Shown: one piece after another, positions 1 to 64,000 of the stretch
Layout of the letters: every line of letters starts with the position of its first letter
Numbering within the stretch: the first letter of the stretch is position 1
DNA from: a virus
Direction: 5' to 3' (one strand)
Virus genome (UHGV): UHGV-1366919
DNA length: 64,000 nucleotides
The notes under the pieces: generated by a model
Database searches by the model: none
Told to the model about the DNA's origin: nothing
Seen by the model: only the letters and a program-made list of their open reading frames with translations
Position numbers and translations under genes: made by a program

Positions 1-475
1 TCCACTCGGGATTTTCAATAAAATCTAAAACGTTATCTAAATCTGCATAAAAATCATTATCAAAAATGATTTCATCATCATATCCATCAGAATATATTGG
101 ACGTTGAATATAGAATTTTTCATTCGAATAATTTAAATTAAGAATATATCCAGACCTAAGTTCTAGACGTCGAATAATTTCTTTATAAGTTTCATTCTCT
201 TGAACCTCGGCATAAGAAATATATCTGTCATAATCTTCCTGATTCTGCCAAAAAGCCGGAATACCTGATAAAACTAAAGCAAGTTTGTTATCTGGGCTAA
301 CATCCCCAGTTTCATCAATCCACCAGTCAAAATCAATATTGACAACCTTATCTTTATCGGCTTTGGAACGAGCCCAACCTTTAAAAGATATTCTTTCAGA
401 CTTAATAGGGCAAGTATAAGAATGAACAGAAGATGAATTAGTTTCAAATACTCCAGAACGAGTTACAATTTTCAT
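1..475 (-). CDS. partial ORF (3' end beyond window edge); third member of the FETNSSS-motif paralog family
   Basis: Hand translation of minus strand from ATG at 473-475 gives MKIVTRSGVFETNSSSVHSYTC..., the same N-terminal motif as 479..1102 and 1519..1944. Absent from ORF track because it runs off the window. Confidence 0.45.
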   Translation of the reverse strand, partial: MKIVTRSGVFETNSSSVHSYTCPIKSERISFKGWARSKADKDKVVNIDFDWWIDETGDVSPDNKLALVLSGIPAFWQNQEDYDRYISYAEVQENETYKEIIRRLELRSGYILNLNYSNEKFYIQRPIYSDGYDDEIIFDNDFYADLDNVLDFIENPEW

Positions 476-478
476 AAT

Positions 479-1102
479 TTAGCAAGAATAATATTCCGTT
501 CTAATAATCATGGACCGATCAAGAAGGAATAGTTTAATAAGATTTTTTAAATTGGTATAAGTTGTACAATGTTTATCAAATAATTCAGGAAAGATAAATG
601 GATTTTCTCCATAACAACCATTATTGATAGGAATCCACCCTAGTATTTCAGTAGGATTTTCTGGTTCTTTGAACATTTCACCTAGTTCAAATCCATTATC
701 ACCGTATTCCTGTTGATAAATTTCTTTAATATCTTTTTGGAATTGAATAAAATCAGAATGATTAATCAATTTATCATAATTTAAACAAAATGATACATCA
801 ACTTCATAGTAATCACTGAAATCATTAGTACTCCATTTGTCTAATTTATTTTGATCATGTTTATTATAAATACAATCTTGATAAAAAGGATAATAAGACT
901 GGCAAAGAGCTAAAAACTTATCAGAAAATGTCCATATTCCTTCAAATTCAGAATAATTAAATTGAATTTCTTTATCTAAAGAACTGACTTTTCCAAAGAA
1001 AAATTCCCAGCCCGGAACTCTTCCTACTTGACATGTATGAGAAAGAACATGTTCTGAAGAACTATTCGTTTCAAATACACAATTACGAATTACTTGTTTC
1101 AT
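479..1102 (-). CDS. hypothetical protein, FETNSSS-motif paralog family
   Basis: 207 aa ORF. N-terminus IRNCVFETNSSSEH matches 1519..1944 (IRKNIFETNSSSCH) and the partial ORF at 1..475. Confidence 0.55.
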   Translation of the reverse strand: MKQVIRNCVFETNSSSEHVLSHTCQVGRVPGWEFFFGKVSSLDKEIQFNYSEFEGIWTFSDKFLALCQSYYPFYQDCIYNKHDQNKLDKWSTNDFSDYYEVDVSFCLNYDKLINHSDFIQFQKDIKEIYQQEYGDNGFELGEMFKEPENPTEILGWIPINNGCYGENPFIFPELFDKHCTTYTNLKNLIKLFLLDRSMIIRTEYYSC

Positions 1103-1103
1103 T

Positions 1104-1454
1104 TTAACTTATTCTGAACCAGGCTTTATAACCAGGATAATTCTGAAGGCGCTTAGAAATAGTTGTAGTATCGCATTCAAAAATATTTGCAACTTCAGCT
1201 TGAGAAAAACCCATGTAATTCAAAGTTGCTGCAACTTCAACCATACGAGGTGTAACAACTACTTTACTTTTACGTCCTCCGTCAAGTAGTTTATTTGTTC
1301 GATTATTAACAGAACTAATTTCTACTTTAGTTTTACCTTTAAGCATATTAGCCTGATTTTTATTAAATCGAAATATATTTGTAACTACTTCAACAGGAAG
1401 TATTTCAGAAAGATTCTTAGCAGCTTGGATGTCTTCTTTATAAATTCTAGCCAT
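1104..1454 (-). CDS. small helix-turn-helix DNA-binding protein (sigma-region-4/terminase-small-like HTH)
   Basis: 116 aa. C-terminal GFSQAEVANIFECDTTTISKRL has HTH character. Tightly packed between two FETNSSS paralogs. Confidence 0.45.
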   Translation of the reverse strand: MARIYKEDIQAAKNLSEILPVEVVTNIFRFNKNQANMLKGKTKVEISSVNNRTNKLLDGGRKSKVVVTPRMVEVAATLNYMGFSQAEVANIFECDTTTISKRLQNYPGYKAWFRIS

Positions 1455-1504
1455 TTTATAAATTAATTTATATTCAATTTAATTGAAATTAATATCTTAA
1501 GATT

Positions 1505-1518
1505 AAAAGGTGCTTAAA
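1505..1518 (-). promoter_or_regulatory. conserved upstream motif (coding-strand TTAAnCACCTTT), about 51 nt 5' of start of 1104..1454
   Basis: + strand aaaaggtgcttaaa. One of at least 11 copies. Confidence 0.4.
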
Positions 1519-1944
1519 TTAATTCCAGTTATTATCATTATCAATCATAATTACATAATGATGTCTTAAGAAATCGACATAATCAATCCCTTCTCTATCC
1601 AATAAATTACTTGATTGATGATCAATTGTAGAAGGTTCAAAAGATTCTTTAATATATATTTCAAAATTATTGCCAAAAGCATTATGAACTACTTCAGAAA
1701 AATGTTCTATTGAATACTCATTGACTATAAAATAAACATATAGATAATTTAATTTTTGTTGAAGTGATTTAATATCATTGCCTACCCATCCGTAAGATCG
1801 AGGATATATGTACAATTTCTCATCTTTTAATAGTTTATTAAATTCTTCGTCAACAGAAATATTTTGATTATCTTGTGCCAAAGATAGCGTATGGCATGAA
1901 GATGAATTTGTTTCAAATATATTTTTTCTAATTTTCTTTTTCAT
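1519..1944 (-). CDS. hypothetical protein, FETNSSS-motif paralog family
   Basis: 141 aa. MKKKIRKNIFETNSSSCH N-terminus. Confidence 0.55.
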   Translation of the reverse strand: MKKKIRKNIFETNSSSCHTLSLAQDNQNISVDEEFNKLLKDEKLYIYPRSYGWVGNDIKSLQQKLNYLYVYFIVNEYSIEHFSEVVHNAFGNNFEIYIKESFEPSTIDHQSSNLLDREGIDYVDFLRHHYVIMIDNDNNWN

Positions 1945-2428
1945 TGTAAATTACTTTAAGAGGATCTACATGATTAACTTTTACAATTCTCCATTTGGAA
2001 CCATCCCAAAAATAATGGTAATCATCAAAATATTCTCCAAGATATTTCATATAAACATCTTCCATTGAAGCATGCTCATGAGCCTTGATATTATTCCATT
2101 CTTCACCTGGACGATTACAATAAAACCTTGAAGCATTTTTATCGTCAGTCTCTTCACCTTTATAAGGAGAATCATAATTTTTATCCCAAATGGCAAGACC
2201 GACGGGTTGATTCAAAAAAGAAACATCACCATGGTTTACAATCCAGTCAGCCAGCTCCTGACTATTAAAATATGTTCTAAGCTGATTAAAAAGCCAGTCC
2301 GGATAACCGTCAGAATGATTATAAACAGAACGATAAATTCCATCCGTTCCCAATACTGTAATACAAGCAGAAGTAGACATTTTAGTTTTTAATTTTGTTA
2401 AAGATTTCTTCAATAGACTTATAATCAT
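1928..2428 (-). CDS. hypothetical protein
   Basis: 166 aa ORF, compact operon-like packing, no recognisable motif. Confidence 0.4.
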   Translation of the reverse strand: MIISLLKKSLTKLKTKMSTSACITVLGTDGIYRSVYNHSDGYPDWLFNQLRTYFNSQELADWIVNHGDVSFLNQPVGLAIWDKNYDSPYKGEETDDKNASRFYCNRPGEEWNNIKAHEHASMEDVYMKYLGEYFDDYHYFWDGSKWRIVKVNHVDPLKVIYNEKEN

Positions 2429-3386
2429 TTAAGTTATATCGATCAACCGATGTAGAATTTTTTGCAAATTCTTCCTTTACCAGATCAATATACATAGTAA
2501 AACTGCCGTCATCGCCCATATAATGGGCTTTCCAATCTTCTGGAGAAACATACTTTTTAATATTAAGTTGTTCAAGTGCAAGATTATCAAATGATAGAAC
2601 CTTAAAAGACTCTAAATATTCTGGTATTTTTGCTTCAAGTTCGGCAATCTTTTTACGAATAGTCGCACCATGACAATTAATAAAATCTTTTCCCCGTCGA
2701 ATTGATTTATATCCAAGAATAAGAACCTTTAATTCTTTTGAGACCAAAGGTTCAAGATTATGAATACCGGCAATAGTATGAATTACTGCATTTTCAGGAA
2801 TATAAAGAGATTTAATTACTTTCTTGAGGTAATCAACAGAACCATTATAAGAAATACCTACGCCATAAACAAGCTTTTCCTTTTGCCATTGGCGAACTTT
2901 ATTAAGGTTTTCTTCAATTTCAATATGATGCTGGTTAACTGTAATATTTGAAATTACTCCAAGATCTTTTAAACGAATAAGAAATTCTTCAAAATCAGGA
3001 TGTTCAAAAATATTGCCTCCACCGATAGCAATTTCCTGTCCTGGATGAAGCATAGACAAAATTGGATGATTGATATTTCCATGAAGTCCGTCGACTACTG
3101 AATTTTCATGACAGAAAGCGCAACCCATATCGCATTTGTTAGTGATTTTGCAATCAATATTCTCTGGGAATTGCGCAATAAATTCATCATCTTCAGTAGT
3201 TCTGACCTTAGTACCATCTGAATAAATTTTTACATCATAATTTCCGTTCTGATACAAGTGAAGAAGGGGAGGTTCTGGAATTTTATAAATCTTCATTATA
3301 TTCTTTGAGTAAATGAAATCATTGAAATTAACCGAGCTTAAGCAATAGGTTTTTTGAGACGAATTCTTAAACATGATTAACATCAT
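2382..3386 (-). CDS. radical SAM domain protein
   Basis: CDMGCAFCHE = CxxxCxxC iron-sulfur cluster-binding motif near the N-terminus of a 334 aa protein. Confidence 0.55.
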   Translation of the reverse strand: MMLIMFKNSSQKTYCLSSVNFNDFIYSKNIMKIYKIPEPPLLHLYQNGNYDVKIYSDGTKVRTTEDDEFIAQFPENIDCKITNKCDMGCAFCHENSVVDGLHGNINHPILSMLHPGQEIAIGGGNIFEHPDFEEFLIRLKDLGVISNITVNQHHIEIEENLNKVRQWQKEKLVYGVGISYNGSVDYLKKVIKSLYIPENAVIHTIAGIHNLEPLVSKELKVLILGYKSIRRGKDFINCHGATIRKKIAELEAKIPEYLESFKVLSFDNLALEQLNIKKYVSPEDWKAHYMGDDGSFTMYIDLVKEEFAKNSTSVDRYNLNDYKSIEEIFNKIKN

Positions 3387-3429
3387 CGATATTGGTATTA
3401 TCTTAATAATACCTTTACTCTCAACTCCT

Positions 3430-3442
3430 GAAGGTGTTTAGA
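3430..3442 (-). promoter_or_regulatory. conserved upstream motif, about 44 nt 5' of radical SAM gene start
   Basis: + strand gaaggtgtttaga. Confidence 0.4.
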
Positions 3443-3540
3443 CATATAATTTAAATTAATTTTTATAAATTATTTTTATAAACTTAGAGGATAATAAGGA
3501 TAAAAATTAAAGAGTTCATAAAAATAATTTTAGAAGATTT

Positions 3541-3580
3541 ATAATAAAAAATCCCGAATCTCTTAACGAAATCCGGGATT
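3541..3580 (-). terminator. intrinsic terminator hairpin downstream of tail-fiber gene
   Basis: aatcccg...cgggatt stem (3550-3556 / 3574-3580) followed by a T-run on the minus strand. Confidence 0.45.
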
Positions 3581-3605
3581 CATATAATCACTGAAACAGA
3601 AAATC

Positions 3606-4601
3606 TTAAGAAATAGGAACTCCTAATTGAACCCAGGTATCGTTAACCCCGATAAAAACTTTACCGTCAGTTTGGAATATCAGGCCGCCATTAACGACTG
3701 TAACAGCAGATGCGTTTGCAACTTGCTGGCTAGTATTACATATCTGAACTTTATCAGATGTAGAAGTTATAGACTGATCTGTCTTAAGGGCATATTTATT
3801 ATCTGACTCAGTTTTTGTATAAGCAGTAGTCAGCAAAGCAAATTTACCATCACATTCAGTTTTTGTGTAGGTTGTAGCTTGCGGTGCAGCTGCATCTGCA
3901 GTGGTTTTAATAGCGGTTACCTCAGTCTTAGTTGCATATTTATTATCCGACTCGGTCTTAGTATAAACATCTGCTGAATTAGCTTTAGAACTTAGACTTG
4001 TATCAACTTCAGTTTTTGTATAGGTAGTAGATTTGGGAGCATATTTATTATCGCATTCAGTCTTAGTATAAGTTGTGGACTGAGGAGCAGCAGCGTCTGC
4101 AGTCGCCTTTACTGCATTTAAAGATGTAATAGTAGCATAGGTTGTTGGAATATTCTGCTCTGCAATTTTAGCATCAATTTGGCTATTAACCCATGCTGTT
4201 TGAGTAAACTTATTATCGCATTCAGTCTTGGTATAAGTTGTGGACTGAGGAGCAGCCGCATTGGCGGTTGTTTCAACAGTCGTTAAAGCAGCCTTGGTGG
4301 CATAAGTTCCAGAAAGATTAAGAGCAGTAATCTTTTTATCAATTTCTGTATCAACTCCATCCATAGTAAGAAGAGGCTGACCATTGGAAAGTAAAGTACC
4401 CTTTAAATCAATTGTACCTGGAGTACTAAGATCAACAACTAACGTATTGTTTAAATCTTTAATATCTTTTGTACTAAGGCCATTAGGAAAAATATCCTCG
4501 GAAGAACCAATCTTATGAAGACGAACTTCATATCCGTCCGGGACAGTCACAATCTTAGTTCTATTTGCCGTTACATCAAAATACCCGTCTGTGCTATTCA
4601 T
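3606..4601 (-). CDS. tail fiber-like protein with internal YTKTE(C/S)DNKY repeats
   Basis: 331 aa, Thr/Ala-rich. At least five copies of the TTYTKTECDNK(F/Y) unit. N-terminal part resembles a virion attachment region. Confidence 0.55.
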   Translation of the reverse strand: MNSTDGYFDVTANRTKIVTVPDGYEVRLHKIGSSEDIFPNGLSTKDIKDLNNTLVVDLSTPGTIDLKGTLLSNGQPLLTMDGVDTEIDKKITALNLSGTYATKAALTTVETTANAAAPQSTTYTKTECDNKFTQTAWVNSQIDAKIAEQNIPTTYATITSLNAVKATADAAAPQSTTYTKTECDNKYAPKSTTYTKTEVDTSLSSKANSADVYTKTESDNKYATKTEVTAIKTTADAAAPQATTYTKTECDGKFALLTTAYTKTESDNKYALKTDQSITSTSDKVQICNTSQQVANASAVTVVNGGLIFQTDGKVFIGVNDTWVQLGVPIS

Positions 4602-4648
4602 AAAGATATTTATTAATACGCCAGACGGAATCCTAAATACAAAACATA

Positions 4649-5014
4649 ATGAAACGAATTAATTTATCGTTATTCAATAATATTTTGAATATGTGCAAAG
4701 TCTTGCACTGGAGTACTCATTCCTATTCTAAGCACATGGCTTTGGACCAGGCTTATGATGCTTTTAAAGATTCTTTTGATGAATATGTAGAATGTGCCCT
4801 TGGAATTTATGGAAGGGAATCTGCGATTACTACAACCATTAATAACAAGATTGTTCCTGAAGATATTATGATTTCTTTTGTGGAAGATGAATTTGTAAAC
4901 TTTAATAATGAAGTTGCAAAGATTACCGGAGAATTTACGCAGCTTCAATCAATTTTTGATGATATTAAAGCTGCCGAATCCCAGCTTGTATATCGTTTAA
5001 GAATGGGCGCTTAA
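4649..5014 (+). CDS. hypothetical protein
   Basis: 121 aa. Preferred over antisense ORF 4670..4948 because a + strand terminator follows it. Confidence 0.4.
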   Translation: MKRINLSLFNNILNMCKVLHWSTHSYSKHMALDQAYDAFKDSFDEYVECALGIYGRESAITTTINNKIVPEDIMISFVEDEFVNFNNEVAKITGEFTQLQSIFDDIKAAESQLVYRLRMGA

Positions 5015-5020
5015 AATTAA

Positions 5021-5057
5021 AAAACTCACCAGATTAAGTTCTGGTGAGTTTTTTATT
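5021..5057 (+). terminator. intrinsic terminator
   Basis: ctcaccag/ctggtgag stem followed by ttttttatt. Confidence 0.55.
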
Positions 5058-5247
5058 AAATCTTCATCATGATAATCGATTTGACATATTCAGAAGCTGC
5101 TTTAAGCTTATCTAATGCCATATCAATGTCAAACCGTTCTCCAATAACCATTTTGCTATTAGCTATCTTCGCCCCAATAACTCGAATAAGGCTTTCTATA
5201 TCTTTAGCAATATGCTTATATTCTTCCTTAGTAATTTCTTTTCTCAT
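5056..5247 (-). CDS. small charged hypothetical protein
   Basis: 63 aa, convergent with 4649..5014. Confidence 0.3.
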   Translation of the reverse strand: MRKEITKEEYKHIAKDIESLIRVIGAKIANSKMVIGERFDIDMALDKLKAASEYVKSIIMMKI

Positions 5248-5263
5248 GGTAAAGTCTCTGAAC

Positions 5264-5515
5264 TTAATAAGTTTTTAATTTAACCCAAGTTTTATTATCT
5301 TGAATATCTTGAATTGTTTGTTGCACTTCAGAAAAATCTTTTAGGGTTAAGGCAGCTCTGACATTGGTGCGAGGCATGGTTGCGAATAATCTATAGAATG
5401 AGCGATTATTAAACCTGTTTTTATAAGCATAAATGATTGCCGAAGTCTCATTTGTACATTCGGCTTTCCAGCAAATTGAGATATTGTAAAAAATATGAAG
5501 AAAGAAATTATCCAT
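5264..5515 (-). CDS. hypothetical protein
   Basis: 83 aa ORF. Confidence 0.35.
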   Translation of the reverse strand: MDNFFLHIFYNISICWKAECTNETSAIIYAYKNRFNNRSFYRLFATMPRTNVRAALTLKDFSEVQQTIQDIQDNKTWVKLKTY

Positions 5516-5516
5516 T

Positions 5517-6308
5517 TTAACTCAATGCGTCCAAATGAATTTTCTTCATCAGGGACTGAATATTTTTTACCCAGTAACGATTTCCGGCTGCATCCCAGCT
5601 TGGAGCATACCGTTTTTGAATTTTATTAATATCAATCAAACCCTTTTCATGATATTTCTCTCGAAGCAACTTACCCATATATATAAGGCACTCGTCCACA
5701 GATTCAAATGACCTGTAAGCATTTTTAGAGCCTTTAATACCGCCCAAATTATTCTTGCTTCTTGCTAATTTGCTTTTTCCATATCCAGATTCAAGAGCGA
5801 TAAGGGCACAAAAGAAATGAGGCGAAATAGAATTAGCTTCCGCAATCTGAACCATTAATTCTCCTTTGCCTTCAAGAACTCCTCCCTTAAACTTCTCATT
5901 GACGACATTTACATCAATCTTAGAAATGACTGAAGTGTCCTTGAGATCAGGAGCATCATCTTTAGTAATTTTGGACTCATATCTCTTAATTTCAGACTTA
6001 AGGACAGAAACTTCCGACTCTAAAGTAAGTAAGTCTTTTTGTTTAATTTCCAGCTCTTTTTTAGCTTTTGAGATTTTATTAATTTGTTTATCTCGTTGAG
6101 CAAGGGTAGATTTATTAGAAAGAAGAAGATTTTTAAGATTATTAATTTCTTTCTTATATTGTTCTTCTTTCGTTTTAAGTTCAAGTTTAGTTTCCAAAAC
6201 TTGAGCCTGAAGCGAACCTGTTGTTTGATTATGATAAGCAAATCCAGATACGATGGAAAAGCTGAGTATAAAGACAACAGCCGTCTTTTTTAATGATTGT
6301 GTAGTCAT
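5517..6308 (-). CDS. membrane-anchored cell-wall hydrolase with coiled coil and C-terminal glucosaminidase-like domain
   Basis: N-terminal hydrophobic segment and a long K/E-rich coiled coil. C-terminal ALIALESGYGKSKLARSKNNLGGIKG resembles the glucosaminidase (FlgJ-type) motif ESGWG. Confidence 0.5.
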   Translation of the reverse strand: MTTQSLKKTAVVFILSFSIVSGFAYHNQTTGSLQAQVLETKLELKTKEEQYKKEINNLKNLLLSNKSTLAQRDKQINKISKAKKELEIKQKDLLTLESEVSVLKSEIKRYESKITKDDAPDLKDTSVISKIDVNVVNEKFKGGVLEGKGELMVQIAEANSISPHFFCALIALESGYGKSKLARSKNNLGGIKGSKNAYRSFESVDECLIYMGKLLREKYHEKGLIDINKIQKRYAPSWDAAGNRYWVKNIQSLMKKIHLDALS

Positions 6309-6385
6309 AATACGATTGTCCAGAAGCTATACGATAGCAAACTGGATAATATGAGGATAAATGACCGAATCCTCAAAGGTTTTTA

Positions 6386-6643
6386 CTATTTATCTGAATT
6401 CAAAATAAGCACAATATTACCATGTGAATCAATCAAATAAATCTTTTTAATATCATTGTTATAGATTTGATTTTTAAACTCAATAAGAGGAATTAAACCA
6501 AAAACATTTTCCAAAATATTAAAGCATTCGGCATCTGACATTGTACCCAGACATTCCCAACTATAAGTTTCACTACACCGGCGGTGAAGGAAATTTCTAA
6601 TTTGATTGATATGTTTTTTTGAAGTAAAATAACGATAATCCAT
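6386..6643 (-). CDS. hypothetical protein
   Basis: 85 aa ORF. Confidence 0.35.
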   Translation of the reverse strand: MDYRYFTSKKHINQIRNFLHRRCSETYSWECLGTMSDAECFNILENVFGLIPLIEFKNQIYNNDIKKIYLIDSHGNIVLILNSDK

Positions 6644-6665
6644 ATTTATATTATAAAAATAGCCT

Positions 6666-7784
6666 TTATATTTGTAAGTGCTTAGAAATTAAATCTTTAA
6701 TTTGTTGATTGTTCTTTTTCCAATCATTTTCCCAAACTTCAATTAATTTGATACCATTTTCTTTACAAGCTTTTCGTTTATTCTTGTGATAACCTGGTTC
6801 TTTCTCTTCGTGAAATTGATGCCAATATTCACCATTATATTCAAAAGCTAATTTAAGTTCGGGAAGATAAATGTCCAATTCTTTTCCGCCAATAAATTTT
6901 CGAGTATTTTCTAAAATCTTGCCAGAATAAAGAGATTTAATATATTGGCAAAGCTCTTTTTCACCCTTAGAACGTTGTATCGCAATGGCACAATTAGGGC
7001 AACCTCTTCCGCTTAAATGAGCATAAGGAGCTTGTTTAAAAATATAATTACATTTATTACATTTAATTATAATTTTCTTATGAGAATGATTATAAGCAGA
7101 TAACGAATAATCATACCTATCTTTATCATGTACTTTTTCAGCTTTTTTAATAAAAGCTTGTAAAGTAGATATACGATTTAAATTTCGACATTTAATGCAT
7201 CCAACACCTTTAAGATGCTGTTTAGGTGTTTGTTTAAAAATATGGCCGCACTTATTACATTTAATAGTAACTTTTATAAGATAACCCTTATAAAGGGTTG
7301 AAGAATAATCAAATCGATTTTTTCCATGAATTTCTTCTGCCTTTTTAATAAATTCATCTATTGATAAATGCTGACGTTCCTTTCCACATTCTGGACAACC
7401 TGCACCGTTTAAATGATTTCCAGCTTTTTGCTCAAATATACTATCATGATAAAGACATTTGATTTTAACATTAGTATCATTATTAATATAGTTGACAAAA
7501 GAATAATCATAAATTCCTTTGCCATGAACAGATTCAGCTTTTTGTATAAATTCTTGAAGAGTTAATCTCGATTTTTCTGCATTTTTTGTTACTGCACATT
7601 TTGGACAGCCATGTCCATACCAATGCATATATGCAGCTTGTTCAAAGGTATGACCACATTTATTACATTTTATTATAAGCTTGGCTTTAGAACCCTGGTA
7701 AACTGATAGAGAATAGTCATACCTATCAGGACCATGCTTTTTTATGGCTTTTTCAATAAACTTTTCAGTTGTAAACTTTACCAT
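6666..7784 (-). CDS. free-standing homing-endonuclease-like protein (paralog 1)
   Basis: 372 aa. About five repeats of the unit FI.KA..HG.KYDYS...Y.N....I.C..HG.F.Q....HL.G.GC..C. C-terminal ELDIYLPELKLAFEYNGEYWH...GIKLIEVW module. Confidence 0.65.
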   Translation of the reverse strand: MVKFTTEKFIEKAIKKHGPDRYDYSLSVYQGSKAKLIIKCNKCGHTFEQAAYMHWYGHGCPKCAVTKNAEKSRLTLQEFIQKAESVHGKGIYDYSFVNYINNDTNVKIKCLYHDSIFEQKAGNHLNGAGCPECGKERQHLSIDEFIKKAEEIHGKNRFDYSSTLYKGYLIKVTIKCNKCGHIFKQTPKQHLKGVGCIKCRNLNRISTLQAFIKKAEKVHDKDRYDYSLSAYNHSHKKIIIKCNKCNYIFKQAPYAHLSGRGCPNCAIAIQRSKGEKELCQYIKSLYSGKILENTRKFIGGKELDIYLPELKLAFEYNGEYWHQFHEEKEPGYHKNKRKACKENGIKLIEVWENDWKKNNQQIKDLISKHLQI

Positions 7785-7789
7785 AAATA

Positions 7790-7834
7790 AAAAATCGCAT
7801 ATATGCCATTATTTGACATATATGCGATTTTTGC
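7790..7834. terminator. hairpin (13-bp stem) serving rIIB on the minus strand
   Basis: atcgcatatatg...catatatgcgat with an 11-nt loop, T-run on the minus strand. Confidence 0.5.
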
Positions 7835-7841
7835 TTAAAAA

Positions 7842-9002
7842 TTAAAGAGTCACAATAAACCGGCTAATTGAGCCTGGAGCCGTAGACACCGAATATCCCA
7901 AACGTAGGACCAAAGCCAGCATGGCAGCTCGAGAGATCTTATTCTTTCGACCAACACTGCCGCAAAGCTGGGCAATATTAGTTCCTTGAATTATAGTGGG
8001 TCCTCCCAGAAAAACTGGAGACAGAGTACCGTCTTCCCTGTTAACGGAATGATTCTGAATATTTCGTTCAATAGCTTCCCGAGTCTTGGAAATGTTGGCA
8101 GGACTGCACATTTCATCAATTATTCCTTGATTAGAAGCTTCAACATTAACCGGAGTACGATCCTTGGAACATTCCTTAACGTCAATGCCCTCAACCTCTA
8201 CATCAGGAGAAGTATAAGCTTCCTTAATTTCATTAAGGACTTTATATTTGCTTACCCGGCACTTTTGACATTCACAATCAGTAGGAACTGAAACAACATC
8301 TTGAGGATTAACTTCTACAGCAACTACGCGCCTTCCAAAACCCTTAGCATAATCATAAGATCCAACATGCAATCCGGCACTACACCAGTTATTTCGATTT
8401 GCATCAACATCTGCAACTACTACTTCAATGACATCGCCGGGATTATTTCGAATTTGGTAATGCCCGTTTACTTTACCTTGAAGCACTCTGGTTTCGGCAT
8501 TACCATGAAGCGAATACATATCTTCTCCAACACCCTTATAGGCAATAAAGGTACCTTCGGAAGTAATAGGCAATTCCTGATAAGAAAGGAAGTCATAAAG
8601 CTCTTCTCTAGAAGTTTCGGAAGGATTAGCCATCAAGTTATCAATAAACTTAAAGTAATGGGTAAAATCAGTACAACCAGACTTCCAAAGAGAAATAAGC
8701 TTTTTTTGAAGACATTTGGGAAGAATCTGAGTCTTATAAGAAGCAATAGTAGTAATTACACCATTTTCATCTCGTTCAACAAATTGGAGATTATCGTAAT
8801 CTTTAATTGTTTCAGAAACGGAATTAATGATATAAGAAGTGGTATTTTCCTTAAGAAGCCTGAGAAGAGTTTTTTCATCATTGGCCATTACCGCATCGAC
8901 AATATCAGTATAGCGAACATCATCGGGAGTAATCTTAACTGCTCGACCATCAACAAAGAAGGTCCAGCCTGAGGCATTCATAATATATGGAATAGAATTC
9001 AT
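7842..9002 (-). CDS. rIIB: rIIB-like protein
   Basis: Segments HYFKFIDNLMANPSETSREELYDFL...ITSEGTFIAYKGV and CSAGLHVGSYDYAKGF...VNPQDVVSVP align with T4 rIIB (FYFPFLENLLENPSQKAVSRLFDFL...ITEDGYFYAWKVV; CSYGLHLCSKDYVDGF...VNPADVVAVP). Confidence 0.8.
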   Translation of the reverse strand: MNSIPYIMNASGWTFFVDGRAVKITPDDVRYTDIVDAVMANDEKTLLRLLKENTTSYIINSVSETIKDYDNLQFVERDENGVITTIASYKTQILPKCLQKKLISLWKSGCTDFTHYFKFIDNLMANPSETSREELYDFLSYQELPITSEGTFIAYKGVGEDMYSLHGNAETRVLQGKVNGHYQIRNNPGDVIEVVVADVDANRNNWCSAGLHVGSYDYAKGFGRRVVAVEVNPQDVVSVPTDCECQKCRVSKYKVLNEIKEAYTSPDVEVEGIDVKECSKDRTPVNVEASNQGIIDEMCSPANISKTREAIERNIQNHSVNREDGTLSPVFLGGPTIIQGTNIAQLCGSVGRKNKISRAAMLALVLRLGYSVSTAPGSISRFIVTL

Positions 9003-9013
9003 ATTTTGTTTAA

Positions 9014-11371
9014 TTAATATAGTTTATAGTTGAGTTTTTTGAGAATTCGCTTAAAGGTTAATTTAACTTTATCTTTTGTTTGAAATCCTGCACCATTTAA
9101 AACCGCTTGTATTTTTTCTTTTACAGAAGAAGTCATAATATTGGTTGAAATATTATCCAAACAAACTGATGACATAGTATAAAAGAAATTCAATATTTCT
9201 TTATCTGAAAGCTTTTTAATTTCAGCATCAAACTCTCTTTGAATATTATAACATTGATTTGCTAAAATTGAAAGATCAAATATATCCATTATGAATCGGT
9301 TAAATCCTCCTCTATAAAGATTAATTTCATATCTTGTAGAGATAACCGGATAATCAGGAGTCGATGCAGAAATTTTTGGAGCTGTATATCCTGTTACAGA
9401 TTTAAAATCAATATCATAAATCCTGCAGATATTAATGATTTGATCTGGAAGATAAACGAGTTTATGCTTTTTACAATATTCAATATAGGTTTCTTTCCAT
9501 TTAATTTCCATAGCTGAAATGCACCCGAGAGAAACAAATTTATCGTAATGGTTTTTATAAAGCTTTGCTATTCGTTTAATGCCAAAATCTGTACAAAGAT
9601 GAGACTGATAAAGCTGCGTCGGACTATTATAATTAACGAAATTTGTACAAAAGGCCAGATAAGAATTAAGGTAGTTATCATTATTCATGAGCATTGAAGG
9701 ATAAAATACTAACGTATTTTTGTATTCTTTCTCATCAATAATTTCACCGGTATAATAATCCCGGAGAACTACCGCTTCACCATCTGAAGACTTTATTCTT
9801 TTAGGCCTGACATATGTTGAATGCTTAACAATATCAGAATAATTAAACCAATCGATATTTTGCCTAAAGCACGGCTTGTCGTTAAAAGTAAAGGCCGTCC
9901 TTAAATTAAGGAAATTTGCTTTTTCTTCTTCATCTTTAACAAAACAAAAAATATGAGTTCTTCGAAGATCAAAGACTTCTGCTCGATAATCATTCCCCCT
10001 AAGGTGAACAAGATAATTATAAAGGGCATTAATTATTTCACCATAAGGAAGCTTGATAGGATCTTTATCTTGAACGATAAAGATTATTTCACCGTCAAAC
10101 TTCTTAATTGTCGGATTTGAATAAAGGCTTTTCGTTTTAAGATTAATATTAGTAATATTGCCTGAACCTACATAATAATTTTTTGCAACTGAGCAAACAG
10201 TATTCAAATAGCAATCCGGCCATTTAATAATTGAACTATTTCGATAAAATAAAGTACTTTTTGAGTTAGCTTTATTGATAATATCTGAACAAAGTAAATC
10301 ACTGTCAATAAGTTTATCGACATAATCATTAATAGTCTTTTCATAATTTTTATTAATGATTTTAAATTTACCCTTAATCCAATCATTTGTGAAATTGTTT
10401 ATTTCAATCGATTCTCTGGTGGGAGAAATCGGAATTTCACCGCGTTTAAAAAATAAAAGAACGGTACAAGCATTTTTAATGATATTATATTCATTAAAGA
10501 TTTCATTAGGAATATCAATCTTGTAAATGTTATCTCCATCATAAGCATAATAATTACAGCTCTTAAAAAATGAAGAATAAAAAGTATTAGAAGACCAGTT
10601 ATTCGGAATCAGCAAAACTGTATCTTTAATATAAAGAACTCGGGATTTGTCAAGAAATTCTTTATCTCGATACTTTGCAAATCTTGGGGTTTTTTCGTAA
10701 GGGACATAATTTTCCCATTTATCCTCCGGTACGTCTTCAATGTCTATTTTTTCCGGATAACTCCTAAGTTCAATGACAGGTTCATCACTATTGAAGCCAA
10801 AAGTAATATACGCATCCTTGATTAAATCAAGGAACTTGTAATAATCATCAGAATTATTAAGAGGAATCTTTACCTCAATACCCGTATCATTCAAATCACA
10901 GGGTTCAGAATGAATCAAAGAAGCAATAGAATCATTACCATCAATGCTTGAAGAAAATGTATATTTTGTTCCTTCAAATCGAGAAATTACCAAATAAAGG
11001 CCTGTATATGCCGCAGGAGCCTTAGACCCGATTCCAAATCCTCCAATGGATGTATTTTCTTGATTCTTGGTAGATTCAAAATATTGAAAGAAAACTTGAA
11101 AAGTATCTTCTTTGCTAAGACCCCTGGCAAAATCACGAATAGAAAGTTCATTTTTTGTAAGATGAATAGAAACAGGCATTTTAATGCCATATTTTACATG
11201 TTCATCCAAAGCATTGCTTAACGTTTCAAAAAGTGTTGCCTTAAATTTGTCTGAATAGATCCTATCGCGCAAAATAGAAATTGCCATTCCTACGCGCTCG
11301 GCCGAGATAGACTGTTTGACCTGTTCGGCTATACCTCCGCAAATACTTTTATTCTCTTCAAAAACCTTCAT
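9014..11371 (-). CDS. rIIA: rIIA-like protein with N-terminal GHKL ATPase fold
   Basis: TSIGGFGIGSKAPAAYT matches T4 rIIA DFIGGFGLGSKSPFSYT. Lies immediately upstream of rIIB, the same order as in T4. Confidence 0.8.
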   Translation of the reverse strand: MKVFEENKSICGGIAEQVKQSISAERVGMAISILRDRIYSDKFKATLFETLSNALDEHVKYGIKMPVSIHLTKNELSIRDFARGLSKEDTFQVFFQYFESTKNQENTSIGGFGIGSKAPAAYTGLYLVISRFEGTKYTFSSSIDGNDSIASLIHSEPCDLNDTGIEVKIPLNNSDDYYKFLDLIKDAYITFGFNSDEPVIELRSYPEKIDIEDVPEDKWENYVPYEKTPRFAKYRDKEFLDKSRVLYIKDTVLLIPNNWSSNTFYSSFFKSCNYYAYDGDNIYKIDIPNEIFNEYNIIKNACTVLLFFKRGEIPISPTRESIEINNFTNDWIKGKFKIINKNYEKTINDYVDKLIDSDLLCSDIINKANSKSTLFYRNSSIIKWPDCYLNTVCSVAKNYYVGSGNITNINLKTKSLYSNPTIKKFDGEIIFIVQDKDPIKLPYGEIINALYNYLVHLRGNDYRAEVFDLRRTHIFCFVKDEEEKANFLNLRTAFTFNDKPCFRQNIDWFNYSDIVKHSTYVRPKRIKSSDGEAVVLRDYYTGEIIDEKEYKNTLVFYPSMLMNNDNYLNSYLAFCTNFVNYNSPTQLYQSHLCTDFGIKRIAKLYKNHYDKFVSLGCISAMEIKWKETYIEYCKKHKLVYLPDQIINICRIYDIDFKSVTGYTAPKISASTPDYPVISTRYEINLYRGGFNRFIMDIFDLSILANQCYNIQREFDAEIKKLSDKEILNFFYTMSSVCLDNISTNIMTSSVKEKIQAVLNGAGFQTKDKVKLTFKRILKKLNYKLY

Positions 11372-11395
11372 GCTTAAATTACAATAACAAAATTA

Positions 11396-12301
11396 CTATA
11401 ATTTTTCTCTAATTTTCTGGAGGTGTTCAGATATTTCTTTTTTAATGGTTTCTGCATTAGTTTTCCATTGGCTGTCCCAAACTTCAATTAAAGTGATTCC
11501 GGCATCTTTACAAAGTTGCCTTTTATTTTCATGATAGCCAGGTTCTTTTTCTTCATGTATTTTATGCCAGTATTCGCCATTATATTCAAGGGCAAGTTTT
11601 AATTCAGGAAGATAAATATCCAATTCTTTTCGACCAATAAATTTTCTTGTATTTTCGAGAATTTCTCCAGGATAAATTGATTTGATAAAATCGCATAACT
11701 CCTTTTCACCCTTAGATTTCTTTTCATGAAGGGCACATTTTAAACATCCCCGCCCAGTTAAGTGATTATACGCCATTTGAGCAAATTTACCATGGACAGG
11801 ACAAATAATAATCACATTTGTTTCTGCATTAATATAAATTGTTTTCGAATAATCGAATTTATGTCCATGCACTTTTTGAGCACGGTTAATAAATTCTTTT
11901 GTGGTTAAACGCTCCAATCCTACGCAACTTTTGCATCCATGCCCCCTTAAATGATTGATGGGATATTGCTGAAAAGGTCCATGAACAGGGCAAATAATAG
12001 GTACTTTTGCATGATTATTTTTATAGTTTACTTTAGAATAATCATATTTGTTCCCATGAACCTCTCTTGCTTTCTTTATAAACTTCTCAGTCGTTAAAGA
12101 TTTTGCATCAACTGCACATTTAAAACATCCCTGACCTCGTAAATGGGCTCCGGCTCTTTGTTGGAAAGGTCCATGAACCGGGCAAATAACAGTTATAGAA
12201 CTATAAGCATTTTTATAATTTACTTCAGAATAATCAAAAAAGTCTCCATGTATTTTTCTAGCCCTGTCAATAAAAATTTCAGTGGTTATTCTGTTGGGCA
12301 T
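11396..12301 (-). CDS. free-standing homing-endonuclease-like protein (paralog 2)
   Basis: 301 aa. Four zinc-ribbon-like repeats (CPVHGPF.Q...HLRG.GC..C) and the C-terminal ELDIYLPELKLALEYNGEYWH module. Inserted between rIIA and GroEL. Confidence 0.65.
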   Translation of the reverse strand: MPNRITTEIFIDRARKIHGDFFDYSEVNYKNAYSSITVICPVHGPFQQRAGAHLRGQGCFKCAVDAKSLTTEKFIKKAREVHGNKYDYSKVNYKNNHAKVPIICPVHGPFQQYPINHLRGHGCKSCVGLERLTTKEFINRAQKVHGHKFDYSKTIYINAETNVIIICPVHGKFAQMAYNHLTGRGCLKCALHEKKSKGEKELCDFIKSIYPGEILENTRKFIGRKELDIYLPELKLALEYNGEYWHKIHEEKEPGYHENKRQLCKDAGITLIEVWDSQWKTNAETIKKEISEHLQKIREKL

Positions 12302-12309
12302 AATAGTTT

Positions 12310-12354
12310 TTATTCAAAAATAAAAAATCCTCAGATCAATTAAGACCTGAGGAT
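12310..12354 (-). terminator. intrinsic terminator downstream of GroEL gene
   Basis: aatcctcag/ctgaggatt stem, followed by tttttattttt on the minus strand. Confidence 0.55.
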
Positions 12355-12376
12355 TTTCGGTTATCATGATTACAAA

Positions 12377-13981
12377 TCACTTTTCAGATTGTTCATCAAC
12401 CAAAAATGTTTCTGTTGTTAGAATCAAACCTGCCGATGCAGCGGCGTTTTCAATTGCGCAACGACATACACTAAATGGATCAATAATTCCCGCTTCTAAC
12501 ATGTCTACTAACTTTTGCGTCTTAATATCAAACCCAATACTGCCTTTAGCTTTTGCGACCTTTTCGATGATAACATCCGGCCGTTCAACTCCGGCATTCT
12601 CAAGAAGAGTCTTAAGAGGAATGTCAAGAACCTTTCGCATCAGGTTAATACCAGCATTAAAAGATTCATCCCCTGTTTCAAACTTAATAGACTTATTCTC
12701 TTTAATCTTAGCAAGAACAGATCCTCCCCCTGGAATAACTCCGGATCGTAAAGCTGCTTGACAGGCACATACCGCATCATCTACCCGGTCCTTAATTTCA
12801 TTTAATTCAGATTCAGAATTACCTCCGATATTAAGAACACATACTCCTTGGGCAAGCTTGGCAATTCGCTTATTAAGCACATCTTCTTCCCATGTGCCGG
12901 GACTGCAATTATCTCGTTCCTCCTTAAGCAAATCAATATGTTCTTTAAGCCTTTGAGGATTTCCTCCGCCTTTTAAGAAAGTTGTATATCGTTTATCACA
13001 AACAATCTTTTCACAGGTGGCAAAATCTTCCTCTCTAATAGAATTAAAATCACGTGAAAGAAGTTCAGTAAAATATGTACCTCCTAAAGTAATTTCAAGA
13101 TCTTCCATTTCCCTCTTCATGCCGTCTCCATATCCTGGACACTTAATGGCACAAATGTTAATAATGCCTTTAATCTTATTAATGACAAGAGTTTGAAGAA
13201 CTTCGGATTCAATATCCGGAGCGATAATAAACAAAGGCCTTCCGCGAAGTTCTTTAGTATTAAAGACTTTCTGAAGAATAGGCATAATTTGCTGATTATT
13301 TGTCAATTTAATTCCAGATAAAAGAATTAAGGGATTTTCAAGAATACATTCTTGTTTAGTCGTATTATTGACAAAATAAGAACTCATCCAGCCTCGAGGA
13401 ACTCGTAAACCTGCAATAAACTGAGAAGAAGATTCATTGCTCCTGCTGTCATTAATAGTAATGGAACCATCCAAACCTACTTTTTCAACAGCTTCAGAAA
13501 CAAGATGTGCAATTTCTTTATCCCAGTTGGTAGAAACTAAAGCAATTTGGTGAATCTGTTCTGGAGAACATTCCTGCTTAATATTTTCTTTAATATAGTT
13601 GGCAATTGTCTTTGCCGCTGAAATAACTCCGCGTTGAATTGAAATCGGATTATAACCTGTTTCAATCAGCTTCATGCCTTCAGATGCAATAGCCTCAGTG
13701 AGGATTGCGCTGGTACTGGTCCCATCACCAGCCTGGTGCGCTGATTGCTCGGATGCTTGACGAATAATATCTGCACCCATTTTTTCAAGTACATCAGGCG
13801 GATTTACATGGCGAGCTACTGTAACGCCGTCTTTTGTAATATATGTCGCATTACCCATTCGATATATTACATTTCTACCGCCAGGCCCGAGCGTCGAAGA
13901 AACTGCATTAGCAAGTTTCTTTACACCATTAAGCAGTTTCTTCCTGCCTTCATTTCCCATATAAATGTTTTGTTGAATCAT
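12377..13981 (-). CDS. groEL: phage-encoded GroEL-family (Hsp60) chaperonin
   Basis: 534 aa. TLGPGGRNVI, ITKDGVTVAR, AGDGTSTSAILTEAI and VIPGGGSVLAK match GroEL TLGPKGRNVV, ITKDGVSVAR, AGDGTTTATVLAQAI and VVAGGGVALIR. No C-terminal GGM tail. Confidence 0.9.
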   Translation of the reverse strand: MIQQNIYMGNEGRKKLLNGVKKLANAVSSTLGPGGRNVIYRMGNATYITKDGVTVARHVNPPDVLEKMGADIIRQASEQSAHQAGDGTSTSAILTEAIASEGMKLIETGYNPISIQRGVISAAKTIANYIKENIKQECSPEQIHQIALVSTNWDKEIAHLVSEAVEKVGLDGSITINDSRSNESSSQFIAGLRVPRGWMSSYFVNNTTKQECILENPLILLSGIKLTNNQQIMPILQKVFNTKELRGRPLFIIAPDIESEVLQTLVINKIKGIINICAIKCPGYGDGMKREMEDLEITLGGTYFTELLSRDFNSIREEDFATCEKIVCDKRYTTFLKGGGNPQRLKEHIDLLKEERDNCSPGTWEEDVLNKRIAKLAQGVCVLNIGGNSESELNEIKDRVDDAVCACQAALRSGVIPGGGSVLAKIKENKSIKFETGDESFNAGINLMRKVLDIPLKTLLENAGVERPDVIIEKVAKAKGSIGFDIKTQKLVDMLEAGIIDPFSVCRCAIENAAASAGLILTTETFLVDEQSEK

Positions 13982-14003
13982 GATTTACAATTATTATAGC
14001 ATG
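13978..14003. repeat. copy B of imperfect 26-bp direct repeat flanking the HEG at 13978..15069
   Basis: tcatgatttacaattattatagcatg. 21/26 identical to 15066..15091 tcacgatttttaatcattatagcacg. Both copies contain TGcTATAAT and end at a start codon (GroEL ATG / HEG GTG). Confidence 0.6.
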
Positions 14004-15069
14004 TTTCTTTGATAAACTTTTTTAATTTTTCCTTATTCTTTCGCCACTGAGTATCTAAAATTTCTATTAATTTTATACCTTTTTTCTCACAATCTTTTTT
14101 CTTTTGAACATGATAGCCTGGATATTTTTCTTCCTTTAACTTATGATGGTAATCACCGTTGTATTCAAAGGCTAGATTTAATTCAGGAAGATAAACATCA
14201 AGTTCTTTTTTTCCAATAATATCTCTTGGGTTTTCTTGAACCTCGCCTGGATAAATTGATTTAATATATTGACAAAGTTCTATTTCACCTTTAGATCTTT
14301 TTGATGCCGCTAAGCATTTAGGGCAACCGCTTCCGCGTAGATGCGTATTGGGCAACTGTAAAAATGGGCCATGTTTTTTACAAGTTATAATAATTTTTGT
14401 TTTTGCATTTTTATAAGCTACCAAAGAATAATCATACTTGTCTCCGTGAGTAGCTCTAGCTTTTTCTATAAATGCTTCAATAGTTCTCTTATTATTTCCG
14501 GCACAAAATGGGCAGCCGGAGCCTGAAAAATGCTTATCAGGGCGTTGTTCAAAAACTCCATGTATGGGACATATAATTTTTACTTTTGTTCTTTTATTTT
14601 TATAAATTACTAAAGAATAATCATATTTGGTTCCATGAACTTCAATAAATCTTTTTCTAATCTCTTCCTCAGTTAAAAACTGATTTTTAATTGCACATTT
14701 TTTACATCCTTTTCCTATTAAATGGCTTGATGGATCTTGCTTAAGAGTACAACCACATTTATTACATTTTATGATTACCTCGGTTGTTGAATTTATATAA
14801 TCAACTAAAGAATAATCATATCGGCCTTTCCCATGAATTTCTTCAGCTTTTTCTATAAATTCTTCTGTAGTCCTGTTAAATCCTTTACATTTAGGACAAC
14901 CATGGCCCATTAAATGAATGTTGGGAATTTGCTCAAAGTAGCCATGTATGGGACAAAATATTTTAATTAATGTTTTTGTGTTAAAATATACAACTTCAGA
15001 ATAACCATACTTATTGCCATGTATTTCAATAGCTTTTTTAATAAACTCTTTAGTTGTTAATCTTTTCAC
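13978..15069 (-). CDS. free-standing homing-endonuclease-like protein (paralog 3), GTG start, overlaps GroEL start codon
   Basis: 363 aa. Five repeat units and the C-terminal ELDVYLPELNLAFEYNGDYHH module. Its 3' end overlaps the GroEL ATG (ATGA overlap). Confidence 0.65.
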   Translation of the reverse strand: MKRLTTKEFIKKAIEIHGNKYGYSEVVYFNTKTLIKIFCPIHGYFEQIPNIHLMGHGCPKCKGFNRTTEEFIEKAEEIHGKGRYDYSLVDYINSTTEVIIKCNKCGCTLKQDPSSHLIGKGCKKCAIKNQFLTEEEIRKRFIEVHGTKYDYSLVIYKNKRTKVKIICPIHGVFEQRPDKHFSGSGCPFCAGNNKRTIEAFIEKARATHGDKYDYSLVAYKNAKTKIIITCKKHGPFLQLPNTHLRGSGCPKCLAASKRSKGEIELCQYIKSIYPGEVQENPRDIIGKKELDVYLPELNLAFEYNGDYHHKLKEEKYPGYHVQKKKDCEKKGIKLIEILDTQWRKNKEKLKKFIKETCYNNCKS

Positions 15070-15091
15070 GATTTTTAATCATTATAGCACG
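15066..15091. repeat. copy A of imperfect 26-bp direct repeat immediately 5' of the HEG start
   Basis: See 13978..14003. Confidence 0.6.
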
Positions 15092-15228
15092 AATTAATAA
15101 ATTTCTGCCCGCAATTTGAATCTAAATCTTCGAAAGATATGGAATTACCGCAAGGAAGATGCTTATATTGAACAGGAAAATATCCTTTCTGGCAGCAGCA
15201 AGAAGACAGAAGAAATATTACTAATAAT

Positions 15229-15651
15229 TTAACCCCAAGTGAATAATCCATAACCCCAGAACCGGCTTATATTAGGAAGAGGATTTGGTGTTTCTTCAAG
15301 GAAAATAGTCTGACCGGGATGCCGCTTTTCATATACTTGCTTTACAAGGAAAATAATAAGAGGTATAAAAAAGTCCAATATAAAATGAACGTTATCTGTC
15401 TGTCCCTGTAAAATATTTTCTATGAGGTCAAATTTATTTTCTTTGAGATAATCAATTAGTTCAGGCGGAAGAATATCATCTTCACCGGCGGCAAAAATAT
15501 TATCGTCAAAATCAAATCCTAGTTCAGATTTAATGCCATCTAAACATTCTTCAAATTCTTCTTTAGTAAGATCAGTCTTTAACCATACTATATCTCTTTC
15601 ATCATGTCCGTCTCCAGACAAATCGCCATATTCAAAACTAAAAATATTCAT
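15229..15651 (-). CDS. acidic hypothetical protein
   Basis: 140 aa, D/E-rich N-terminal half. Confidence 0.4.
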   Translation of the reverse strand: MNIFSFEYGDLSGDGHDERDIVWLKTDLTKEEFEECLDGIKSELGFDFDDNIFAAGEDDILPPELIDYLKENKFDLIENILQGQTDNVHFILDFFIPLIIFLVKQVYEKRHPGQTIFLEETPNPLPNISRFWGYGLFTWG

Positions 15652-15663
15652 ATCAATATAAAT

Positions 15664-15707
15664 GGAAATTCCGCCTAATATTAAATTAGGCGGAATTTCT
15701 TTATTTG
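15664..15707. terminator. perfect 15-bp hairpin between SPFH gene and downstream gene
   Basis: ggaaattccgcctaat / attaggcggaatttc with a 4-nt loop, followed by tttatttg on the + strand. Confidence 0.4.
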
Positions 15708-15711
15708 TTAA

Positions 15712-16761
15712 TTAATTACCAGCAGGTTTAAAATCCGCAATATTCAGAACCTTAAACAAACCATCATTTTGATTAGCTCCTCCCATAATCAGCATTGAAG
15801 GAAGTTTAATATCTTTGAAAGATTCAAAAAACTTAATTCGAGCATAATTACTTCCCATTGCTGCATTCAATTCTCGAATTGCTTCAGCTTCAAGCTTCTT
15901 ACCTTGAGCTTCTGCAGTCTTCATAGCAAGAAGAGCTTCTGCTTCATTTTTCTTTTGAGCAAGCATGGCCAAAGACTCTTGTTCTCGGCGATACCTTGCA
16001 GCATCAGATTCAGCCTTAGCCTGAAGAAGCTTACCTTGAGCTTCTGCAGCCATCTTATTGGCAATTGCCCGGCCTTCTGCATTAGCAATCTCTTCGGAAC
16101 GCTTTGCAATTTCAAGCTGGGTAGCCTGGCGTTCATATTCCTGAGTAGCCTCAACCTTCTTAGTAATACCAAGAGTCACCGATTCAGGCGGAATAGTGGA
16201 ACCAATAGTTACACTTTCAACAATAAATGGAGTACCATTAAGTTGCTTCTTAAGGTTAGTCTCTACCATCTTGGTGATTTCCGGAATCCGGGAAGGAGCT
16301 TCTAGGCCTTTAAACTTAGCAATAGCAGATCGTACTTCAGTACGGAAAGGTTGCTGAATAAATGAAGCATAAGCATCTTGAGCAATAGCTTCCGGGCTTC
16401 GAGCTGTTTCAGAGATAGCTCCATAATTTTCAACAAATTCCTTTACTTTTTCACTGTCGATACGATAAACAAGATAAGATTCAGCCTTCATCTTAAGTTG
16501 GTCCGAACTGCGGACATCATCAAAAGTTTCAGTCTGAGTATAAGGAGTTACGCAAATCTTAATAGAATTCTGCCTCCATACCATACCTGTACTACCGGGT
16601 CCTTTAATTACTTGTTTAAATTCCTTCGAACCAAATATTGGTTCGGAATAAACATAACCCGCATAACCGCCATCAATTTTTTCATTTGAAAAATTAACGG
16701 CAAAAATAATAGCCGCAACAATGGCAATAATTAGAAATAGAGCTGCAAAAAAATCCTTCAT
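15712..16761 (-). CDS. SPFH/band-7 (HflK/flotillin-like) membrane protein
   Basis: N-terminal transmembrane helix (FFAALFLIIAIVAAIIFAV), SPFH-like core, long Ala/Glu/Gln coiled coil (EAQGKLLQAKAESDAARYRRE...). Confidence 0.65.
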   Translation of the reverse strand: MKDFFAALFLIIAIVAAIIFAVNFSNEKIDGGYAGYVYSEPIFGSKEFKQVIKGPGSTGMVWRQNSIKICVTPYTQTETFDDVRSSDQLKMKAESYLVYRIDSEKVKEFVENYGAISETARSPEAIAQDAYASFIQQPFRTEVRSAIAKFKGLEAPSRIPEITKMVETNLKKQLNGTPFIVESVTIGSTIPPESVTLGITKKVEATQEYERQATQLEIAKRSEEIANAEGRAIANKMAAEAQGKLLQAKAESDAARYRREQESLAMLAQKKNEAEALLAMKTAEAQGKKLEAEAIRELNAAMGSNYARIKFFESFKDIKLPSMLIMGGANQNDGLFKVLNIADFKPAGN

Positions 16762-16808
16762 GTTTTATTTTCTTTTTATTTTTTATGTGACTAATATTAA
16801 TATTAATA

Positions 16809-17258
16809 TTATACAGAAATATTATTAATAACTGGAATTCCAACCACTGGAATCTTGGTCTTTAACTTAATCTTATAATCCCCCACAACTAAATCCTTTG
16901 CTTTTATCTTAGAAATAGCATTGGAAACCGTAGTGATATTATATTTTTTACCTCGTTGAGACTTCACAACATCGATAAGATTTCGTTCAACTGCCAACTG
17001 AACTTCTGAATCACTAAGTTCCTCAGGAGCTTGAATAATTACATAAGAACGATCTTGAAATTGTTCGACTTCTGTATCATCCAAAACAATCGGCATTACA
17101 AGAAATCGATTTTTAACTCGATTTTTCTTTTCGGTCAATTCTTTCTCTTGCTCAACAAGAGCCTTTGCTTCCTCCAGAATAATTTTTTGTTTATCCTGAG
17201 GTACTTTAGAAGCCGCAAGAATCATCTCAAGGTCTTCAATATCAATTTTTAGTGCCAT
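16809..17258 (-). CDS. hypothetical protein
   Basis: 149 aa. Confidence 0.4.
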   Translation of the reverse strand: MALKIDIEDLEMILAASKVPQDKQKIILEEAKALVEQEKELTEKKNRVKNRFLVMPIVLDDTEVEQFQDRSYVIIQAPEELSDSEVQLAVERNLIDVVKSQRGKKYNITTVSNAISKIKAKDLVVGDYKIKLKTKIPVVGIPVINNISV

Positions 17259-17261
17259 AGT

Positions 17262-17828
17262 TTATATTTGATATGTGATTAAATCCGTTGTCAATTTATT
17301 AATTGTTTCAATAAATGCTACCGGGATAGCTTCTTCAATTTTTAGTAAAAGTAATTTTAAGTTCTCATTAACTTTAGGGCCAAATAAAATATATTGAGTA
17401 TCATTGTTTAAATCGACAGAATAAGCTTTAAAATTTGCTTGATTAAAACTTATAACTGTAAATCTATCAACAATTAAATTGTTTTTTAAAAAAGTCTCTC
17501 TGACAAAATTCTCAAGATCTCTGGAATAAATTCCTCTATGATGATCTACTTCTACTTCAATTAAAAAAGATTGATTTATATCAATAAAGTGGTCAAATGA
17601 AGCTATTCCTAAAGTATTCCACCAAGTAAAATACCTTTCATTAAGGCCATTCTTTACTTTAATGATTTTGCTTTTATTGGCAAATGGAGAGTAAATTGTA
17701 AAAGCATGTTTAAAATCTTCAATAGTCCTGTAAGCAGGATCTTCAAAGAATTCTTCTTCAAATAAATCGACTTGGTAAGTTTTACCATTACCAAGTCGAT
17801 CAATAAGTTTGAAAACTGCTTGTTTCAT
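17262..17828 (-). CDS. hypothetical protein
   Basis: 188 aa, 1-nt overlap with next gene. Confidence 0.4.
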   Translation of the reverse strand: MKQAVFKLIDRLGNGKTYQVDLFEEEFFEDPAYRTIEDFKHAFTIYSPFANKSKIIKVKNGLNERYFTWWNTLGIASFDHFIDINQSFLIEVEVDHHRGIYSRDLENFVRETFLKNNLIVDRFTVISFNQANFKAYSVDLNNDTQYILFGPKVNENLKLLLLKIEEAIPVAFIETINKLTTDLITYQI

Positions 17829-18502
17829 TAACTCTCAGCAACACGAGCCTTCAAACGGGCAAGAGCATCTTCTTTAGATACAGATTCAATAAATTCATTC
17901 ATTTCATCTTTAGTATCATTAAGAGTTCCGCTTACTTCAATTGAAGCATCGGCCTTAGAATCTTTCTTTTCAAGAATCTTATCTACATCTGCCAGCATCC
18001 CGTTAAAATCATTTTTGCCTGAAATATTCGCAATATCCTTCAAAGCAGCAAGATCTTCCTTCATAGCAGCAGATGCAGCCTTCAACTTAATCTGTTCAAT
18101 TCGAGAATCATAAGAATTAAGAACAACTCTTTGATTACTAATCAACTTATCATAAGTTGCAGTTGCTTCTTCAAGAGCCTTTTCAGCCATATCAAGCTGT
18201 GCCTTAGTATTTTCATATTGAAGAGAAAATTCGGCGGCAAGACTTTCCTTGCCATTCTTAAGAGCAAGAATGGCTCGTTCATTGAGAACTTGAACCTTTT
18301 GCTTAAGACTCTTTACATTTTTAGTCATGTTGTTTACTGTAGTCTTTACAGCAACCAATCGTTCATAAATTTCTTGCTCGGCCTTGCTCTTTTCATCTTC
18401 GAGAGACGCAATAAGAGCATCAACATTCTTACTTTCAAGTGAATTTACACCAAGATTAAGCCAGCCAAACAAAACACGTCCCAAACGTCCAATAATTCTC
18501 AT
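17828..18502 (-). CDS. PspA/IM30 (Vipp1)-like coiled-coil protein
   Basis: N-terminus MRIIGRLGRVLFGWLNLGVNSLESKNVDAL parallels PspA [25 protein letters not shown]. Predicted all-helical coiled coil of about 220 aa. Confidence 0.5.
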   Translation of the reverse strand: MRIIGRLGRVLFGWLNLGVNSLESKNVDALIASLEDEKSKAEQEIYERLVAVKTTVNNMTKNVKSLKQKVQVLNERAILALKNGKESLAAEFSLQYENTKAQLDMAEKALEEATATYDKLISNQRVVLNSYDSRIEQIKLKAASAAMKEDLAALKDIANISGKNDFNGMLADVDKILEKKDSKADASIEVSGTLNDTKDEMNEFIESVSKEDALARLKARVAES

Positions 18503-18508
18503 ATATTT

Positions 18509-18778
18509 TTAAATTTTAATTTTTTGATTTTCGTCCAAATATTTGTATTCGTTAAGTATTACAAATTGATTTTTAATACTTTCTTTATCCCAATTAACTC
18601 CAATTTCTTTGAATTTATTAACGCTTAATTTAATTTCAGTCTGCCCGTTTCTTATTAACCAAAACTTGGCTTTTTCATCAATTGTTATTTCTCCATCAGA
18701 AGGAATTAAAGTATGGTAATAATTTTCAAGAAATGCTTTTTGATTGCGCGTCCAAAGCCATTTAGGATAATCAAGCAT
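18509..18778 (-). CDS. hypothetical protein
   Basis: 89 aa. Confidence 0.35.
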   Translation of the reverse strand: MLDYPKWLWTRNQKAFLENYYHTLIPSDGEITIDEKAKFWLIRNGQTEIKLSVNKFKEIGVNWDKESIKNQFVILNEYKYLDENQKIKI

Positions 18779-18806
18779 ATTAAAATAATAAACTTTTACT
18801 ATTCTT

Positions 18807-18820
18807 TTAAAGGTGATTAA
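18807..18820 (-). promoter_or_regulatory. conserved upstream motif, about 29 nt 5' of 18509..18778
   Basis: + strand ttaaaggtgattaa. Confidence 0.4.
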
Positions 18821-19281
18821 TTTCCTGCGTATTCAACTAAAAGAACAGAAATATCATGCTTTGTTCGAAAATTATACAAAAGATTTTCAAATTCTTTTGG
18901 TTTTACTCGTCCTATACCGCATCCCAAAAAAGGCATTACAACAGTATTAAGATGATGAGTGTTCATAACTTCAAACAAATCGCAAAGAGACAAAGAAATA
19001 TCTCCCAAATTTGCTATTGAACCAGGATAAAACATGGTTGGAACATTGGCAATCATTTTCCAATTATCTTCATCGGACAAATAAAAATAATGGCCTTTAC
19101 CAATATTAACCATTTTAGAATTACAAGAGTTCTGATAACTCCAGTACATTTCAGGAAATTTATCGGCAAAAGCTTTTGCAACTCCTGCTCCCATTACTCC
19201 GATACAATTGACGGCATTGCAAATTACATCCGCCTTTGTATCAAAGATATTTCCTTTTGTTTTAATAACTTTAAGAGACAT
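18817..19281 (-). CDS. macro-domain (ADP-ribose binding/processing) protein
   Basis: GNIFDTKADVICNAVNCIGVMGAGVAKAF matches the macro-domain signature (..ADaIVNAAN..l..GgGVa.ai). Confidence 0.7.
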   Translation of the reverse strand: MSLKVIKTKGNIFDTKADVICNAVNCIGVMGAGVAKAFADKFPEMYWSYQNSCNSKMVNIGKGHYFYLSDEDNWKMIANVPTMFYPGSIANLGDISLSLCDLFEVMNTHHLNTVVMPFLGCGIGRVKPKEFENLLYNFRTKHDISVLLVEYAGN

Positions 19282-19586
19282 TATAACTCTGGTTCATATT
19301 CAATATTACGAAGAATGAATTCTTCCAACCATTCTTGTGAAAGAACTCCAGTGTAGGATTCAAGCTTGTCATAGTTCTCATCACAAGCAACAAAAGTAGG
19401 AACAGATCGAATTTCGAACTTTTTAACATAAGGCATTGCCGAATTATCCTGATCGACAACAAAACTCATGAATTCGATTTCAGGATCTTTTTTATATTTT
19501 TCAACTACACGTTCCCAGGCTGGTTTCATCATACGGCATGGACCACATGTAGAAGAAGAAAAAAGTAAAAATTTAGTCATTATCAA
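19281..19586 (-). CDS. thioredoxin-fold protein (CGPC active site)
   Basis: FSSSTCGPCRMMKP contains the canonical CGPC dithiol motif. 101 aa. Confidence 0.7.
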   Translation of the reverse strand: MIMTKFLLFSSSTCGPCRMMKPAWERVVEKYKKDPEIEFMSFVVDQDNSAMPYVKKFEIRSVPTFVACDENYDKLESYTGVLSQEWLEEFILRNIEYEPEL

Positions 19587-19797
19587 AAATAATAATAGTT
19601 AGTAGAGCGATAATTCCCCCGAAAATAATTCCAAGAATAGTAGCAGCAATAGAAATCCAAGTTGGAGAAAATAACTGAATCCAATTCCAATTAGTAAAAG
19701 GCTCATAACCAAACCAATACCAAAATAGAATCATCATCTGAAGAAATCCTCCAACAGATAAACCATTATTAATAGCTTTATTTGTTATATTCTTCAT
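19573..19797 (-). CDS. small membrane protein
   Basis: 74 aa with two hydrophobic helices. Confidence 0.4.
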   Translation of the reverse strand: MKNITNKAINNGLSVGGFLQMMILFWYWFGYEPFTNWNWIQLFSPTWISIAATILGIIFGGIIALLTIIIFDND

Positions 19798-19819
19798 TAA
19801 AAATATAATATGAAAATTC

Positions 19820-20155
19820 TTAGTTATCGAAAGTGCTCAACTCTGAAGTTTGAAGTTCTGCATTCCAAATTGGTTTCCAACTATATTTGTCATCATAAGG
19901 AGTCATAGGAATAATCCTGGGAGCTTCTTTATTATTAATAACTTTTTCTTTATTAATAATATCTTGAGCCTCTTTATAACATTTCTCCATAATAGATGAA
20001 ATATTATCAGACTTAATAGTTGCTATCGGCTTCTTTTCCTCTTCAATAATAATATTAATAATCTTCCTAAGTTTAAAATCTGACAACTTGGAAAGATCAA
20101 TTTGTTTTACCATTTTGATAAGGATTTCTCTTTGAGTTTCAGTTTCCGAGCTCAT
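19820..20155 (-). CDS. hypothetical protein
   Basis: 111 aa. Confidence 0.35.
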   Translation of the reverse strand: MSSETETQREILIKMVKQIDLSKLSDFKLRKIINIIIEEEKKPIATIKSDNISSIMEKCYKEAQDIINKEKVINNKEAPRIIPMTPYDDKYSWKPIWNAELQTSELSTFDN

Positions 20156-20369
20156 CTTTAAATTTGTTTAAAAGTTTTTGTTGCTGTTCTTTTGTCAAGG
20201 AATTAAAGAATTTAAGAAAAGGATTTTCTCGAATCTTCTTAAATTCTTCCCCAATAGTCTTGAATGTTTCATCAAGCTCTTTTTTGAAATTAGAAATTTC
20301 GGCCGATTGAATCTTTTTTCGAAGATCTTCTACTGGTTTTGGATCACGTGGTTTAAATTTTAAGCTCAT
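20139..20369 (-). CDS. hypothetical protein
   Basis: 76 aa, lysine-rich. Confidence 0.3.
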   Translation of the reverse strand: MSLKFKPRDPKPVEDLRKKIQSAEISNFKKELDETFKTIGEEFKKIRENPFLKFFNSLTKEQQQKLLNKFKDELGN

Positions 20370-20671
20370 GAATATTTTCCGTTTCTTTTCTTAATGGTTC
20401 TTAATTCTTGAATACTAGCTAATTCTTTTTCTTCGTTAATATAATAATTAAAAATTAACTTTGCAGCTTTATATTGTGCATCCATATCATTCCATTTATA
20501 TGGAAAAATCGCAAGAATTGTATTCCCTGTAATTATTCTAAATTCAGAATTAAAATGAACTCCTCCCCAATCATCGACATAACTATCTTCAAATCTAACT
20601 AATTCAATCGATCCCGATTTTTTGTCGTGCTTCTCTATATTTTTCATCAATTTTTTTCGAGGATTTCTCAA
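20366..20671 (-). CDS. hypothetical protein
   Basis: 101 aa. Confidence 0.35.
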   Translation of the reverse strand: MRNPRKKLMKNIEKHDKKSGSIELVRFEDSYVDDWGGVHFNSEFRIITGNTILAIFPYKWNDMDAQYKAAKLIFNYYINEEKELASIQELRTIKKRNGKYS

Positions 20672-20936
20672 GAAATGCTTTTATCTTATCTTCAAAAAGA
20701 CTTTCAAGACAAATTATTAATGCCACTAATAATGATATAGGCCAAAATATAGATAAGAATAATTTAAAAAATAAAGATTCCTTTATTCCTTCATATAAAA
20801 AACAATATAAAAAACTAAATGGATGCTTTATTGCTTTTTTAAAACTAAAATTTAAATTAAAATCTATAAAATCATAAAGATTAAATCCTAAAAAAGATAA
20901 AAAAGCAATAATGATATATCCTGCTAATATATTCAT
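20604..20936 (-). CDS. hypothetical membrane protein
   Basis: 110 aa, hydrophobic. Overlaps previous ORF by 68 nt, so the start may be further downstream. Confidence 0.3.
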   Translation of the reverse strand: MNILAGYIIIAFLSFLGFNLYDFIDFNLNFSFKKAIKHPFSFLYCFLYEGIKESLFFKLFLSIFWPISLLVALIICLESLFEDKIKAFLEKSSKKIDEKYREARQKIGID

Positions 20937-21268
20937 AATTCTTTAATTTCTTCGGGAAGAACTTTTTTACGAAGCAAACTTTCTTTAAACCATTTGAAGT
21001 TTTTAATAGAAAACCAGCTAAATTTTTCATCAGGCTTAAAAAATTCTTTCTTAAAAGATAGAAGATCGTTAAATATTTCCACCCTCATCTGATTATAAAA
21101 TTTATCATCTGTAACTACAATAATTTGACCATTTTCCTTTTCATAAAGAGTCAAAATATCTCCTTCTGTTTGACCAAAATAAATTTCTTTGGCGTTAAAC
21201 TTATATGTTATTCCATCAGATCTATTGACAATAGTCCGATTAATACAGTCTTTACAGTCTTTATCCAT
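20933..21268 (-). CDS. hypothetical protein
   Basis: 111 aa. Confidence 0.35.
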   Translation of the reverse strand: MDKDCKDCINRTIVNRSDGITYKFNAKEIYFGQTEGDILTLYEKENGQIIVVTDDKFYNQMRVEIFNDLLSFKKEFFKPDEKFSWFSIKNFKWFKESLLRKKVLPEEIKEL

Positions 21269-21285
21269 AATTTATTAAATATTAA

Positions 21286-22428
21286 TTATTTTCTAATTGC
21301 TTTAAACTTCCCAAACCTAGGTACATTAAGATCAGGAGTTAAATCCTGATAAATGATAGTTGCCATCTTGCCTTCATAAAGTGCTCGATTTTTGAAAAAT
21401 TCACGTTTAGCAGGTTCATCCCAGCCTTTACCCATACCTACTGAAAATTGAACTCCATTTTCATCTTCACAAATTATTTGTGCTGCTTGTCCGGCATGAT
21501 TACCCCGTCCATCAAGAATTTGAACAATCTTATATTCGCTATCTTGAAATCGCTTATACTTTACAAGATTAGAAGAACGTCCTTCATCATAAGTCATCTC
21601 GGGATTACGAAGCATAATTCCTTCAAATCCATTTTCGATTGCATCATCTAAATAAGCTTCTACCTCTTCAAAAGAATTAACTTCAAATTGAGTAACACCC
21701 AAACTATACTTTAATGTAATATTATTAATCTGAAGGGGATAAAGATGATGACAACATTGATTAAGCTTGGTATGCTTATTACGGTCCTTATAAGGAATCT
21801 TTGTATTTCGTTCCGCAAAATCAAAAGCATGAAATTTAATAATGCTTTTTGTTTTTGCCAGGAATTCTTCAGTAATATTCTTAGTTCTAGAAATCAAAGA
21901 TGCAACTTGATTAAAATCATCTCTAAGTTCATGAGAATATAATTCTCCATCAATAATTGCATTAGGATTAGCAATGAAATAAGGTTTCAACTCCTCAAAT
22001 ACATGAGGGCATGAAAGAATCTCATGATGAGTCCTTGAAAACATTCCTTTAGCACAAATATAACATCTAAAGCCATCTAATTTGGCAGAAGCAAATTGAG
22101 GAAATTTAATAAATTTCTTTCTTGCTTTAAATTCTTTGGCAAGAGTTACTTCAAATTGTTTTTCAGTTGGAATAGTATCTTGAAACCCCCTTTTCCTTTG
22201 CTTTTCAATTCGAGATTGTACTTCTAAAGCACATTGCTGTTCAGGAGTAGTAGCATTAGAACGACCTTCATTCTTACCTTCACAATAAGTCGGTTCAGTC
22301 GTAGTAATAGCTCCCCCTACTCGACCAGAAGACATAGTATACCAATTACTGGAATCGTCATAAGATATACTCCATGTAATAGGATTGCCTTTCTTATCGA
22401 GATTAAACAATTCGAAAGATTTAATCAT
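21286..22428 (-). CDS. ATP-dependent DNA ligase
   Basis: AKLDGFRCY = KxDGxR nucleotidyltransferase motif I. EGIMLR and LVKYK resemble ligase motifs IV and V. Confidence 0.65.
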   Translation of the reverse strand: MIKSFELFNLDKKGNPITWSISYDDSSNWYTMSSGRVGGAITTTEPTYCEGKNEGRSNATTPEQQCALEVQSRIEKQRKRGFQDTIPTEKQFEVTLAKEFKARKKFIKFPQFASAKLDGFRCYICAKGMFSRTHHEILSCPHVFEELKPYFIANPNAIIDGELYSHELRDDFNQVASLISRTKNITEEFLAKTKSIIKFHAFDFAERNTKIPYKDRNKHTKLNQCCHHLYPLQINNITLKYSLGVTQFEVNSFEEVEAYLDDAIENGFEGIMLRNPEMTYDEGRSSNLVKYKRFQDSEYKIVQILDGRGNHAGQAAQIICEDENGVQFSVGMGKGWDEPAKREFFKNRALYEGKMATIIYQDLTPDLNVPRFGKFKAIRK

Positions 22429-22457
22429 TATTTTTTAATAAATTATTTCTTAAAAAT

Positions 22458-22471
22458 CGATGGTGTTTAAA
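22458..22471 (-). promoter_or_regulatory. conserved upstream motif variant (CACCAT), about 30 nt 5' of DNA ligase gene
   Basis: + strand gatggtgtttaaac. Confidence 0.35.
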
Positions 22472-22790
22472 CTATCTCCTTAAAGTCAAAAGTCTCATCA
22501 TCCTCATTGATAAATGAAACAAGATGGTAAGTTTCATCAGAAAATCCGTCTGAAACTTTTACTTTAATTTCCCACCCTTCCCCGAACAATCCTCCATAAG
22601 TACCCCAGAAAATTTGAGAAGCACAAAATTTAGCAGCATCCGCCATATTTTGGATATTGTTAGCTTTAATATCATATTTGTTAACAATCAAATAACCATG
22701 TTTCTTAACTTTTCCGTCATCCCAAAGTTCTTTAGCAATGCAAACATAATTTGCATCCTTAAGAAGTGACATATTAATCTTTTTACTCAT
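22467..22790 (-). CDS. hypothetical protein
   Basis: 107 aa. Confidence 0.35.
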   Translation of the reverse strand: MSKKINMSLLKDANYVCIAKELWDDGKVKKHGYLIVNKYDIKANNIQNMADAAKFCASQIFWGTYGGLFGEGWEIKVKVSDGFSDETYHLVSFINEDDETFDFKEIV

Positions 22791-23829
22791 AAAAATTTAA
22801 AATATAATTCTTAAAAAATTCCTTATCAGGTTTTTCAGGTAATTTTGACTTATTAAACAATTCTTTTAATTCTAAAGATTTTTCATTTGCCAACTTCATT
22901 AGATAATCATATTCAAAATCGCCATTTCTAATCTTTAAAAGAAATTGTCTTAAAATAGGATTACATTTAACCGTTAATGTTCCATCTTTTAAAATCTCTC
23001 TGCAAAGACTCATAAGACGGAAAAGATGCATCATATTCTTTGTATCATAAAAGGTTTTATCAGACGTCTTTTCTACATTTGTTGCATATCTTTTTTCATT
23101 CCTTTTAGCAACCCAATCCCAGTATTCTTTATATTCTTTACAATATTTCTGATAAGCCGGAATATTAATAATCACATAGGCTGCGGTATTTGCATTTTTT
23201 GGAACCGATGTAATATTAATGTTCATGTCTAAAATAGGTCCGGCTTTACAAGGATGATTATAAAGTACATAAACATTTTCAGCATGATTCATTTTACAAA
23301 GAGATAAATTAGTCTCTTTAATACCACAGCATTCCAACCAGTCTCGATAAGGAATAGAATGTTGATAGCACAACACCCAGCTAAAATCTTTTAACGTTTT
23401 TCTTTCTTTAGGAAAAGGATTAGCTGACTTTTTATTAACGTTTTTGGCCTTTAAAATTTGAGATTCAGCATAAGCTCCAAAAGTATAAAAACATTTCTTG
23501 GAAAGAACTTTTTCAATTAGGGGATCAAATCGTTTATCCCTAATTTTAACATGTTCAGGATCAGTAGTAAACAAAACTTCAAGAGCCGAAGGAGTATTCT
23601 TTCTTAGTTGTTCAAGGAAGAATCCAATCTCGGTATAGATAGTATCATTATTATTCTCCTGGATTACCTTTTCATATTCACCAACTAATATATCTTTAAC
23701 AGGATGAGCAAAAACACCTCTAATATCAACATCCGAATCTTTAGTATTCAACCCATAAGAAATACTTCCCGCAATAACGCTCAATAATACTTCTTTACCC
23801 TTCAGAGGTCCTTCTCCACTTAAACACAT
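22783..23829 (-). CDS. polymerase-beta-superfamily nucleotidyltransferase-domain protein
   Basis: GSISYGLNTKDSDVDIRGVF = GS...G......SD.D minimal nucleotidyltransferase signature. Followed by a roughly 280 aa extension. Confidence 0.5.
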   Translation of the reverse strand: MCLSGEGPLKGKEVLLSVIAGSISYGLNTKDSDVDIRGVFAHPVKDILVGEYEKVIQENNNDTIYTEIGFFLEQLRKNTPSALEVLFTTDPEHVKIRDKRFDPLIEKVLSKKCFYTFGAYAESQILKAKNVNKKSANPFPKERKTLKDFSWVLCYQHSIPYRDWLECCGIKETNLSLCKMNHAENVYVLYNHPCKAGPILDMNINITSVPKNANTAAYVIINIPAYQKYCKEYKEYWDWVAKRNEKRYATNVEKTSDKTFYDTKNMMHLFRLMSLCREILKDGTLTVKCNPILRQFLLKIRNGDFEYDYLMKLANEKSLELKELFNKSKLPEKPDKEFFKNYILNFYE

Positions 23830-23859
23830 GAATTCATTTTATAAATTTCCTTAAAACTT

Positions 23860-23874
23860 GAAGGTGTTTAATGG
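23860..23874 (-). promoter_or_regulatory. conserved upstream motif, about 31 nt 5' of nucleotidyltransferase gene; 17 nt before a TATAAAAT element
   Basis: + strand gaaggtgtttaatgg. Confidence 0.4.
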
Positions 23875-23947
23875 TAAAAATAAAAGAGAGAAATGCTTGA
23901 AAAATAAAGCATTTCTCTCAAGTTATATAGCTTTTTCTAAGCTTCTT

Positions 23948-24388
23948 TTACGCTTTAGGGACGACTTTTACCGGACGTCCGGTCTTAATCGCCAATTGAA
24001 TGCCAGAGTCAATAGCAGACTTGATAGATTCTAAAGCCATCATCAATTTTTCATTATCATGAATCTTTGCCATATTTTCGTCATATACATTCATGATTTC
24101 AGAAACAACCTTATCTACAATTTGCTTCGAGAACAATTTAGACAAAGCTTCTGTCAGCTTGGCCTGAAGTTCATCCCGGGTAACTTGATCGTTCTTAATA
24201 ATAGTTCCAATAATGTCAGAAGCCTTTTGGAAAGCCGCCAATGTTTCAGCATCCTTTCGAATAGACGAGGACACAACACATGCTCCGGAACAAACCATCA
24301 AATCTTCTTTTCCTTGCTTATCTAAAAGCATATTTTGAGAACAGGAACACATAATTCCCCCTACCAGCAATGATAAAATAATTTTCAT
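23948..24388 (-). CDS. putative lipoprotein
   Basis: MKIILSLLVGGIMCSCSQN signal peptide with lipobox-like Cys. Confidence 0.45.
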   Translation of the reverse strand: MKIILSLLVGGIMCSCSQNMLLDKQGKEDLMVCSGACVVSSSIRKDAETLAAFQKASDIIGTIIKNDQVTRDELQAKLTEALSKLFSKQIVDKVVSEIMNVYDENMAKIHDNEKLMMALESIKSAIDSGIQLAIKTGRPVKVVPKA

Positions 24389-24398
24389 ATAATTTTAA

Positions 24399-25235
24399 TT
24401 AATTTACTTCTTCAAGAACTTCAAATCTATTTGTGCGAATCTTTCCATCCTTGAAAGAGATATAATGAAGATCTTTAAAAAATATTCTTACTTTGATAAT
24501 TTTTTCAGAACAATATACTTTGGCATTTATATAATCCCAAACACTTAATCCAAAAGAATTATCTACATCATCCTTGTCGCATATATCCGTATATGTGTTG
24601 CCTACTTCATATGTTATACGTGATGTCATAGTAGAAGTATTATCTTTCTTAATTCCCTTATAAGCTATAAAAGAATGTTCATCGTAATCTTCATACTTAA
24701 TACCTGATGTTTTTTCCGCAAATCTTAGTGTTTCCTTCTTATTTTCTTCAGGCTCATGAGCTTTATTATATTCTCTCCAGAGCGTTTCTGCCAAAAACTC
24801 GGGCTTGTTGTCATAAGCTTGAAGCAATTCTAAAATAGTCAACAAAGTTTCTTTATCTAAAGTTTCATCTTGAACAATAATAGCTTTGGCAATTTTTAAA
24901 GCAATGTTAAATTGTGCAATAGCCGTTAAACCACTGTTGTTAATCTTTGCAAAAAACTTATAAAGAAAAGGAACACAAAATAATTGATAGTTTACATCAG
25001 ATTTATAATAAGATTTATAAAACTTTTCTATAAACTTTGTTCTAAATGCTTCATTTTCAAATCTTGGATTTATATGATAAAGAATAATACTTTCAAATAA
25101 TCCATATTTGTCAAGCAAAGAAAAAATCTGATTGTCATTTAAACAATCAGATTTTTTAGAAGCACAAAATAATCTTGCAAAATATTCGTTAGATGTACAA
25201 TCTTGAAATGTTTTATTTTCAAAAAGGAAATCCAT
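24399..25235 (-). CDS. hypothetical protein
   Basis: 278 aa. Confidence 0.4.
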   Translation of the reverse strand: MDFLFENKTFQDCTSNEYFARLFCASKKSDCLNDNQIFSLLDKYGLFESIILYHINPRFENEAFRTKFIEKFYKSYYKSDVNYQLFCVPFLYKFFAKINNSGLTAIAQFNIALKIAKAIIVQDETLDKETLLTILELLQAYDNKPEFLAETLWREYNKAHEPEENKKETLRFAEKTSGIKYEDYDEHSFIAYKGIKKDNTSTMTSRITYEVGNTYTDICDKDDVDNSFGLSVWDYINAKVYCSEKIIKVRIFFKDLHYISFKDGKIRTNRFEVLEEVN

Positions 25236-25241
25236 ATATTA

Positions 25242-25928
25242 TTAACGAAGAGTAGAATCGATAATATCTTTTGTTCTTGGAGGAAGCCATCCTTCTGGCT
25301 TAATTACATCAAAAGTACTTCCGCGCTTTCCGACATTATCTTTAGTTGCACGAATCTTTTGCATGTTCCTGGCCTGAACATCATTCCACAAAGCCTGGGC
25401 AGGCATGTTCATGAGATTTAACAAGCCCGACGCAACATAAATCAGATCGGTTAAACCATCTGAAATTTCATAAATATTACCTTCCTTGTGCGCTTTATCA
25501 ATTTCTGCAAGTTCTTCATAAAGATGGCCGATCTTTACTTTCATTTCCTCTTCAGGGAGAATACCAAATTGATCCTTTCTCCAAAGACCATATTTTTGCT
25601 GAAAAGCCATTGTATCATCAAAAATATTAGTACTCCAAGTATTCATCAAAGAATGATATTCTTGTGCGTCAAGATCTTCATCATTAATATATTCAAAATA
25701 ACCAGTTAACATTACTTCCACTAAAGTAGATGGAATCCATGTACGAATAGTCATTTGCTTATTTTCTTCAATATTTTTAATGGGATCTCCTTCCAGCATA
25801 GGAGTCTTTGCTCCATTGCCCCATAGATAAAATTGAAGGTCGCCATCTTCAGTAACAAAATTACTGCTCTTCCTGTTTACCACATATCGATTGTGGTCCT
25901 GCTCGCAATGAAAAATTAGATATTTCAT
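25242..25928 (-). CDS. MazG-like nucleoside triphosphate pyrophosphohydrolase
   Basis: KIGHLYEELAEIDKAHKEGNIYEISDGLTDLIYVASGLLNLM is the typical MazG EEL-type helix pair. Confidence 0.65.
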   Translation of the reverse strand: MKYLIFHCEQDHNRYVVNRKSSNFVTEDGDLQFYLWGNGAKTPMLEGDPIKNIEENKQMTIRTWIPSTLVEVMLTGYFEYINDEDLDAQEYHSLMNTWSTNIFDDTMAFQQKYGLWRKDQFGILPEEEMKVKIGHLYEELAEIDKAHKEGNIYEISDGLTDLIYVASGLLNLMNMPAQALWNDVQARNMQKIRATKDNVGKRGSTFDVIKPEGWLPPRTKDIIDSTLR

Positions 25929-25934
25929 ATAAAA

Positions 25935-26441
25935 TTAAAGTGTTTTAAGATAATCATATCGAACTACCTTATATTGAAGATCAGGATGACATGACTTAAA
26001 GGTTAGATAAATGTCCTGATACTTGTCATAAATTTTTGACATAACATCAACATTAGAAATATATTCTTCTTTAGTCTTCATACAATTGACATAGTTTTTA
26101 AGGTAAATCCCCTTATCCATAGGAAGACAAAAAATAATAAGGTCAAAAGCATTTAATAGGTCATTAATAAAATCTTTACCTCCATCCAGGTCCGGACAAA
26201 AATGAATACGCGGTTCATTTCGAACTACTGATCCATAAACATATTCTGAAATAAGATGACGATCAATAATTACATTATCATGTTCTTTTAAGAACTCAAA
26301 AGACTGTTTAATTTGATCCGCATATTCAAAGTCATCCTCATTATAAGAATAATGAATATATTCGCATTTCAAAGCCTCTTGCAAAACTTTTGCCAAATGT
26401 GTTTTCCCGCCTGAATCGGGACCATCCAAATAAATTTTCAT
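25935..26441 (-). CDS. P-loop nucleotide/nucleoside kinase-like protein
   Basis: MKIYLDGPDSGGKTHLAKVL Walker-A at the N-terminus, about 170 aa, as in dNMP/thymidylate-type kinases. Sits in a nucleotide-metabolism cluster. Confidence 0.45.
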   Translation of the reverse strand: MKIYLDGPDSGGKTHLAKVLQEALKCEYIHYSYNEDDFEYADQIKQSFEFLKEHDNVIIDRHLISEYVYGSVVRNEPRIHFCPDLDGGKDFINDLLNAFDLIIFCLPMDKGIYLKNYVNCMKTKEEYISNVDVMSKIYDKYQDIYLTFKSCHPDLQYKVVRYDYLKTL

Positions 26442-26442
26442 A

Positions 26443-26709
26443 TTAATCTTGAGAGGTAAAATTATAACTTATATTATTTTCTAATAGAATCTTAACAAAT
26501 GTTTTTATAATTCCATCATCTTCTTTTCGTTCTCTTGAAAAGAAAATAATAGAATTTTTAAAAATAACAAGATGATCTGTCTCATTATCATCTTTCTTAA
26601 AGATAATAGAAATATCATCTTCATGTTCAAGATGATATAAATTTTGATCTTCTGTTAAAAGAAAAATCTCTTTTTCATCTTGTTCAAAATTAAAAATTTG
26701 GTATTTCAT
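26443..26709 (-). CDS. hypothetical protein
   Basis: 88 aa. Confidence 0.3.
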   Translation of the reverse strand: MKYQIFNFEQDEKEIFLLTEDQNLYHLEHEDDISIIFKKDDNETDHLVIFKNSIIFFSRERKEDDGIIKTFVKILLENNISYNFTSQD

Positions 26710-27635
26710 ACAGCTACGGGCATATTAATAATCTTGGCTGGCTTATAATTTTCAATAGAAAACCAATCTAATTGAAAATTTTCTAATTTTTCTACATAAT
26801 CAGGACCGGAATAAATTAAATTTGGAGGTACATTAATTGTTGAAGAAATCATTTCCCTTACTCCCTCAATCTGATTTACATAAATGTGACTATCCCCAAA
26901 TAGCCCATAAACAGTTCCCACTTCATGATTTGTCATTTTAGACATCATAAAAAGAAGCAAAGAATAAAGGCAGATATCAAAAGGAACCCCAACAGGCATA
27001 TCACAAGACCTTTGAATCCATCGAAGATGCAAGCGCCGTTTACCATTTTCCAAAGGTTCAGAATAAAACTCTCCGCCCCAATGACAAGGGGGAAGCGCCA
27101 TATCATTTAGTTCTCCCGGATTCCACATTGAAAATACTAATCGCCTATCATCAGGATTAGTTCTAAGAGTATTAATGATATTTTGAATTTGATTAACAGT
27201 CGCCCGTTCTAAAATATCATTTTTAGAAACATTAAAATAACCGCAATCCCATTCCATTAATTGCTTGCCATATACAGGACCCAAATCACCTTTTTCATCA
27301 GCCCATTTATCCCAGTAATGTACATTTTCATTTTTAAGATACATTACATTATTCCTATCAGTATTAGGAATAGGATTTTGAGCTTGAAGAATGCCAAGAA
27401 TCCAGAATAATTCTACTAATGCCCCTTTAAAAAAGATTTTTCGCATTGTAATTAATGGAAAATAACCTTTGGTCAGTAATTTTCCAGAATTCCAGCTAGT
27501 ATTAAAAATACTTTTAGTATCAATACCCGTTCTATTAGATTTAAGAACCCCCTTCTCAAGGATCTCCAGCAAAATCCTGCGATAACAACTCTCAGGCTTG
27601 TGTAAGAAGCCTATTTCCTTTATATCTCCACTCAT
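26706..27635 (-). CDS. td: thymidylate synthase (ThyA type)
   Basis: MALPPCHWGGEFY...RSCDMPVGVPFDICLYSLL matches ThyA ALPPCH...RSCDVFLGLPFNIASYALL. Confidence 0.85.
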   Translation of the reverse strand: MSGDIKEIGFLHKPESCYRRILLEILEKGVLKSNRTGIDTKSIFNTSWNSGKLLTKGYFPLITMRKIFFKGALVELFWILGILQAQNPIPNTDRNNVMYLKNENVHYWDKWADEKGDLGPVYGKQLMEWDCGYFNVSKNDILERATVNQIQNIINTLRTNPDDRRLVFSMWNPGELNDMALPPCHWGGEFYSEPLENGKRRLHLRWIQRSCDMPVGVPFDICLYSLLLFMMSKMTNHEVGTVYGLFGDSHIYVNQIEGVREMISSTINVPPNLIYSGPDYVEKLENFQLDWFSIENYKPAKIINMPVAV

Positions 27636-27658
27636 TTCTTTTTATCTTATCAGTATTC

Positions 27659-28207
27659 TCAATTATCCATGGTGTTTTGCCATCTTATAAATTTCTCAAT
27701 AGCGAGCCTGTAATCACCTACTGTATGAATTTCTAATTGAGCTGGAATAAATTTCCAAAGCAGATAAAGACTGCTAATATCTGAAAAATAGGTATCATGA
27801 TAAATGTCCATCAATTCTTCAATATAAAAAATAGAACGGTAGACAACTTTGGAATATTTTAAAAGCGTATCATAAAGCATACTTCCGCCAATGCAAACCA
27901 CCTCTTCTTCGGAATCTTTAAATTTATCTATAAAATCGCATATATTAATTTTAATAACATTATCAGGCAGATTAAGAGGCAAATCCCGGGAAGTAATAAT
28001 AAAATGATTTAAGCGATTTTTTAAAGGTTTAAAATTCAAACTTTCAAAAGTGTTATAACCCATCACAACACTTTTTCCTTCGGTAACATTTTTAAAATGT
28101 TCCATATCTCTTCTAGCTATTTCTTTATATTTTTGACCTTTCCAGGGAAGAGAATTTTTATGTCCAATAGAACCATTGGGAAGCATTGCAAAAATTGAAG
28201 AAATCAT
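27659..28207 (-). CDS. frd: dihydrofolate reductase
   Basis: LPW, VVMGYNTFESL, IGG motifs. Immediately upstream of td, as in T4 (frd-td). Confidence 0.75.
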   Translation of the reverse strand: MISSIFAMLPNGSIGHKNSLPWKGQKYKEIARRDMEHFKNVTEGKSVVMGYNTFESLNFKPLKNRLNHFIITSRDLPLNLPDNVIKINICDFIDKFKDSEEEVVCIGGSMLYDTLLKYSKVVYRSIFYIEELMDIYHDTYFSDISSLYLLWKFIPAQLEIHTVGDYRLAIEKFIRWQNTMDN

Positions 28208-28275
28208 TGTTTTTTAATATTTTATTACTTTTTTAGGCTCAGCTATAATCTTAAATAAACTTATATTTTAAAAAG

Positions 28276-28917
28276 ATGAATAGCTATAGTTACGATGAGG
28301 AGAAAGATAAATGGGGGGCAGAATTAGTTGCAACTAAGGACCGTATAGCTAGACGAATTTATTCAACAAAAGATTATTACTATTGTTGCTGGAAAATGGC
28401 AAGGCATGGATTATTAATTCTTGATTACCGGGGGTTAATTATAGATGTTAACCCGTATTTTTGTGAAAAAATTGGATATTCTCGAGAAGAATTATTGGGA
28501 AAAAATATTAATGATTTTTGTGTTAAAGCTGAAGATCTTCATGCTTCTGATTCTATTAATATTTTAACTTTACTTCAATCGATTAATCAACAAAGTACAA
28601 ATCAATGCGAATTAAAAACTAAAGAAACTAAATTATTTCGTGTAAGATGGGTCGCAACCAGAATTCCAGCATCATTATCTAGTCCATTCTCACATAGTTT
28701 AGTATGTGTATACTTTTTAAGTGAAACTAATTATTCTAAAATTATTGATGAGATTAATAAAATTAAAAAGAAAGAATCGAATATCCTTTGGAAGATACTC
28801 GATTCTCTTTGGGCAAAATGCTTAATTTTTTTAATTATTATTCTTACAGCTATTGGTGGAAGTTTACCAGATATTGTCTCAAAGATAATATCTTTATTTG
28901 CAAATTCTCCACTTTAA
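28276..28917 (+). CDS. membrane-anchored protein with PAS-like N-terminal domain
   Basis: HGLLILDYRGLIIDVNPYFCEKIGYSREELLGKNINDF resembles a PAS sensory fold. C-terminal hydrophobic helix LIFLIIILTAIGGSL. Confidence 0.35.
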   Translation: MNSYSYDEEKDKWGAELVATKDRIARRIYSTKDYYYCCWKMARHGLLILDYRGLIIDVNPYFCEKIGYSREELLGKNINDFCVKAEDLHASDSINILTLLQSINQQSTNQCELKTKETKLFRVRWVATRIPASLSSPFSHSLVCVYFLSETNYSKIIDEINKIKKKESNILWKILDSLWAKCLIFLIIILTAIGGSLPDIVSKIISLFANSPL

Positions 28918-29091
28918 TAAAGTAAGCTCTTCATATAAAAATCAGAACATTCAATATCAAAATCTTTCTGAGTTTCAATATTTTCCGCTGGATAAAAAGT
29001 TGTTACAATTGTTAAACTATTCTTTTGATAAACGGAAATTGATCCGTTATCATTCAAAGAAAATTTAAATTTATCAATGGTACATTCCATA

Positions 29092-29358
29092 TTATTCGTC
29101 CTCGTTTTCTTCTTCGTCGTCTCGTTCTTCTAATTCTTCAAGCAGCTCATTAAGTCGAGATAATGAACACTCGGGAATATATTCTTCTTCATCAGGTTCC
29201 ACAATAGCAGTTGTAATATTAGCTACAATACCTTGAACCATATCAGCTAAAGAATCATCTACATCTGTATCTTCAATATCGGCAATTAATTTATTACAAA
29301 TTACTTCAACCTGAGTTTGATAATTTTTAAATCGTCGTTTAAATTGTTTAAGAGTCAT
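29092..29358 (-). CDS. small highly acidic protein
   Basis: 88 aa ending in EELEERDDEEENEDE. Confidence 0.4.
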   Translation of the reverse strand: MTLKQFKRRFKNYQTQVEVICNKLIADIEDTDVDDSLADMVQGIVANITTAIVEPDEEEYIPECSLSRLNELLEELEERDDEEENEDE

Positions 29359-29443
29359 GTGTGTTACTTATGGTTTCTAATTTTATTAGAAATTATTTTA
29401 CTGAACAAAATTCAAAAATTTCTTTTATTTTTTGAATGATAAT

Positions 29444-30163
29444 TCATTGAGGGGTATTTATATTTTTCTTATAATGATTAAGCATCAGAATAATCTCATG
29501 CTTCATAAAATTTGTTGGAATAACTTCCCAATTTCCGGTATTCATATCTAACCAGAAAATGAGCAGTCCTTTGCATTTCTTCTTAGTCAGAATTTCATTC
29601 ATAAATCCATAAATTCCTAACTGAAGAGCATATATATTAAATTCACATTCAGATAAATGATTTAATGGAGCTTTCATCCATTTACCATAATCTGAACCAA
29701 ATCTAAATTTTTTATTTGTTTTAAAATCGCCAATGATAAATGTACCATCTTCTAACTCAAATAGAAGATCACTAGTACCGGCGATTTTAAAATCATGATT
29801 ATATAACAACTTTTCAGAATATATTTCTGAAATATTTGGAATATATTTTTCTACTTTTAATTGAAATTTTTCAATGATCTTCTTATATAAAGGATCAACT
29901 TCTCCATACTTTACATAATTTTCAAGAGCAGCATGAAAATCAGTACCTCTATCACATGCAAAATTTTTATTATCTTCCCATTCTTTAAGAATTTCTTCTT
30001 GACTTACTCCTCTTTTCTTTGCAACCCATTTAGAAATATTTTCTGCATCAAACTTTTCCTTATATCGCCCCAATAATTTAGAAACTGAGCAATATTCTTC
30101 ATTTGTTTCAATATTAATATATTGATGAGTATCTTCTAAAAATTTAATCGGACTATTATCCAT
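29444..30163 (-). CDS. PD-(D/E)XK-family nuclease (recombination exonuclease / Cas4-like fold)
   Basis: GTSDLLFELEDGTFIIGDFKTNKK gives a D-x(n)-E-x-K arrangement typical of this fold. Confidence 0.45.
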   Translation of the reverse strand: MDNSPIKFLEDTHQYINIETNEEYCSVSKLLGRYKEKFDAENISKWVAKKRGVSQEEILKEWEDNKNFACDRGTDFHAALENYVKYGEVDPLYKKIIEKFQLKVEKYIPNISEIYSEKLLYNHDFKIAGTSDLLFELEDGTFIIGDFKTNKKFRFGSDYGKWMKAPLNHLSECEFNIYALQLGIYGFMNEILTKKKCKGLLIFWLDMNTGNWEVIPTNFMKHEIILMLNHYKKNINTPQ

Positions 30164-30221
30164 TTTTAAATTTAAAATAAATTTTTCCTAAACTTAAAAA
30201 AGTGTTTTAATTAATTTTAAA

Positions 30222-30899
30222 ATGATATTAAAATTAACAGAAAAAAATAGCTTTGTAATTTCTATAAATGATAAACGTTATAAATTATTTAAAAAGATTT
30301 TTAATTATTATCAATTACCTTTACCTAAACTGTTTAATGGAGTTAAACATAATAATCCTGTTTTAGGATGTTTATTAAGTCATTACAATATTTTAAAATT
30401 AGCAACATTATGGTCTTTACCTTATATATTTGTTTTTGAAGATGATGTATTACCAAATAAAAATATTATTCATTACCTGAATGAAGCCTTAAAAAACGTT
30501 CCAGATAATTTTAATATCTTAAAATTAGAAAATATATATTTTAATAATGAATATGATAATAATATATTATCTGAAAATAATTGGATTAAACATTGTAAAA
30601 ATGCTCCAATAATAGGAAGAGGAACTGGGGCAATTGTTATTAATATAACATCATCTTTTCAATTAATTTAATTAATTGAAAAGATGATCCCAAATATTAC
30701 ACCAATTGATGTAATACTAGAATTAGCAAATAAAATATTTCATAATTTTAATATGTATATTTCAAAAAATATTTTATTTGTACAACATAATCTACATAAA
30801 GAAAAAACTATTCATAATAATTTTATGAATAATTCATTAAAAAGAATTAATCCTAATTTAGGAATAATTTCAGATTTTGAACCAAATATATTTGAATAA
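30222..30899 (+). pseudogene. family-25 glycosyltransferase interrupted by an in-frame TAA (ORFs 30222..30671 and 30684..30899 share one frame)
   Basis: GCLLSHYNIL...VFEDDV and GRGTGAIVI motifs of GT25 in the first ORF. Homology continues (PIDVIL) in the second ORF in the same reading frame after a single stop. Confidence 0.5.
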
Positions 30900-30901
30900 T
30901 T

Positions 30902-31246
30902 TTAATCCAAATAAGATTGTTCTCCTCCAAATAATTGTTCTTTAATATCTTCATTTAAATCAAATACTTCAACCTCTAAACTATCATAATCATTAAACCA
31001 TCCTTTATAATAAACATTTGACTGTAGAAATATTTTATCATAAGATATTTTATTAGATTTAATGTTGTTTATATCATTTTGTGTAATAGGAACTGCAATA
31101 ATAATTAAATTATTTTCAGATTTTAATCTACATTTAATGCAAATATATTCATCATGATGTCCAATATTATTTCGATTAAGATCTTCTGATATGAATAAAA
31201 ATGGACCATCATACCACATTAATATATCTATTATATTTAATATCAT
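30902..31246 (-). CDS. hypothetical protein
   Basis: 114 aa. Confidence 0.4.
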   Translation of the reverse strand: MILNIIDILMWYDGPFLFISEDLNRNNIGHHDEYICIKCRLKSENNLIIIAVPITQNDINNIKSNKISYDKIFLQSNVYYKGWFNDYDSLEVEVFDLNEDIKEQLFGGEQSYLD

Positions 31247-31274
31247 ATATTAATATTAATTAATGACATAAAAT

Positions 31275-31289
31275 TTAAAGGTGATTAAT
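31275..31289 (-). promoter_or_regulatory. conserved upstream motif, about 29 nt 5' of 30902..31246
   Basis: + strand tttaaaggtgattaa. Confidence 0.4.
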
Positions 31290-31340
31290 TATTATATTCA
31301 TTTTAATAATATTAAAATAATTTAACATTCATAAGAATGA

Positions 31341-31353
31341 TATTAACACCTAT
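31341..31353 (+). promoter_or_regulatory. conserved upstream motif, + orientation, 5' of holin gene (divergent partner of 31275..31289)
   Basis: attaacacctatc. Confidence 0.35.
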
Positions 31354-31367
31354 CTGAATTTTTAAAG

Positions 31368-31655
31368 GTGTTCCGATTATCTTTAAATATTAATATGGCT
31401 GAAGATAATAAAATTGATCCTACCCTTTGGGTAAAACTTATTGCTTGGTTAAAGGCTCGTTTAAGTGAAAGTTCTACCTGGTCTGCTTTAGTAGTTTTAG
31501 GATCCTACCTAGGATATGTTTGGGATCCTGCGCTAATTGAACAAATTTGTTTAATTGGTGTAAGTTTACTGGCAGTTATCCAAATTATTCGTAAAGATCC
31601 TGTAACAGCGGTTAAAGAATTAACTCCTGAAGAATCTAAAAAAGAAAAAGAATAA
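31368..31655 (+). CDS. putative holin (small two-helix membrane protein); probable true start at the internal ATG (MAEDNK)
   Basis: Two hydrophobic helices and a charged C-terminus. Directly upstream of the endolysin. Confidence 0.45.
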   Translation: MFRLSLNINMAEDNKIDPTLWVKLIAWLKARLSESSTWSALVVLGSYLGYVWDPALIEQICLIGVSLLAVIQIIRKDPVTAVKELTPEESKKEKE

Positions 31656-31703
31656 AGAATTTTTTATTTGTATGGATAAAAAAGAAGTCTTGAGAATAAA
31701 ATC

Positions 31704-32432
31704 TTGAGACTTCTTTTTTGTATGAATGTAACTATTATTAGTATGGAACAAAAAGAACGAATTAAAAGAATTCAAAAAGCTTTGAATGTCAACGCAGATG
31801 GTATTATTGGAGATAAAACTCTTACAGCTATTGAAGGGCTGCTGAATTTAAATAAACCCATAGAGGATAACATGGGATATTCCGTAGTCATAAGTATAGG
31901 TCATTCTACTGCAGATAAAGGCGCAGTAGCATCGGATGGTCATATTGCCGAATATGACTATAATAAAAAGCTGGCAGATATTATTAAAAAGGAACTTGAA
32001 AGTACAAAAAGTCTTTCTGTTCATGTCGTTAATCGCTTAACTGACGGAGGAGGGAAAGGTGTTTCTGCTTCCGTTAAAGCTATAAACATGTATAAAAGTG
32101 ATTGTGCTATTGAGCTTCATGCAAATGCCTATAATGGTACTGCTTCTGGCTCTGAAGTTCTTTATTGGCATACTTCAACTAAAGGCAAGAAACTTGCGAC
32201 CGACCTTCAAGAAGCTATTATTAAAGTTTTAAATCTTCCAAATAGAGGTATTAAGCCATTATCCGGTGAAGATCGAGGTGGGGGAATTCTTAAAGGAACA
32301 GTTGCGCCGACAGTAATAACTGAACCGTTTTTCATCGATAATCCTAAGGACCTTAAATTAGCTGAAGATAAAATTGAACAGTTAGGAGTAGCTATGGCTA
32401 ATGCTATTATCAAATATCTTTATACAAATTAG
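31704..32432 (+). CDS. endolysin: PG-binding domain + N-acetylmuramoyl-L-alanine amidase (Amidase_3 type); TTG start in track
   Basis: IQKALNVNADGIIGDKTLTAI (peptidoglycan-binding repeat). GHSTADKGA...ELHANAYNG...GSEVLYW (Amidase_3 signatures). Confidence 0.7.
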   Translation: MRLLFCMNVTIISMEQKERIKRIQKALNVNADGIIGDKTLTAIEGLLNLNKPIEDNMGYSVVISIGHSTADKGAVASDGHIAEYDYNKKLADIIKKELESTKSLSVHVVNRLTDGGGKGVSASVKAINMYKSDCAIELHANAYNGTASGSEVLYWHTSTKGKKLATDLQEAIIKVLNLPNRGIKPLSGEDRGGGILKGTVAPTVITEPFFIDNPKDLKLAEDKIEQLGVAMANAIIKYLYTN

Positions 32433-32450
32433 GATGATTTCTATCATCCT
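32431..32450 (+). terminator. short hairpin after endolysin gene
   Basis: aggatgat ttct atcatcct. No strong T-run, so weak. Confidence 0.3.
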
Positions 32451-32464
32451 TAAATATACTCTAT

Positions 32465-33994
32465 ATGAACCTTTCTTTATTGACAGTATTATGTCATGGC
32501 AAAAATAATAGCCAACTTAAAGAATTATTAAAAAATAATAAAATATTAAATTTTATTAATACTTTTATTAAAGATAAACCTTATTATGAAACACCCTTTA
32601 GATTTTTAAAATTGTTGAGTAAAAATGCAACATTACCTGCCTGTATTATATGTGGAAATATTATTTCTTATAGTATTTGGAATAGACGTAATAATGCTAA
32701 ATTTTGTTCTAAAACTTGCAAATATTCTAAAGAAGGTAAAGAAAATACTAGAAAAAATATTGAAAAAACATTAATTGAAAAATATAAGGTTAAAAATATT
32801 TTACAACATAAAAAGTTTAAAGAAAAACAAGAATTAACTTGTTTAGCAAAATACGGAACTAAATTTTATTCAAAAACTTCAGAATGTAAAGAAAAAGTTA
32901 AGAAGACGTCATTAGAAAAATTTGGTACAAATAATGTGATGTTCAATAAAAAGGTTTTAAAAAATATAAAAAATAATAATTTATTAAAATTTGGGGTTGA
33001 ATGGCCTTTATCAGATAAAACTATTCATAAAAAAACTATGAATAGTCTTGTTAAAAAACATTTAGAAAAGCTTAAAAAGTTTAATTTAACTTTGTTAGAT
33101 GAATATCAATCCACAAAAGAATACTATAATTTTAAATGTGCTACATGTGGTAATACATTTAAAGATCATTTAAAAAATGGTAGAATTCCTATATGCAAAC
33201 ATTGCTTTCCTTCTAATACTTCTATTGGGGAAAAAGAATTATCAAACTTTATTAAACAATTTTCTTCTAATATTAGCTTAAATGATAGAACATTAATAAA
33301 TCCTTTAGAATTAGATATTGTTATTCCAGAAAAACATTTAGCAATAGAATTTAATGGGCTATATTGGCATTCTGAAGAACATGGTAAAAATGAAAATTAT
33401 CATATTAATAAATCATTATTATGTAAATCTAAAAACTTTAATTTAATTCATATATTTGAAGATGAATGGCTTTTTCAAAAAAATATAATAAAAGGTATTA
33501 TAAAAGATTATTTTAATAGCAAAAAAATAAAAACAAATTTTATTACATTTAAAAAAATCGATAATAAATTAGCTAAAAAATTTAATGAAAAATATAATAT
33601 TCTTGGACATATTACTACAAAAAATAATTTTGGACTTTTTTATAAAAATAGATTAATACATGTATTATCTGTTGGAAAACCAAGATTTAATAAAATTTAC
33701 AAATATGAAATTTATCGATTATCCTCAACATTTAATTTTAAAATTGAAAATTATTTTAAAGTTTTAATTGATAATTTACCTTTATCAATTAAAGAATCAT
33801 TAATATTTTATGAAAATAAACGTTTTCCTATTATTAATAAAACATTATTAGATAATTTGATATTTTTATCAAATTCTAAGCCAAGCTATTTTTTTGTCAA
33901 AAATAAAAATAGATATTCAAAATATAATAAAATAAATAGATTTGATTATAAAATTTGGGATTGCGGATCAACACTTTATCAGGTTAAATATTAA
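32465..33994 (+). CDS. divergent homing-endonuclease-like protein (paralog 6) with C-terminal extension
   Basis: 509 aa. Cys-pair zinc-ribbon repeats. Shares GEKELSNFIKQF...ELDIVIPEKHLAIEFNGLYWH...FNLIHIFEDEW with the other paralogs. Confidence 0.5.
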   Translation: MNLSLLTVLCHGKNNSQLKELLKNNKILNFINTFIKDKPYYETPFRFLKLLSKNATLPACIICGNIISYSIWNRRNNAKFCSKTCKYSKEGKENTRKNIEKTLIEKYKVKNILQHKKFKEKQELTCLAKYGTKFYSKTSECKEKVKKTSLEKFGTNNVMFNKKVLKNIKNNNLLKFGVEWPLSDKTIHKKTMNSLVKKHLEKLKKFNLTLLDEYQSTKEYYNFKCATCGNTFKDHLKNGRIPICKHCFPSNTSIGEKELSNFIKQFSSNISLNDRTLINPLELDIVIPEKHLAIEFNGLYWHSEEHGKNENYHINKSLLCKSKNFNLIHIFEDEWLFQKNIIKGIIKDYFNSKKIKTNFITFKKIDNKLAKKFNEKYNILGHITTKNNFGLFYKNRLIHVLSVGKPRFNKIYKYEIYRLSSTFNFKIENYFKVLIDNLPLSIKESLIFYENKRFPIINKTLLDNLIFLSNSKPSYFFVKNKNRYSKYNKINRFDYKIWDCGSTLYQVKY

Positions 33995-34070
33995 ACATAA
34001 ACATGTTTAAAAATATTCTTCGATTTATCGTCTTTATCGCTTATAAATGGATTGAAGGAACTAAACGAAA

Positions 34071-34089
34071 GTAAAGCACCTTTTTAAAT
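34071..34089 (+). promoter_or_regulatory. conserved upstream motif 5' of 34154..34657
   Basis: gtaaagcacctttttaaat. Confidence 0.35.
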
Positions 34090-34153
34090 CCAGTTAATCT
34101 TTAAACTAAAATCAATGGAGGTCAATAAAGGCTTTCACTGATTTTTATTTTTT

Positions 34154-34657
34154 ATGAAATTAAAACTTTCCAGTGTTGATAGAATTGCTGCAAGTATTAT
34201 AAAACAAGAAGATATTGACGGATATAATCTTGTAAAGTATATTATGTATTTTACCTACTGTTTTCTTTTAAGTTTTTATGATATTGACTGTATTCCGGTG
34301 AAGTTTAAAACATCCAAAGGATCAATTATAATTGATAGAAAACGTCCTATTGATTTAAGTGTTGAACCAATTCAGCAAGGTTGTCTTATATCTTATGTAA
34401 TTAAATGTGTTTGTAAAAACTTAAAAGGGCTAAAAGCAGATGAAATTAATAAAATGATTACTGTAATTGGAAGCCCGTATCATACAGTGATCTCTCAAGG
34501 TAAGACAAAAATTAAAAAGAAAATCATTAAAGAATATTTTAATAATTTCTATAATATACTTCCAAAATACGAAGTTATGGAAGATAGAATTACAACAACA
34601 TTTAATATTCTTAGACTTTTAGCTGGTATTAAATCAAAGCCTTTTCATCATAGCTAA
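34154..34657 (+). CDS. hypothetical protein
   Basis: 167 aa. Confidence 0.35.
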   Translation: MKLKLSSVDRIAASIIKQEDIDGYNLVKYIMYFTYCFLLSFYDIDCIPVKFKTSKGSIIIDRKRPIDLSVEPIQQGCLISYVIKCVCKNLKGLKADEINKMITVIGSPYHTVISQGKTKIKKKIIKEYFNNFYNILPKYEVMEDRITTTFNILRLLAGIKSKPFHHS

Positions 34658-35263
34658 ATTTAATTTGGAATAATCTTCCATCCAAGGAATAATCTTTACG
34701 TCTAATCCAAGCTTATTTTTCATTACCTTAATATCTCCAGATAATTCATAAGCTAAATCTTCACTAAAGTAAATTGTTTTAATAAGATTAGAAAGATTAT
34801 ATTTTGGAGGAAGTTTAATAGATTTACTTTTAGAATAAAGTCGATCCTCCATTTCATTACCTTTATGAGCACGGCCATAAGGCTGGTAATCAATAGCTGT
34901 AATCTGAGTATTTCTTAAATTAGACAATGCCTCTTTATCAAATTCAACAATAACAGAAGTATCTGGATCAAAATGATTTTGAATTAATCCAGGCCGTAAA
35001 GATCTTGCAAAACTTCTGGAATAAGGATATTCTTTATTTTTTTTATAAACTAGAGAATTCTGAAGCTTTTTAATATTTTCCTGAGAATCATCCATAACAT
35101 TATCGTCAATATCTATATTCTCAAATTTATTATCTGTTAATTCCCATTCTTTATCTCGTAATAAATGAACTAGTTCTTCAATATCCATAACTCGATAAAT
35201 TGAGCCTGGACTTTTAGATTCGATTAAAAATTTAGAAAATTTTAAATGTTGGGATAGCTTCAT
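34634..35263 (-). CDS. hypothetical protein
   Basis: 209 aa. Confidence 0.4.
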   Translation of the reverse strand: MKLSQHLKFSKFLIESKSPGSIYRVMDIEELVHLLRDKEWELTDNKFENIDIDDNVMDDSQENIKKLQNSLVYKKNKEYPYSRSFARSLRPGLIQNHFDPDTSVIVEFDKEALSNLRNTQITAIDYQPYGRAHKGNEMEDRLYSKSKSIKLPPKYNLSNLIKTIYFSEDLAYELSGDIKVMKNKLGLDVKIIPWMEDYSKLNLAMMKRL

Positions 35264-35865
35264 ATAATCAATTTATCGTCAGGAATTTTTGTATACATTT
35301 GGGCAAAGGCAAAAGCACAAGAACATTCAATAGGTCCTGTTTGAGAATAGTCATAAGAAAATCCATTTAAGGAAGTTGGAAAGGCTTCCGAAAAGATGAA
35401 TTGAATCTTTGGCTTATTATATTCATCTAAGCCAATTGCACTAACATTTGTCCAATATGACTCTAATCTAAAATAATCTTGTTTAGAAATTAAATTATTT
35501 GGGTCAGGAATTGCGAGTTTCTCATCATGAATAAGATTTAACCAATTATAAAGAGTAATATAGTTAGTATAATCTCCATTAATCTCAAATGAAAAAGTTA
35601 ATAAAGGAAATGGTTCTTTAGAATGAGAGGAAACATAAACATTTCCAGAAGCATATCGTTGTGAAATTGCTTTAATGGTAATATCAGGAATTTTAATTTT
35701 ACTAAGAGCAAACTGAACTGAATTTTTATTAACAGATTCTTTGGAAATATTAAGAGTTGTCTTATTCAGACGCATTAAAGGCTGTGGCATATTAAAAAGA
35801 AATATCCACTTATCGGCCCTTGTCTTATTAAGGGGACTTTGAATAATCGGTTGTTCAGTATTCAT
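35260..35865 (-). CDS. hypothetical protein (possibly virion-associated)
   Basis: 201 aa, translationally coupled to the tail-fiber-like gene upstream. Confidence 0.4.
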   Translation of the reverse strand: MNTEQPIIQSPLNKTRADKWIFLFNMPQPLMRLNKTTLNISKESVNKNSVQFALSKIKIPDITIKAISQRYASGNVYVSSHSKEPFPLLTFSFEINGDYTNYITLYNWLNLIHDEKLAIPDPNNLISKQDYFRLESYWTNVSAIGLDEYNKPKIQFIFSEAFPTSLNGFSYDYSQTGPIECSCAFAFAQMYTKIPDDKLII

Positions 35866-36869
35866 TAAACAATGTCTACTCTGGATAAAAGATTTAAATT
35901 AGATACCATGAATGATGCTGGATATTTTTCAAACCGGCAAAATGCAGTTTTATTAGCGCTTATTTTGGTAATAACATTTTCCGCTTTAGGAAATGTAATG
36001 CTTATTTCAGTATTTCCAGAATTTTTAATAGCAACCGTATAAGAAAATATATTAATATCTGGCATATTAGTAAAATTCCAATCTACAGTTTTATCAGCAT
36101 TAGTTTGAATAATATAACAAGGATCAATGCCGTCTGAAGCATAATCAAAATTCATATTATCGGTATAATTAATGATTTTATTATGACTTATTTCAGAAGC
36201 ACTAATAGCATCATCAACATATTTTTTAGTTGCTGCATGATTATCATTAGTAGGTGTTACAATTGTAACAGGTTTACCTTCAATTGATGGACCGCTATCT
36301 CTTACATAGAAACCATTTTCTACACTATCAACATTTGCATACATTGCTACTACATCAGCCTTACAAACCCAGGTATAATAATTTCCTTCATTTGAACCAT
36401 ACTGTACAGAACGATATGTTGGATAGATTTCCTCTTTCCAGGTCCTATCATTATTAAAAATTATGCCTCCTTGCCAAGAGGCAGATAATCCGCCTCCACT
36501 GGCAATATTTGCAATTACTTGCTGATAAGTTACTGTATGAGGATTAGACTTATTATCAATATGTGCAGTTAAATCTGTAGATTTGGCAAATGTATCTGAA
36601 ATAAGATCATCAGGAACTATACCGGAAGTAGGAATTAATAATACTTCATTAGGAGAAGTACCAGCATTATAATTTACTGCAGTTCCAAAATCTTTTTTAA
36701 AATAATTAGAAACTGTTCCTAAAGTAACTTTATTAGCTTCTTCCTCATAAACAGAATTAACTGAATCAAATTGTAAAACATAAAATAGACTAGTGTCTGC
36801 TAAAGGATCAGTAAGCGCCGGTAACTGATCTAATGTTACTAAATTAAATTCTGAAGGTGACGAAGCCAT
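35865..36869 (-). CDS. tail-fiber-like protein
   Basis: HAATKKYVDDAI motif common in phage fibre proteins. Ser/Thr/Asn-rich. Confidence 0.4.
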   Translation of the reverse strand: MASSPSEFNLVTLDQLPALTDPLADTSLFYVLQFDSVNSVYEEEANKVTLGTVSNYFKKDFGTAVNYNAGTSPNEVLLIPTSGIVPDDLISDTFAKSTDLTAHIDNKSNPHTVTYQQVIANIASGGGLSASWQGGIIFNNDRTWKEEIYPTYRSVQYGSNEGNYYTWVCKADVVAMYANVDSVENGFYVRDSGPSIEGKPVTIVTPTNDNHAATKKYVDDAISASEISHNKIINYTDNMNFDYASDGIDPCYIIQTNADKTVDWNFTNMPDINIFSYTVAIKNSGNTEISITFPKAENVITKISANKTAFCRFEKYPASFMVSNLNLLSRVDIV

Positions 36870-36886
36870 TGTTAAAATATTTAAAG

Positions 36887-38824
36887 TTAGAACCAGTTAG
36901 GTAAATCTCTGACACCAAATTGGTCAAAGCTATTCGGAAGGGTAATCTGGTTTCGATATTCATCTAAACTAAGGGTTTCTCCAAAATCTAAAAGATTCAT
37001 TTGCTTTTTTTGTTTAAAATCATTACTTGATGTAATGGTATTAATTTGACCTCTGCTAAATCCAGCCATCACTCCGATAAATGGAGATTCCATATCCAAC
37101 TCTTTATAAAGAGTATTAGCCCAATCAGTCCTGGGATCCATTTCCCATCGTTTTTTAATAACAAGAGGAATATTATTGACGTCTTTTTTATCAACAATAA
37201 GATAATTGTTAATTACTTTCTTATAAAGAGCAAAAAGACTCCAACATAAAGCCAAAACATGGTCATCATGGAATCCTGGTTGAGCACACCATCGAATATT
37301 ATTACTTTGATTACGAATGCAAGTAAATGTTCTTAATTCTTCAATAGTTTTTTTATCATAAATTTTGACAACTCGACGGTCATGAATATAATATTTCATA
37401 TTATGAACGCCTTCGCTTTTTGTCACTCTATTAGTAATAATACCCGGGAGAACTTTTCGCCCTGGGGTTTGCGGCCCGTATCCTGAACCGAAATTAATAA
37501 ATCTCGGATAATTATTTTCATAGAACAGCTTTTCACAAACATGGGCCCCAGGGCCGTTTCGTTCAACTGACATAATAGGAGAATACCACTGTTTTGCAAT
37601 TTCCAAGACTTTAGCCGCAAAAGTAGTAATATCCATTGTATTAGTTGAATATCTGGCGACCTGCTCAATATTCAGGGGGTCAGTAATATCAAAAATTTGA
37701 ATAACTGAATAGTCTTGTCCTACGCCTTCAGAAGTATCAACTCCCATGGTATAGATTTTTTCGGAATCAGGTTTTTTCCAAATATAATAATTTCCATCTT
37801 CTAATATGTTTAATGGTTCAATTAATTCTTTTGTGAACTTATCAAACATGTTAGGATCAAATGGAGAGCCCGAATTATTAAGAAACCTACATTCATATTC
37901 TTGAGTAAATGTATCATAGCTCATTGTGCTCAATTCAGCATCTTTCCAAGCTTCTGTTCTGCCAGGGAAATCAAACCAAAAAGCTTTCTCTAACGCAAAA
38001 TCGTTTCTTCCTTCTTCCGCCTTAGATACCAATTCATGAAATTTATTACCTACGCCCTTAGGAGTAGATGCCACAATAAGCTTTGCATTTTTATTATTAT
38101 TAAAACGAGAAGCAAGAGTAGGAGTAACAGCAGCCCAGAAAGCTTCAGCATCTTTAGGAGGAATAATAGCAAACTCGTCAAGAAGAAGAACATCAATAGC
38201 TAAACCACGAATAGCATCAGGTGAAGTAGCTGATGTTAAGATACGAGAACCATTCGCTAATGTAAAGAATGTTTTATTAAATTCAAGAACACCGCCCTTA
38301 ATCCAGTTTTCCATCATTTGGAAAGCCAGACGAACACGCATAAAAATTTCGGTTGCTGTTGACTGTTTGTTAGCGACAATACATACAGTTTGGTCAGGAT
38401 GAAATACTGCAACCCATGTAGCAACGATAGTCATTAAGGTCGTATTATGGGAAAGAATACCGTTGGCATAATATAAATGATTTGAATCTTTAGCTAATTC
38501 AAAATCATACATATTTTCCCATTCAGATGTTGCAATTACATCAACAACTTTATCTCCTCCATAATTAGTTGCAATATCTTCGCCAAGTGAATCTTTAGCA
38601 AAGACTTGCTCATCTTTCATAGTAATTAAAATATGATTATCGGCACATTCGAGAATATTACCTGTCTTGAATTTAATAATATATTTTTGATAAGGGACAG
38701 TTTTATTAATAGTTTTAATATCTGTCCATCCCTGATTTGAAGAAATTTGCCAATTTGAAGCATCAAGAACTTCTTCAAATTTTCTAAAAATTGTTTTAGA
38801 TAAATCTTTAAATTTTTTAAGCAT
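36887..38824 (-). CDS. terL: large terminase subunit, C-terminal ORF (intein C-half + ATPase remainder + nuclease)
   Basis: After HN at residues 126-127, TTLMTIVATWVAVF...DAIRGLAIDVLLLDEFAIIPP aligns with T4 gp17 TTVVAIFLAHFVCF...[20 protein letters not shown]. Confidence 0.8.
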   Translation of the reverse strand: MLKKFKDLSKTIFRKFEEVLDASNWQISSNQGWTDIKTINKTVPYQKYIIKFKTGNILECADNHILITMKDEQVFAKDSLGEDIATNYGGDKVVDVIATSEWENMYDFELAKDSNHLYYANGILSHNTTLMTIVATWVAVFHPDQTVCIVANKQSTATEIFMRVRLAFQMMENWIKGGVLEFNKTFFTLANGSRILTSATSPDAIRGLAIDVLLLDEFAIIPPKDAEAFWAAVTPTLASRFNNNKNAKLIVASTPKGVGNKFHELVSKAEEGRNDFALEKAFWFDFPGRTEAWKDAELSTMSYDTFTQEYECRFLNNSGSPFDPNMFDKFTKELIEPLNILEDGNYYIWKKPDSEKIYTMGVDTSEGVGQDYSVIQIFDITDPLNIEQVARYSTNTMDITTFAAKVLEIAKQWYSPIMSVERNGPGAHVCEKLFYENNYPRFINFGSGYGPQTPGRKVLPGIITNRVTKSEGVHNMKYYIHDRRVVKIYDKKTIEELRTFTCIRNQSNNIRWCAQPGFHDDHVLALCWSLFALYKKVINNYLIVDKKDVNNIPLVIKKRWEMDPRTDWANTLYKELDMESPFIGVMAGFSRGQINTITSSNDFKQKKQMNLLDFGETLSLDEYRNQITLPNSFDQFGVRDLPNWF

Positions 38825-38963
38825 TTTTAAAGGTAATTTTGTTAATAAACTTTTTAAGCTTATTTTGAATTTTAATTAATTTAAAAAAGATTCCAACGTT
38901 AATCTTAAAGGATAAATTTAAAGGCTTATAGCGCACGCAAATTGGCACACTTGGAGAAAGACA
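38444..38963 (-). other. mini-intein inserted in terminase Walker-A (GK|C...HN|TT), disrupted by a 1-nt frameshift in an A5 run near 38822-38830
   Basis: Block A-like CLSPSVPICV directly after SRQWGK. Block B GNILECADNHILIT. Blocks F/G MYDFELAKDSNHLYYANGILSHN followed by Thr. Extein resumes in register with T4 gp17. Confidence 0.7.
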
Positions 38964-39272
38964 TTTGCCCCACTGACGAGAGCTTATAAGCAGTGTCTTC
39001 TTATTGCGCTGAATTGTTTTTAAGATTTTTTTCTGTTTTTCAAAAAGGGTAATATGTTCTTTTTGACCGCTTAACGCAGAAATAATATAAAAGTGATTTT
39101 CAGCAAAATAGATAATATCTTTCTTACACCGGGCAATCTCTTTAATCATCGCCGGAGTATAGGTATAAGTTGTAGTATTCTTAGGTAAATTAGGATTATT
39201 AAGATAATATTCCTCATTTGCTACTACTTCTTCACCCCTGAAATCAATGATCTTTGTAGCTTTTTTAGGCAT
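38817..39272 (-). CDS. terL: large terminase subunit, N-terminal ORF ending inside intein
   Basis: CKKDIIYFAENHFYI...TLLISSRQWGKC aligns with T4 gp17 CRDDIVYFAETYCAI...CNLSRQLGKTT. Stop codon overlaps the ATG of the next ORF in another frame. Confidence 0.75.
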   Translation of the reverse strand: MPKKATKIIDFRGEEVVANEEYYLNNPNLPKNTTTYTYTPAMIKEIARCKKDIIYFAENHFYIISALSGQKEHITLFEKQKKILKTIQRNKKTLLISSRQWGKCLSPSVPICVRYKPLNLSFKINVGIFFKLIKIQNKLKKFINKITFKNA

Positions 39273-39275
39273 AAC

Positions 39276-39875
39276 TTACAGAATTTTATTGATGAAAGAA
39301 TCAGGATGAATCAAAGTATTAGTAACACTCATAATCAATAATTCTTTAAAAGTACTATTGATAATAGTATAAAGATATTCATCCATAGAATGAGCATTAT
39401 CAACAATAATCAAATCATAGGTTTGTCCTCTTAGAGCAAATTCTGCAGAGTTCATTGATTTAAACCTAATAAGAGAATTATTACCGAAATAAAATTCAGA
39501 TTTATTGTAATCACGAACACAACCTATAATTTCATTGTTAAGTTCATTTAATGTATCAAGAGCAATACCCAATTCATTAATCATTAAATCAGCCATTTTC
39601 CTATTCTCGGTAATGAATAAAATTCTGGAATTTGGATTATAATAAGCCTGGGCAAGAGCAAGGGCGATACAAGTTACTGATTTATTAGACTTTCGATTAT
39701 CAGAAGATAATAATAATTTTAAACGTTTTTTATTAGACCGCTTAAGAACTTCCATAGTGAATAAAGAAGATTCAAATGGAATTGCCCGTTCTTTAGAATT
39801 AATCACAAAAATTTCATTTTCATTTAAGGCATCTTCTAAAGCTTTGATGATATTTTCATTATTAAACATATACAA
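39276..39875 (-). CDS. hypothetical protein upstream of terminase (possible small-terminase position)
   Basis: 199 aa. Occupies the position of a small terminase gene but has no similarity to T4 gp16 that I can see. Confidence 0.35.
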   Translation of the reverse strand: MYMFNNENIIKALEDALNENEIFVINSKERAIPFESSLFTMEVLKRSNKKRLKLLLSSDNRKSNKSVTCIALALAQAYYNPNSRILFITENRKMADLMINELGIALDTLNELNNEIIGCVRDYNKSEFYFGNNSLIRFKSMNSAEFALRGQTYDLIIVDNAHSMDEYLYTIINSTFKELLIMSVTNTLIHPDSFINKIL

Positions 39876-39923
39876 TTAATTAAAGCCCTGGAACTGATTT
39901 AATTCCTTTAAATATTAAACATA

Positions 39924-41486
39924 ATGATGAAAAGCTCTAATATTGGAGATATAGCTGAAGAAATTTTCGCTGAAAGTTATGGTACAGTTGGTAATTTAGT
40001 ACCCGAAGAACCAATTACTAAGAAAATTCCTTGTCCTGAAAAGACTAAAAATAAAGTAAAAATTCCGCCTCGTTTCAAAGGTTCTCCTTTCGATTCTTCT
40101 GTTGAAAAGGATTACTATAAAAATGAAACAAATTGTTTTGATGAAGACGAAGAAGACTTTGAAACAGACGATCAGGAAATTCAAGATATTATTCTTCAGC
40201 AATATGAAGGTATTGGTCCTAGGACTAATGGAATGGCATTATCTGATATTCTCGGTTATTTCTCCGTTTCTGATGGAGTTTATCCTAAGAATGAAGTCAT
40301 GCGGGTTCTGCAAGATATGATTAATAAAAATATTCTTGAAATTGATCCTATCACCAAAAAGATCTTTAAATCTTTAGAAGAAGATGAAGAGGATGAATTT
40401 ATTACTCCTGAAGAAATTACTGATGAAGAAAAAGGAAATGATTTAATTGATTCTGTTATCGATTATTTTGAACAATCTACTTCCGGTTCTATAGGAGGTA
40501 TTAATCTTTCTCAAATCTTAAAGGACGTAACTTCTAATACCGGCGCTTCCCGAGCTGAAGTAGTTCAGGCTATCAAAGACCTGCTTCAAAGTAATATTCT
40601 TAAAAAGGGTGTTACTGAAGGTACCATCATTTTAAATTCTACTTCCAAAACAGATGAAGTAGAAGAAGATGCAGAAGGACCTATTCCAGTTATTAATCAA
40701 GAAACCCCCGAAACGCTTCGAGCTAAAGGCTGGACAGAAACAGCACCTGGTATTTTTGTTGGCCCTGACGGCGTTCAAAAATATGCTTTAACTGGAGAAT
40801 CATATAATACTAAGCTAAATAAACATATGAGTAATTTTAACGATGATAATTTCAGCAAGTTATGCGAAGAATTTGAAAAAGAATTCGATAATGTGGATGT
40901 GAGTCTTGACGATTCTACTGAAGGCCTTGATGAATTTGCTGATGAAACTGAAGTATCTGATGAAGAAGGCGAAACTGTGACCATGGAAATTCCTCGTCAC
41001 CTGGTTGATGCTATTACAGAACTTGCAGCTATTTTTAGTGGTTCTGAAGATGAACCTGTCGATGATCTCGCTACCGATGAAGAAGCTACGATCGACCTTA
41101 TGGACGGAGACGGCGATGAAGCCGAAGTTTCTGTTGAAGAAACTGATGAAGATGAAGAAGGTTGCGAAGATGATGAAGAATTCAACTTTGACGAAGACGA
41201 AGAAACCATTGCTGATACGGCTGGTTCTATCTTTGATGCTTCTTTTGGACCTAATGAAGGCGGAGCTTCTGTAACCAAGGCTTCTACTACTCTTCCGGAA
41301 AAACGCCGTAAGCCGATTGAAGGAGCTTATAAGCCCAATGCCGGCGGACAAGCTTATGATGCTTCTACCCGCAATGGCGGTGCTTCTGTGACTAAGGCTA
41401 CTCCTGCTTTTGATAAGTCTGGAAAGCCAGTTGCTTCTAAGGTAAGTCAGAAAGCCAAATCTAAGAATTCTATTTTTGATTTGTAA
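39924..41486 (+). CDS. highly acidic low-complexity protein (possible scaffold/internal head protein)
   Basis: 520 aa. Long D/E runs. Tandem ...GGASVTKA(S/T)... near the C-terminus. Confidence 0.4.
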   Translation: MMKSSNIGDIAEEIFAESYGTVGNLVPEEPITKKIPCPEKTKNKVKIPPRFKGSPFDSSVEKDYYKNETNCFDEDEEDFETDDQEIQDIILQQYEGIGPRTNGMALSDILGYFSVSDGVYPKNEVMRVLQDMINKNILEIDPITKKIFKSLEEDEEDEFITPEEITDEEKGNDLIDSVIDYFEQSTSGSIGGINLSQILKDVTSNTGASRAEVVQAIKDLLQSNILKKGVTEGTIILNSTSKTDEVEEDAEGPIPVINQETPETLRAKGWTETAPGIFVGPDGVQKYALTGESYNTKLNKHMSNFNDDNFSKLCEEFEKEFDNVDVSLDDSTEGLDEFADETEVSDEEGETVTMEIPRHLVDAITELAAIFSGSEDEPVDDLATDEEATIDLMDGDGDEAEVSVEETDEDEEGCEDDEEFNFDEDEETIADTAGSIFDASFGPNEGGASVTKASTTLPEKRRKPIEGAYKPNAGGQAYDASTRNGGASVTKATPAFDKSGKPVASKVSQKAKSKNSIFDL

Positions 41487-41504
41487 TTTAAAAATAAAAT
41501 TAAA

Positions 41505-41541
41505 AAGGGAGTAAGGATGTTTATCCTTACTCCCTTTTTAA
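41505..41541 (+). terminator. intrinsic terminator
   Basis: gggagtaagga/tccttactccc 11-bp stem followed by ttttta. Confidence 0.6.
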
Positions 41542-41542
41542 T

Positions 41543-41591
41543 AATTTGATTGCATAAACATGCACTTTTTATATGTTTATGCAATCAAATT
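41543..41591. repeat. perfect 19-bp inverted repeat (aatttgattgcataaacat / atgtttatgcaatcaaatt) with 11-nt loop
   Basis: Read directly. Lies between convergent genes next to the terminator above. Confidence 0.55.
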
Positions 41592-41597
41592 ATTTTA

Positions 41598-42206
41598 TTA
41601 ATTAATCCATCTAATTATTGGTTCATTTTTTATCTCCTTTTGCCACACATACATACAATAAGCAGCCGCACCACTATTTTTAAAATTATCGGTTCCTTTA
41701 CCGCAACCTTGCCTGTTTACATATACATATACATATTTTGGTGGATATTTTTTAAAAAAATTATAACGTTTGGCTGATTCAAGAAAGGTGAGTTTCATAA
41801 ACATAATGACCAAACCATTATTTTTAACAGTTTTTATTGCTTTTTCTGTAATTTCAACTGCATATCTGTAAGGAGGATTTGTAAAAATACAATCAAATTG
41901 ATTATCCCATTTATTAGTTTTTAAAAAATCAATACCAGTTTCTTCCCCATATCCTCTGTCAATTAAATCAGAAGAATAAACTGAATATCCATTTTCTTTT
42001 AATATTTTGGATATCGAACCTATACCACAGCATGGTTCTAAAATATTATTAGGAATTATTAAATTAGTATTTTTAGCTGCTTTTAAAAATAATTTTATTG
42101 ATTCAGGATGAGTACAATAAAAATCATATTCTTCTACTTCAATCTCCTTTTTTCGATGATTTACTGAATAAAATCCTGAATTTCCGCCTGTCCAATCTTT
42201 AATCAT
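41598..42206 (-). CDS. DNA N6-adenine methyltransferase
   Basis: EPCCGIGS (SAM-binding motif I) and FTNPPY (motif IV). Confidence 0.65.
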   Translation of the reverse strand: MIKDWTGGNSGFYSVNHRKKEIEVEEYDFYCTHPESIKLFLKAAKNTNLIIPNNILEPCCGIGSISKILKENGYSVYSSDLIDRGYGEETGIDFLKTNKWDNQFDCIFTNPPYRYAVEITEKAIKTVKNNGLVIMFMKLTFLESAKRYNFFKKYPPKYVYVYVNRQGCGKGTDNFKNSGAAAYCMYVWQKEIKNEPIIRWIN

Positions 42207-42228
42207 AAATGTATTTTAAATAATTTTT

Positions 42229-42711
42229 ATGAAATTATATGAAGTAAAAAAATTATCTTTAAAAGTATTAAAAGAATATGCTTCTAATGATGCTATTTTT
42301 ACTTCTATTTCTGGTAAAAAAGGAATAAAAGGTTCTGGGAAAAAAGCCGATAATATTGCTTTAGGAACTACTCGGGCATATCAAGATAATACATATCTTA
42401 CAAAATATGAAAAACAATTGCCCCATTTATCTAAACTTACCCAACAATTAAAAATTGGAGAAAATTCTGGAGCGCTGGAAGTGATAGGGCCGGCATTGGA
42501 AGAACTTCTTGTTCTGATTAAAGCTACAAAGCCGCTAACTTCTTATAAAGGCTTAGGATGGAAATTACCTCTTGGCGACAATATCTATTTGACTCAATCT
42601 GGTAAACAATACTTTATAAAGTATAATGGGCCTAAAGAAAAAGATCCTAATAAAAATGATTTAACCTCTACTGAACATCATGACAAAGCCATACTGTCCT
42701 CTCCTGCCTAA
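42229..42711 (+). CDS. hypothetical protein
   Basis: 160 aa. Confidence 0.4.
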   Translation: MKLYEVKKLSLKVLKEYASNDAIFTSISGKKGIKGSGKKADNIALGTTRAYQDNTYLTKYEKQLPHLSKLTQQLKIGENSGALEVIGPALEELLVLIKATKPLTSYKGLGWKLPLGDNIYLTQSGKQYFIKYNGPKEKDPNKNDLTSTEHHDKAILSSPA

Positions 42712-43501
42712 AGATTTACCGGAAGGTTCTTTGGATGAATCATTACCTTGGATGGATGTATCTGATGCTTGTAATGATTATAATAATTTAGAAAATTTAG
42801 GCGGCCAGCAAGTAGTTGTTGATTCTGCCTGGAAGGATCTTATTAATTCTGCGGGAATGCCGATTTATTATTTTGTTTATAAATTTAATATAAAGCGTTC
42901 TGATAAAATTTGGGGTGAAGATATTCTTGCAGAATATGAAGAACCGTTTCAAATTAAAGCATATGTAGAAGTAAAAGATGTTCCTAAAATTTTAGGACCA
43001 ATGGGCGGCTTCTTCGCTGATGATACGATTACGGCTTATATTCATATTAAAACCTTTAATCGAAAGACTAAAGGAATGAAAGTTTTTGAAGATTTAAAAC
43101 TTAGATATGAGCCTAAACCCTCTGATTTGATTCAAATTATTGAATTCGGATGTGACAGGCCTGGAGGAAGAGGGGCTAAACTATTTGAGGTTACAAATAA
43201 AGAAGACGAGTTAATCTCTCAAAATTTGAATATGGGATTTGCCCATTATGTCTGGAAAATAACTGCGAAAAGATTTCAGTATAGTTATCAGGATGGCGCA
43301 ATTACTCCTTTCGGAGAAGAAAAGAATTGTCAAGTTTACGATAATCGCGTAGCGGGAATAATTGATACTCCAGAAGAAGTCAGAGATATGAATGCTCCTT
43401 CTGATAAGTCTTATGAATGGAATATTGATAAAAAATCCAAAGAAGAAATCTTTAATCAGAATGTAAATGACCAAACGGACATTTATGGTGGATATTATTA
43501 A
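42680..43501 (+). CDS. hypothetical protein
   Basis: 273 aa. Confidence 0.4.
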   Translation: MTKPYCPLLPKDLPEGSLDESLPWMDVSDACNDYNNLENLGGQQVVVDSAWKDLINSAGMPIYYFVYKFNIKRSDKIWGEDILAEYEEPFQIKAYVEVKDVPKILGPMGGFFADDTITAYIHIKTFNRKTKGMKVFEDLKLRYEPKPSDLIQIIEFGCDRPGGRGAKLFEVTNKEDELISQNLNMGFAHYVWKITAKRFQYSYQDGAITPFGEEKNCQVYDNRVAGIIDTPEEVRDMNAPSDKSYEWNIDKKSKEEIFNQNVNDQTDIYGGYY

Positions 43502-43506
43502 AATTA

Positions 43507-43541
43507 AAAAAGCTGAATCAAATTAATGATTCAGCTTTTTT
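43507..43541 (+). terminator. intrinsic terminator (member of a three-copy hairpin family)
   Basis: aaaagctgaatca...tgattcagctttttt. Embedded in the 3' end of the convergent HEG ORF. Confidence 0.5.
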
Positions 43542-44618
43542 AATCTCTTCTTGAATTAAAAGTTTTATTTGATCTTTATTTTTCTTCCATTTACTTTCCC
43601 AAATTTCTATCAATGTAATTCCCCTTTCAATACATTGATTTCTTTTATTTTCATGATAACCCAGATTTCGATCTTCGTGTAATTTATGCCAGTAATCTCC
43701 ATTATATTCAAAGGCTAATTTTAATTCGGGGAGATAAATATCAAGCTCTAATTGATTATCAAGTTGATTTCTAGAATTTTTTATAATTTTTCTTGAATAT
43801 ATCGAATTAATATATTCAAAAAGTTCTTTTTCACCTTTAGATCTTTTCGAAGCTTTTACACATTTAATACAGCCACTTCCATTTAAATGAATATATGCTC
43901 TTTGTCGAAAGACACCATGCCTTGGACAAATAATATTCACATAATCACGAGCACTTTTATAGATAACTAAGGAATAATTATATTTGTCTCCATGAACTTC
44001 TTGAGCTCTTTTAATAAATTCTTCAGTTGTTAAAAATTGCTTTTCTCTTTTACATTCTGGACATTCATTGCCTTGTAAATGTGACCCTGCATGTTGTCGA
44101 AATAATCCATGCTTAGGACATATTATTGTTATATGATTTTTTACGCCATTATAAATCACTTTAGAATAATCATAATAATTTCCATGCACTTTTTTAGCTT
44201 TTTCAATAAATTCTTCTCTTGATAAAAGATCTTTTATTTTAGCACAATAAGGACACCCACTTCCATTTAAATGGCTGCCAGCCATTTGTTCAAATTTATG
44301 CCCGCATTTATTACAAATAATCCAAATTTTTGATTTACAATTTACGTATATCGATATTGAATAATTATACTTATCACCATGAACTTTTCTTGCTTTTTCT
44401 ATAAATTTTTCTGTTGTTAACTGTGCCGTGGGAATACATTTAGGACATCCACATCCTCTTAAATGTTCTGATGCTTTTTGCCAAAAATATCCATGCTCAG
44501 GACAACCAATTTCTATTTTTGCAAGACTACTTTTATATTCAACTCTTGAATAATCATATTTGTCACCATGTATTTCTTTAGCCCTTTGTATAAATTCTTC
44601 AGTTGTTAGCTTTTTCAT
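43518..44618 (-). CDS. free-standing homing-endonuclease-like protein (paralog 4)
   Basis: 366 aa. Five repeat units (CPEHGYFWQ...HLRGCGCPKC etc.). C-terminal ELDIYLPELKLAFEYNGDYWH...GITLIEIW module. Confidence 0.65.
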   Translation of the reverse strand: MKKLTTEEFIQRAKEIHGDKYDYSRVEYKSSLAKIEIGCPEHGYFWQKASEHLRGCGCPKCIPTAQLTTEKFIEKARKVHGDKYNYSISIYVNCKSKIWIICNKCGHKFEQMAGSHLNGSGCPYCAKIKDLLSREEFIEKAKKVHGNYYDYSKVIYNGVKNHITIICPKHGLFRQHAGSHLQGNECPECKREKQFLTTEEFIKRAQEVHGDKYNYSLVIYKSARDYVNIICPRHGVFRQRAYIHLNGSGCIKCVKASKRSKGEKELFEYINSIYSRKIIKNSRNQLDNQLELDIYLPELKLAFEYNGDYWHKLHEDRNLGYHENKRNQCIERGITLIEIWESKWKKNKDQIKLLIQEEIKKAESLI

Positions 44619-44725
44619 AACTAAACTTTAATTTTATATAATAATTCTCAATTTTATTTGGTACTAAATTAATAGTAAGTGTATTAATGATTTTTATACA
44701 ATCTATACGCTAATAAATAATTACT

Positions 44726-45220
44726 ATGAAAAAGTTTAAAGTAAAAGAACTTAGATTTTCTAATTTACTCGTTGAAGATATAAATGTTCCCAAAAATCTT
44801 ATTGTTCGAATTAAGAATATTCCTAGATCTAAAAAGGCTTTACTTGAAGAAGTTGCTAAGAAAATTAGCGAAAAATATGGAAAAGATGTTAAACACTTTA
44901 TTCTTGAAGATTTAGAAATAGAAGGGCCAAAGAATTTTGCTAAAAATCCTACTATTACAAAGCGTCTTCAAAAACGTCGAAAAGTTTTGAAAAACTATAT
45001 TGATGAAATAGGTGAAGAAGATAGTCAATTAAGTTATGAAGTTACAAAAGCTATTATAAATGTTTTTGGTGAAAAATTTTTAGACAAATATAGTGTTAAT
45101 ATTCGCGATCAAATTGAAAAATTTAGTAAAAAATTGCGGGTCTTAAAACACTTGCTGATAGGCCAAAAGATGATCCTTATAAAAAGCGGTTGGATAACTG
45201 GAGGATTGGTTAACCTTTAA
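44726..45220 (+). CDS. hypothetical protein
   Basis: 164 aa, lysine-rich. Confidence 0.4.
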   Translation: MKKFKVKELRFSNLLVEDINVPKNLIVRIKNIPRSKKALLEEVAKKISEKYGKDVKHFILEDLEIEGPKNFAKNPTITKRLQKRRKVLKNYIDEIGEEDSQLSYEVTKAIINVFGEKFLDKYSVNIRDQIEKFSKKLRVLKHLLIGQKMILIKSGWITGGLVNL

Positions 45221-45221
45221 A

Positions 45222-45260
45222 AGAAAAAGCTAAGTCATTGATCTGACTTAGCTTTTTCTT
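45222..45260 (+). terminator. intrinsic terminator (hairpin family member)
   Basis: aaagctaagtca...tgacttagctttttc. Confidence 0.55.
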
Positions 45261-45289
45261 TAAATTCTTCTAATGTTAATTTTCTCATA

Positions 45290-45335
45290 TAAATTTTAAG
45301 GGTTTCCATAGAAAATATGGAAACCCTTAAAATTA
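45290..45335 (-). terminator. perfect 15-bp hairpin downstream of tail-sheath gene
   Basis: ttaagggtttccata gaaaa tatggaaacccttaa. Confidence 0.5.
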
Positions 45336-45358
45336 TTCGGTGTTAATTTAGTGCAGTA

Positions 45359-48205
45359 TTAAGCGCTAAATTCTGTTGAAATCACGCCAGATCTAGAAGC
45401 GGTCAAGTCAATGAGAATGCGTTCTGCACTACGCGTTGGAGCTGCATATGTTGAGATACGCATTACACCGGCATCGATCTCAGTTTCCGTATTATTCCTT
45501 TCATCGCAAACAAGAACATAAGAATAGATTGCTCGTTGTTCTTGTAGTGCATCAAATGCTGGAGTTAACACATTTGTTACATTCAAACGGGTGTACAAAG
45601 TATTACCTTCAAACAGCCATTGCTTGGCAGTATCACGCAACAGTTTAAGAATGTAAAGCATTGTTCTTCGGGCAGAAATTTGATCTAACGCTGAGTCGCG
45701 CTTTATCATAGTTCTAATTCCGTACAACATTGTTCCGGAAGAAGGAGATACGATAATCGGATTAAGAGAAATACGATATAAATCATCTCGTTGCTTTTGC
45801 TGAGTGGAGAAGGAAATATCAAGCACAGAACTTAGTACACCATTATTCATTCCAGCGGCGGCTTGCCATGGACCATATAAGGCATCCGTAGCAGCAATCT
45901 TTTGAGCGACAAATCCAGAAGCAGGAGCCCAGAATTGAGTACTGTTTACAGGATCTTGTACCTTTAAGAAATACGGATAAACAGCCATATAAGAGGAAGC
46001 TAATCCATCATATAAATGCCTGTTAGGCCAGTAGATTGAAGTCGAGAAAGAATGCTTAACATTATCCAGAGCAGTATAAGCTGCATTGACTAAGGGCATT
46101 CCAAATTGTTTTTCAATCTTATTATCCTTGCCTTCAACGGAAATTTGACGAATTGTATCACCAATGAAGAATACATCGCCTCGTCCGCCTTCTTGCTGAG
46201 CAGAAGCTAATTTTAAGAAAGCCGATTGAATAGCTCGATGATTAGCGATTACTTGTTCAGCTGTGGAAGATAATGTAGACTTACCAGTACGCATATCCGT
46301 TACACCTTGAATAACTTTGGTATCATCGAATAATGCAGCTTCTGGATCATAGCCATTCGGATATTGCTCCTTAACTTTATCTTGTTCAGTTGTTTGGCCA
46401 TCCCCACGCTCGGTATCAGCCCTAATTGCAGCCTGGAGCTTTTCTTCATAGCTTTGATAAGCCACATCCATAGCTCCGACATAGATAGTTCCCATACCGC
46501 CTTCCAACAGAAGGTCAACGTCATAGAGTTCTTCATTTTCGACTAATTCAAGGGCAGCCTCGATTTTCTTGGGAAGATTACCAATGATTTTAGAAGCATT
46601 ATTGGAACGGGCATATAAACCTAACGGATACATGGAATCACCCATTTCAAAGGTCGGATAATCAGTTGGAATACTTTGAAGAACAGCCTTTGAAATACCG
46701 GCCGGAGAAGCCATGATGTCTTCGATGGAACCCGCCATTTCATCATCAGTCAATGCAATGTCAAGCAATTGCTGGGCATAAATACGAACCTTAATCTTCG
46801 GAGAACCGTCAACATATAGTCCGCGAGAATTTAACGCTCCTGAGAAGTTCGGATTAACAAACATGCGAACTAAAGTATCATTAGCCGTTGTATTCTCAAT
46901 AAAGAAGTTAACTGCAGATGTAGTATACTTGGAAGTAGTCTGTCGTCCATATTCTAAGGAAGCATTATATCCTTGAGTAATCAGGGCAGAAAGTTTAAGA
47001 GCATCTCCAGAATTAGTAGCCTGGCGAACCTTAAAGACGCCTACATTTAATGTATCATTCCATTGAGCTCCGGAAATATCAAAATCAGTGATGGATTCTT
47101 CCATAACCTGAGAGATACATCCTTTCAACGGAGAAGAAAGCTTAAAGTCAAGGCGTTCATTAGGAACAGTCGTATACTGAAGACCCGTAAGACCTTCTTC
47201 AATAGAAGCAGGAAGCTGAGTTACAGTCTTAAGCTTGCGCACGGCCGCATAAGAAGTACCAGGATCAGAGAAAGCATTATCGGATAACGCAAGATAAAAA
47301 CCTTCAAAAAGATCATTTGTTACCGTCTTGCCAAAGTTAAGAGCTAAGAAAGCAAACTGCCCCAAATCGGCAAGCTGAGTAGAAATAGTTTGAGGAATTG
47401 CATCGGACCAGTTAAATTCTCCAGAACCATCCAAAGCTTGTCCATTTAAAAATCGATAATACTGTTCAATAGAAATATTAAACTGAACAGGTTCACCGAT
47501 TAAAAATGTAGCGGAATCTTCATATTCACCTTTGATACCGGCGGAACCATCTGAATAATTCGTAATAGGCTTAAAGGAATTATTAGCAGATTGAACATAA
47601 TAAGTTGCAAAGACAGCATTCTGAGTTGGAACATCTGTTACCTCAGTATATTCAGATCCATTCTTAGTATAGATCGTAACCTTATTGGTGAAATTAGTTA
47701 ACGGAGTTCCGGCCTGGTCCGTATAATATTGAACCTGCACTTTAGCAGCAATATCAGGAGAAACAGGAGTATAAGAAGTAGAACGGGTTACCTTGGTATA
47801 AAGCTGAACAGATGTATCAATACGTTGTTCAGGGGTAGCTTCATTATAAACTTCTTCAGAATCAATAGCATATCCAAGAGCCGGATAAGCAAGAATAGAA
47901 ACGGAAGCAGATTTAGTATCTCCTAAGTCTACACCATAAGGAAGTCGGGAAACACTTACATAAGCAGCAGAATTTAATGCTGCGTCTACTGTTGCATAAG
48001 AATAGCGCTCAGAACTTGTAACAGGTTCTCCGAATATTTCAACATATTCACTGATTGTCGAAACAGAAGTAACTTCAGAAGTAGGTCCTTGTTGGCTGAA
48101 AATTGGTATAAAGACCGACGTTCCGGCAGACTGCGCCGCTCGTGTCGATTGGTCGCGTTCCAAAATTTCGACGCCCGGGCTGATAATTGTGGGTGTAATT
48201 GCCAT
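45359..48205 (-). CDS. tail sheath protein (gp18-like), unusually long
   Basis: N-terminus MAITPTIISPGVEILERDQS matches T4 gp18 MTLLSPGIELKETTVQS. C-terminus ...YSYVLVCDERNNTETEID...RISTYAAPTRSAERILIDLTASRSG matches EYRVVCDTTNNTPSVID...TFYIQPARSINYITLNFVATATG. Confidence 0.85.
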   Translation of the reverse strand: MAITPTIISPGVEILERDQSTRAAQSAGTSVFIPIFSQQGPTSEVTSVSTISEYVEIFGEPVTSSERYSYATVDAALNSAAYVSVSRLPYGVDLGDTKSASVSILAYPALGYAIDSEEVYNEATPEQRIDTSVQLYTKVTRSTSYTPVSPDIAAKVQVQYYTDQAGTPLTNFTNKVTIYTKNGSEYTEVTDVPTQNAVFATYYVQSANNSFKPITNYSDGSAGIKGEYEDSATFLIGEPVQFNISIEQYYRFLNGQALDGSGEFNWSDAIPQTISTQLADLGQFAFLALNFGKTVTNDLFEGFYLALSDNAFSDPGTSYAAVRKLKTVTQLPASIEEGLTGLQYTTVPNERLDFKLSSPLKGCISQVMEESITDFDISGAQWNDTLNVGVFKVRQATNSGDALKLSALITQGYNASLEYGRQTTSKYTTSAVNFFIENTTANDTLVRMFVNPNFSGALNSRGLYVDGSPKIKVRIYAQQLLDIALTDDEMAGSIEDIMASPAGISKAVLQSIPTDYPTFEMGDSMYPLGLYARSNNASKIIGNLPKKIEAALELVENEELYDVDLLLEGGMGTIYVGAMDVAYQSYEEKLQAAIRADTERGDGQTTEQDKVKEQYPNGYDPEAALFDDTKVIQGVTDMRTGKSTLSSTAEQVIANHRAIQSAFLKLASAQQEGGRGDVFFIGDTIRQISVEGKDNKIEKQFGMPLVNAAYTALDNVKHSFSTSIYWPNRHLYDGLASSYMAVYPYFLKVQDPVNSTQFWAPASGFVAQKIAATDALYGPWQAAAGMNNGVLSSVLDISFSTQQKQRDDLYRISLNPIIVSPSSGTMLYGIRTMIKRDSALDQISARRTMLYILKLLRDTAKQWLFEGNTLYTRLNVTNVLTPAFDALQEQRAIYSYVLVCDERNNTETEIDAGVMRISTYAAPTRSAERILIDLTASRSGVISTEFSA

Positions 48206-48320
48206 AATATATTTTTAAGTTAAATTATTAAATCTTAGAAAGTTTAACAAAAGATATTTACATTTATAACGGCTAGTTCAGGTTCTATTTTACTTCTTGG
48301 ATAAATAAACACTCTTCAAT

Positions 48321-48349
48321 TTAGCACCAAAATAAAATCAGGATAAAAT
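48321..48349. repeat. 29-bp perfect direct repeat, copy 1 (5' of HEG 48362..49711)
   Basis: ttagcaccaaaataaaatcaggataaaat, identical to 49686..49714. Confidence 0.8.
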
Positions 48350-48361
48350 AATATCCAATTT

Positions 48362-49711
48362 ATGGCAATTAAACGACTTACGACAGAAATTTTTATAGAA
48401 AGGGCCAAAGCAAAACACGGTATAGACAGGTATGATTACTCGGCAACCAATTATACCCATTGTAATAATAAAATTATAATCAAGTGTTTAATACATAATT
48501 TAATATTTGAAACCTACCCCCATAATCATTTAAGAGGGAATGGAGGTTGCCCTCTATGTGCTAAAGAAGGACGATCTTTATCATGGCAATCTTTTTTAGA
48601 AAAAAGCATCGAAGCTCACGGGCAAAATCGATATGATTATTCATATGCTAAAAAAGAGTATAAAGGAACCAAATCAAAAATTACAATAATATGTAAAAAA
48701 TGTGGACATAGATTTGTTCAATTACCTTCTAATCATATAAAAGGCCATGGTTGTATAAATTGTGTAAATTTAGCTAAATCATTTGATAAAAATTTCTTTA
48801 TTAAAGAGGCAGAAAAGAAACATGGTATTGGGAGATATGATTACTCAAAAATAAAATATAAAAATTCATATACTCCCATTTATATTATTTGTAATAAATG
48901 TAATAAAAAATTTTATCAGCAGCCACGAATACATTTAAAAGGAATTGGATGTTCTCATTGTTATTATAAAAGTAAAACATTAACTAAGGAAGAATTTATT
49001 AAAAGAGCTGAAGAAATACATGAAAAAGGAAAATATGATTATTCTAATGTAGAATATATACAGTCTAACATTAAGATTAAAATTAAATGTAATAAATGTA
49101 ATAATATTTTTTGGCAATATCCCCATGAACATTTAAAAGCCAAAGGATGCCGAATTTGTGCAATTAAAGATATTACTGATACAAAAGAAACATTTATTAA
49201 AAAGGCAAAGAAAGTTCATAAGGATTTTTATGATTATTCAAGTATAAAATATATAAATTCTCAAACTTTAATTTATATTAATTGTCCAAAACATGGTTTT
49301 TTCGCACAACGGCCAAATGCTCATCTAAGAGGTCATGGATGTCCGAATTGTGCACTCGCTGCACAAAGATCTCGAGGAGAAATAGAACTTGGAGAATTTA
49401 TTAAATCAATTTATTCCAATAAAATTTTAAAAAATTCTAAAACACAACTTGGAAATAAAATGGAATTGGATATATATCTTCCTGAATTAAAACTCGCCAT
49501 TGAGTATAATGGCGATTATTGGCATAATTTGAAAGAGGCCAAACATCCTGGCTGCCATGAAGATAAAAGAAACCGATGTAAAGAAAGAGGAATTAAACTT
49601 ATTGAAGTTTTAGATACGGAATGGCAAAAGAATAAAGATCAAATTAAAGAATCTCTTAAAAAACAAATTGGAGAACTTATCAAAATTAGCACCAAAATAA
49701 AATCAGGATAA
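48362..49711 (+). CDS. free-standing homing-endonuclease-like protein (paralog 5) inserted between tail sheath and tail tube genes
   Basis: 449 aa. Six repeat units. C-terminal ELDIYLPELKLAIEYNGDYWH...GIKLIEVLDTEW module. Its last 8 codons (ISTKIKSG) are encoded by the flanking repeat. Confidence 0.7.
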   Translation: MAIKRLTTEIFIERAKAKHGIDRYDYSATNYTHCNNKIIIKCLIHNLIFETYPHNHLRGNGGCPLCAKEGRSLSWQSFLEKSIEAHGQNRYDYSYAKKEYKGTKSKITIICKKCGHRFVQLPSNHIKGHGCINCVNLAKSFDKNFFIKEAEKKHGIGRYDYSKIKYKNSYTPIYIICNKCNKKFYQQPRIHLKGIGCSHCYYKSKTLTKEEFIKRAEEIHEKGKYDYSNVEYIQSNIKIKIKCNKCNNIFWQYPHEHLKAKGCRICAIKDITDTKETFIKKAKKVHKDFYDYSSIKYINSQTLIYINCPKHGFFAQRPNAHLRGHGCPNCALAAQRSRGEIELGEFIKSIYSNKILKNSKTQLGNKMELDIYLPELKLAIEYNGDYWHNLKEAKHPGCHEDKRNRCKERGIKLIEVLDTEWQKNKDQIKESLKKQIGELIKISTKIKSG

Positions 49712-49714
49712 AAT
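49686..49714. repeat. 29-bp perfect direct repeat, copy 2 (3' end of HEG ORF)
   Basis: See 48321..48349. Confidence 0.8.
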
Positions 49715-49779
49715 GAATATATTTTAAAAAGTTAAAAACATACTTAACTAAGTGCGCAATATATATATATATTAATACT

Positions 49780-51243
49780 ATGAGTAATATTACTGAAGAA
49801 CAAAAAGCTGAATTCCTGAAATATTATCCCGACCATGAAGATAAGCTAGAAGAAATTATCGAATACAATTGTTTATCTTCCTGCGAAGATGATCGTATAT
49901 TTTGTTTTTATGATGTTAAATTTGATCCGAATAAGTCAACACTAGAAAAGGTTGATTATTTGAATCCAATGGGAATATATAGCAATTTAGTCTGTTATAT
50001 TGAACGAGGAGATATGAGGAGATCTGATAACTCTATCATCTCTTCTATTGAAGAATTAGTAAAAACTATTAAAGAATTTCCTTATGTTATTTTTGATGCA
50101 AATACTGCAGTTATTAAAATTCAAGGAGTTATAGAAAATAGTGAAGATCCTGACCTTAGCGGAATTAAAATTAACATTTATAAATTTGATAAAAAGAAAA
50201 ATAAATTTATTAATGAACAAGCTGGATTTCATTCTTACCATCATGAATTAAATGATTTTATTGAATTCATTTATCAATTTGTAAATGATGCAATAAAAGA
50301 ATATGTTAGAGTTAGAGGTAAAGACGGTAATAATTATTTCATGCTTCATCCTAATGTCTATAAGAATAATGAAGAAAAACCTGAAAGCAATAATTCAAAA
50401 TCTCTTAAATCTATTATAGACGAATGGAAACAGAAGGTTGATAAAGATCTCGTTATGATTGGAGGCGATCTAAGATTTAAGGATGAAATTAAAAATAAAA
50501 TTGAGGAAGATAAATTATACCTTGAACGTCTTATTGCAGAAGCTGACCAGCAAAGGGAAGTAATAGAGGAAAATCCTGACAATGATATTGAAGAAAAAAT
50601 AAATCAAGCTATTATTAATGCTCGTAAGGAGCCTCCTGTTGATCTACCGGAAGAACTTCAAGAAGAGCTTATTGAAAGCATGAAAGATTATAACGATTAT
50701 TTTCATAATCCAAATAATAAGCTTCGAGGAGAATATTTTGATGATTTAATCGAACAGCTTAATAATTCTAAAAAGAACTGCTGTTTAATGAAACTTAATA
50801 AAGATACTGCTACTTGGCTTACCGTTACTGATTTCTTTGAAGAACAAGAAGATACGCTTTTAAGCAAGCTTCTTGAATTTGATCCGGTCATTGAAAAACA
50901 TGATGAAAATTATACGTTAATCAAATTTAAACGAGAAGTATTTGACCAGAATAAAGAAAAGATTGAGAAGATTCAACATCAGTATTTTGCCAGGGCTAAT
51001 TCTTTTACTGATTTTGATTTTGACCTTGATTTTAAAATAGTTAGTTTAACCAAAGATGAACATAACTTTATCGTTAGTAATTTAAAGAAACATGCAATTA
51101 TTTCCTCAAATGCAGAACCTGAATTTAAAGGATTTTTCAGGAATATTGTTCAGTATGCTCCTGAATTAGAAAATGAAGATATTGAATATATCTTTGAGAT
51201 AACTGATAAATGTTTGCCAACATCTGTTAAAAATAGACTTTAA
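49780..51243 (+). CDS. acidic hypothetical protein
   Basis: 487 aa, E/D/K-rich, no recognisable motif. Confidence 0.4.
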   Translation: MSNITEEQKAEFLKYYPDHEDKLEEIIEYNCLSSCEDDRIFCFYDVKFDPNKSTLEKVDYLNPMGIYSNLVCYIERGDMRRSDNSIISSIEELVKTIKEFPYVIFDANTAVIKIQGVIENSEDPDLSGIKINIYKFDKKKNKFINEQAGFHSYHHELNDFIEFIYQFVNDAIKEYVRVRGKDGNNYFMLHPNVYKNNEEKPESNNSKSLKSIIDEWKQKVDKDLVMIGGDLRFKDEIKNKIEEDKLYLERLIAEADQQREVIEENPDNDIEEKINQAIINARKEPPVDLPEELQEELIESMKDYNDYFHNPNNKLRGEYFDDLIEQLNNSKKNCCLMKLNKDTATWLTVTDFFEEQEDTLLSKLLEFDPVIEKHDENYTLIKFKREVFDQNKEKIEKIQHQYFARANSFTDFDFDLDFKIVSLTKDEHNFIVSNLKKHAIISSNAEPEFKGFFRNIVQYAPELENEDIEYIFEITDKCLPTSVKNRL

Positions 51244-51368
51244 AAATATGATTAGTAAGAAATTACCACCTCTTTGGAAGCAACAACTCGTCTGGTGCTT
51301 ATGTAAACTATTGAATATAAATTTTCGAATTTATCCAAATCGGCCCAAAGATGAAAAAGTTGATTAAT

Positions 51369-51408
51369 AAAAAAGCTGAGTCATTAATTTGACTCAGCTT
51401 TTTCTTTT
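51369..51408 (+). terminator. intrinsic terminator (hairpin family member)
   Basis: aaaagctgagtca...tgactcagctttttc. Confidence 0.55.
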
Positions 51409-51430
51409 GTTAGTTATGTAATAAAAACTA

Positions 51431-51997
51431 TTATTGAGCTACAGCAACATTAGATATTCCGTCACTTGTATCATAGTACACATAGGCAAAAGTAACGTCG
51501 CAAGTTACTAGCGCACCGCTCCCATCCTCATAGTTAAATGTGATTGGATTAACATTTCTTATGGAAGCATGACGCAAATTATATGTTACTAAAGGATTAA
51601 GTTTTGAGTCAATTGTACTTATCGACACGTATTGATCTGCGCTTGGAAATCTATAATCACCGGTAGATGTTGTATCATTGAAAGTGATTCGAGAAGCCCG
51701 TTCTAATTTCTGGCGCGCTGTTCCTTCGGCATCCATAAAAAATTTAATCGTATATTCAGAGCTGCCGGTATATTTTACCGAGCCTGGATAATGTACTTCA
51801 AGCCCCATGTATTGTTGCGTTTGATTTACAATTTGACGGGCTGGAAGTTGAGTCGCAGTACAATAAATTATTTCATCACTAGTCAAAGCCAAAGCATCAG
51901 TATTAACGGCTACAAGACGAAAATTAAAGTCTCGTAAGAACTGGCGTTTTTGAGCTTGGGAAATGAAATCACGAATTCCTGGGATATTTCCGTTCAT
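51431..51997 (-). CDS. probable tail tube protein
   Basis: 188 aa. Size and position next to the sheath gene. Beta-rich composition typical of tube proteins. No strong motif, so positional inference. Confidence 0.45.
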   Translation of the reverse strand: MNGNIPGIRDFISQAQKRQFLRDFNFRLVAVNTDALALTSDEIIYCTATQLPARQIVNQTQQYMGLEVHYPGSVKYTGSSEYTIKFFMDAEGTARQKLERASRITFNDTTSTGDYRFPSADQYVSISTIDSKLNPLVTYNLRHASIRNVNPITFNYEDGSGALVTCDVTFAYVYYDTSDGISNVAVAQ

Positions 51998-52033
51998 ATA
52001 TCTCTATTTAGATCAACTAAATATTAAAACATA

Positions 52034-53008
52034 ATGGCTAAGAAGATAGGTCCAATTCCAAGTTTTCTCAATAAGATCTCTAATAATTGGGGTCTATCTT
52101 TTATTTTTACTAAAATATGGGGAATTACTTTTCATCCGTCCAGAGGATTAAATTCTTTGGCTAGTTCCATTCAAAATGTTCTTACCAAATATGATGATAT
52201 AAATGATTTTCTTTCTTTTATCAATTCAGATGGAAACATTTATCGAAATATTTTAGGCAATAATGAGGCAATTTCAAATAGAATCGCTGAAATTGAAAGT
52301 TTTATTTTAGCTAATAAAATTTCTATTCCGAATGAAAATGTCAGTATTTCATTCCCAGCTTCTGTTCAAATTCCTAATGCCGGAGGGTTAATTCAGGGAA
52401 GAGTAGGAGAAGGACGTCGTTCTAATTTTAACGATTTGTCTATTACATTCCTTGATACTAACCGAGAATTAGTTGAATATATTATTAAACCATGGATTAT
52501 TGCCGTTGCACATCAAGGCTTAATTGAAGATCCGCAACTGGATAATTTAAAAGCAGATATTAAATGCTATTTCTTTGCAAAATCTTCTCCTAATTTTCAA
52601 GTAAAAAGAAATGGCGAACGATTAGTGCAAACTTCATTTTATCCTCAATATACCAATTCACAAAATTTGACTACTCAACCATATGTCTGGGGATCTAAGT
52701 CGACGGAATATATGGTTTCGAAAGCCAATGAAGAACAGCCGTATCTTAGGAAAATTATTACTTTTAGAGGTTGTGTTCCGCTTTCAATTCCTGATAAATC
52801 TTACAACTATGCAGGAGATATGGGAGCTGATGAAATGATGACTCCGATTAAATTTTCCTATGAATGGTATGAAGTTCAGGAAATGGCCGGAAAACCGTTT
52901 TCTTTAGGAGATGCTCTTGTTACTGAGGGGAAAACGACAACTTTGCCAACTATATATGATAATAGTATCGACCCCGAAACAAGTCTAAGAGGCGGAAATA
53001 TAGTTTAA
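52034..53008 (+). CDS. hypothetical tail-module protein
   Basis: 324 aa. First gene of a + strand block that ends with the tape-measure and baseplate genes. Confidence 0.35.
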   Translation: MAKKIGPIPSFLNKISNNWGLSFIFTKIWGITFHPSRGLNSLASSIQNVLTKYDDINDFLSFINSDGNIYRNILGNNEAISNRIAEIESFILANKISIPNENVSISFPASVQIPNAGGLIQGRVGEGRRSNFNDLSITFLDTNRELVEYIIKPWIIAVAHQGLIEDPQLDNLKADIKCYFFAKSSPNFQVKRNGERLVQTSFYPQYTNSQNLTTQPYVWGSKSTEYMVSKANEEQPYLRKIITFRGCVPLSIPDKSYNYAGDMGADEMMTPIKFSYEWYEVQEMAGKPFSLGDALVTEGKTTTLPTIYDNSIDPETSLRGGNIV

Positions 53009-53012
53009 CAGC

Positions 53013-53849
53013 ATGTTTAAATTTAAATGTAAGTTACCTTCCAAAAAGGTTGTTTATTGTGAAGAGATTACTAATGAAACTTATATTTCTCTTCACAAAT
53101 ATGTAATGAATAATGACCTTCTTGGATTTTATAAAGAATTAGATGGGCATATTGCAAAAACTGTACCTGAAATCTATTCCTTAAATTTATTAGATAAAGT
53201 TTACATTTATTTGAGTATTCGAGCTTATTCTATTTCTGATGCTATTGAATTAAAAACAGATAATTTCTTCAATAAAGACTTATACAGTTTATTTGATACT
53301 TTAGATAATCTTCGAGAAACCTTTTTTGAACCTATTGAAACAATTATTGAAACCAAATCAGGGAATGCAAAATTTAAAATTAATTGTCCATTTCTATTTG
53401 AAGAAATAGATGATGAATTACTTCCTGATATTTTATCGGGAGTTAAAAATATTAATTTAAATTCACAAGAATTTTGTTTAGAAACTTCTAAAGATTTATT
53501 AGCTCTAAACTATCTTATTACTCCTGAAAATTATAATAAATTAAATGATTTAATTCTTCAGAAATACAATATTAATATTATTTTTGCTAAGGGTAAAATA
53601 GAACTTCCTTTACTAAGCCATCTGACATATAGATTTATTGCTGAAAGCCTTTTCTTTAATGATTTAGACGGACTTTATACTCTTTCTTACTCTCTTTTAA
53701 GGCATCTTAATTTATCTCTCTCGGATTTTAATAAAATGTCTCCCATTGAATCAACTATTTTTATGTCTAAGCTCATCAAAGAGAAAGAAGAAGAGAGAGA
53801 AGCTGAAGAAAAAAATAACTCAAATAATAAGAATGAGTTTATCTTTTAG
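53013..53849 (+). CDS. hypothetical tail-module protein
   Basis: 278 aa. Confidence 0.35.
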   Translation: MFKFKCKLPSKKVVYCEEITNETYISLHKYVMNNDLLGFYKELDGHIAKTVPEIYSLNLLDKVYIYLSIRAYSISDAIELKTDNFFNKDLYSLFDTLDNLRETFFEPIETIIETKSGNAKFKINCPFLFEEIDDELLPDILSGVKNINLNSQEFCLETSKDLLALNYLITPENYNKLNDLILQKYNINIIFAKGKIELPLLSHLTYRFIAESLFFNDLDGLYTLSYSLLRHLNLSLSDFNKMSPIESTIFMSKLIKEKEEEREAEEKNNSNNKNEFIF

Positions 53850-53866
53850 CTGATTAATTAAATCAT

Positions 53867-54664
53867 ATGGCACAACATTTATCCACTTTATTCAGTTCTC
53901 TTGAAAATATTAAAAAGACTACTGAATTAGATGAAAAGTATAAAATTTCTGAACTTACTCTTGCTCAACAACGGGAATTAATTGTTTCCGTTTTTGACCC
54001 CTTTGAAACTCCGGCGAAACTTGGAATTGCCTTTAATAATATTATTAATTCCTGTGTTGAAACAACTGACGGAACTAATAAAGATATTACTATTGTTGAA
54101 AAACCGATGCTTCTTCGTGCACTTCGGGATTTAACAATCGGAGATAAGTTTACCAAAAAGGTTATCGATGATGAAGGAAATGAAAAAACTGAAAATTATC
54201 AGTTCAATACTCTTAATCCTAAAGCTTTTCATAAAATTAAAAAAGAAAAAGAGATTCGTTTAGATGGAGTTATCAAAATTACTCTTTGTGCTCCGACTCT
54301 TTCCCGCGATACTGAAGTTAATAAAACTATTATTCAGAAAATCAACAATTATCGAAGAAATATTGAAAGCAGACGTCATCAGCCTGACCCGGGAGAGATT
54401 GCGGCTCAATATCTTATTTGTGAATTAACAAAGTATATTAAGTCTATTCAAATCAATGAAGAAATTTTTAACTTTACTGATTTAATTGTTGATGAACAAA
54501 TTAAAGTAATCAATAGCCTTCCTCAGGAACATATTAATAAAATTACTGATTTTATTGAAGAAGTTAAAAAGGGTGAAGAATTAGCTTTTACTGCTACTAA
54601 TTTAGAGACCGGAAAACAAGAGAAAATCAGTATTGAACATAATATTTTCTCGAAGGAGCTCTAA
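53867..54664 (+). CDS. hypothetical protein (possible tail assembly chaperone position)
   Basis: 265 aa, directly upstream of tape measure. Confidence 0.35.
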   Translation: MAQHLSTLFSSLENIKKTTELDEKYKISELTLAQQRELIVSVFDPFETPAKLGIAFNNIINSCVETTDGTNKDITIVEKPMLLRALRDLTIGDKFTKKVIDDEGNEKTENYQFNTLNPKAFHKIKKEKEIRLDGVIKITLCAPTLSRDTEVNKTIIQKINNYRRNIESRRHQPDPGEIAAQYLICELTKYIKSIQINEEIFNFTDLIVDEQIKVINSLPQEHINKITDFIEEVKKGEELAFTATNLETGKQEKISIEHNIFSKEL

Positions 54665-54666
54665 GG

Positions 54667-54681
54667 TTTTCACCTTTAAAT
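54667..54681 (+). promoter_or_regulatory. conserved upstream motif 5' of tape-measure gene
   Basis: ttttcacctttaaat. Confidence 0.35.
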
Positions 54682-54683
54682 AA

Positions 54684-56912
54684 TTGCTAATACAGGCAAT
54701 TATCATGGCAGAAGCTCTTGAAATAAAACTTCCACAGTCTTTCTTTGATGCTCTTGAAGAAATTAAAGAAAGTTCTGAAGAAAGAAATGACAATAGAAGT
54801 GATTCAGACTTTTATGCCAAAAATATTTTAAATGGTGGAAATATTCAAAAAGTTGCTCCAACTTTTACAAGTCAATTAGCTAAAGGTTATGAAGATATTG
54901 GTGCCGCTATTTTTAAAGGCGGTACTAAAATCTTTTTTGAATATTGGGATAAGATTAAAAAACAAGAGGAATATAAAAAAGTAGATAAATCTCCTGCAAA
55001 ACAAATCAATCCCATCATCAATGTTAATCTTCCAAAGGAAAAAGTTCCTAAATTACCTCCGACTGGGTCATTGTCTGATCTTGCTCTTTTAGCCCTTTTA
55101 TTATTGGGATTAGCTGGAAGAACTGGTCCTCTTGGACAAATTGTTGAGTCTATTGCTTATCTCCCTGAAGCTTTAAGGGGATTAGTAGGAGCTAAATGGG
55201 TTAAAAGTATTATTGAAAAAATTAAAGAGCCTCTTAAAGCTTTTAAAAATGGCTTAAAAGCTATTCCTAAATTTTTTGAAAGTTTTGGTAAGTTAGGAAA
55301 CTTTATTGGTAAAACTATTAGTAGGCTGGGTAAAATCACTGGAAATATTTTTTCATTATTGGGAAAAACCGGAATAGGTATTATTACTAAAACAGTTGGG
55401 CCCTTCTTAAAAAAGCTTCCTTTAATCGGAACAGTAATGTCATTATATCAGGCTTATCTTCGATATAATGAAGGAAACTATAGCCAGGCAATTATGGAAT
55501 TATTTGCCGGGATTTTACCATTCTTCGGACCGGTTGGTGCCGGGGTAGCAATAGGTATTAATGTACTTCAAATGCTTTGGGATGGTAATGTTGGGGGAAG
55601 CGGAGTTGCAAAAGCCGCATTAAAGGGTGGAGCAACACTTGCTCGGAATTTTATATCGATGTTTCCGAAAACCCTTGTCAAGCTATTAAAGCCAGTAAGT
55701 ACCGCACTTAGAAGAATTCCAATTTTTGGTGGCTTAATAGGTCTTGGATTTGCTATTAATGATTTTAAAAATGGCAATAATTTATCCGGAGCATTAAATT
55801 TAGTCTCAGGTATTGCAACATTTCTTGACTTATTAATTCCTGGTTTGGGAACAGGTATTGCTATTGGAATAGATGCAATAAATTATTGGGTTAATAATAC
55901 TGAAAGTGGTAAAAATTTTACCAATAATACTTCTGATTGGTTGGGAAAAGCCTGGACTTGGATGAAAGATCTTTCCAAATATATCTGGGATGGTATTTTA
56001 GCTGGCTATAAATGGCTCGAAGATATTTTAGGAAAAGCCTGGCAAGGTATTAAATCTTTCTTTAATGATATTATTAATTGGTATAAAGACGCATTTAAAA
56101 TTATCGGTAAGAAATTAGATGATACCTGGAATTTTATTTTAGGTTCCGTTAAAAAATCTATTTCTAATACTATTGATACTGTTAAAAGCGGATTTGATAG
56201 AATAACTGAAACTTTTAATACTGTTAAAGGTTTTGTTAATGATAAAATTATTAAGCCGTTTAAATCTTTAGTAAATCATGTTCTTATTCCTGTTCTTAAA
56301 CTTAAGGATAAGATTATGGGAACTAGTACAGCTGAAGAATATCAAAAAAGCTTAAATCAATTTTCTGCTGAAATTAAGTCTGTCTCTGATTTAGATACTC
56401 AACAATTAAGAGCTTTGCAAATTGCTCGAGCCGAAGCTTTTAAAAAGTTTGGTACCGATTCGTTAAACGATTCTTCCAAGAAATATAAAGAAGCAATGGA
56501 GTATATTAAAGCCAGACAGGCTGAGCTTAATAATACTTCTGCTGATAGTCTTAGTAAGATTCAATCTGATTTAGAAAAAAGTTCTACCACTACTGTTATT
56601 GATAAACGCTTGGAAAAAGCTAATGTTAATACAAAGATTGAATTAGAAAATACCAAAACAACTTTAGATGCTCAAAAGATTTCTCTTCAAGAAGCTTTAA
56701 AGAAAAACAACCTGCAAACTAATAACATTGCTACTGACCAAGCTACATATATGAATAAACTTCTTTCGGGAATTGACCGTTTAATTGATACGGTCAAGGA
56801 TAAACCTGTTGCTTTTGCTAATCTTAATATGCCTCAGGTAAATGTTAATAATATAGGTAATGGAGGTTCTTATCAAGGAGCTTCCGATCCTAGATATGGA
56901 TATAGGTATTAA
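54684..56912 (+). CDS. tail tape-measure protein
   Basis: 742 aa. Central Gly-rich hydrophobic segments (GLAGRTGPLGQIVE..., GPVGAGVAIGINV..., GLGTGIAIGIDA). C-terminal coiled coil. Likely true start at the internal ATG (MAEALEIKL). Confidence 0.6.
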   Translation: MLIQAIIMAEALEIKLPQSFFDALEEIKESSEERNDNRSDSDFYAKNILNGGNIQKVAPTFTSQLAKGYEDIGAAIFKGGTKIFFEYWDKIKKQEEYKKVDKSPAKQINPIINVNLPKEKVPKLPPTGSLSDLALLALLLLGLAGRTGPLGQIVESIAYLPEALRGLVGAKWVKSIIEKIKEPLKAFKNGLKAIPKFFESFGKLGNFIGKTISRLGKITGNIFSLLGKTGIGIITKTVGPFLKKLPLIGTVMSLYQAYLRYNEGNYSQAIMELFAGILPFFGPVGAGVAIGINVLQMLWDGNVGGSGVAKAALKGGATLARNFISMFPKTLVKLLKPVSTALRRIPIFGGLIGLGFAINDFKNGNNLSGALNLVSGIATFLDLLIPGLGTGIAIGIDAINYWVNNTESGKNFTNNTSDWLGKAWTWMKDLSKYIWDGILAGYKWLEDILGKAWQGIKSFFNDIINWYKDAFKIIGKKLDDTWNFILGSVKKSISNTIDTVKSGFDRITETFNTVKGFVNDKIIKPFKSLVNHVLIPVLKLKDKIMGTSTAEEYQKSLNQFSAEIKSVSDLDTQQLRALQIARAEAFKKFGTDSLNDSSKKYKEAMEYIKARQAELNNTSADSLSKIQSDLEKSSTTTVIDKRLEKANVNTKIELENTKTTLDAQKISLQEALKKNNLQTNNIATDQATYMNKLLSGIDRLIDTVKDKPVAFANLNMPQVNVNNIGNGGSYQGASDPRYGYRY

Positions 56913-56914
56913 TT

Positions 56915-58147
56915 ATGGCCCTTACACCTCAAGAAGAAGCTGGAATTCGTGAAAGAGCTGCCATTGCAGTAGCCGAGGCAGAAGCAGCAAAAGAAAAAGC
57001 AGCTAAGTCAAAAACTCAGGCTGCTGCAAATACTATCCCAAAAACATCTAATGGGGTACAAGAAAAAAATTCAGCTCGGTATTCTCAAATGGAGAATACT
57101 TATAATGAACTTCTTTCAAATGTTACTTCTGATGTTAAAAATGATATTAAGAATGGAGATATTGTTAATATTTTAAAGGATTATGACTGGATTGTCAATA
57201 AGGCAAAAACAGAAGATCTTTTACCGTGTGCCTATGTTAGAGAATTTCGCCAAAATGTCTCTACATTTGCAATGTCCATGAAATGGCTGCTAAACAATGT
57301 TTCAACAGGATTTATTGATACTTTTGCTAAAGTTGTCGGGCAATTTAGCGAAGCTGGAGGAGAAGCTTTAAAAAAAATAGGAAATAGTTTAGGAGATGCT
57401 GTATCAAATGCAACTTCCAGTACAAATATCTATAATACTATTGTTACAGGAAATAATCATCTGAGTCCATATGAAAATATGTATTCGTATGATACTACTA
57501 ATTGTTTAAAATATGTATTTCCATATTTTGATAATGATTATATCAGTCTTTCTAATTCATTTTCTGATTCTCCTCAAACTAGATCATGGTTTCAGACATC
57601 TTTAGCAAATAACCTTGATGTTATTGCTGGTATTTCTGGTAATCTGCAAGGAGCTTCTAATGTCGGTGATATGATCGGTAATATGCTCAATAAAGATAAT
57701 AGCTTTACTTGGTCAAATGACGGAATTTATCTTGAAAAACCAAAATATTTCCAATATGAAAGCTCTCAGGATGCAGTAGCTATTAATTTTATTCTTTATA
57801 ATACGGTTAATCATGGAGGTTTAGAAGATACTGCTTGGAAGAAAAATTATCGATTTATCAAGAATATTGCTCTTAAAAATCTTCCATACAGGTTAGATGC
57901 TTTCAAATATAAAACTCCAGCTCTCTATGAAGTGTCAGTTCCGGGAACAAAATATTTCCCAGTCTCTTTTGTCTCTAAATTAGAAGTTAAAAATTTAGGT
58001 ACAAGAAGATTTCTCCAATATAAAAGTAATCAAAAAGTATTAGTTCCGGACGCCTGGCAAATAACTATTGTTTTTCAATCATTATTGTATAAATCAGCTA
58101 ACCTTTATGCAACAGCATTAGAAAAAGGTCCAACTATCATAAAGTAA
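56915..58147 (+). CDS. putative baseplate/distal tail protein
   Basis: 410 aa, immediately after tape measure. Confidence 0.4.
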   Translation: MALTPQEEAGIRERAAIAVAEAEAAKEKAAKSKTQAAANTIPKTSNGVQEKNSARYSQMENTYNELLSNVTSDVKNDIKNGDIVNILKDYDWIVNKAKTEDLLPCAYVREFRQNVSTFAMSMKWLLNNVSTGFIDTFAKVVGQFSEAGGEALKKIGNSLGDAVSNATSSTNIYNTIVTGNNHLSPYENMYSYDTTNCLKYVFPYFDNDYISLSNSFSDSPQTRSWFQTSLANNLDVIAGISGNLQGASNVGDMIGNMLNKDNSFTWSNDGIYLEKPKYFQYESSQDAVAINFILYNTVNHGGLEDTAWKKNYRFIKNIALKNLPYRLDAFKYKTPALYEVSVPGTKYFPVSFVSKLEVKNLGTRRFLQYKSNQKVLVPDAWQITIVFQSLLYKSANLYATALEKGPTIIK

Positions 58148-58150
58148 ACC

Positions 58151-58462
58151 ATGTTATATTCTTCAATTTTTAATACATATTATACTCAGGATAATGTACC
58201 TTTTTATAATATTCTGAAGAAAATTCAGTTGCCTGAAGACAAGACAAGTGAATTATATACGACATATATTGTTCCTTACAGCATGCCCTGGACAACATTA
58301 AGTTATCTAATTTATGGCGATTTAACTTATTATTGGTTAATTTTATTGGCAAATACTAATAAAAAATTAAATCCAATGTATGCCAGTGTAAGCGATAAGA
58401 TTTTTATTGTTAAACCCGAATATCTGTCAATGGTTGTTGAAGCTATTGAAAATGAAATATGA
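58151..58462 (+). CDS. hypothetical baseplate-module protein
   Basis: 103 aa, overlapping the next gene by 4 nt. Confidence 0.35.
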   Translation: MLYSSIFNTYYTQDNVPFYNILKKIQLPEDKTSELYTTYIVPYSMPWTTLSYLIYGDLTYYWLILLANTNKKLNPMYASVSDKIFIVKPEYLSMVVEAIENEI

Positions 58463-60057
58463 GAATTATTAAGTCAAATCCTAATATCATAGAAAATATT
58501 GAAATTCAGACCATTAACGGGGCTGATTACAGGATTGGTTTATTCTTTGAGTCGAAAGATGATAAAAATGCTTTCATGGTAATTCCATGGGGGATTATTA
58601 ATAGTTTTACCTATGCAGATGATATTCGTAATGTTGGATTAACTGGGGAAATTATTCTTGATAATATTTCTAATGTTTTTGATCCAATTCTTAATAATAC
58701 TGATAAATTTTATTTGGGATTTTATTCTTATAATACCTATACAAATTATGAAGAAAATGTTTATTTTAGCATTTTCTCTTCATCAATGATTGGCAATAAA
58801 ACATCTTCTACTTCTTCTATCTATTCTTTAAAAATTGAAGAAGCTTTTATGGTAGAAGGAGCTAATAGAAATCTTAGTACTTTAAGTTTGGCTAATGGAG
58901 GGTCAAATCTTACGACAACTCCCGCTCCTATTAGAACTACTGATAATCTTCAAATTACTACGCCGGTTCCTAAAGCTGAAATAACATCTACCACTCTTGA
59001 AGATTTAATTGAATTTGCTTATGACTTTTTGTTATTAGATTTAAAAATTGCAGAAAGCGGAGAATCTACAAATAGTTTATATACGGTTGCATCTAAATCA
59101 ACTCCCAGAATTATTGATGTAGATAAACATTCATTTGAATATTTTAAATCTAATTGTCCTTCTGGACAAATTGGAGAAGCGATTTATAAAAATATTGATG
59201 ATACTACATCTGTTACAATACTGCTTAATACTATTAACAAGAACGTTTACTTTCCAAAAGCTATTGAGCATGATGGAGGAAAAACTACCAAAGTAGACCT
59301 GTTAATTGGAGATGTCGGCACAGCTCGTTCTGAAAATTTATCTTTTATTAAAACAAATAATAAAAACATTTATAAAAATGATGTTTTGTTTGGAGAACGA
59401 AAAATAACTATTCGTAATATTAAAGATACTTTTACCGCCTGTTTTCAGGATAATCAAATTTATGAAGCAATAATTAACCAGACAGATAGGACCGTTCCAA
59501 ATGATATTGCAAAACCTGCTTTCTATAGTCCGTCATTTATCTATAATGTTCAGACATTTCCGGTCACTACCATTTTGATTAATAATGAATGGTGTGATTG
59601 TGTAGTGGCTCCAATTAACCAACCTGATACGTTTTCAACTACCCTTTATAAGTTTAATGATCTGGTTGAAACATTTGAGAAGGAATATCTCCATCAAAAA
59701 ACAAAATCTAATATTTCTATTTCAACTGCCGAAAGTCGGGGAATTACTAGAAAAGTACCTCCCTTTAATGATAATAATGTAAATTTTGCAGTATCAGCAA
59801 GACTCATTAGAACAATGTTTACAATGAATAAGTCTATTCAATTATCATTACCGGGCAATTCATATCGAAAGGCAAATGAAATCATTTATGTCGATAAAAA
59901 TTTAGTTTCAGCAAATAATGATAAAAATGGTACACAAACAATTTTTTCTAATTTAATTGAGAGTAACTATTATTTTGTTACTCGAGTTGTTCATACCTTT
60001 AAAGGCCAACAATATAGTAATGAACTATTTCTAAGCTCTTTCTGTAATCCTCTATAA
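58459..60057 (+). CDS. putative baseplate protein
   Basis: 532 aa. Confidence 0.4.
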   Translation: MRIIKSNPNIIENIEIQTINGADYRIGLFFESKDDKNAFMVIPWGIINSFTYADDIRNVGLTGEIILDNISNVFDPILNNTDKFYLGFYSYNTYTNYEENVYFSIFSSSMIGNKTSSTSSIYSLKIEEAFMVEGANRNLSTLSLANGGSNLTTTPAPIRTTDNLQITTPVPKAEITSTTLEDLIEFAYDFLLLDLKIAESGESTNSLYTVASKSTPRIIDVDKHSFEYFKSNCPSGQIGEAIYKNIDDTTSVTILLNTINKNVYFPKAIEHDGGKTTKVDLLIGDVGTARSENLSFIKTNNKNIYKNDVLFGERKITIRNIKDTFTACFQDNQIYEAIINQTDRTVPNDIAKPAFYSPSFIYNVQTFPVTTILINNEWCDCVVAPINQPDTFSTTLYKFNDLVETFEKEYLHQKTKSNISISTAESRGITRKVPPFNDNNVNFAVSARLIRTMFTMNKSIQLSLPGNSYRKANEIIYVDKNLVSANNDKNGTQTIFSNLIESNYYFVTRVVHTFKGQQYSNELFLSSFCNPL

Positions 60058-60063
60058 AGCAAC

Positions 60064-61734
60064 ATGTTCATTTATAAGCTAAATTCAATCGAAAAATTAT
60101 TAACCGTAGCTAAAAATCGGGAATATGTACAAAATAATCCTGAACTTTGTAAGCTGCTTGAAAATCCTTTAATTAAGGATGATACTGAATTAGCTATTCA
60201 TTATAATGAATATAAGTTGAATTATCCTAATTCAGCTAAAAAGTTTGTAGATTATTTTTATATGCACGGGCCTGAACTTGATGTTGGGTCCTTGGATGAA
60301 TGGCGTACCATTATTCAAAATGATCCTGAACTTTTAGAGGAAGCAAATAAGAATGATTGTCGAATTGACGAGATTTGGGCTGAAAAACAAGCAGATAAAG
60401 AAAAGAATTATTCTTGGTCAACATTAGCAGATTTATATGACTGCTTATCTAAGCCATGTCAATATACTAATATGATTTCTCCTTCTATTGGTACAATTGG
60501 AGATAATCAGCCAAAATATAATCTTAAAAATACAAGTGGTTCTGATGAAGCAACTACTTTATTAGGTATTCCGGCATATATGATTAATAAAATGCCCCGG
60601 TATTTGCTTCAAGGTATTACCCAGTTAACTGACATGATTTCTTTGCAGTCTTCTGATATTTTTAATAAGATATTAGGCAGTAAAAAAGCTGTTAAAGAGG
60701 ACCCATATATTCTTAAAGATGTTGAAACTATTGGAGGAGACGTACTTGGTACTATTGCTTCAAGGATGGGTGATTGCTTCCGTCTTTATGAATATAAAAG
60801 ACGTTATAACCCATATGATTATGAACAAAATATGACCAGATCTGACCGATTTGGTACAGTAGTTTATGATGAGAATGGTAATCCCCATGTAAAAACACCA
60901 AATGGCAATAGTATGGAAAGTAAAACTGCCATTTTCTCGGATAATAGTCGTCTTAATCCAAATGTGAGCATAAACGATATTCGATTAAAAAATATTGGAG
61001 AAGTATCTCAGGATAATACTCTTCCAATAAAAATTACTGCTTATAATCCTATCTTTCTTCCGGACGGGCGTTATTATATTGATGCTAATACTTCTAATTA
61101 TGATAATGTTGGAATAGTCAGTGGAACTAATGAATCTGGAGTACGTCTTTTGCCGAATAGTGCATCTGGTATTGAACAATTGTCTAAAGAAAATAAAATA
61201 CTTCACGTCGGGTGTGCAACGCGTCCTAGAGATGTGATAAAATATTATCAGGCTTTTCTTATTAAAAATTATCCAAATCTTTCTCTTCCAAAGAACTTCT
61301 CAACATTAGTATCAAGAGCAATCAAATATTCTGATTTAAATGTTGTTCTTTTCTTCCCTAATGGACAACGTGTACTTCCAGTTTTTGATACTGGTGGTGG
61401 CCAACCTGAATCTCCTTGGATTGATATAACTGCCCAATATTTCTTTACTAAAGAAGGATGGGGGTTAGCTACACTCTATGATTCTTCCGGTAAAGCTATA
61501 ACAAGCGATGCCAATAATCCGATGCCAGAATTATTGGCATCTTCTGAACTTTCTAAAGCTAAGATTCAGCCTTATAAAATTAAGGCAATGAAGATTAACG
61601 GTGCTCCTAATAATAATGGGATAATTAACGGAAAATATTTCTTTTCTGAAAGTTTCTGTCAAACTAATGGATTAGATCCTCAAGTATATGCTCAAGTTGA
61701 TCAGGGAGCTCGCTTGGCTGGACTTCAAACTTAA
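60064..61734 (+). CDS. putative baseplate/tail protein
   Basis: 556 aa. Confidence 0.4.
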   Translation: MFIYKLNSIEKLLTVAKNREYVQNNPELCKLLENPLIKDDTELAIHYNEYKLNYPNSAKKFVDYFYMHGPELDVGSLDEWRTIIQNDPELLEEANKNDCRIDEIWAEKQADKEKNYSWSTLADLYDCLSKPCQYTNMISPSIGTIGDNQPKYNLKNTSGSDEATTLLGIPAYMINKMPRYLLQGITQLTDMISLQSSDIFNKILGSKKAVKEDPYILKDVETIGGDVLGTIASRMGDCFRLYEYKRRYNPYDYEQNMTRSDRFGTVVYDENGNPHVKTPNGNSMESKTAIFSDNSRLNPNVSINDIRLKNIGEVSQDNTLPIKITAYNPIFLPDGRYYIDANTSNYDNVGIVSGTNESGVRLLPNSASGIEQLSKENKILHVGCATRPRDVIKYYQAFLIKNYPNLSLPKNFSTLVSRAIKYSDLNVVLFFPNGQRVLPVFDTGGGQPESPWIDITAQYFFTKEGWGLATLYDSSGKAITSDANNPMPELLASSELSKAKIQPYKIKAMKINGAPNNNGIINGKYFFSESFCQTNGLDPQVYAQVDQGARLAGLQT

Positions 61735-61770
61735 TATAGTCATCTATTATCAAATTAAAAAGAGGAAAAT

Positions 61771-62268
61771 TTATTCATCTTCCTCTTTTTCTTCATTTTC
61801 AGGAGTTACTGTCCTTATTTCAGGAATAATATCATCGTCCAATAACTTCATAACTTCTTCTCGTGTCATTGGGGGACGAGTCATAGACATATTAATCTGT
61901 TGAAGCTTAGCCGCCTGTTTAAATTCTTCAAGTTCTTTTGCTTGTTTTAATTTTTCATTATTAAGAAAGATCTTTGTTAAATTTTCTACTGCTTTAGTCT
62001 TAGAACCAATCATTTCTGCAACAGATGTAATTAATTCTGCATCAGGAGTAGATCTAATTTGCTGCAGTAAAACATTAATAATATCTTGAGTAGTAGATAC
62101 AGTTTCTACACCACTTTTAATAATGTAATCTTCCAATTGTTCCCTATCTAAATGTTCAATTTCTTGATTTTCAATTTTAGCTGGAACTAAACTAGGTTGA
62201 GCTGATTCTTTGGATAATTCATCCAGAATCATTTGTAAAGAATCATCAGCATAATCTTGATTTAACAT
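61771..62268 (-). CDS. acidic hypothetical protein
   Basis: 165 aa, ends EEKEEDE. Confidence 0.4.
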   Translation of the reverse strand: MLNQDYADDSLQMILDELSKESAQPSLVPAKIENQEIEHLDREQLEDYIIKSGVETVSTTQDIINVLLQQIRSTPDAELITSVAEMIGSKTKAVENLTKIFLNNEKLKQAKELEEFKQAAKLQQINMSMTRPPMTREEVMKLLDDDIIPEIRTVTPENEEKEEDE

Positions 62269-62281
62269 TATTGATAGTTAA

Positions 62282-62299
62282 TAGTGCACCTTTTAAAAT
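62282..62299 (+). promoter_or_regulatory. conserved upstream motif about 45 nt 5' of clamp-loader gene
   Basis: tagtgcaccttttaaaat. Confidence 0.4.
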
Positions 62300-62343
62300 T
62301 AAGAAATTAATTACAAATCTATTAAAAGAATATATTATAAATT

Positions 62344-63303
62344 ATGGAGGATATAGATTATACTGATGATATTTTTGACAATCTTTGGATTAAAAAATAT
62401 GCGCCAAAAAGTATTAGTGAAATGGTTCTTTCTGAAGAAAATAGAACCAAGGTAGAGGGATATATTAGAGATAATGATATTCCTTCATTATTATTTTGCG
62501 GTAAACCTGGTCAAGGTAAGACTACTTTAGCCACTCTTCTTTGTAAAGAAATTGATGCAACTACATTAATGATTAATGCCAGTTTTGATAATGGTATTGA
62601 TGTAATTCGCGGACGAATTAATAATTTTGTCCAAACAATGTCACCAACTGGCTCATTAAAGGTTGTTATTCTCGATGAAGCTGATCGTTTGTCTCCTTCT
62701 TCCCAAGATGCCCTTAGGGGAATGATTGAAGATAATGCGGAACATACTCGTTTTATTTTAACCGCAAACGAACAGGCGAGAATTTCTGATGCTTTGCAAT
62801 CTCGTTGTATTTCTTTGAATATTACTCCTCCGAAAGCAGGATTTGCACAATATGTGATGGGAATCCTTAAAAAAGAACGAGTAGTCGTCCCTAAAGAACA
62901 TTTTTCTGGATTAAAAACTGTTTTAGAGCAGTATTATCCAGATCTTCGTAAAACAATTGGTATTATTCAATCTAATATTACCAATAATACTCTTATCATT
63001 GAAAACAAACTTATCAATAATGAATTCATTAAAAGCATTTATGAAAAGTTTGATGAAATGAATCCTATCGATCTTCGTGAAGTATGGATAAAATCTGAAA
63101 ATGAATTTCAAGGAGATTATGTTTATCTTCTTAAAAGCTTCCATGAATTTATCTATAAAAAAGATGATATTAGTCCGAATGAACGAGCTAATATCATCTT
63201 AGAGATTGCGAACGGTCTGCGAGATAGTGTATTTGTAATAGATCAGGAAATTAACTTTTATGCGACCATTCTCAGAATTTTAAAGCAACTTGGAAAGTTT
63301 TAA
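62344..63303 (+). CDS. sliding-clamp loader AAA+ subunit (gp44-like)
   Basis: 319 aa (T4 gp44 is also 319 aa). LLFCGKPGQGKTTLATLLC, VVILDEADRLS, FILTANE, SRC (SRC arginine finger). Aligns with T4 gp44 HIILHSPSPGTGKTTVAKALC...VIVIDEFDRSG...IIITANN...SRC. Confidence 0.8.
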   Translation: MEDIDYTDDIFDNLWIKKYAPKSISEMVLSEENRTKVEGYIRDNDIPSLLFCGKPGQGKTTLATLLCKEIDATTLMINASFDNGIDVIRGRINNFVQTMSPTGSLKVVILDEADRLSPSSQDALRGMIEDNAEHTRFILTANEQARISDALQSRCISLNITPPKAGFAQYVMGILKKERVVVPKEHFSGLKTVLEQYYPDLRKTIGIIQSNITNNTLIIENKLINNEFIKSIYEKFDEMNPIDLREVWIKSENEFQGDYVYLLKSFHEFIYKKDDISPNERANIILEIANGLRDSVFVIDQEINFYATILRILKQLGKF

Positions 63304-63923
63304 GCTTTAGCTTTTGTATCTACTTTGCCTCTAAGCTCCATCTTAGATTTGATAGCCTTTTTAGGATCAATCTCAGTTGGAGCTTTTTCATTTCCTAATT
63401 TATTATCTTTGACAGGCATTTTATGAACAGGCTGTTTGGTAGGAACTGCTTTTACATCTTCGCCTTCTTCATCTTCGGTATCTACCACTTCATGAACGTC
63501 AGGTTCATTAGAATAGGTAAATTTACGATTTGCTGGAATAGTATCGGGAAGATTAATACCGTCATTATTAATTCGTTCAATTTCCTTAATCATTGGGCCC
63601 GGGAGAGTAAGAACAGTCAAATAACGGCCTCCCCCTCCGTCTAAGCCAATATCGAAAGACATTGGAATAGCTTCTGGAGATCCTTGTACAAATGGAGTCT
63701 GATTAATGGAAACAATTTTAACAATAGCATCTCCATTTCTTTGTTGATTAATAATATCCTGAAGAATTTCCTTTTCAGTTACAGGAAGATTCTTAAAAAT
63801 TTCACTTTTTTCAATCGAATCTAAGAATCTGATTTGATCGCCAACTAAGAAGCTACCTAAGCGGTAACGAGTCATTAACGATTCAAATAGAACATCTAGT
63901 TTAGAGTCTTTAAGCATAAGCAT
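63300..63923 (-). CDS. hypothetical protein
   Basis: 207 aa. Confidence 0.4.
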   Translation of the reverse strand: MLMLKDSKLDVLFESLMTRYRLGSFLVGDQIRFLDSIEKSEIFKNLPVTEKEILQDIINQQRNGDAIVKIVSINQTPFVQGSPEAIPMSFDIGLDGGGGRYLTVLTLPGPMIKEIERINNDGINLPDTIPANRKFTYSNEPDVHEVVDTEDEEGEDVKAVPTKQPVHKMPVKDNKLGNEKAPTEIDPKKAIKSKMELRGKVDTKAKA

Positions 63924-64000
63924 ATTTAATGTCCATTAAATAAATGAGACGTGGCCAATATTAAGTTATCAAACTTAGCCAAGACTTTTGAAGATAAAAC

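Follow-up and report, generated by a model that had tools for sequence, protein, structure and literature searches.

PspA stabilizes membranes and maintains the proton-motive force, and bacterial PspA operons include Band-7 proteins, thioredoxins and small partner proteins (PMC11237479, PMC8581546). In Bacillus subtilis, the cytosolic protein YdjI, together with YdjG and YdjH, recruits PspA at the membrane (PMC8581546), and operonic thioredoxin–PspA dyads are known in Cyanobacteria and Actinobacteria (PMC11237479). Among phages, the Jug gut jumbo phages carry a pspA-like gene beside terD (PMC12880540), and UniProt/BFVD lists a 'PspA/IM30 family protein' in Acinetobacter phage vB_AbaM_ME3. Macrodomains have also been described: AdfM (PhiKZ gp104) is a phage DarG2-like macrodomain that strips DarT2 ADP-ribose from DNA (PMC13309987), and DarG is an antitoxin macrodomain, inactive in the case of the TaqDarG K80A variant (PMC5179494).

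The window (the whole stretch of 64 000 nt analysed, from virus genome UHGV-1366919) belongs to a very common human-gut myovirus of ~200 kb, a jumbo phage carrying its own PspA gene. Binning placed one copy of the phage with a Gastranaerophilales MAG, and the Gastranaerophilales fall within a non-photosynthetic sister lineage of Cyanobacteria. An earlier note on this DNA had described a tightly packed run of seven co-directional minus-strand genes, and the ORF listing of the window recovered all seven at exactly the same coordinates, the junctions from the thioredoxin gene to the SPFH gene being a 1-nt overlap, a 38-nt gap, a 6-nt gap, a 1-nt overlap, a 3-nt gap and a 47-nt gap. These seven genes make up the 3' end of a ~28-kb co-directional gene array, which also carries rIIA/B, GroEL, ligase and nucleotide-metabolism genes; because essentially every gene between ~28.2 and 0.5 kb is encoded on the minus strand, position 19586 is an arbitrary upstream limit. 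Co-directionality is thus general to the array and not specific to these seven genes. The sole real boundary is the downstream one, set by a hairpin after the SPFH gene (15665..15699, minus strand). This 15-bp perfect hairpin lies 12 nt past the SPFH stop codon, is terminator-like on both strands and folds as RNA at −24.1 kcal/mol (z=−6.55; 0 of 200 shuffles fold as well); it probably closes the transcription unit, as a terminator or RNA-stability element. The U-richness of its tail is only moderate. All seven genes are real and under strong purifying selection, with pN/pS values of 0.03–0.23 among 8–12 strain variants (GroEL 0.05 and ligase 0.07 for comparison). As had been noticed previously, rIIA (9014–11371) and rIIB (7842–9002) are nearby, but the suggested link to rII-type lysis inhibition amounts to proximity only, since SPFH and rIIA are separated by GroEL, by a pair of homing endonucleases and by the small ORFs u140 and s58.

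The product of 17828..18502 (minus strand, 224 aa) matches Pfam PspA_IM30 (PF04012) over profile positions 5–217 of 220 (E=1.4e-7), its score of 31.8 bits, though full-length, being just under the gathering cutoff of 33.9 bits. With phmmer, bacterial PF04012 members were matched at E values of 1e-8 to 1e-4 among 1.84 billion representatives. PF04012 is matched by 23 of the 25 family members in A1, and the A1 profile aligns with Vipp1 (6ZVR, E=1.2e-15) collinearly from end to end (1–241 versus 1–237), including α0 and the conserved Glu after it. The AF2 model (pLDDT 80), the MSA for which included the bacterial PspAs, comprises helix α0, a long α1/α2–3 hairpin (pLDDT 93–98) and then α4–5. When the model was compared with the PDB by Foldseek, the top 13 matches were Vipp1/PspA, followed by Snf7 and CdvB, at the modest scores that long helical hairpins would be expected to give (E values of 3e-4 to 1e-2, TM-scores of ~0.5). 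This fold type is, more than any other, liable to spurious similarity. Because a profile from the six phage-clade PspAs alone did not reach PspA/Vipp1 in the PDB, the PspA link rests on the Pfam match, the phmmer matches to PF04012 and the AF2 model. The earlier note had called this gene PspA/IM30-like, and the predicted PspA/ESCRT-III-like fold, with the full-length Pfam match, confirms it as a PspA/IM30 protein of the ESCRT-III superfamily. Helix α0 is amphipathic and cationic (μH 0.63, net charge +3) and resembles that of Vipp1; no signal peptide or transmembrane segment was found in the protein, its length (221–235 aa) is kept across lineages and its pN/pS is 0.04.

Immediately upstream of PspA lies u89 (18509..18778, minus strand, 89 aa, pN/pS 0.03), for which the AF2 model was too poor to use (pLDDT 47.5). 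The u89–PspA unit recurs in three of the six phage-type PspA lineages compared (the window, L003 and L005/L006, with u89 28–36% identical), and a search of 5.8 billion proteins found u89 homologues confined to these three. Synteny thus points to u89 as a conserved, lineage-restricted upstream partner of phage PspA. The two genes between PspA and SPFH, u188 (17262..17828, minus strand, 188 aa, pN/pS 0.23), the position of which is invariant across strains, and u149 (16809..17258, minus strand, 149 aa, pN/pS 0.04), encode predicted soluble proteins. Searches of Pfam, PHROGs, NCBIfam and PADLOC gave no family for u89, u188 or u149, and none of the three has a TM segment or signal sequence; u188 has no PDB match, and u149 had no match in any library searched. 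Neither u188 nor u149 was found in L003–L006, and both appear unique to the window lineage.

The order Macro–u89–PspA–SPFH recurs in the deeply diverged L005/L006 lineage (PspA 27%, SPFH 66% identical), so that two lineages have SPFH after PspA and two have the macrodomain gene before u89; in L006, SPFH comes directly after PspA with a 9-nt gap, whereas in the window two genes are inserted between them. L003 keeps Trx–u89–PspA in a neighbourhood without macro, SPFH, u188 or u149. PspA occurs without adjoining SPFH in L004, L009 and L011, and SPFH without PspA in L008, while strain L013 tolerates an inserted TnpB that separates macro from u89. Since the relatives' contigs are short (5–20 kb), such absence of SPFH or macro is from the neighbourhood, not the genome. 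The co-occurrence anticipated from the window therefore holds in relatives for u89–PspA and for the Macro–u89–PspA–SPFH order, but it does not extend to u188 and u149 or to a constant PspA–SPFH link, and the seven genes are not fixed as one module. The comparison suggests that the block is a conserved u89–PspA dyad plus separable accessory genes, with no obligate module.

The call of an SPFH/Band-7 protein at 15712..16761 (minus strand, 349 aa, pN/pS 0.03) was sound: Pfam Band_7 is matched at E=1.7e-17 (64.5 bits, cutoff 23.6) and phrog_200, annotated 'lipoprotein', at 4.8e-28, and a hydrophobic N-terminal anchor (~4–22) is followed by the SPFH domain (28–216) and an Ala/Glu-rich coiled coil. 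Matches to NCBIfam hflK and FloT were negligible (E ~0.04), and the sole GenBank phage match is the 'HflC membrane protease regulator' of Staphylococcus phage Terranova (26.6% identity). The orthologues have a canonical lipobox with Cys 23 at the same aligned position (IFVAC in L006, 66% identity; IFLSC in L008, 48%), which, together with phrog_200, puts the SPFH domain most likely beyond the cytoplasm and across the membrane from PspA. In the window copy this Cys is gone, and the topology of that copy is accordingly read from the orthologues and the hydrophobic N-terminus only. An extracytoplasmic SPFH domain would not recruit cytoplasmic PspA in the manner of cytosolic YdjI.

At the upstream end of the block, a macro domain had rightly been recognized at 18817..19281 (minus strand, 154 aa, pN/pS 0.04); it stands alone and belongs to the DarG/AdfM family. 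The protein matches Pfam Macro (E=9.6e-12), NCBIfam antitoxin_DarG (1.6e-29, covering only positions 4–145 of 338) and PADLOC DarG (1.1e-30); in the PDB it matches 5M3I, 5M31 and 7OMU best, and it is 28.5% identical to PhiKZ gp104 (E=9e-9). Its loop, P81-T82-M83-F84-Y85-P86-G87, has no Lys at any position, M83 aligning to TaqDarG K80. The Lys has become Met in two lineages (window and L006), and a Lys-less FYPG loop is also found in Kuttervirus Cba120 orf021. With the catalytic Lys absent, ADP-ribosyl-DNA hydrolase activity cannot be assumed. The CGPC thioredoxin, also correctly called (19281..19586, minus strand, pN/pS 0.10), matches Pfam Thioredoxin (E=9.6e-13), phrog_22 and NCBIfam thioredoxin (2e-9). 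Counted from a TTG start it has 101 aa; gene callers in sister strains choose the ATG at 19580, which gives 99 aa. The copy adjoining u89–PspA in L003 is 34% identical. Thioredoxins (phrog_22) abound in phages, where nucleotide reduction is their usual task.

Our working hypothesis, to which we give about even weight, is that these are the last seven genes of an early/accessory array, bringing together a u89–PspA dyad, an exported SPFH protein, a Lys-less macrodomain and a thioredoxin. We infer that cytoplasmic PspA uses its amphipathic, cationic α0 to attach to the inner leaflet of the host's cytoplasmic membrane, and that it oligomerizes there; the oligomer would limit ion leakage and preserve the proton-motive force through a long infection. 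The benefit to the phage would span stress from its own membrane proteins, superinfection and membrane-permeabilizing abortive-infection effectors. The u89 protein may be a regulator, chaperone or adaptor of PspA. The SPFH protein would be N-terminally anchored (lipid-anchored in the orthologues), with its SPFH and coiled-coil parts facing the periplasm as in HflK/C, and any cooperation with PspA would take place across membrane faces, without direct recruitment. The probable part of the macrodomain is in counter-defence, binding ADP-ribose or using different chemistry to hydrolyse it. The thioredoxin would act as a general redox carrier of the CGPC type, its simplest role being in nucleotide metabolism, and a redox link to PspA is conceivable, as proposed for cyanobacterial Trx–PspA dyads.

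Alternatively, and in our view unlikely, the genes could be unrelated accessory genes (morons) in a plastic early region, with PspA serving something other than passive membrane protection, for example the timing or sealing of holin lesions, membrane remodelling to make vesicles or compartments, or the countering of one specific defence that targets membranes. Gene content is mosaic among the relatives, homing endonucleases and a TnpB come and go there, other phage PspA-like genes occupy different contexts, such as beside terD in Jug phages (PMC12880540), and the far better conservation of SPFH than of PspA between lineages (66% versus 27%) suggests different constraints on the two. However, the u89–PspA pairing is kept, the overlaps and gaps of 1–6 nt at the junctions imply that at least Trx/Macro, and u89/PspA/u188 and u149, are co-translated, and since bacterial PspA repeatedly associates with Band-7 and thioredoxin, it is less likely that all three partner types have come together purely by chance.

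We regard as improbable that PspA and SPFH, or the whole run, form one co-adapted membrane-protection module, along the lines of the earlier note, in which SPFH recruits or organizes PspA like YdjI and u188/u149 act as YdjG/H adaptors. The order PspA–two small genes–SPFH does mirror pspA–ydjG–ydjH–ydjI (PMC8581546), Band-7 recurs as a neighbour of bacterial PspA (PMC11237479), the block is invariant across strains with a single hairpin at its end, and PspA–SPFH adjacency is seen in a second lineage despite 27% PspA identity. Yet both adjacency lineages share a backbone (ligase, u76, macro, GroEL), so that inheritance alone could explain the adjacency; u188 and u149, in which no zinc ribbon, TPM domain or TM segment was found, are missing from the other PspA–SPFH lineage; SPFH is missing from the neighbourhood of PspA in four lineages and occurs without PspA in L008; and the SPFH orthologues are lipoproteins with the domain probably across the membrane from PspA, whereas YdjI is cytosolic. 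Very improbable is that 17828–18502 encodes a generic long coiled coil (scaffold or structural) with a compositional resemblance to PspA, leaving SPFH as the block's sole membrane-stress gene: the sub-threshold Pfam score, the phage-only profile that matches solely unrelated coiled coils in the PDB, a weak PADLOC match to the LmuB coiled coil and weak BFVD matches are outweighed by end-to-end collinearity with PF04012 and Vipp1, the PF04012 matches within A1, the 13 PspA/Vipp1 entries outranking every other coiled coil in Foldseek, the conserved length and the character of α0.

In our preferred reading, that of a u89–PspA dyad with separable accessory genes, the locus both resembles and departs from known systems. 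The macrodomain is homologous to those of AdfM and DarG and keeps the N22 equivalent and Gly-rich phosphate loop, but has PTMFYPG in place of FPTKKHW with its catalytic Lys (TaqDarG K80, AdfM K78). Like HflK/HflC, the SPFH protein is anchored once, at its N-terminus, has a long Ala/Glu-rich coiled coil behind its SPFH domain and is predicted to be extracytoplasmic; unlike them, it is a single gene rather than an HflK/HflC pair, its orthologues are lipoproteins and it is not known to be linked to FtsH. Like the Jug and ME3 phages, the window phage is a large phage with a PspA-family gene, so that the combination, although unrecognized as a described phage module, is not unprecedented; none of those genes has, to our knowledge, been studied functionally. 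Their products showed no BLAST- or HMM-level similarity to the window PspA (the ME3 gene was not confidently located), and the Jug partner is TerD as against u89, SPFH and Trx here. The co-occurrence of PspA with SPFH/Band-7 in bacteria, which the earlier note had invoked, is documented in gene neighbourhoods, as is that with thioredoxin (PMC11237479, PMC8581546). The CGPC thioredoxin gene just upstream of phage PspA, adjoining u89–PspA in L003, recalls the Trx–PspA dyads, although it forms no strict dyad in the window, where macro separates it from u89–PspA. In position, u89 corresponds to the small partner genes of the CesT/Tir–PspA or PspAA dyads, but it matches neither model. The phage block has no regulator (PspF, Lia or PspC), and it differs from pspA–ydjG–ydjH–ydjI in being phage-encoded, in that u188/u149 lack the TM, zinc-ribbon and TPM features of YdjG/YdjH and in that its SPFH protein looks exported (orthologue lipobox) whereas YdjI is cytosolic; as in that operon, however, PspA shares its direction with a nearby membrane-anchored Band-7 protein whose C-terminal part forms a coiled coil, and in the window they are separated by two small genes. 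The block thus appears to be a phage-borne version of the bacterial PspA operons already described, with their Band-7 protein, thioredoxin and small partners.

All seven minus-strand ORFs that the earlier note had placed between 15712 and 19586 were recovered by ORF listing at exactly those coordinates, and its four domain calls were upheld by Pfam: Thioredoxin (19281–19586; PF00085, E=9.6e-13, 48.5 bits against a cutoff of 23.5; active site CGPC at residues 14–17), Macro (18817–19281; E=9.6e-12), PspA_IM30 (17828–18502; below cutoff, collinear) and Band_7 in the SPFH gene (15712–16761; E=1.7e-17). The other three ORFs, named here by their length in amino acids as u149 (16809–17258), u188 (17262–17828) and u89 (18509–18778), match no family in Pfam, PHROGs, NCBIfam or PADLOC, and searches of the PDB with u188 and with u149 gave no match. 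Every gene of the block is under purifying selection among 8–12 strain variants (pN/pS 0.03 for SPFH, 0.04 for u149, 0.23 for u188, 0.04 for PspA, 0.03 for u89, 0.04 for macro and 0.10 for thioredoxin; 0.05 for GroEL and 0.07 for the ligase as comparison genes), and because this holds for all seven we regard them as real. Within the set, pS was highest for thioredoxin (0.13) and second highest for u140 (0.11), a 140-aa ORF that lies downstream of the block. A tRNA-Asp(GTC) called by ARAGORN within the macro ORF (19024–19111, minus strand) is most likely a false positive, since it is 88 nt long, sits in a selected coding region and gives no Rfam tRNA match at E<=0.1.

We think that 17828–18502 encodes a PspA. 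The PF04012 model scores 31.8 bits (E=1.4e-7), just under its gathering cutoff of 33.9, with positions 5–217 of 220 aligned collinearly, and the same family is listed for the identical protein in the collection's precomputed annotation. Exhaustive phmmer against 1.84 billion representatives returned only 31 matches, comprising five other phage-type clusters at 26–42 % identity and a tail at about 25 %; in the same 1.84 billion sequences bacterial PF04012 members were reached at E values of 1e-8 to 1e-4. PF04012 is matched by 23 of the 25 members of an alignment built from these matches, and the profile of all 25 aligns end-to-end with Nostoc Vipp1 (6ZVR; E=1.2e-15) and also finds the PspA proteins of Synechocystis and Escherichia coli. 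It was this mixed profile alone that did so: neither phmmer with the single sequence nor hmmsearch with a phage-only profile reached PspA/Vipp1 in the PDB. An AlphaFold2 model (pLDDT 80), for which the MSA contained bacterial PspAs, has helix a0 at residues 3–17, a hairpin of helices 27–82 and 86–158 (pLDDT 93–98) and C-terminal helices at 166–223, that is, the a1/a2–3 coiled-coil hairpin followed by a4–a5 of the ESCRT-III fold. In a Foldseek search with this model the top 13 PDB matches were Vipp1/PspA structures (E 3e-4 to 1e-2), with Snf7 and CdvB next in rank. The protein also has the N-terminal amphipathic helix expected of a0: residues 2–19 have a muH of 0.63, attained by 0.8 % of shuffled sequences, and a net charge of +3, the muH of the Nostoc Vipp1 a0 being 0.61. 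The lack of a PspA/ESCRT-III-like fold, which by the earlier note would have refuted its reading, was therefore not observed. No export signal was predicted from the sequence. Among GenBank phages, tblastn with this PspA found nothing at 1e-3 and noise alone at E=10, tblastn with a bacterial PspA (P0131) found nothing, and no PHROGs family matches any of eight PspAs; the PspA clade of the window thus corresponds to no PHROG family and to no BLAST-detectable GenBank phage gene.

The window is part of IMG/VR contig 3300045988_182131. The phage itself is a myovirus with an AT-rich genome of 201–206 kb (about 31 % GC), encoding TerL, tail sheath, tape measure, rIIA/rIIB, GroEL, ATP-dependent ligase, ThyA and DHFR, along with many DUF723/HNH homing endonucleases. 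Megablast of the block found no DNA-level relatives among GenBank phages. The index has 2,084 sample blocks with the identical PspA, and human gut is the source named in the titles of the contigs; one NCBI copy of the phage fell into the bin of a 'Candidatus Gastranaerophilales' MAG, which is only a hint as to the host. Between about 28.2 kb and 0.5 kb practically every gene lies on the minus strand, so that co-directionality is not particular to the block, and the stretch from ligase to SPFH leaves no space for a promoter; a promoter consensus scan was uninformative (31 sites against 29.6 expected). The real boundary of the block is downstream, at a 15 bp perfect hairpin (15665–15699; dG -24.1 kcal/mol, z=-6.55) that lies 12 nt past the SPFH stop codon.

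Several features of the surrounding array were observed in passing. Directly past the hairpin, u140 (15229–15651, minus strand; hydrophobic segment at residues 85–108) overlaps by 23 nt a 58-aa ORF (15075–15251, minus strand) with a signal-like N-terminus, a lipobox-like LLSSC and further Cys residues thereafter; judged by these motifs, the latter could be a small lipoprotein, the pair having a spanin-like or exclusion-like arrangement. The GroEL-type chaperonin (12377–13981, minus strand; 534 aa, phrog_5725 at 2.4e-131) is full-length and about 52 % identical in two other lineages, L003 and L006. DUF723/HNH endonuclease genes (phrog_559) occur in the window at 11396–12301, 13978–15069, 32465–33994 and 48362–49711, and the copies flanking GroEL differ in presence or length among otherwise near-identical strains: the 363-aa copy is missing in the sister strains L016 and L018, and a third, L014, has a 364-aa version replacing the 301-aa one. 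Strain L013 carries a 370-aa TnpB/Cas12f-like (IS605-family) gene (8529–9641) inserted between macro and u89, with an altered macro C-terminus (160 aa), and L016 an OrfB_IS605 gene (19784–20675) just beyond rIIB, so that elements of the IS200/605 type are active in the phage population. At its upstream end the minus-strand array has, adjoining DHFR (27659–28207, minus strand), a divergent 213-aa ORF (28276–28917, plus strand) for which the precomputed annotation of sister strains gives weak PAS-domain matches; such a sensor would be an uncommon find in a phage. Finally, tm74 (19573–19797, minus strand), a 74-aa ORF with a hydrophobic C-terminal half, overlaps the start of the thioredoxin gene, and since it occupies the equivalent place in L003 (34 % identity) tm74 and thioredoxin may form a unit of their own.

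Gene contexts were gathered for all six phage-type PspA clusters, and they give no support to the seven-gene module of the earlier note; that the genes make up one operon-like module is an assumption that we correct here. Gene content is mosaic across lineages. In the lineage of the window the order is ligase, then further on tm74–Trx–Macro–u89–PspA–u188–u149–SPFH–hairpin–u140, followed at a distance by GroEL and then rIIA–rIIB; it is constant among strains, save for mobile endonucleases and the TnpB gene of L013. L003 (PspA 41 % identical to that of the window) has ligase–u76 (the latter another ORF, named likewise), then dCMP deaminase–tm74–Trx–u89–PspA–103-aa ORF–GroEL and later rIIA–rIIB, with macro, SPFH, u188 and u149 all absent from the locus. 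L005/L006 (PspA 27 %) has ligase and, further on, Macro (41 %)–u89 (34 %)–PspA–SPFH (66 %)–HNH, with only 9 nt between PspA and SPFH, and then GroEL. In L004 (PspA 36 %) neither u89 nor SPFH is detectable. These three lineages have backbone genes in common with the window, to differing degrees. L009 and L011, in which PspA has neither u89 nor SPFH beside it and the phage-like surroundings are unrelated, share PspA alone, and L008, a 196 kb IMG/VR contig with no PspA within 7 kb, shares SPFH (48 %) alone. The last was the single locus added by a scan with the SPFH alignment; IMG/VR scans with the PspA and SPFH of the window and with P0123, P0124 and P0127 returned the source contig alone or nothing, and one metagenome scan found the same lineage alone, at 97–100 % identity.

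The recurring unit is u89 plus PspA, present in three lineages; outside these, no u89 was found among 5.8 billion proteins. An AlphaFold2 model of u89 from a four-sequence MSA was unusable (pLDDT 47.5). SPFH and macro are frequent yet separable neighbours, and u188 and u149, which are absent from the L006 lineage, are inserts particular to the lineage of the window. The two lineages that have PspA together with SPFH have the backbone of the genome in common as well, and simple inheritance may account for the adjacency. Between the window and L006, SPFH is 66 % identical, the adjacent PspA 27 % and u89 34 %, with ligase and GroEL at 52–60 %; PspA and u89 either evolve far faster or have been exchanged.

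The SPFH gene product has an SPFH domain well over threshold (PF01145, 64.5 bits against 23.6), a hydrophobic N-terminus at residues 1–29 serving as membrane anchor, and a C-terminal coiled coil in the form of an Ala/Glu-rich region at about 200–300 with weak NCBIfam matches to HflK and FloT coiled coils. Its orthologues start with MKIAPIVPVVAVLGLASAIFVAC, followed by N, in L006 and with MKKIIAGVVTGVILLLTTIFLSC, followed by N, in L008; both leaders are lipoprotein signals of the canonical kind, their Cys being residue 23, and the SPFH of the window has the same hydrophobic leader with the Cys lost (…AIIFAVN…). It also matches phrog_200, annotated 'lipoprotein', at 4.8e-28. Given the lipobox of the orthologues, the hydrophobic leader and the phrog_200 annotation, the region made up of SPFH domain and coiled coil most likely lies outside the cytoplasm, as it does in HflK/C.

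The macro domain is of the DarG type, the matches being to the macrodomain part alone (NCBIfam antitoxin_DarG, 1.6e-29; PADLOC DarG, 1.1e-30). Its best PDB matches, 5M3I (1.6e-17) and 5M31, are DarG macrodomains (PMC5179494), and it is homologous (E 9e-9) to PhiKZ gp104, recently characterized as AdfM, an anti-DarT2 DNA de-ADP-ribosylase (PMC13309987). The ADP-ribose-binding residues N25 (=N22) and G120/G122/G124 (=G117/G119/G121; numbering as in PMC5179494) are kept, with N120 of TaqDarG replaced by Ile. The catalytic lysine of the FPTK loop (K80 in TaqDarG, K78 in AdfM) is missing: K80 aligns to M83 in the loop P81-T82-M83-F84-Y85-P86-G87, and there is no Lys between residues 76 and 126, the next being at 127. 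In TaqDarG the loop reads T79-K80-K81-H82-W83, and K80A is inactive (PMC5179494). The Met equivalent to M83 is kept in the L006 macro, and Cba120 orf021 (a Kuttervirus protein) has the same FYPG loop; FPTK is retained in DarG, AdfM, TH37 and LR756511, a 595 kb uncultured phage. The role in ADP-ribose signalling or counter-defence that the earlier note proposed is thus reasonable at the level of the DarG-type family, but specific hydrolase chemistry is doubtful, and the protein need not be a DNA de-ADP-ribosylase of the AdfM type. The FYPG loop without Lys is shared with Kuttervirus/Ackermannviridae phages, a group with well over 100 records of Salmonella and Escherichia phages; going by the loop residues, this points to a widespread phage subgroup of Lys-less DarG-family macrodomains distinct from AdfM.

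PspA/Vipp1/ESCRT-III proteins are universal membrane-repair and membrane-remodelling machinery, and the 'phage shock' response owes its name to the reaction of the host to phage proteins. For a phage to encode a PspA that is strongly conserved by purifying selection, in a genome indexed from over 2,000 sample blocks, suggests that an intact host membrane is a selectable viral function. Our working model is that an early-expressed cytoplasmic PspA would coat the inner leaflet and preserve PMF through infection of the uncultured host, with u89 regulating or chaperoning it in what would be a minimal two-gene unit; the predicted outward-facing SPFH scaffold would work on its own or from the other side of the membrane, the Lys-less macrodomain may bind or process ADP-ribose conjugates, and thioredoxin would furnish reducing power. 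We consider it unlikely that PspA, the phage-specific u89 and the outward-facing SPFH make up an active counter-defence or membrane-engineering system of a prevalent gut jumbo phage. Such a system might seal or pre-empt lesions from pore-forming abortive-infection effectors or superinfecting phages; alternatively, it might remodel the host membrane into infection-specific structures. If so, membrane repair would be a new class of phage anti-defence. The observation in the earlier note is confirmed and its interpretation partly supported. What stands out is that a gut phage of very high prevalence carries a PspA together with a novel partner that is conserved.

PspA-like genes have been noted in phages before, though rarely. 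A pspA-like gene adjoining terD is mentioned in passing for the Jug gut phages (PMC12880540), and for Acinetobacter phage ME3 BFVD has an entry named 'PspA/IM30 family protein'. The gene listed there could not be placed in the ME3 genome: ME3_293, of the same length as the entry, is vWA-TerF-like, PspA and SPFH HMMs gave no match in 140–235 kb, and ME3_238 reached an hhalign probability of 7 % against the PspA profile. The last is a 229-aa coiled-coil protein two genes from the 481-aa AAA ATPase ME3_236, a pairing that resembles ESCRT-III/Vps4 or PspA/AAA+ pairs. The ME3 (KU935715) loci are 183400–185731 and 212421–218392; a TerD/TerC/vWA-TerF cluster lies near an 'Appr-1-p processing' gene that has no Pfam match at E<=0.001.

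In Bacillus subtilis PspA is functionally linked to an SPFH protein (Scholz et al., PMC8581546), the cytosolic YdjI, which requires the membrane proteins YdjG/H (PMC8581546). There the adaptors YdjG (zinc ribbons and TM) and YdjH (TPM domain and TM) are encoded between pspA and the SPFH gene, whereas the phage u188 and u149 have neither a Pfam or NCBIfam match nor a TM segment. Unlike cytosolic YdjI, the phage SPFH has a signal-like N-terminal anchor, with a lipobox in its orthologues, and its predicted position outside, together with a PspA that lacks an export signal, argues against direct recruitment of PspA in the manner of YdjI. SPFH and PspA, on these predicted topologies, probably do not touch, and the direct cooperation between them that the earlier note envisaged is not backed by the comparative evidence. 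The wider range of bacterial PspA neighbourhoods includes proteins combining TM, Band-7 and coiled-coil parts (Ravi et al., PMC11237479), small proteins directly adjoining PspA, such as CesT/Tir-like proteins and PspAA (PMC11237479), and thioredoxin–PspA dyads in Cyanobacteria and Actinobacteria (PMC11237479). Since all three types of partner are present here, the block is best termed a phage-borne variant of the PSP-type neighbourhood.

Follow-up and report, generated by a model that had tools for sequence, protein, structure and literature searches.

The window, a stretch of 64,000 nt, comes from a T4-like phage that is common, and very abundant, in the human gut. It contains a free-standing homing-endonuclease-like gene (HEG; type A allele) that lies between a tail sheath gene and an ORF of 487 aa (Table 1). 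The earlier note had placed the HEG between the sheath and tube genes; the sheath gene does adjoin it, but the 487-aa ORF separates it from the tube gene, so that the HEG is not directly between the two, both of which are on the minus strand. Identity of the sheath protein to the sheaths of T4 and cyanophages is only 28–31% and is confined to the C-terminal third, and no DNA relative was found in the INPHARED phage collection.

Table 1. Features of the HEG locus and its surroundings; positions are those of the window.
Feature	Position	Strand	Remarks
Paralogous HEG 'site 1', 366 aa	43518..44618	−	46% protein identity to the site-3 HEG (48362..49711)
Diverged third copy: left flank and first 18 nt of the 29-mer (ATTAATACACTTACTATTAATTTAGTACC-AAATAAAAT)	44651..44688	−	Upstream of the site-1 HEG
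Tail sheath gene	45359..48205	−	Divergent from HEG
Left recombination boundary of swapped interior	48206..48440	+	Intergenic DNA and first ∼80 nt of ORF (to RYDYS codons); near-identical in types A and B
TAAATA motif (within TATAAATGTAAATA)	48255..48260	−	Candidate late promoter of sheath gene; in a block ∼98% conserved with L007
TAAATA motif (within GATAAATA)	48302..48307	+	Candidate T4-late-like promoter core for HEG/487-aa unit; 13 nt 5′ of copy 1; not duplicated
Extended imperfect repeat, copy 1 side	48316..48354	+	TCAA-T-29mer-AATAT
Repeat copy 1	48321..48349	+	12 nt 5′ of HEG ATG (48362); joins native left flank; flank and repeat start align with L007
HEG, type A allele, 449 aa	48362..49711	+	∼5 DUF723/DUF4379 treble-clef zinc modules and C-terminal Vsr/EDxHD-like PD-(D/E)XK nuclease domain
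Right recombination boundary of swapped interior	49626..49779	+	Last 86 nt of ORF (from KNKDQIK codons) and spacer to 487-aa gene; identical in types A and B
Extended imperfect repeat, copy 2 side	49680..49720	+	TCAA-AA-29mer-G-AATAT
Repeat copy 2	49686..49714	+	(I)STKIKSG and TAA stop of HEG; joins native 487-aa-gene leader; right flank (GAATATATT ... TTAACTAAGTGCGCAAT) aligns with L007
487-aa ORF, leader invaded by HEG	49780..51243	+	L007 homologue 518 aa, 74–79% identical
Tail tube gene	51431..51997	−	

The endonuclease gene and its flanking direct repeat

The zinc modules of the HEG protein are zinc-ribbons, and its nuclease domain is I-Bth0305I-like with a Vsr-like PD-(D/E)XK fold, a recognised homing-endonuclease fold. 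In an alignment of 30 sequences, D370, E381 and G384 are invariant and E340 nearly so. No transposase or integrase domain was found in the protein. The gene is located in an intergenic leader, outside any intron or intein.

The HEG is bracketed by a perfect direct repeat of 29 bp, TTAGCACCAAAATAAAATCAGGATAAAAT, that occurs twice in the window. No further match with up to 3 mismatches was found in the 64 kb searched, and a match to the 29-mer arose in 0/100 dinucleotide-preserving shuffles. As the earlier note had it, the first copy precedes the HEG start codon by 12 nt and the second encodes the C-terminus of the HEG and its stop codon; codon by codon, copy 2 reads TT AGC ACC AAA ATA AAA TCA GGA TAA AAT. 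The similarity extends slightly past the 29-mer, with one indel on each side when the two copies are compared (see the extended repeats in Table 1). In one related contig (L033) the margins co-vary between the two copies, with TCAAT to the left of both and AACAT to the right of both. The same contig has a 1-nt difference ahead of copy 2 that turns the HEG tail into ...ELINLAPK*, thus the tail is not conserved as protein. The paralogous HEGs end 6–11 residues sooner, after a shared KNKDQIK-type motif.

Two copies of the 29-mer are present in a 107-kb IMG/VR contig, and exact matches across IMG/VR are confined to three contigs, in each case at the sheath/487-aa locus; none was found in GTDB genomes. 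With two copies in the window this rules out a generic multi-copy repeat, the outcome that the earlier note had named as speaking against an insertion footprint. An assembly artefact is likewise ruled out because 26 independent metagenome contigs (from different assemblers and samples) show the same two perfect copies. The insert has no inverted repeats that would pair its ends. A structured RNA at or beside the repeat was considered and rejected, since the folds of both copies with their flanks do not surpass those of shuffled sequences (z −0.65 to +0.99) and the 29-mer has no stem-loop; neither copy has a terminator-like site. A 5-bp GGATA/TATCC hairpin beside the HEG start is not significant.

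The site in HEG-less and HEG-bearing relatives

Three relatives (L007, L008 and L009, from three samples and with identical site sequence) are ∼85% identical to the window in DNA genome-wide and have no HEG in the spacer that separates the sheath gene from the 487-aa homologue, that is, the HEG is polymorphic for presence and absence at the same site. In L007 the two genes are adjacent and their 198-nt spacer is colinear with the window: the left flank of copy 1 leads into one diverged counterpart of the repeat (TTTGCACC...TCAAGGA...), after which come GAATATATT and the remainder of copy 2's right flank. A single repeat copy upstream of the 487-aa homologue is what had been predicted for HEG-less relatives, and no HEG-less relative with two copies was found in the one such lineage seen (L007–L009). 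This colinear single-copy spacer supports the view of the HEG as an insertion into the intergenic region with a duplicated stretch, and the colinear right flank of copy 2 supports the further claim that the downstream gene keeps its original leader. The repeat homologue of L007 is only ∼60–65% identical to the 29-mer, with indels (differing at about one-third of positions), so the alignment within the repeat is anchored by TTWGCACC, TCA(A)GGA and the two flanks; nowhere else in the intergenic region is conservation as low as in this stretch.

Only one HEG-less lineage was found, ∼15% diverged, and it is conceivable that L007 lost the HEG secondarily, when one repeat copy recombined with the other. 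Such recombination is predicted to leave the empty junction CTCTTCAATTTAGCACCAAAATAAAATCAGGATAAAATGAATATATTTTAAAAAG. We scanned for closer HEG-less variants with a 27-nt anchor located 62 nt from the repeat. The anchor matched three IMG/VR contigs and eight JGI/ENA metagenome contigs, and the HEG was present in all that were long enough to judge, so that no close HEG-less variant with the exact 29-mer emerged; the same scan of GTDB genomes gave zero matches, and exact look-ups of the tube, sheath and 487-aa proteins returned HEG-bearing contexts only. More distant relatives (tube protein 55–58% identical) were rejected as outgroups for the HEG site because their gene order differs, with neither the sheath nor the 487-aa gene beside the tube gene.

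All close-relative contigs that cover the whole site (26/26) carry a HEG and two perfect 29-mers, at spacings of 1365, 1149, 1148 or 954 nt. The interior of the HEG is of two paralogous types, A and B, which share only 51% protein identity but have the same ORF ends: the first ∼80 nt and the last ∼86 nt of the ORF are 95–100% identical. Both types are found in otherwise near-identical genomes, and one sample contains both. The interior has been swapped by crossovers that lie inside the ORF, away from the 29-mers (Table 1). No homologue above 51% identity that could be the donor of either interior was found besides the site's own alleles. An allele of 312 aa equals the 377-aa type B protein minus one 65-aa module. 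Between contigs L033 and L002, 6.8% of 1841 positions differ outside the repeats and 0/58 inside (P about 0.017). Sites in the neighbourhood gain and lose HEGs as well, and there is a deletion scar at 45248–45289.

Candidate promoter, leader and probable origin of the duplication

Within the 29-mer, TTAGCA-17-TAAAAT matches a sigma-70-like promoter at 9/12 positions, and the repeat boundaries coincide exactly with the −35/17-nt/−10 arrangement. Matches of this type are common in the AT-rich window (18 found versus 11.3 ± 3.9 expected), and, with a match so weak and frequent, a sigma-70 promoter in the 29-mer was not favoured. Shine–Dalgarno sites precede 1/61 ORFs; this near-absence presumably reflects a Bacteroidota-type host, which would not use TTGACA/TATAAT promoters. 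The Bacteroidota motifs TTTG/TAnnTTTG are not enriched upstream of genes. A better candidate is TAAATA, which is strongly depleted overall (38 occurrences in 128 kb, where other hexamers with equal base composition number about 200); 14 of the 38 fall in the 3.56 kb of upstream intergenic DNA, mostly 5–25 nt before an ATG. One such motif stands before copy 1 and none near copy 2, which makes it most likely that the 29-mer is a duplicated mRNA leader and not a promoter. The reference in the earlier note to a duplicated promoter-proximal sequence probably needs changing accordingly. From sequence alone we infer a promoter role for TAAATA and co-transcription of the HEG with the 487-aa gene; the assignment of the leader, and the duplication mechanism and gene conversion discussed below, are of the same kind.

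We think it probable that the HEG was inserted duplicatively into the leader of the 487-aa gene by illegitimate recombination and that its interior was swapped later. In an ancestor of the phage lineage, a promoter-less free-standing HEG would have entered the 5′ leader by illegitimate (non-homing) recombination, a few tens of nucleotides downstream of the late-type TAAATA promoter, whose direction is away from the sheath gene. About 29–40 nt of leader would have been duplicated in the process and so come to flank the insert left and right; the two junctions could plausibly have formed on different genome copies, or through template switching in recombination-dependent replication. The HEG would thereby have become the first cistron of the transcript, starting 12 nt past leader copy 1, and its frame would run from HEG-derived sequence into leader copy 2 and stop there, the last ∼8 residues being an accidental translation of intergenic DNA. 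The 487-aa gene would have retained its native leader from copy 2 onward. The site would since have stayed occupied, its interior replaced by that of the other paralogue through crossovers in the conserved RYDYS and KNKDQIK motifs, while recombination between zinc-module repeats would have altered module number. That the two 29-mers are still identical may be owed to the recency of the event, to gene conversion now and then, and possibly to a degree of constraint acting on the leader. As an insertion footprint, the HEG with its duplicated leader is clear-cut yet not particularly unusual.

In none of the window's five other HEG paralogues do the start and stop regions share a repeat >10 nt. The 29-bp repeat is therefore a property of the site-3 insertion and not of the HEG family, and the idea that such a duplication is a regular product of the mobility mechanism of these elements was rejected. 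That copy 1 is the leftover 3′ end of an older HEG was also rejected: the left flank is native in L007 and tblastn revealed no HEG remnant near copy 1 or copy 2.

The upstream element may, however, also travel with a HEG. A diverged version of the left flank together with nucleotides 1–18 of the 29-mer precedes the site-1 HEG (Table 1), within a ∼1.2-kb insert that is missing from L007. Its Smith–Waterman score of 35 is the highest obtained; the next best of 65 unrelated upstream regions scores 27, and ∼4000 random 110-nt windows reach at most 30. Because this element precedes a HEG inside DNA that is absent in L007, a HEG-borne origin of copy 1 is possible. The late promoter-like motif and the leader with its 29-mer would then belong to a mobile HEG cassette, copy 2 would be either the upstream element of a deleted tandem HEG or the result of recombination between the cassette and a similar pre-existing element, and L007 would be a secondary loss. 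The turnover of HEGs at neighbouring sites, with its deletion scar, is consistent with this. We nevertheless regard this scenario as unlikely: it calls for several additional steps (an insertion, a tandem duplication, a precise deletion and then a loss in L007), the sequences after copies 1 and 2 have only (G)AATAT in common and show nothing of a second HEG start, and the tblastn result above weighs against it. Moreover, the other four HEG paralogues of the window have no such upstream element, and the site-1 copy is nearer to the window version of the element than to that of L007, which would follow from its having been copied out of site 3 in this lineage.

A precedent in which genes are shuffled by repeats containing a promoter is provided by the PeSL cassettes of T4-type phages (Arbiol et al., 2010, PMC2839356; Comeau et al., 2014, PMC4122927), each made up of a strong sigma-70-like early promoter with a terminator stem-loop and present in numerous copies in a genome. 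As with PeSLs, the HEG locus has short repeats of a regulatory region around a dispensable ORF in a T4-like genome, and homologous recombination could in principle excise or exchange that ORF. It differs in that the 29-mer has neither stem-loop nor terminator and only a weak promoter match, and in having two full copies and one diverged partial copy (44651–44688), not many across hyperplastic regions. One could speculate that the two leader copies are a maintained pair, kept identical by gene conversion, so that precise HEG excision would regenerate a cleavable empty site at which homing could restart, with the leader carried along to new sites. The diverged site-1 copy hints at such carriage, and the locus would then be a HEG-specific analogue of PeSL-mediated cassette shuffling, but we consider this quite unlikely.

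We give still less weight to the 29-mer being a functional cis-element (promoter, leader or operator) that both ORFs need, retained by selection and perhaps serving as a PeSL-like recombination point. The exact fit of the repeat boundaries to the promoter arrangement, the absence of differences within the 58 nt of repeat against 6.8% in the flanks, the co-varying margins of L033 and the related element upstream of another HEG would all agree with it. Against it stand the poor and unexceptional 9/12 match, a host that, on general knowledge of genomes so poor in Shine–Dalgarno sites, would not use such promoters, the lack of a stem-loop or significant RNA structure, and the low conservation of the L007 counterpart. 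In addition, there are only two full copies per genome, the type A/B crossovers fall within the ORF and not at the repeats, and an excised single-copy form with the exact 29-mer was not found in IMG/VR or JGI contigs.

The proposal of the earlier note that the 29-mer is a target site, recognised or cut by the HEG product, is highly improbable: homing endonucleases usually cut near their insertion point and the single-copy site of HEG-less genomes does hold a repeat homologue, but both copies and their outer flanks are intact in 26/26 HEG-bearing contigs, where a site within the 29-mer, or within the 29-mer and one flank, would stay cleavable in the HEG's own genome, and the only known empty site (L007) is the divergent one described above. 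Free-standing phage HEGs such as T4 Seg/Mob, moreover, commonly cut inside a neighbouring conserved gene and not at the insertion point.

Relation to known mobile genes

Homing accounts for the spread of HEGs between alleles, not for their first entry into a new site. If the HEG was inserted duplicatively as we propose, the locus represents a natural before-and-after pair for the first invasion of a site, in which the HEG would have landed in an mRNA leader a short way past a late-type promoter, with about 29–40 nt of target duplicated and a C-terminus built from target DNA. It also presents a picture of an occupied site, where paralogues 51% identical alternate with the same ends, zinc modules recombine and neighbouring HEGs are gained and lost. 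Current ideas about HEGs are not overturned by the locus. In practical terms, it provides a defined empty-site sequence (that of L007 or a reconstructed single-copy form) for specificity tests of zinc-ribbon/Vsr-like endonucleases.

The free-standing HEGs of T4 (seg and mob; 'intronless homing') are inserted between conserved genes, are present or absent at the same site, have several paralogues and are expressed from a neighbouring promoter. The HEG described here resembles them as a nuclease ORF between conserved genes of a T4-like myovirus, in its polymorphism among relatives, in the several paralogues per genome and in its apparent expression from a neighbouring late-type promoter. To our knowledge, seg and mob insertions have not been described as bracketed by a long target duplication, whereas the present insertion has 29–40 nt of leader in duplicate, with the end of the ORF falling within copy 2. 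Its nuclease, moreover, is Vsr/EDxHD-like, neither GIY-YIG nor HNH. Direct repetition of the target sequence on both sides of the inserted gene recalls the target-site duplications of transposons and the att repeats of integrases; the HEG differs from these in lacking a transposase or integrase domain, and the insert lacks terminal inverted repeats. The five paralogues without a flanking repeat likewise show that the element does not, as a rule, generate such a duplication when it moves.

I-Bth0305I and the related EDxHD (Vsr-like PD-(D/E)XK) homing endonucleases are encoded by group I introns, with relatives in inteins (PMC3239194; PDB 3r3p). The likeness to the HEG concerns the nuclease domain and its fold; the gene here is free-standing between genes and its DNA-binding part is an array of DUF723/DUF4379 zinc-ribbons. 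Modular zinc-finger (CapR/DUF723/DUF4397) HEGs have been described in vibriophage ICP1 and other phages, and repeat-mediated deletions are reported in them (Barth, Nguyen and Seed, 2023, PMC10448857). Those of ICP1 carry T5orf172 nuclease domains (PMC10448857), unlike the Vsr-like domain found here, and direct repeats flanking a HEG are not mentioned in that paper (0 occurrences of 'direct repeat'). Modular zinc-ribbon/Vsr-like endonucleases form a family of >1200 clusters in public data. The HEG shares with the ICP1-type genes its repeated zinc-finger DNA-binding modules, a position at the boundaries of exchanged segments and in-frame deletion via module repeats, seen here in the step from the 377-aa to the 312-aa allele.

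The repeat and its single-copy counterpart

The 29-mer TTAGCACCAAAATAAAATCAGGATAAAAT occurs twice on the plus strand; a search of the 64-kb window that allowed 3 mismatches found no further copy, and dinucleotide-preserving shuffles gave no matches (0/100). The ATG of the homing-endonuclease-like gene (HEG) starts 12 nt past the end of copy 1, and the (I)STKIKSG codons and TAA stop of this gene come from copy 2. Positions and ORF reading thus bear out the claim of the earlier note that there are two exact repeats, the second encoding the HEG C-terminus. Similarity extends to ∼ 40 nt if one indel per side is allowed (TCAA(T)-29mer-AATAT versus TCAA(AA)-29mer-(G)AATAT). Neither copy shows any associated RNA structure. 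The HEG had also been placed between the tail sheath and tube genes; this is correct on the side of the sheath gene, which is divergently oriented, but the 487-aa ORF intervenes on the other, and the tube gene is not a direct neighbour.

Coordinates of features in the window and, where a contig is named, in related phages
Feature	Coordinates	Strand	Remark
29-mer, copy 1	48321-48349	plus	
29-mer, copy 2	49686-49714	plus	
HEG (site 3)	48362-49711	plus	449 aa
Tail sheath gene	45359-48205	minus	
487-aa ORF	49780-51243	plus	function unknown
Tail tube gene	51431-51997	minus	
TAAATA facing sheath gene	48255-48260	minus	
TAAATA facing HEG	48302-48307	plus	13 nt before copy 1
Other TAAATA examples	4634, 28252, 31384, 39909, 44714, 52018	plus	
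Other TAAATA examples	52010, 36883, 29460	minus	
Diverged third element, ATTAATACACTTACTATTAATTTAGTACC-AAATAAAAT	44651-44688		upstream of paralogous HEG 43518-44618 (minus)
Vsr-like nuclease ORFs (n = 6)	6666-7784, 11396-12301, 13978-14910, 32465-33994, 43518-44618, 48362-49711		
(AT)n microsatellite	49762-49772		
Frameshift-split 487/494-aa gene	L012:7529-8993, L013:5380-6844, L029:5751-7235		
Terminator hairpins	43503-43544, 45217-45264, 51364-51408		
Deletion scar	45217-45289		compared with L011:650-1900

One lineage, ∼ 85% identical in DNA (sheath protein 92.8%, tube protein 81% identical), lacks the HEG. Its contig L007 has 198 nt between the sheath gene and a 518-aa homologue of the 487-aa ORF, and the same sequence throughout the site is found in L008 and L009, which come from other samples. 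This spacer is colinear with the left flank in the window (∼ 98% identity over the first 55 nt), continues with a single diverged repeat homologue, TTTGCACC TAATTTTT TCAAGGA AATTTATATATT, and then with GAATATATT, which in the window comes after copy 2; it ends with the conserved TTAACTAAGTGCGCAAT directly 5′ of the start codon. A single copy upstream of the 487-aa homologue had been predicted for relatives without the HEG, and no HEG-less relative with two copies was found. The core interpretation of an insertion with flanking duplication holds, based on the exact repeat and the empty site of L007. In the HEG-bearing lineage, all 26 independent contigs that span the whole site carry a HEG there and two perfect 29-mers, spaced by 1365, 1149, 1148 or 954 nt.

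The left flank + 29-mer and 29-mer + right flank junctions are both intact in every HEG-bearing genome, so a recognition site within either would still be open to cleavage in the genome that carries the HEG; the suggestion that the 29-mer is the endonuclease target is therefore unsupported. The locus behaves like those of free-standing HEGs (seg/mob) in T4-type phages, but differs in the fusion of a Vsr/EDxHD-like nuclease to a zinc-ribbon array and in its insertion footprint, an unusual duplication of 29-40 nt. As a finding it is well documented, but it does not establish a new principle. A transposon target-site duplication is ruled out (no transposase, no terminal inverted repeats, paralogues without flanking repeats), as is a PeSL cassette (PMC2839356), since the locus has no stem-loop and only two copies.

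The proposed leader and the history of the repeat

Genome-wide, the hexamer TAAATA is depleted ∼ five-fold: it is found 38 times over both strands (128 kb), versus ∼ 200 times for compositionally equivalent hexamers. Of these 38, 14 are on the coding strand in upstream intergenic DNA (3.56 kb in total), in most cases with an ATG following 5-25 nt later. The T4 late promoter core is TATAAATA, and by analogy TAAATA is likely to be a related late-promoter core. The copy facing the HEG is also present at the equivalent position in L007; there is none near copy 2. We infer that the mRNA leader of the 487-aa gene has the 29-mer as its promoter-proximal part, that the HEG inserted into this leader and that both genes are now co-transcribed. 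A TTAGCA-17-TAAAAT sequence within the 29-mer matches at only 9 of 12 positions, its consensus is not that of a Bacteroidota-type host, and matches of this type are common (18 found versus 11.3 expected in 1.8 kb).

L033 is the HEG-bearing relative with the greatest divergence; compared with L002, it differs at 6.8% of 1841 aligned positions outside the repeats and at 0 of 58 inside (P about 0.017). The margins co-vary between copies: in L033 each copy is preceded by TCAAT and followed by AACAT, and in the window each is followed by AATAT. These sequence comparisons suggest that the copies undergo occasional gene conversion, are under some constraint, or both; that the repeat homologue is the least conserved stretch of the L007 spacer counts against strong constraint.

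The diverged third element, upstream of the paralogous HEG 43518-44618 (site 1), is homologous to the left flank of site 3 (the HEG locus) together with 18 nt from the start of the 29-mer. Its match score of 35 is the top value among 65 unrelated upstream regions (next 27; maximum of 30 in ∼ 4000 random windows), and it lies within a ∼ 1.2-kb insert absent from L007. We favour a model in which the site-1 HEG cassette picked up leader DNA from site 3 and carried it along. The reverse, an upstream element that is HEG-borne, with copy 2 arising otherwise (e.g. by a tandem HEG and subsequent deletion), appears improbable: site 3 of L007 carries the element but no HEG, the element at site 1 is nearer to the window version than to that of L007, and several extra events would be needed, with no remnant left.

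The (AT)n microsatellite lies in the leader of the 487-aa gene just 5′ of the ATG, at the same place in L002, L014, L022 and L029, and has at least five length variants among otherwise identical relatives. In some strains the 487/494-aa gene is frameshift-split (169 + 330 aa or 75 + 416 aa); the cluster of the 330-aa product comprises 51 sequences. The gene may be non-essential or subject to phase variation.

The putative endonuclease, its paralogues and its alleles

The HEG protein contains DUF4379 (treble-clef zinc finger; Pfam), precomputed annotations list DUF723 for identical proteins, and PHROGs 559, 681 and 3339 (endonuclease or homing endonuclease) match with E-values of 1e-22 to 1e-79. 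From sequence, the ORF is best called a free-standing homing-endonuclease-like gene of putative activity; its family comprises > 1200 clusters in public data. The window holds at least four other full paralogues and one ORF with the nuclease domain only. The zinc-ribbon/Vsr-like architecture is found in five of the six Vsr-like ORFs (mutual identity ∼ 45-53%), while ORF 32465-33994 has the nuclease domain alone in common with them (42% identity). A HEG-module-like sequence, GNKYGYSEVVYFN, is still encoded directly 5′ of the ATG at 14910, which suggests that this copy is disrupted or mis-started.

The paralogues stop 6-11 residues before the end of the site-3 ORF, past a common KNKDQIK-type motif. 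In L033, a 1-nt difference 5′ of copy 2 shifts the frame, and the protein ends in ...ELINLAPK-stop versus ...ELIKISTKIKSG-stop in the window. The C-terminal tail is accidental, the ORF reading into the duplicated leader up to the first stop.

Two alleles occupy site 3: type A, of 449 aa with five zinc modules, and type B, of 377 aa with four. Their proteins are 51% identical, no nearer than any paralogue pair, yet the DNA is (near-)identical from the sheath gene to ∼ 80 nt into the ORF (RYDYS codons) and again from the KNKDQIK codons to the 487-aa gene. The divergent interior with shared ends therefore indicates replacement by recombination in motifs conserved among the paralogues; the protein database held no closer donor of either interior. 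The 487-aa and 494-aa downstream variants are each found with both types. One JGI sample holds type B on L002 (IMGVR_UViG_3300045988_182131) and type A on L027 (JGI 3300045988 Ga0495776_060507), separate long contigs, so the alleles coexist in one community. A 312-aa allele is type B without exactly one module, the same kind of deletion as the repeat-mediated one known in modular phage HEGs (PMC10448857).

Source phage and neighbouring genes

The window comes from an uncultured T4-like phage (∼ 200 kb, 31% GC) that is very frequent in human-gut metagenomes, the origin of all related contigs; an exact match to the 487-aa protein is listed in 654 blocks of the collection, and one to the tube protein in 2631 blocks. 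Identity of the sheath protein to gp18 of T4 and cyanophages amounts to only 28-31%, over the C-terminal third. A Shine-Dalgarno-like tetramer at -20 to -4 precedes 1 of 61 ORFs of ≥ 120 aa, versus 8% at random positions; this near-absence, with the GC content, fits a Bacteroidota-type host.

A family of three bidirectional terminator hairpins, nearly identical to one another (AAAAAGCTGAGTCA-loop-TGACTCAGCTTTTT), was found. That at 43503-43544 encodes the C-terminal tail KKAESLI-stop of the 366-aa HEG, making this a second HEG paralogue whose end lies within a regulatory element. The hairpin at 45217-45264 coincides with a scar located between the genes for the 164-aa protein and the sheath, where a short minus-strand ORF, MRKLTLEEFKEKAKSDQ-stop, joins the first ∼ 11 HEG codons directly to the hairpin. 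This is the remnant of a deleted HEG, and the deletion seems to have fused N-terminal EEF(I/K)EKAK codons to similar C-terminal EEIKKAES codons; L011, L007, L015 and L017 have an intact HEG of 366-491 aa at this position.

In the more distantly related L040 and L042-L044 (tube protein 55-58% identical), the tube gene adjoins homologues of the 273-aa and 160-aa genes of the window, and the block HEG / 164-aa gene / sheath / HEG / 487-aa gene is absent beside it; the sheath region is therefore rearranged or inserted relative to those phages. In L040, a different DUF723 HEG (483 aa) adjoins the tube gene.
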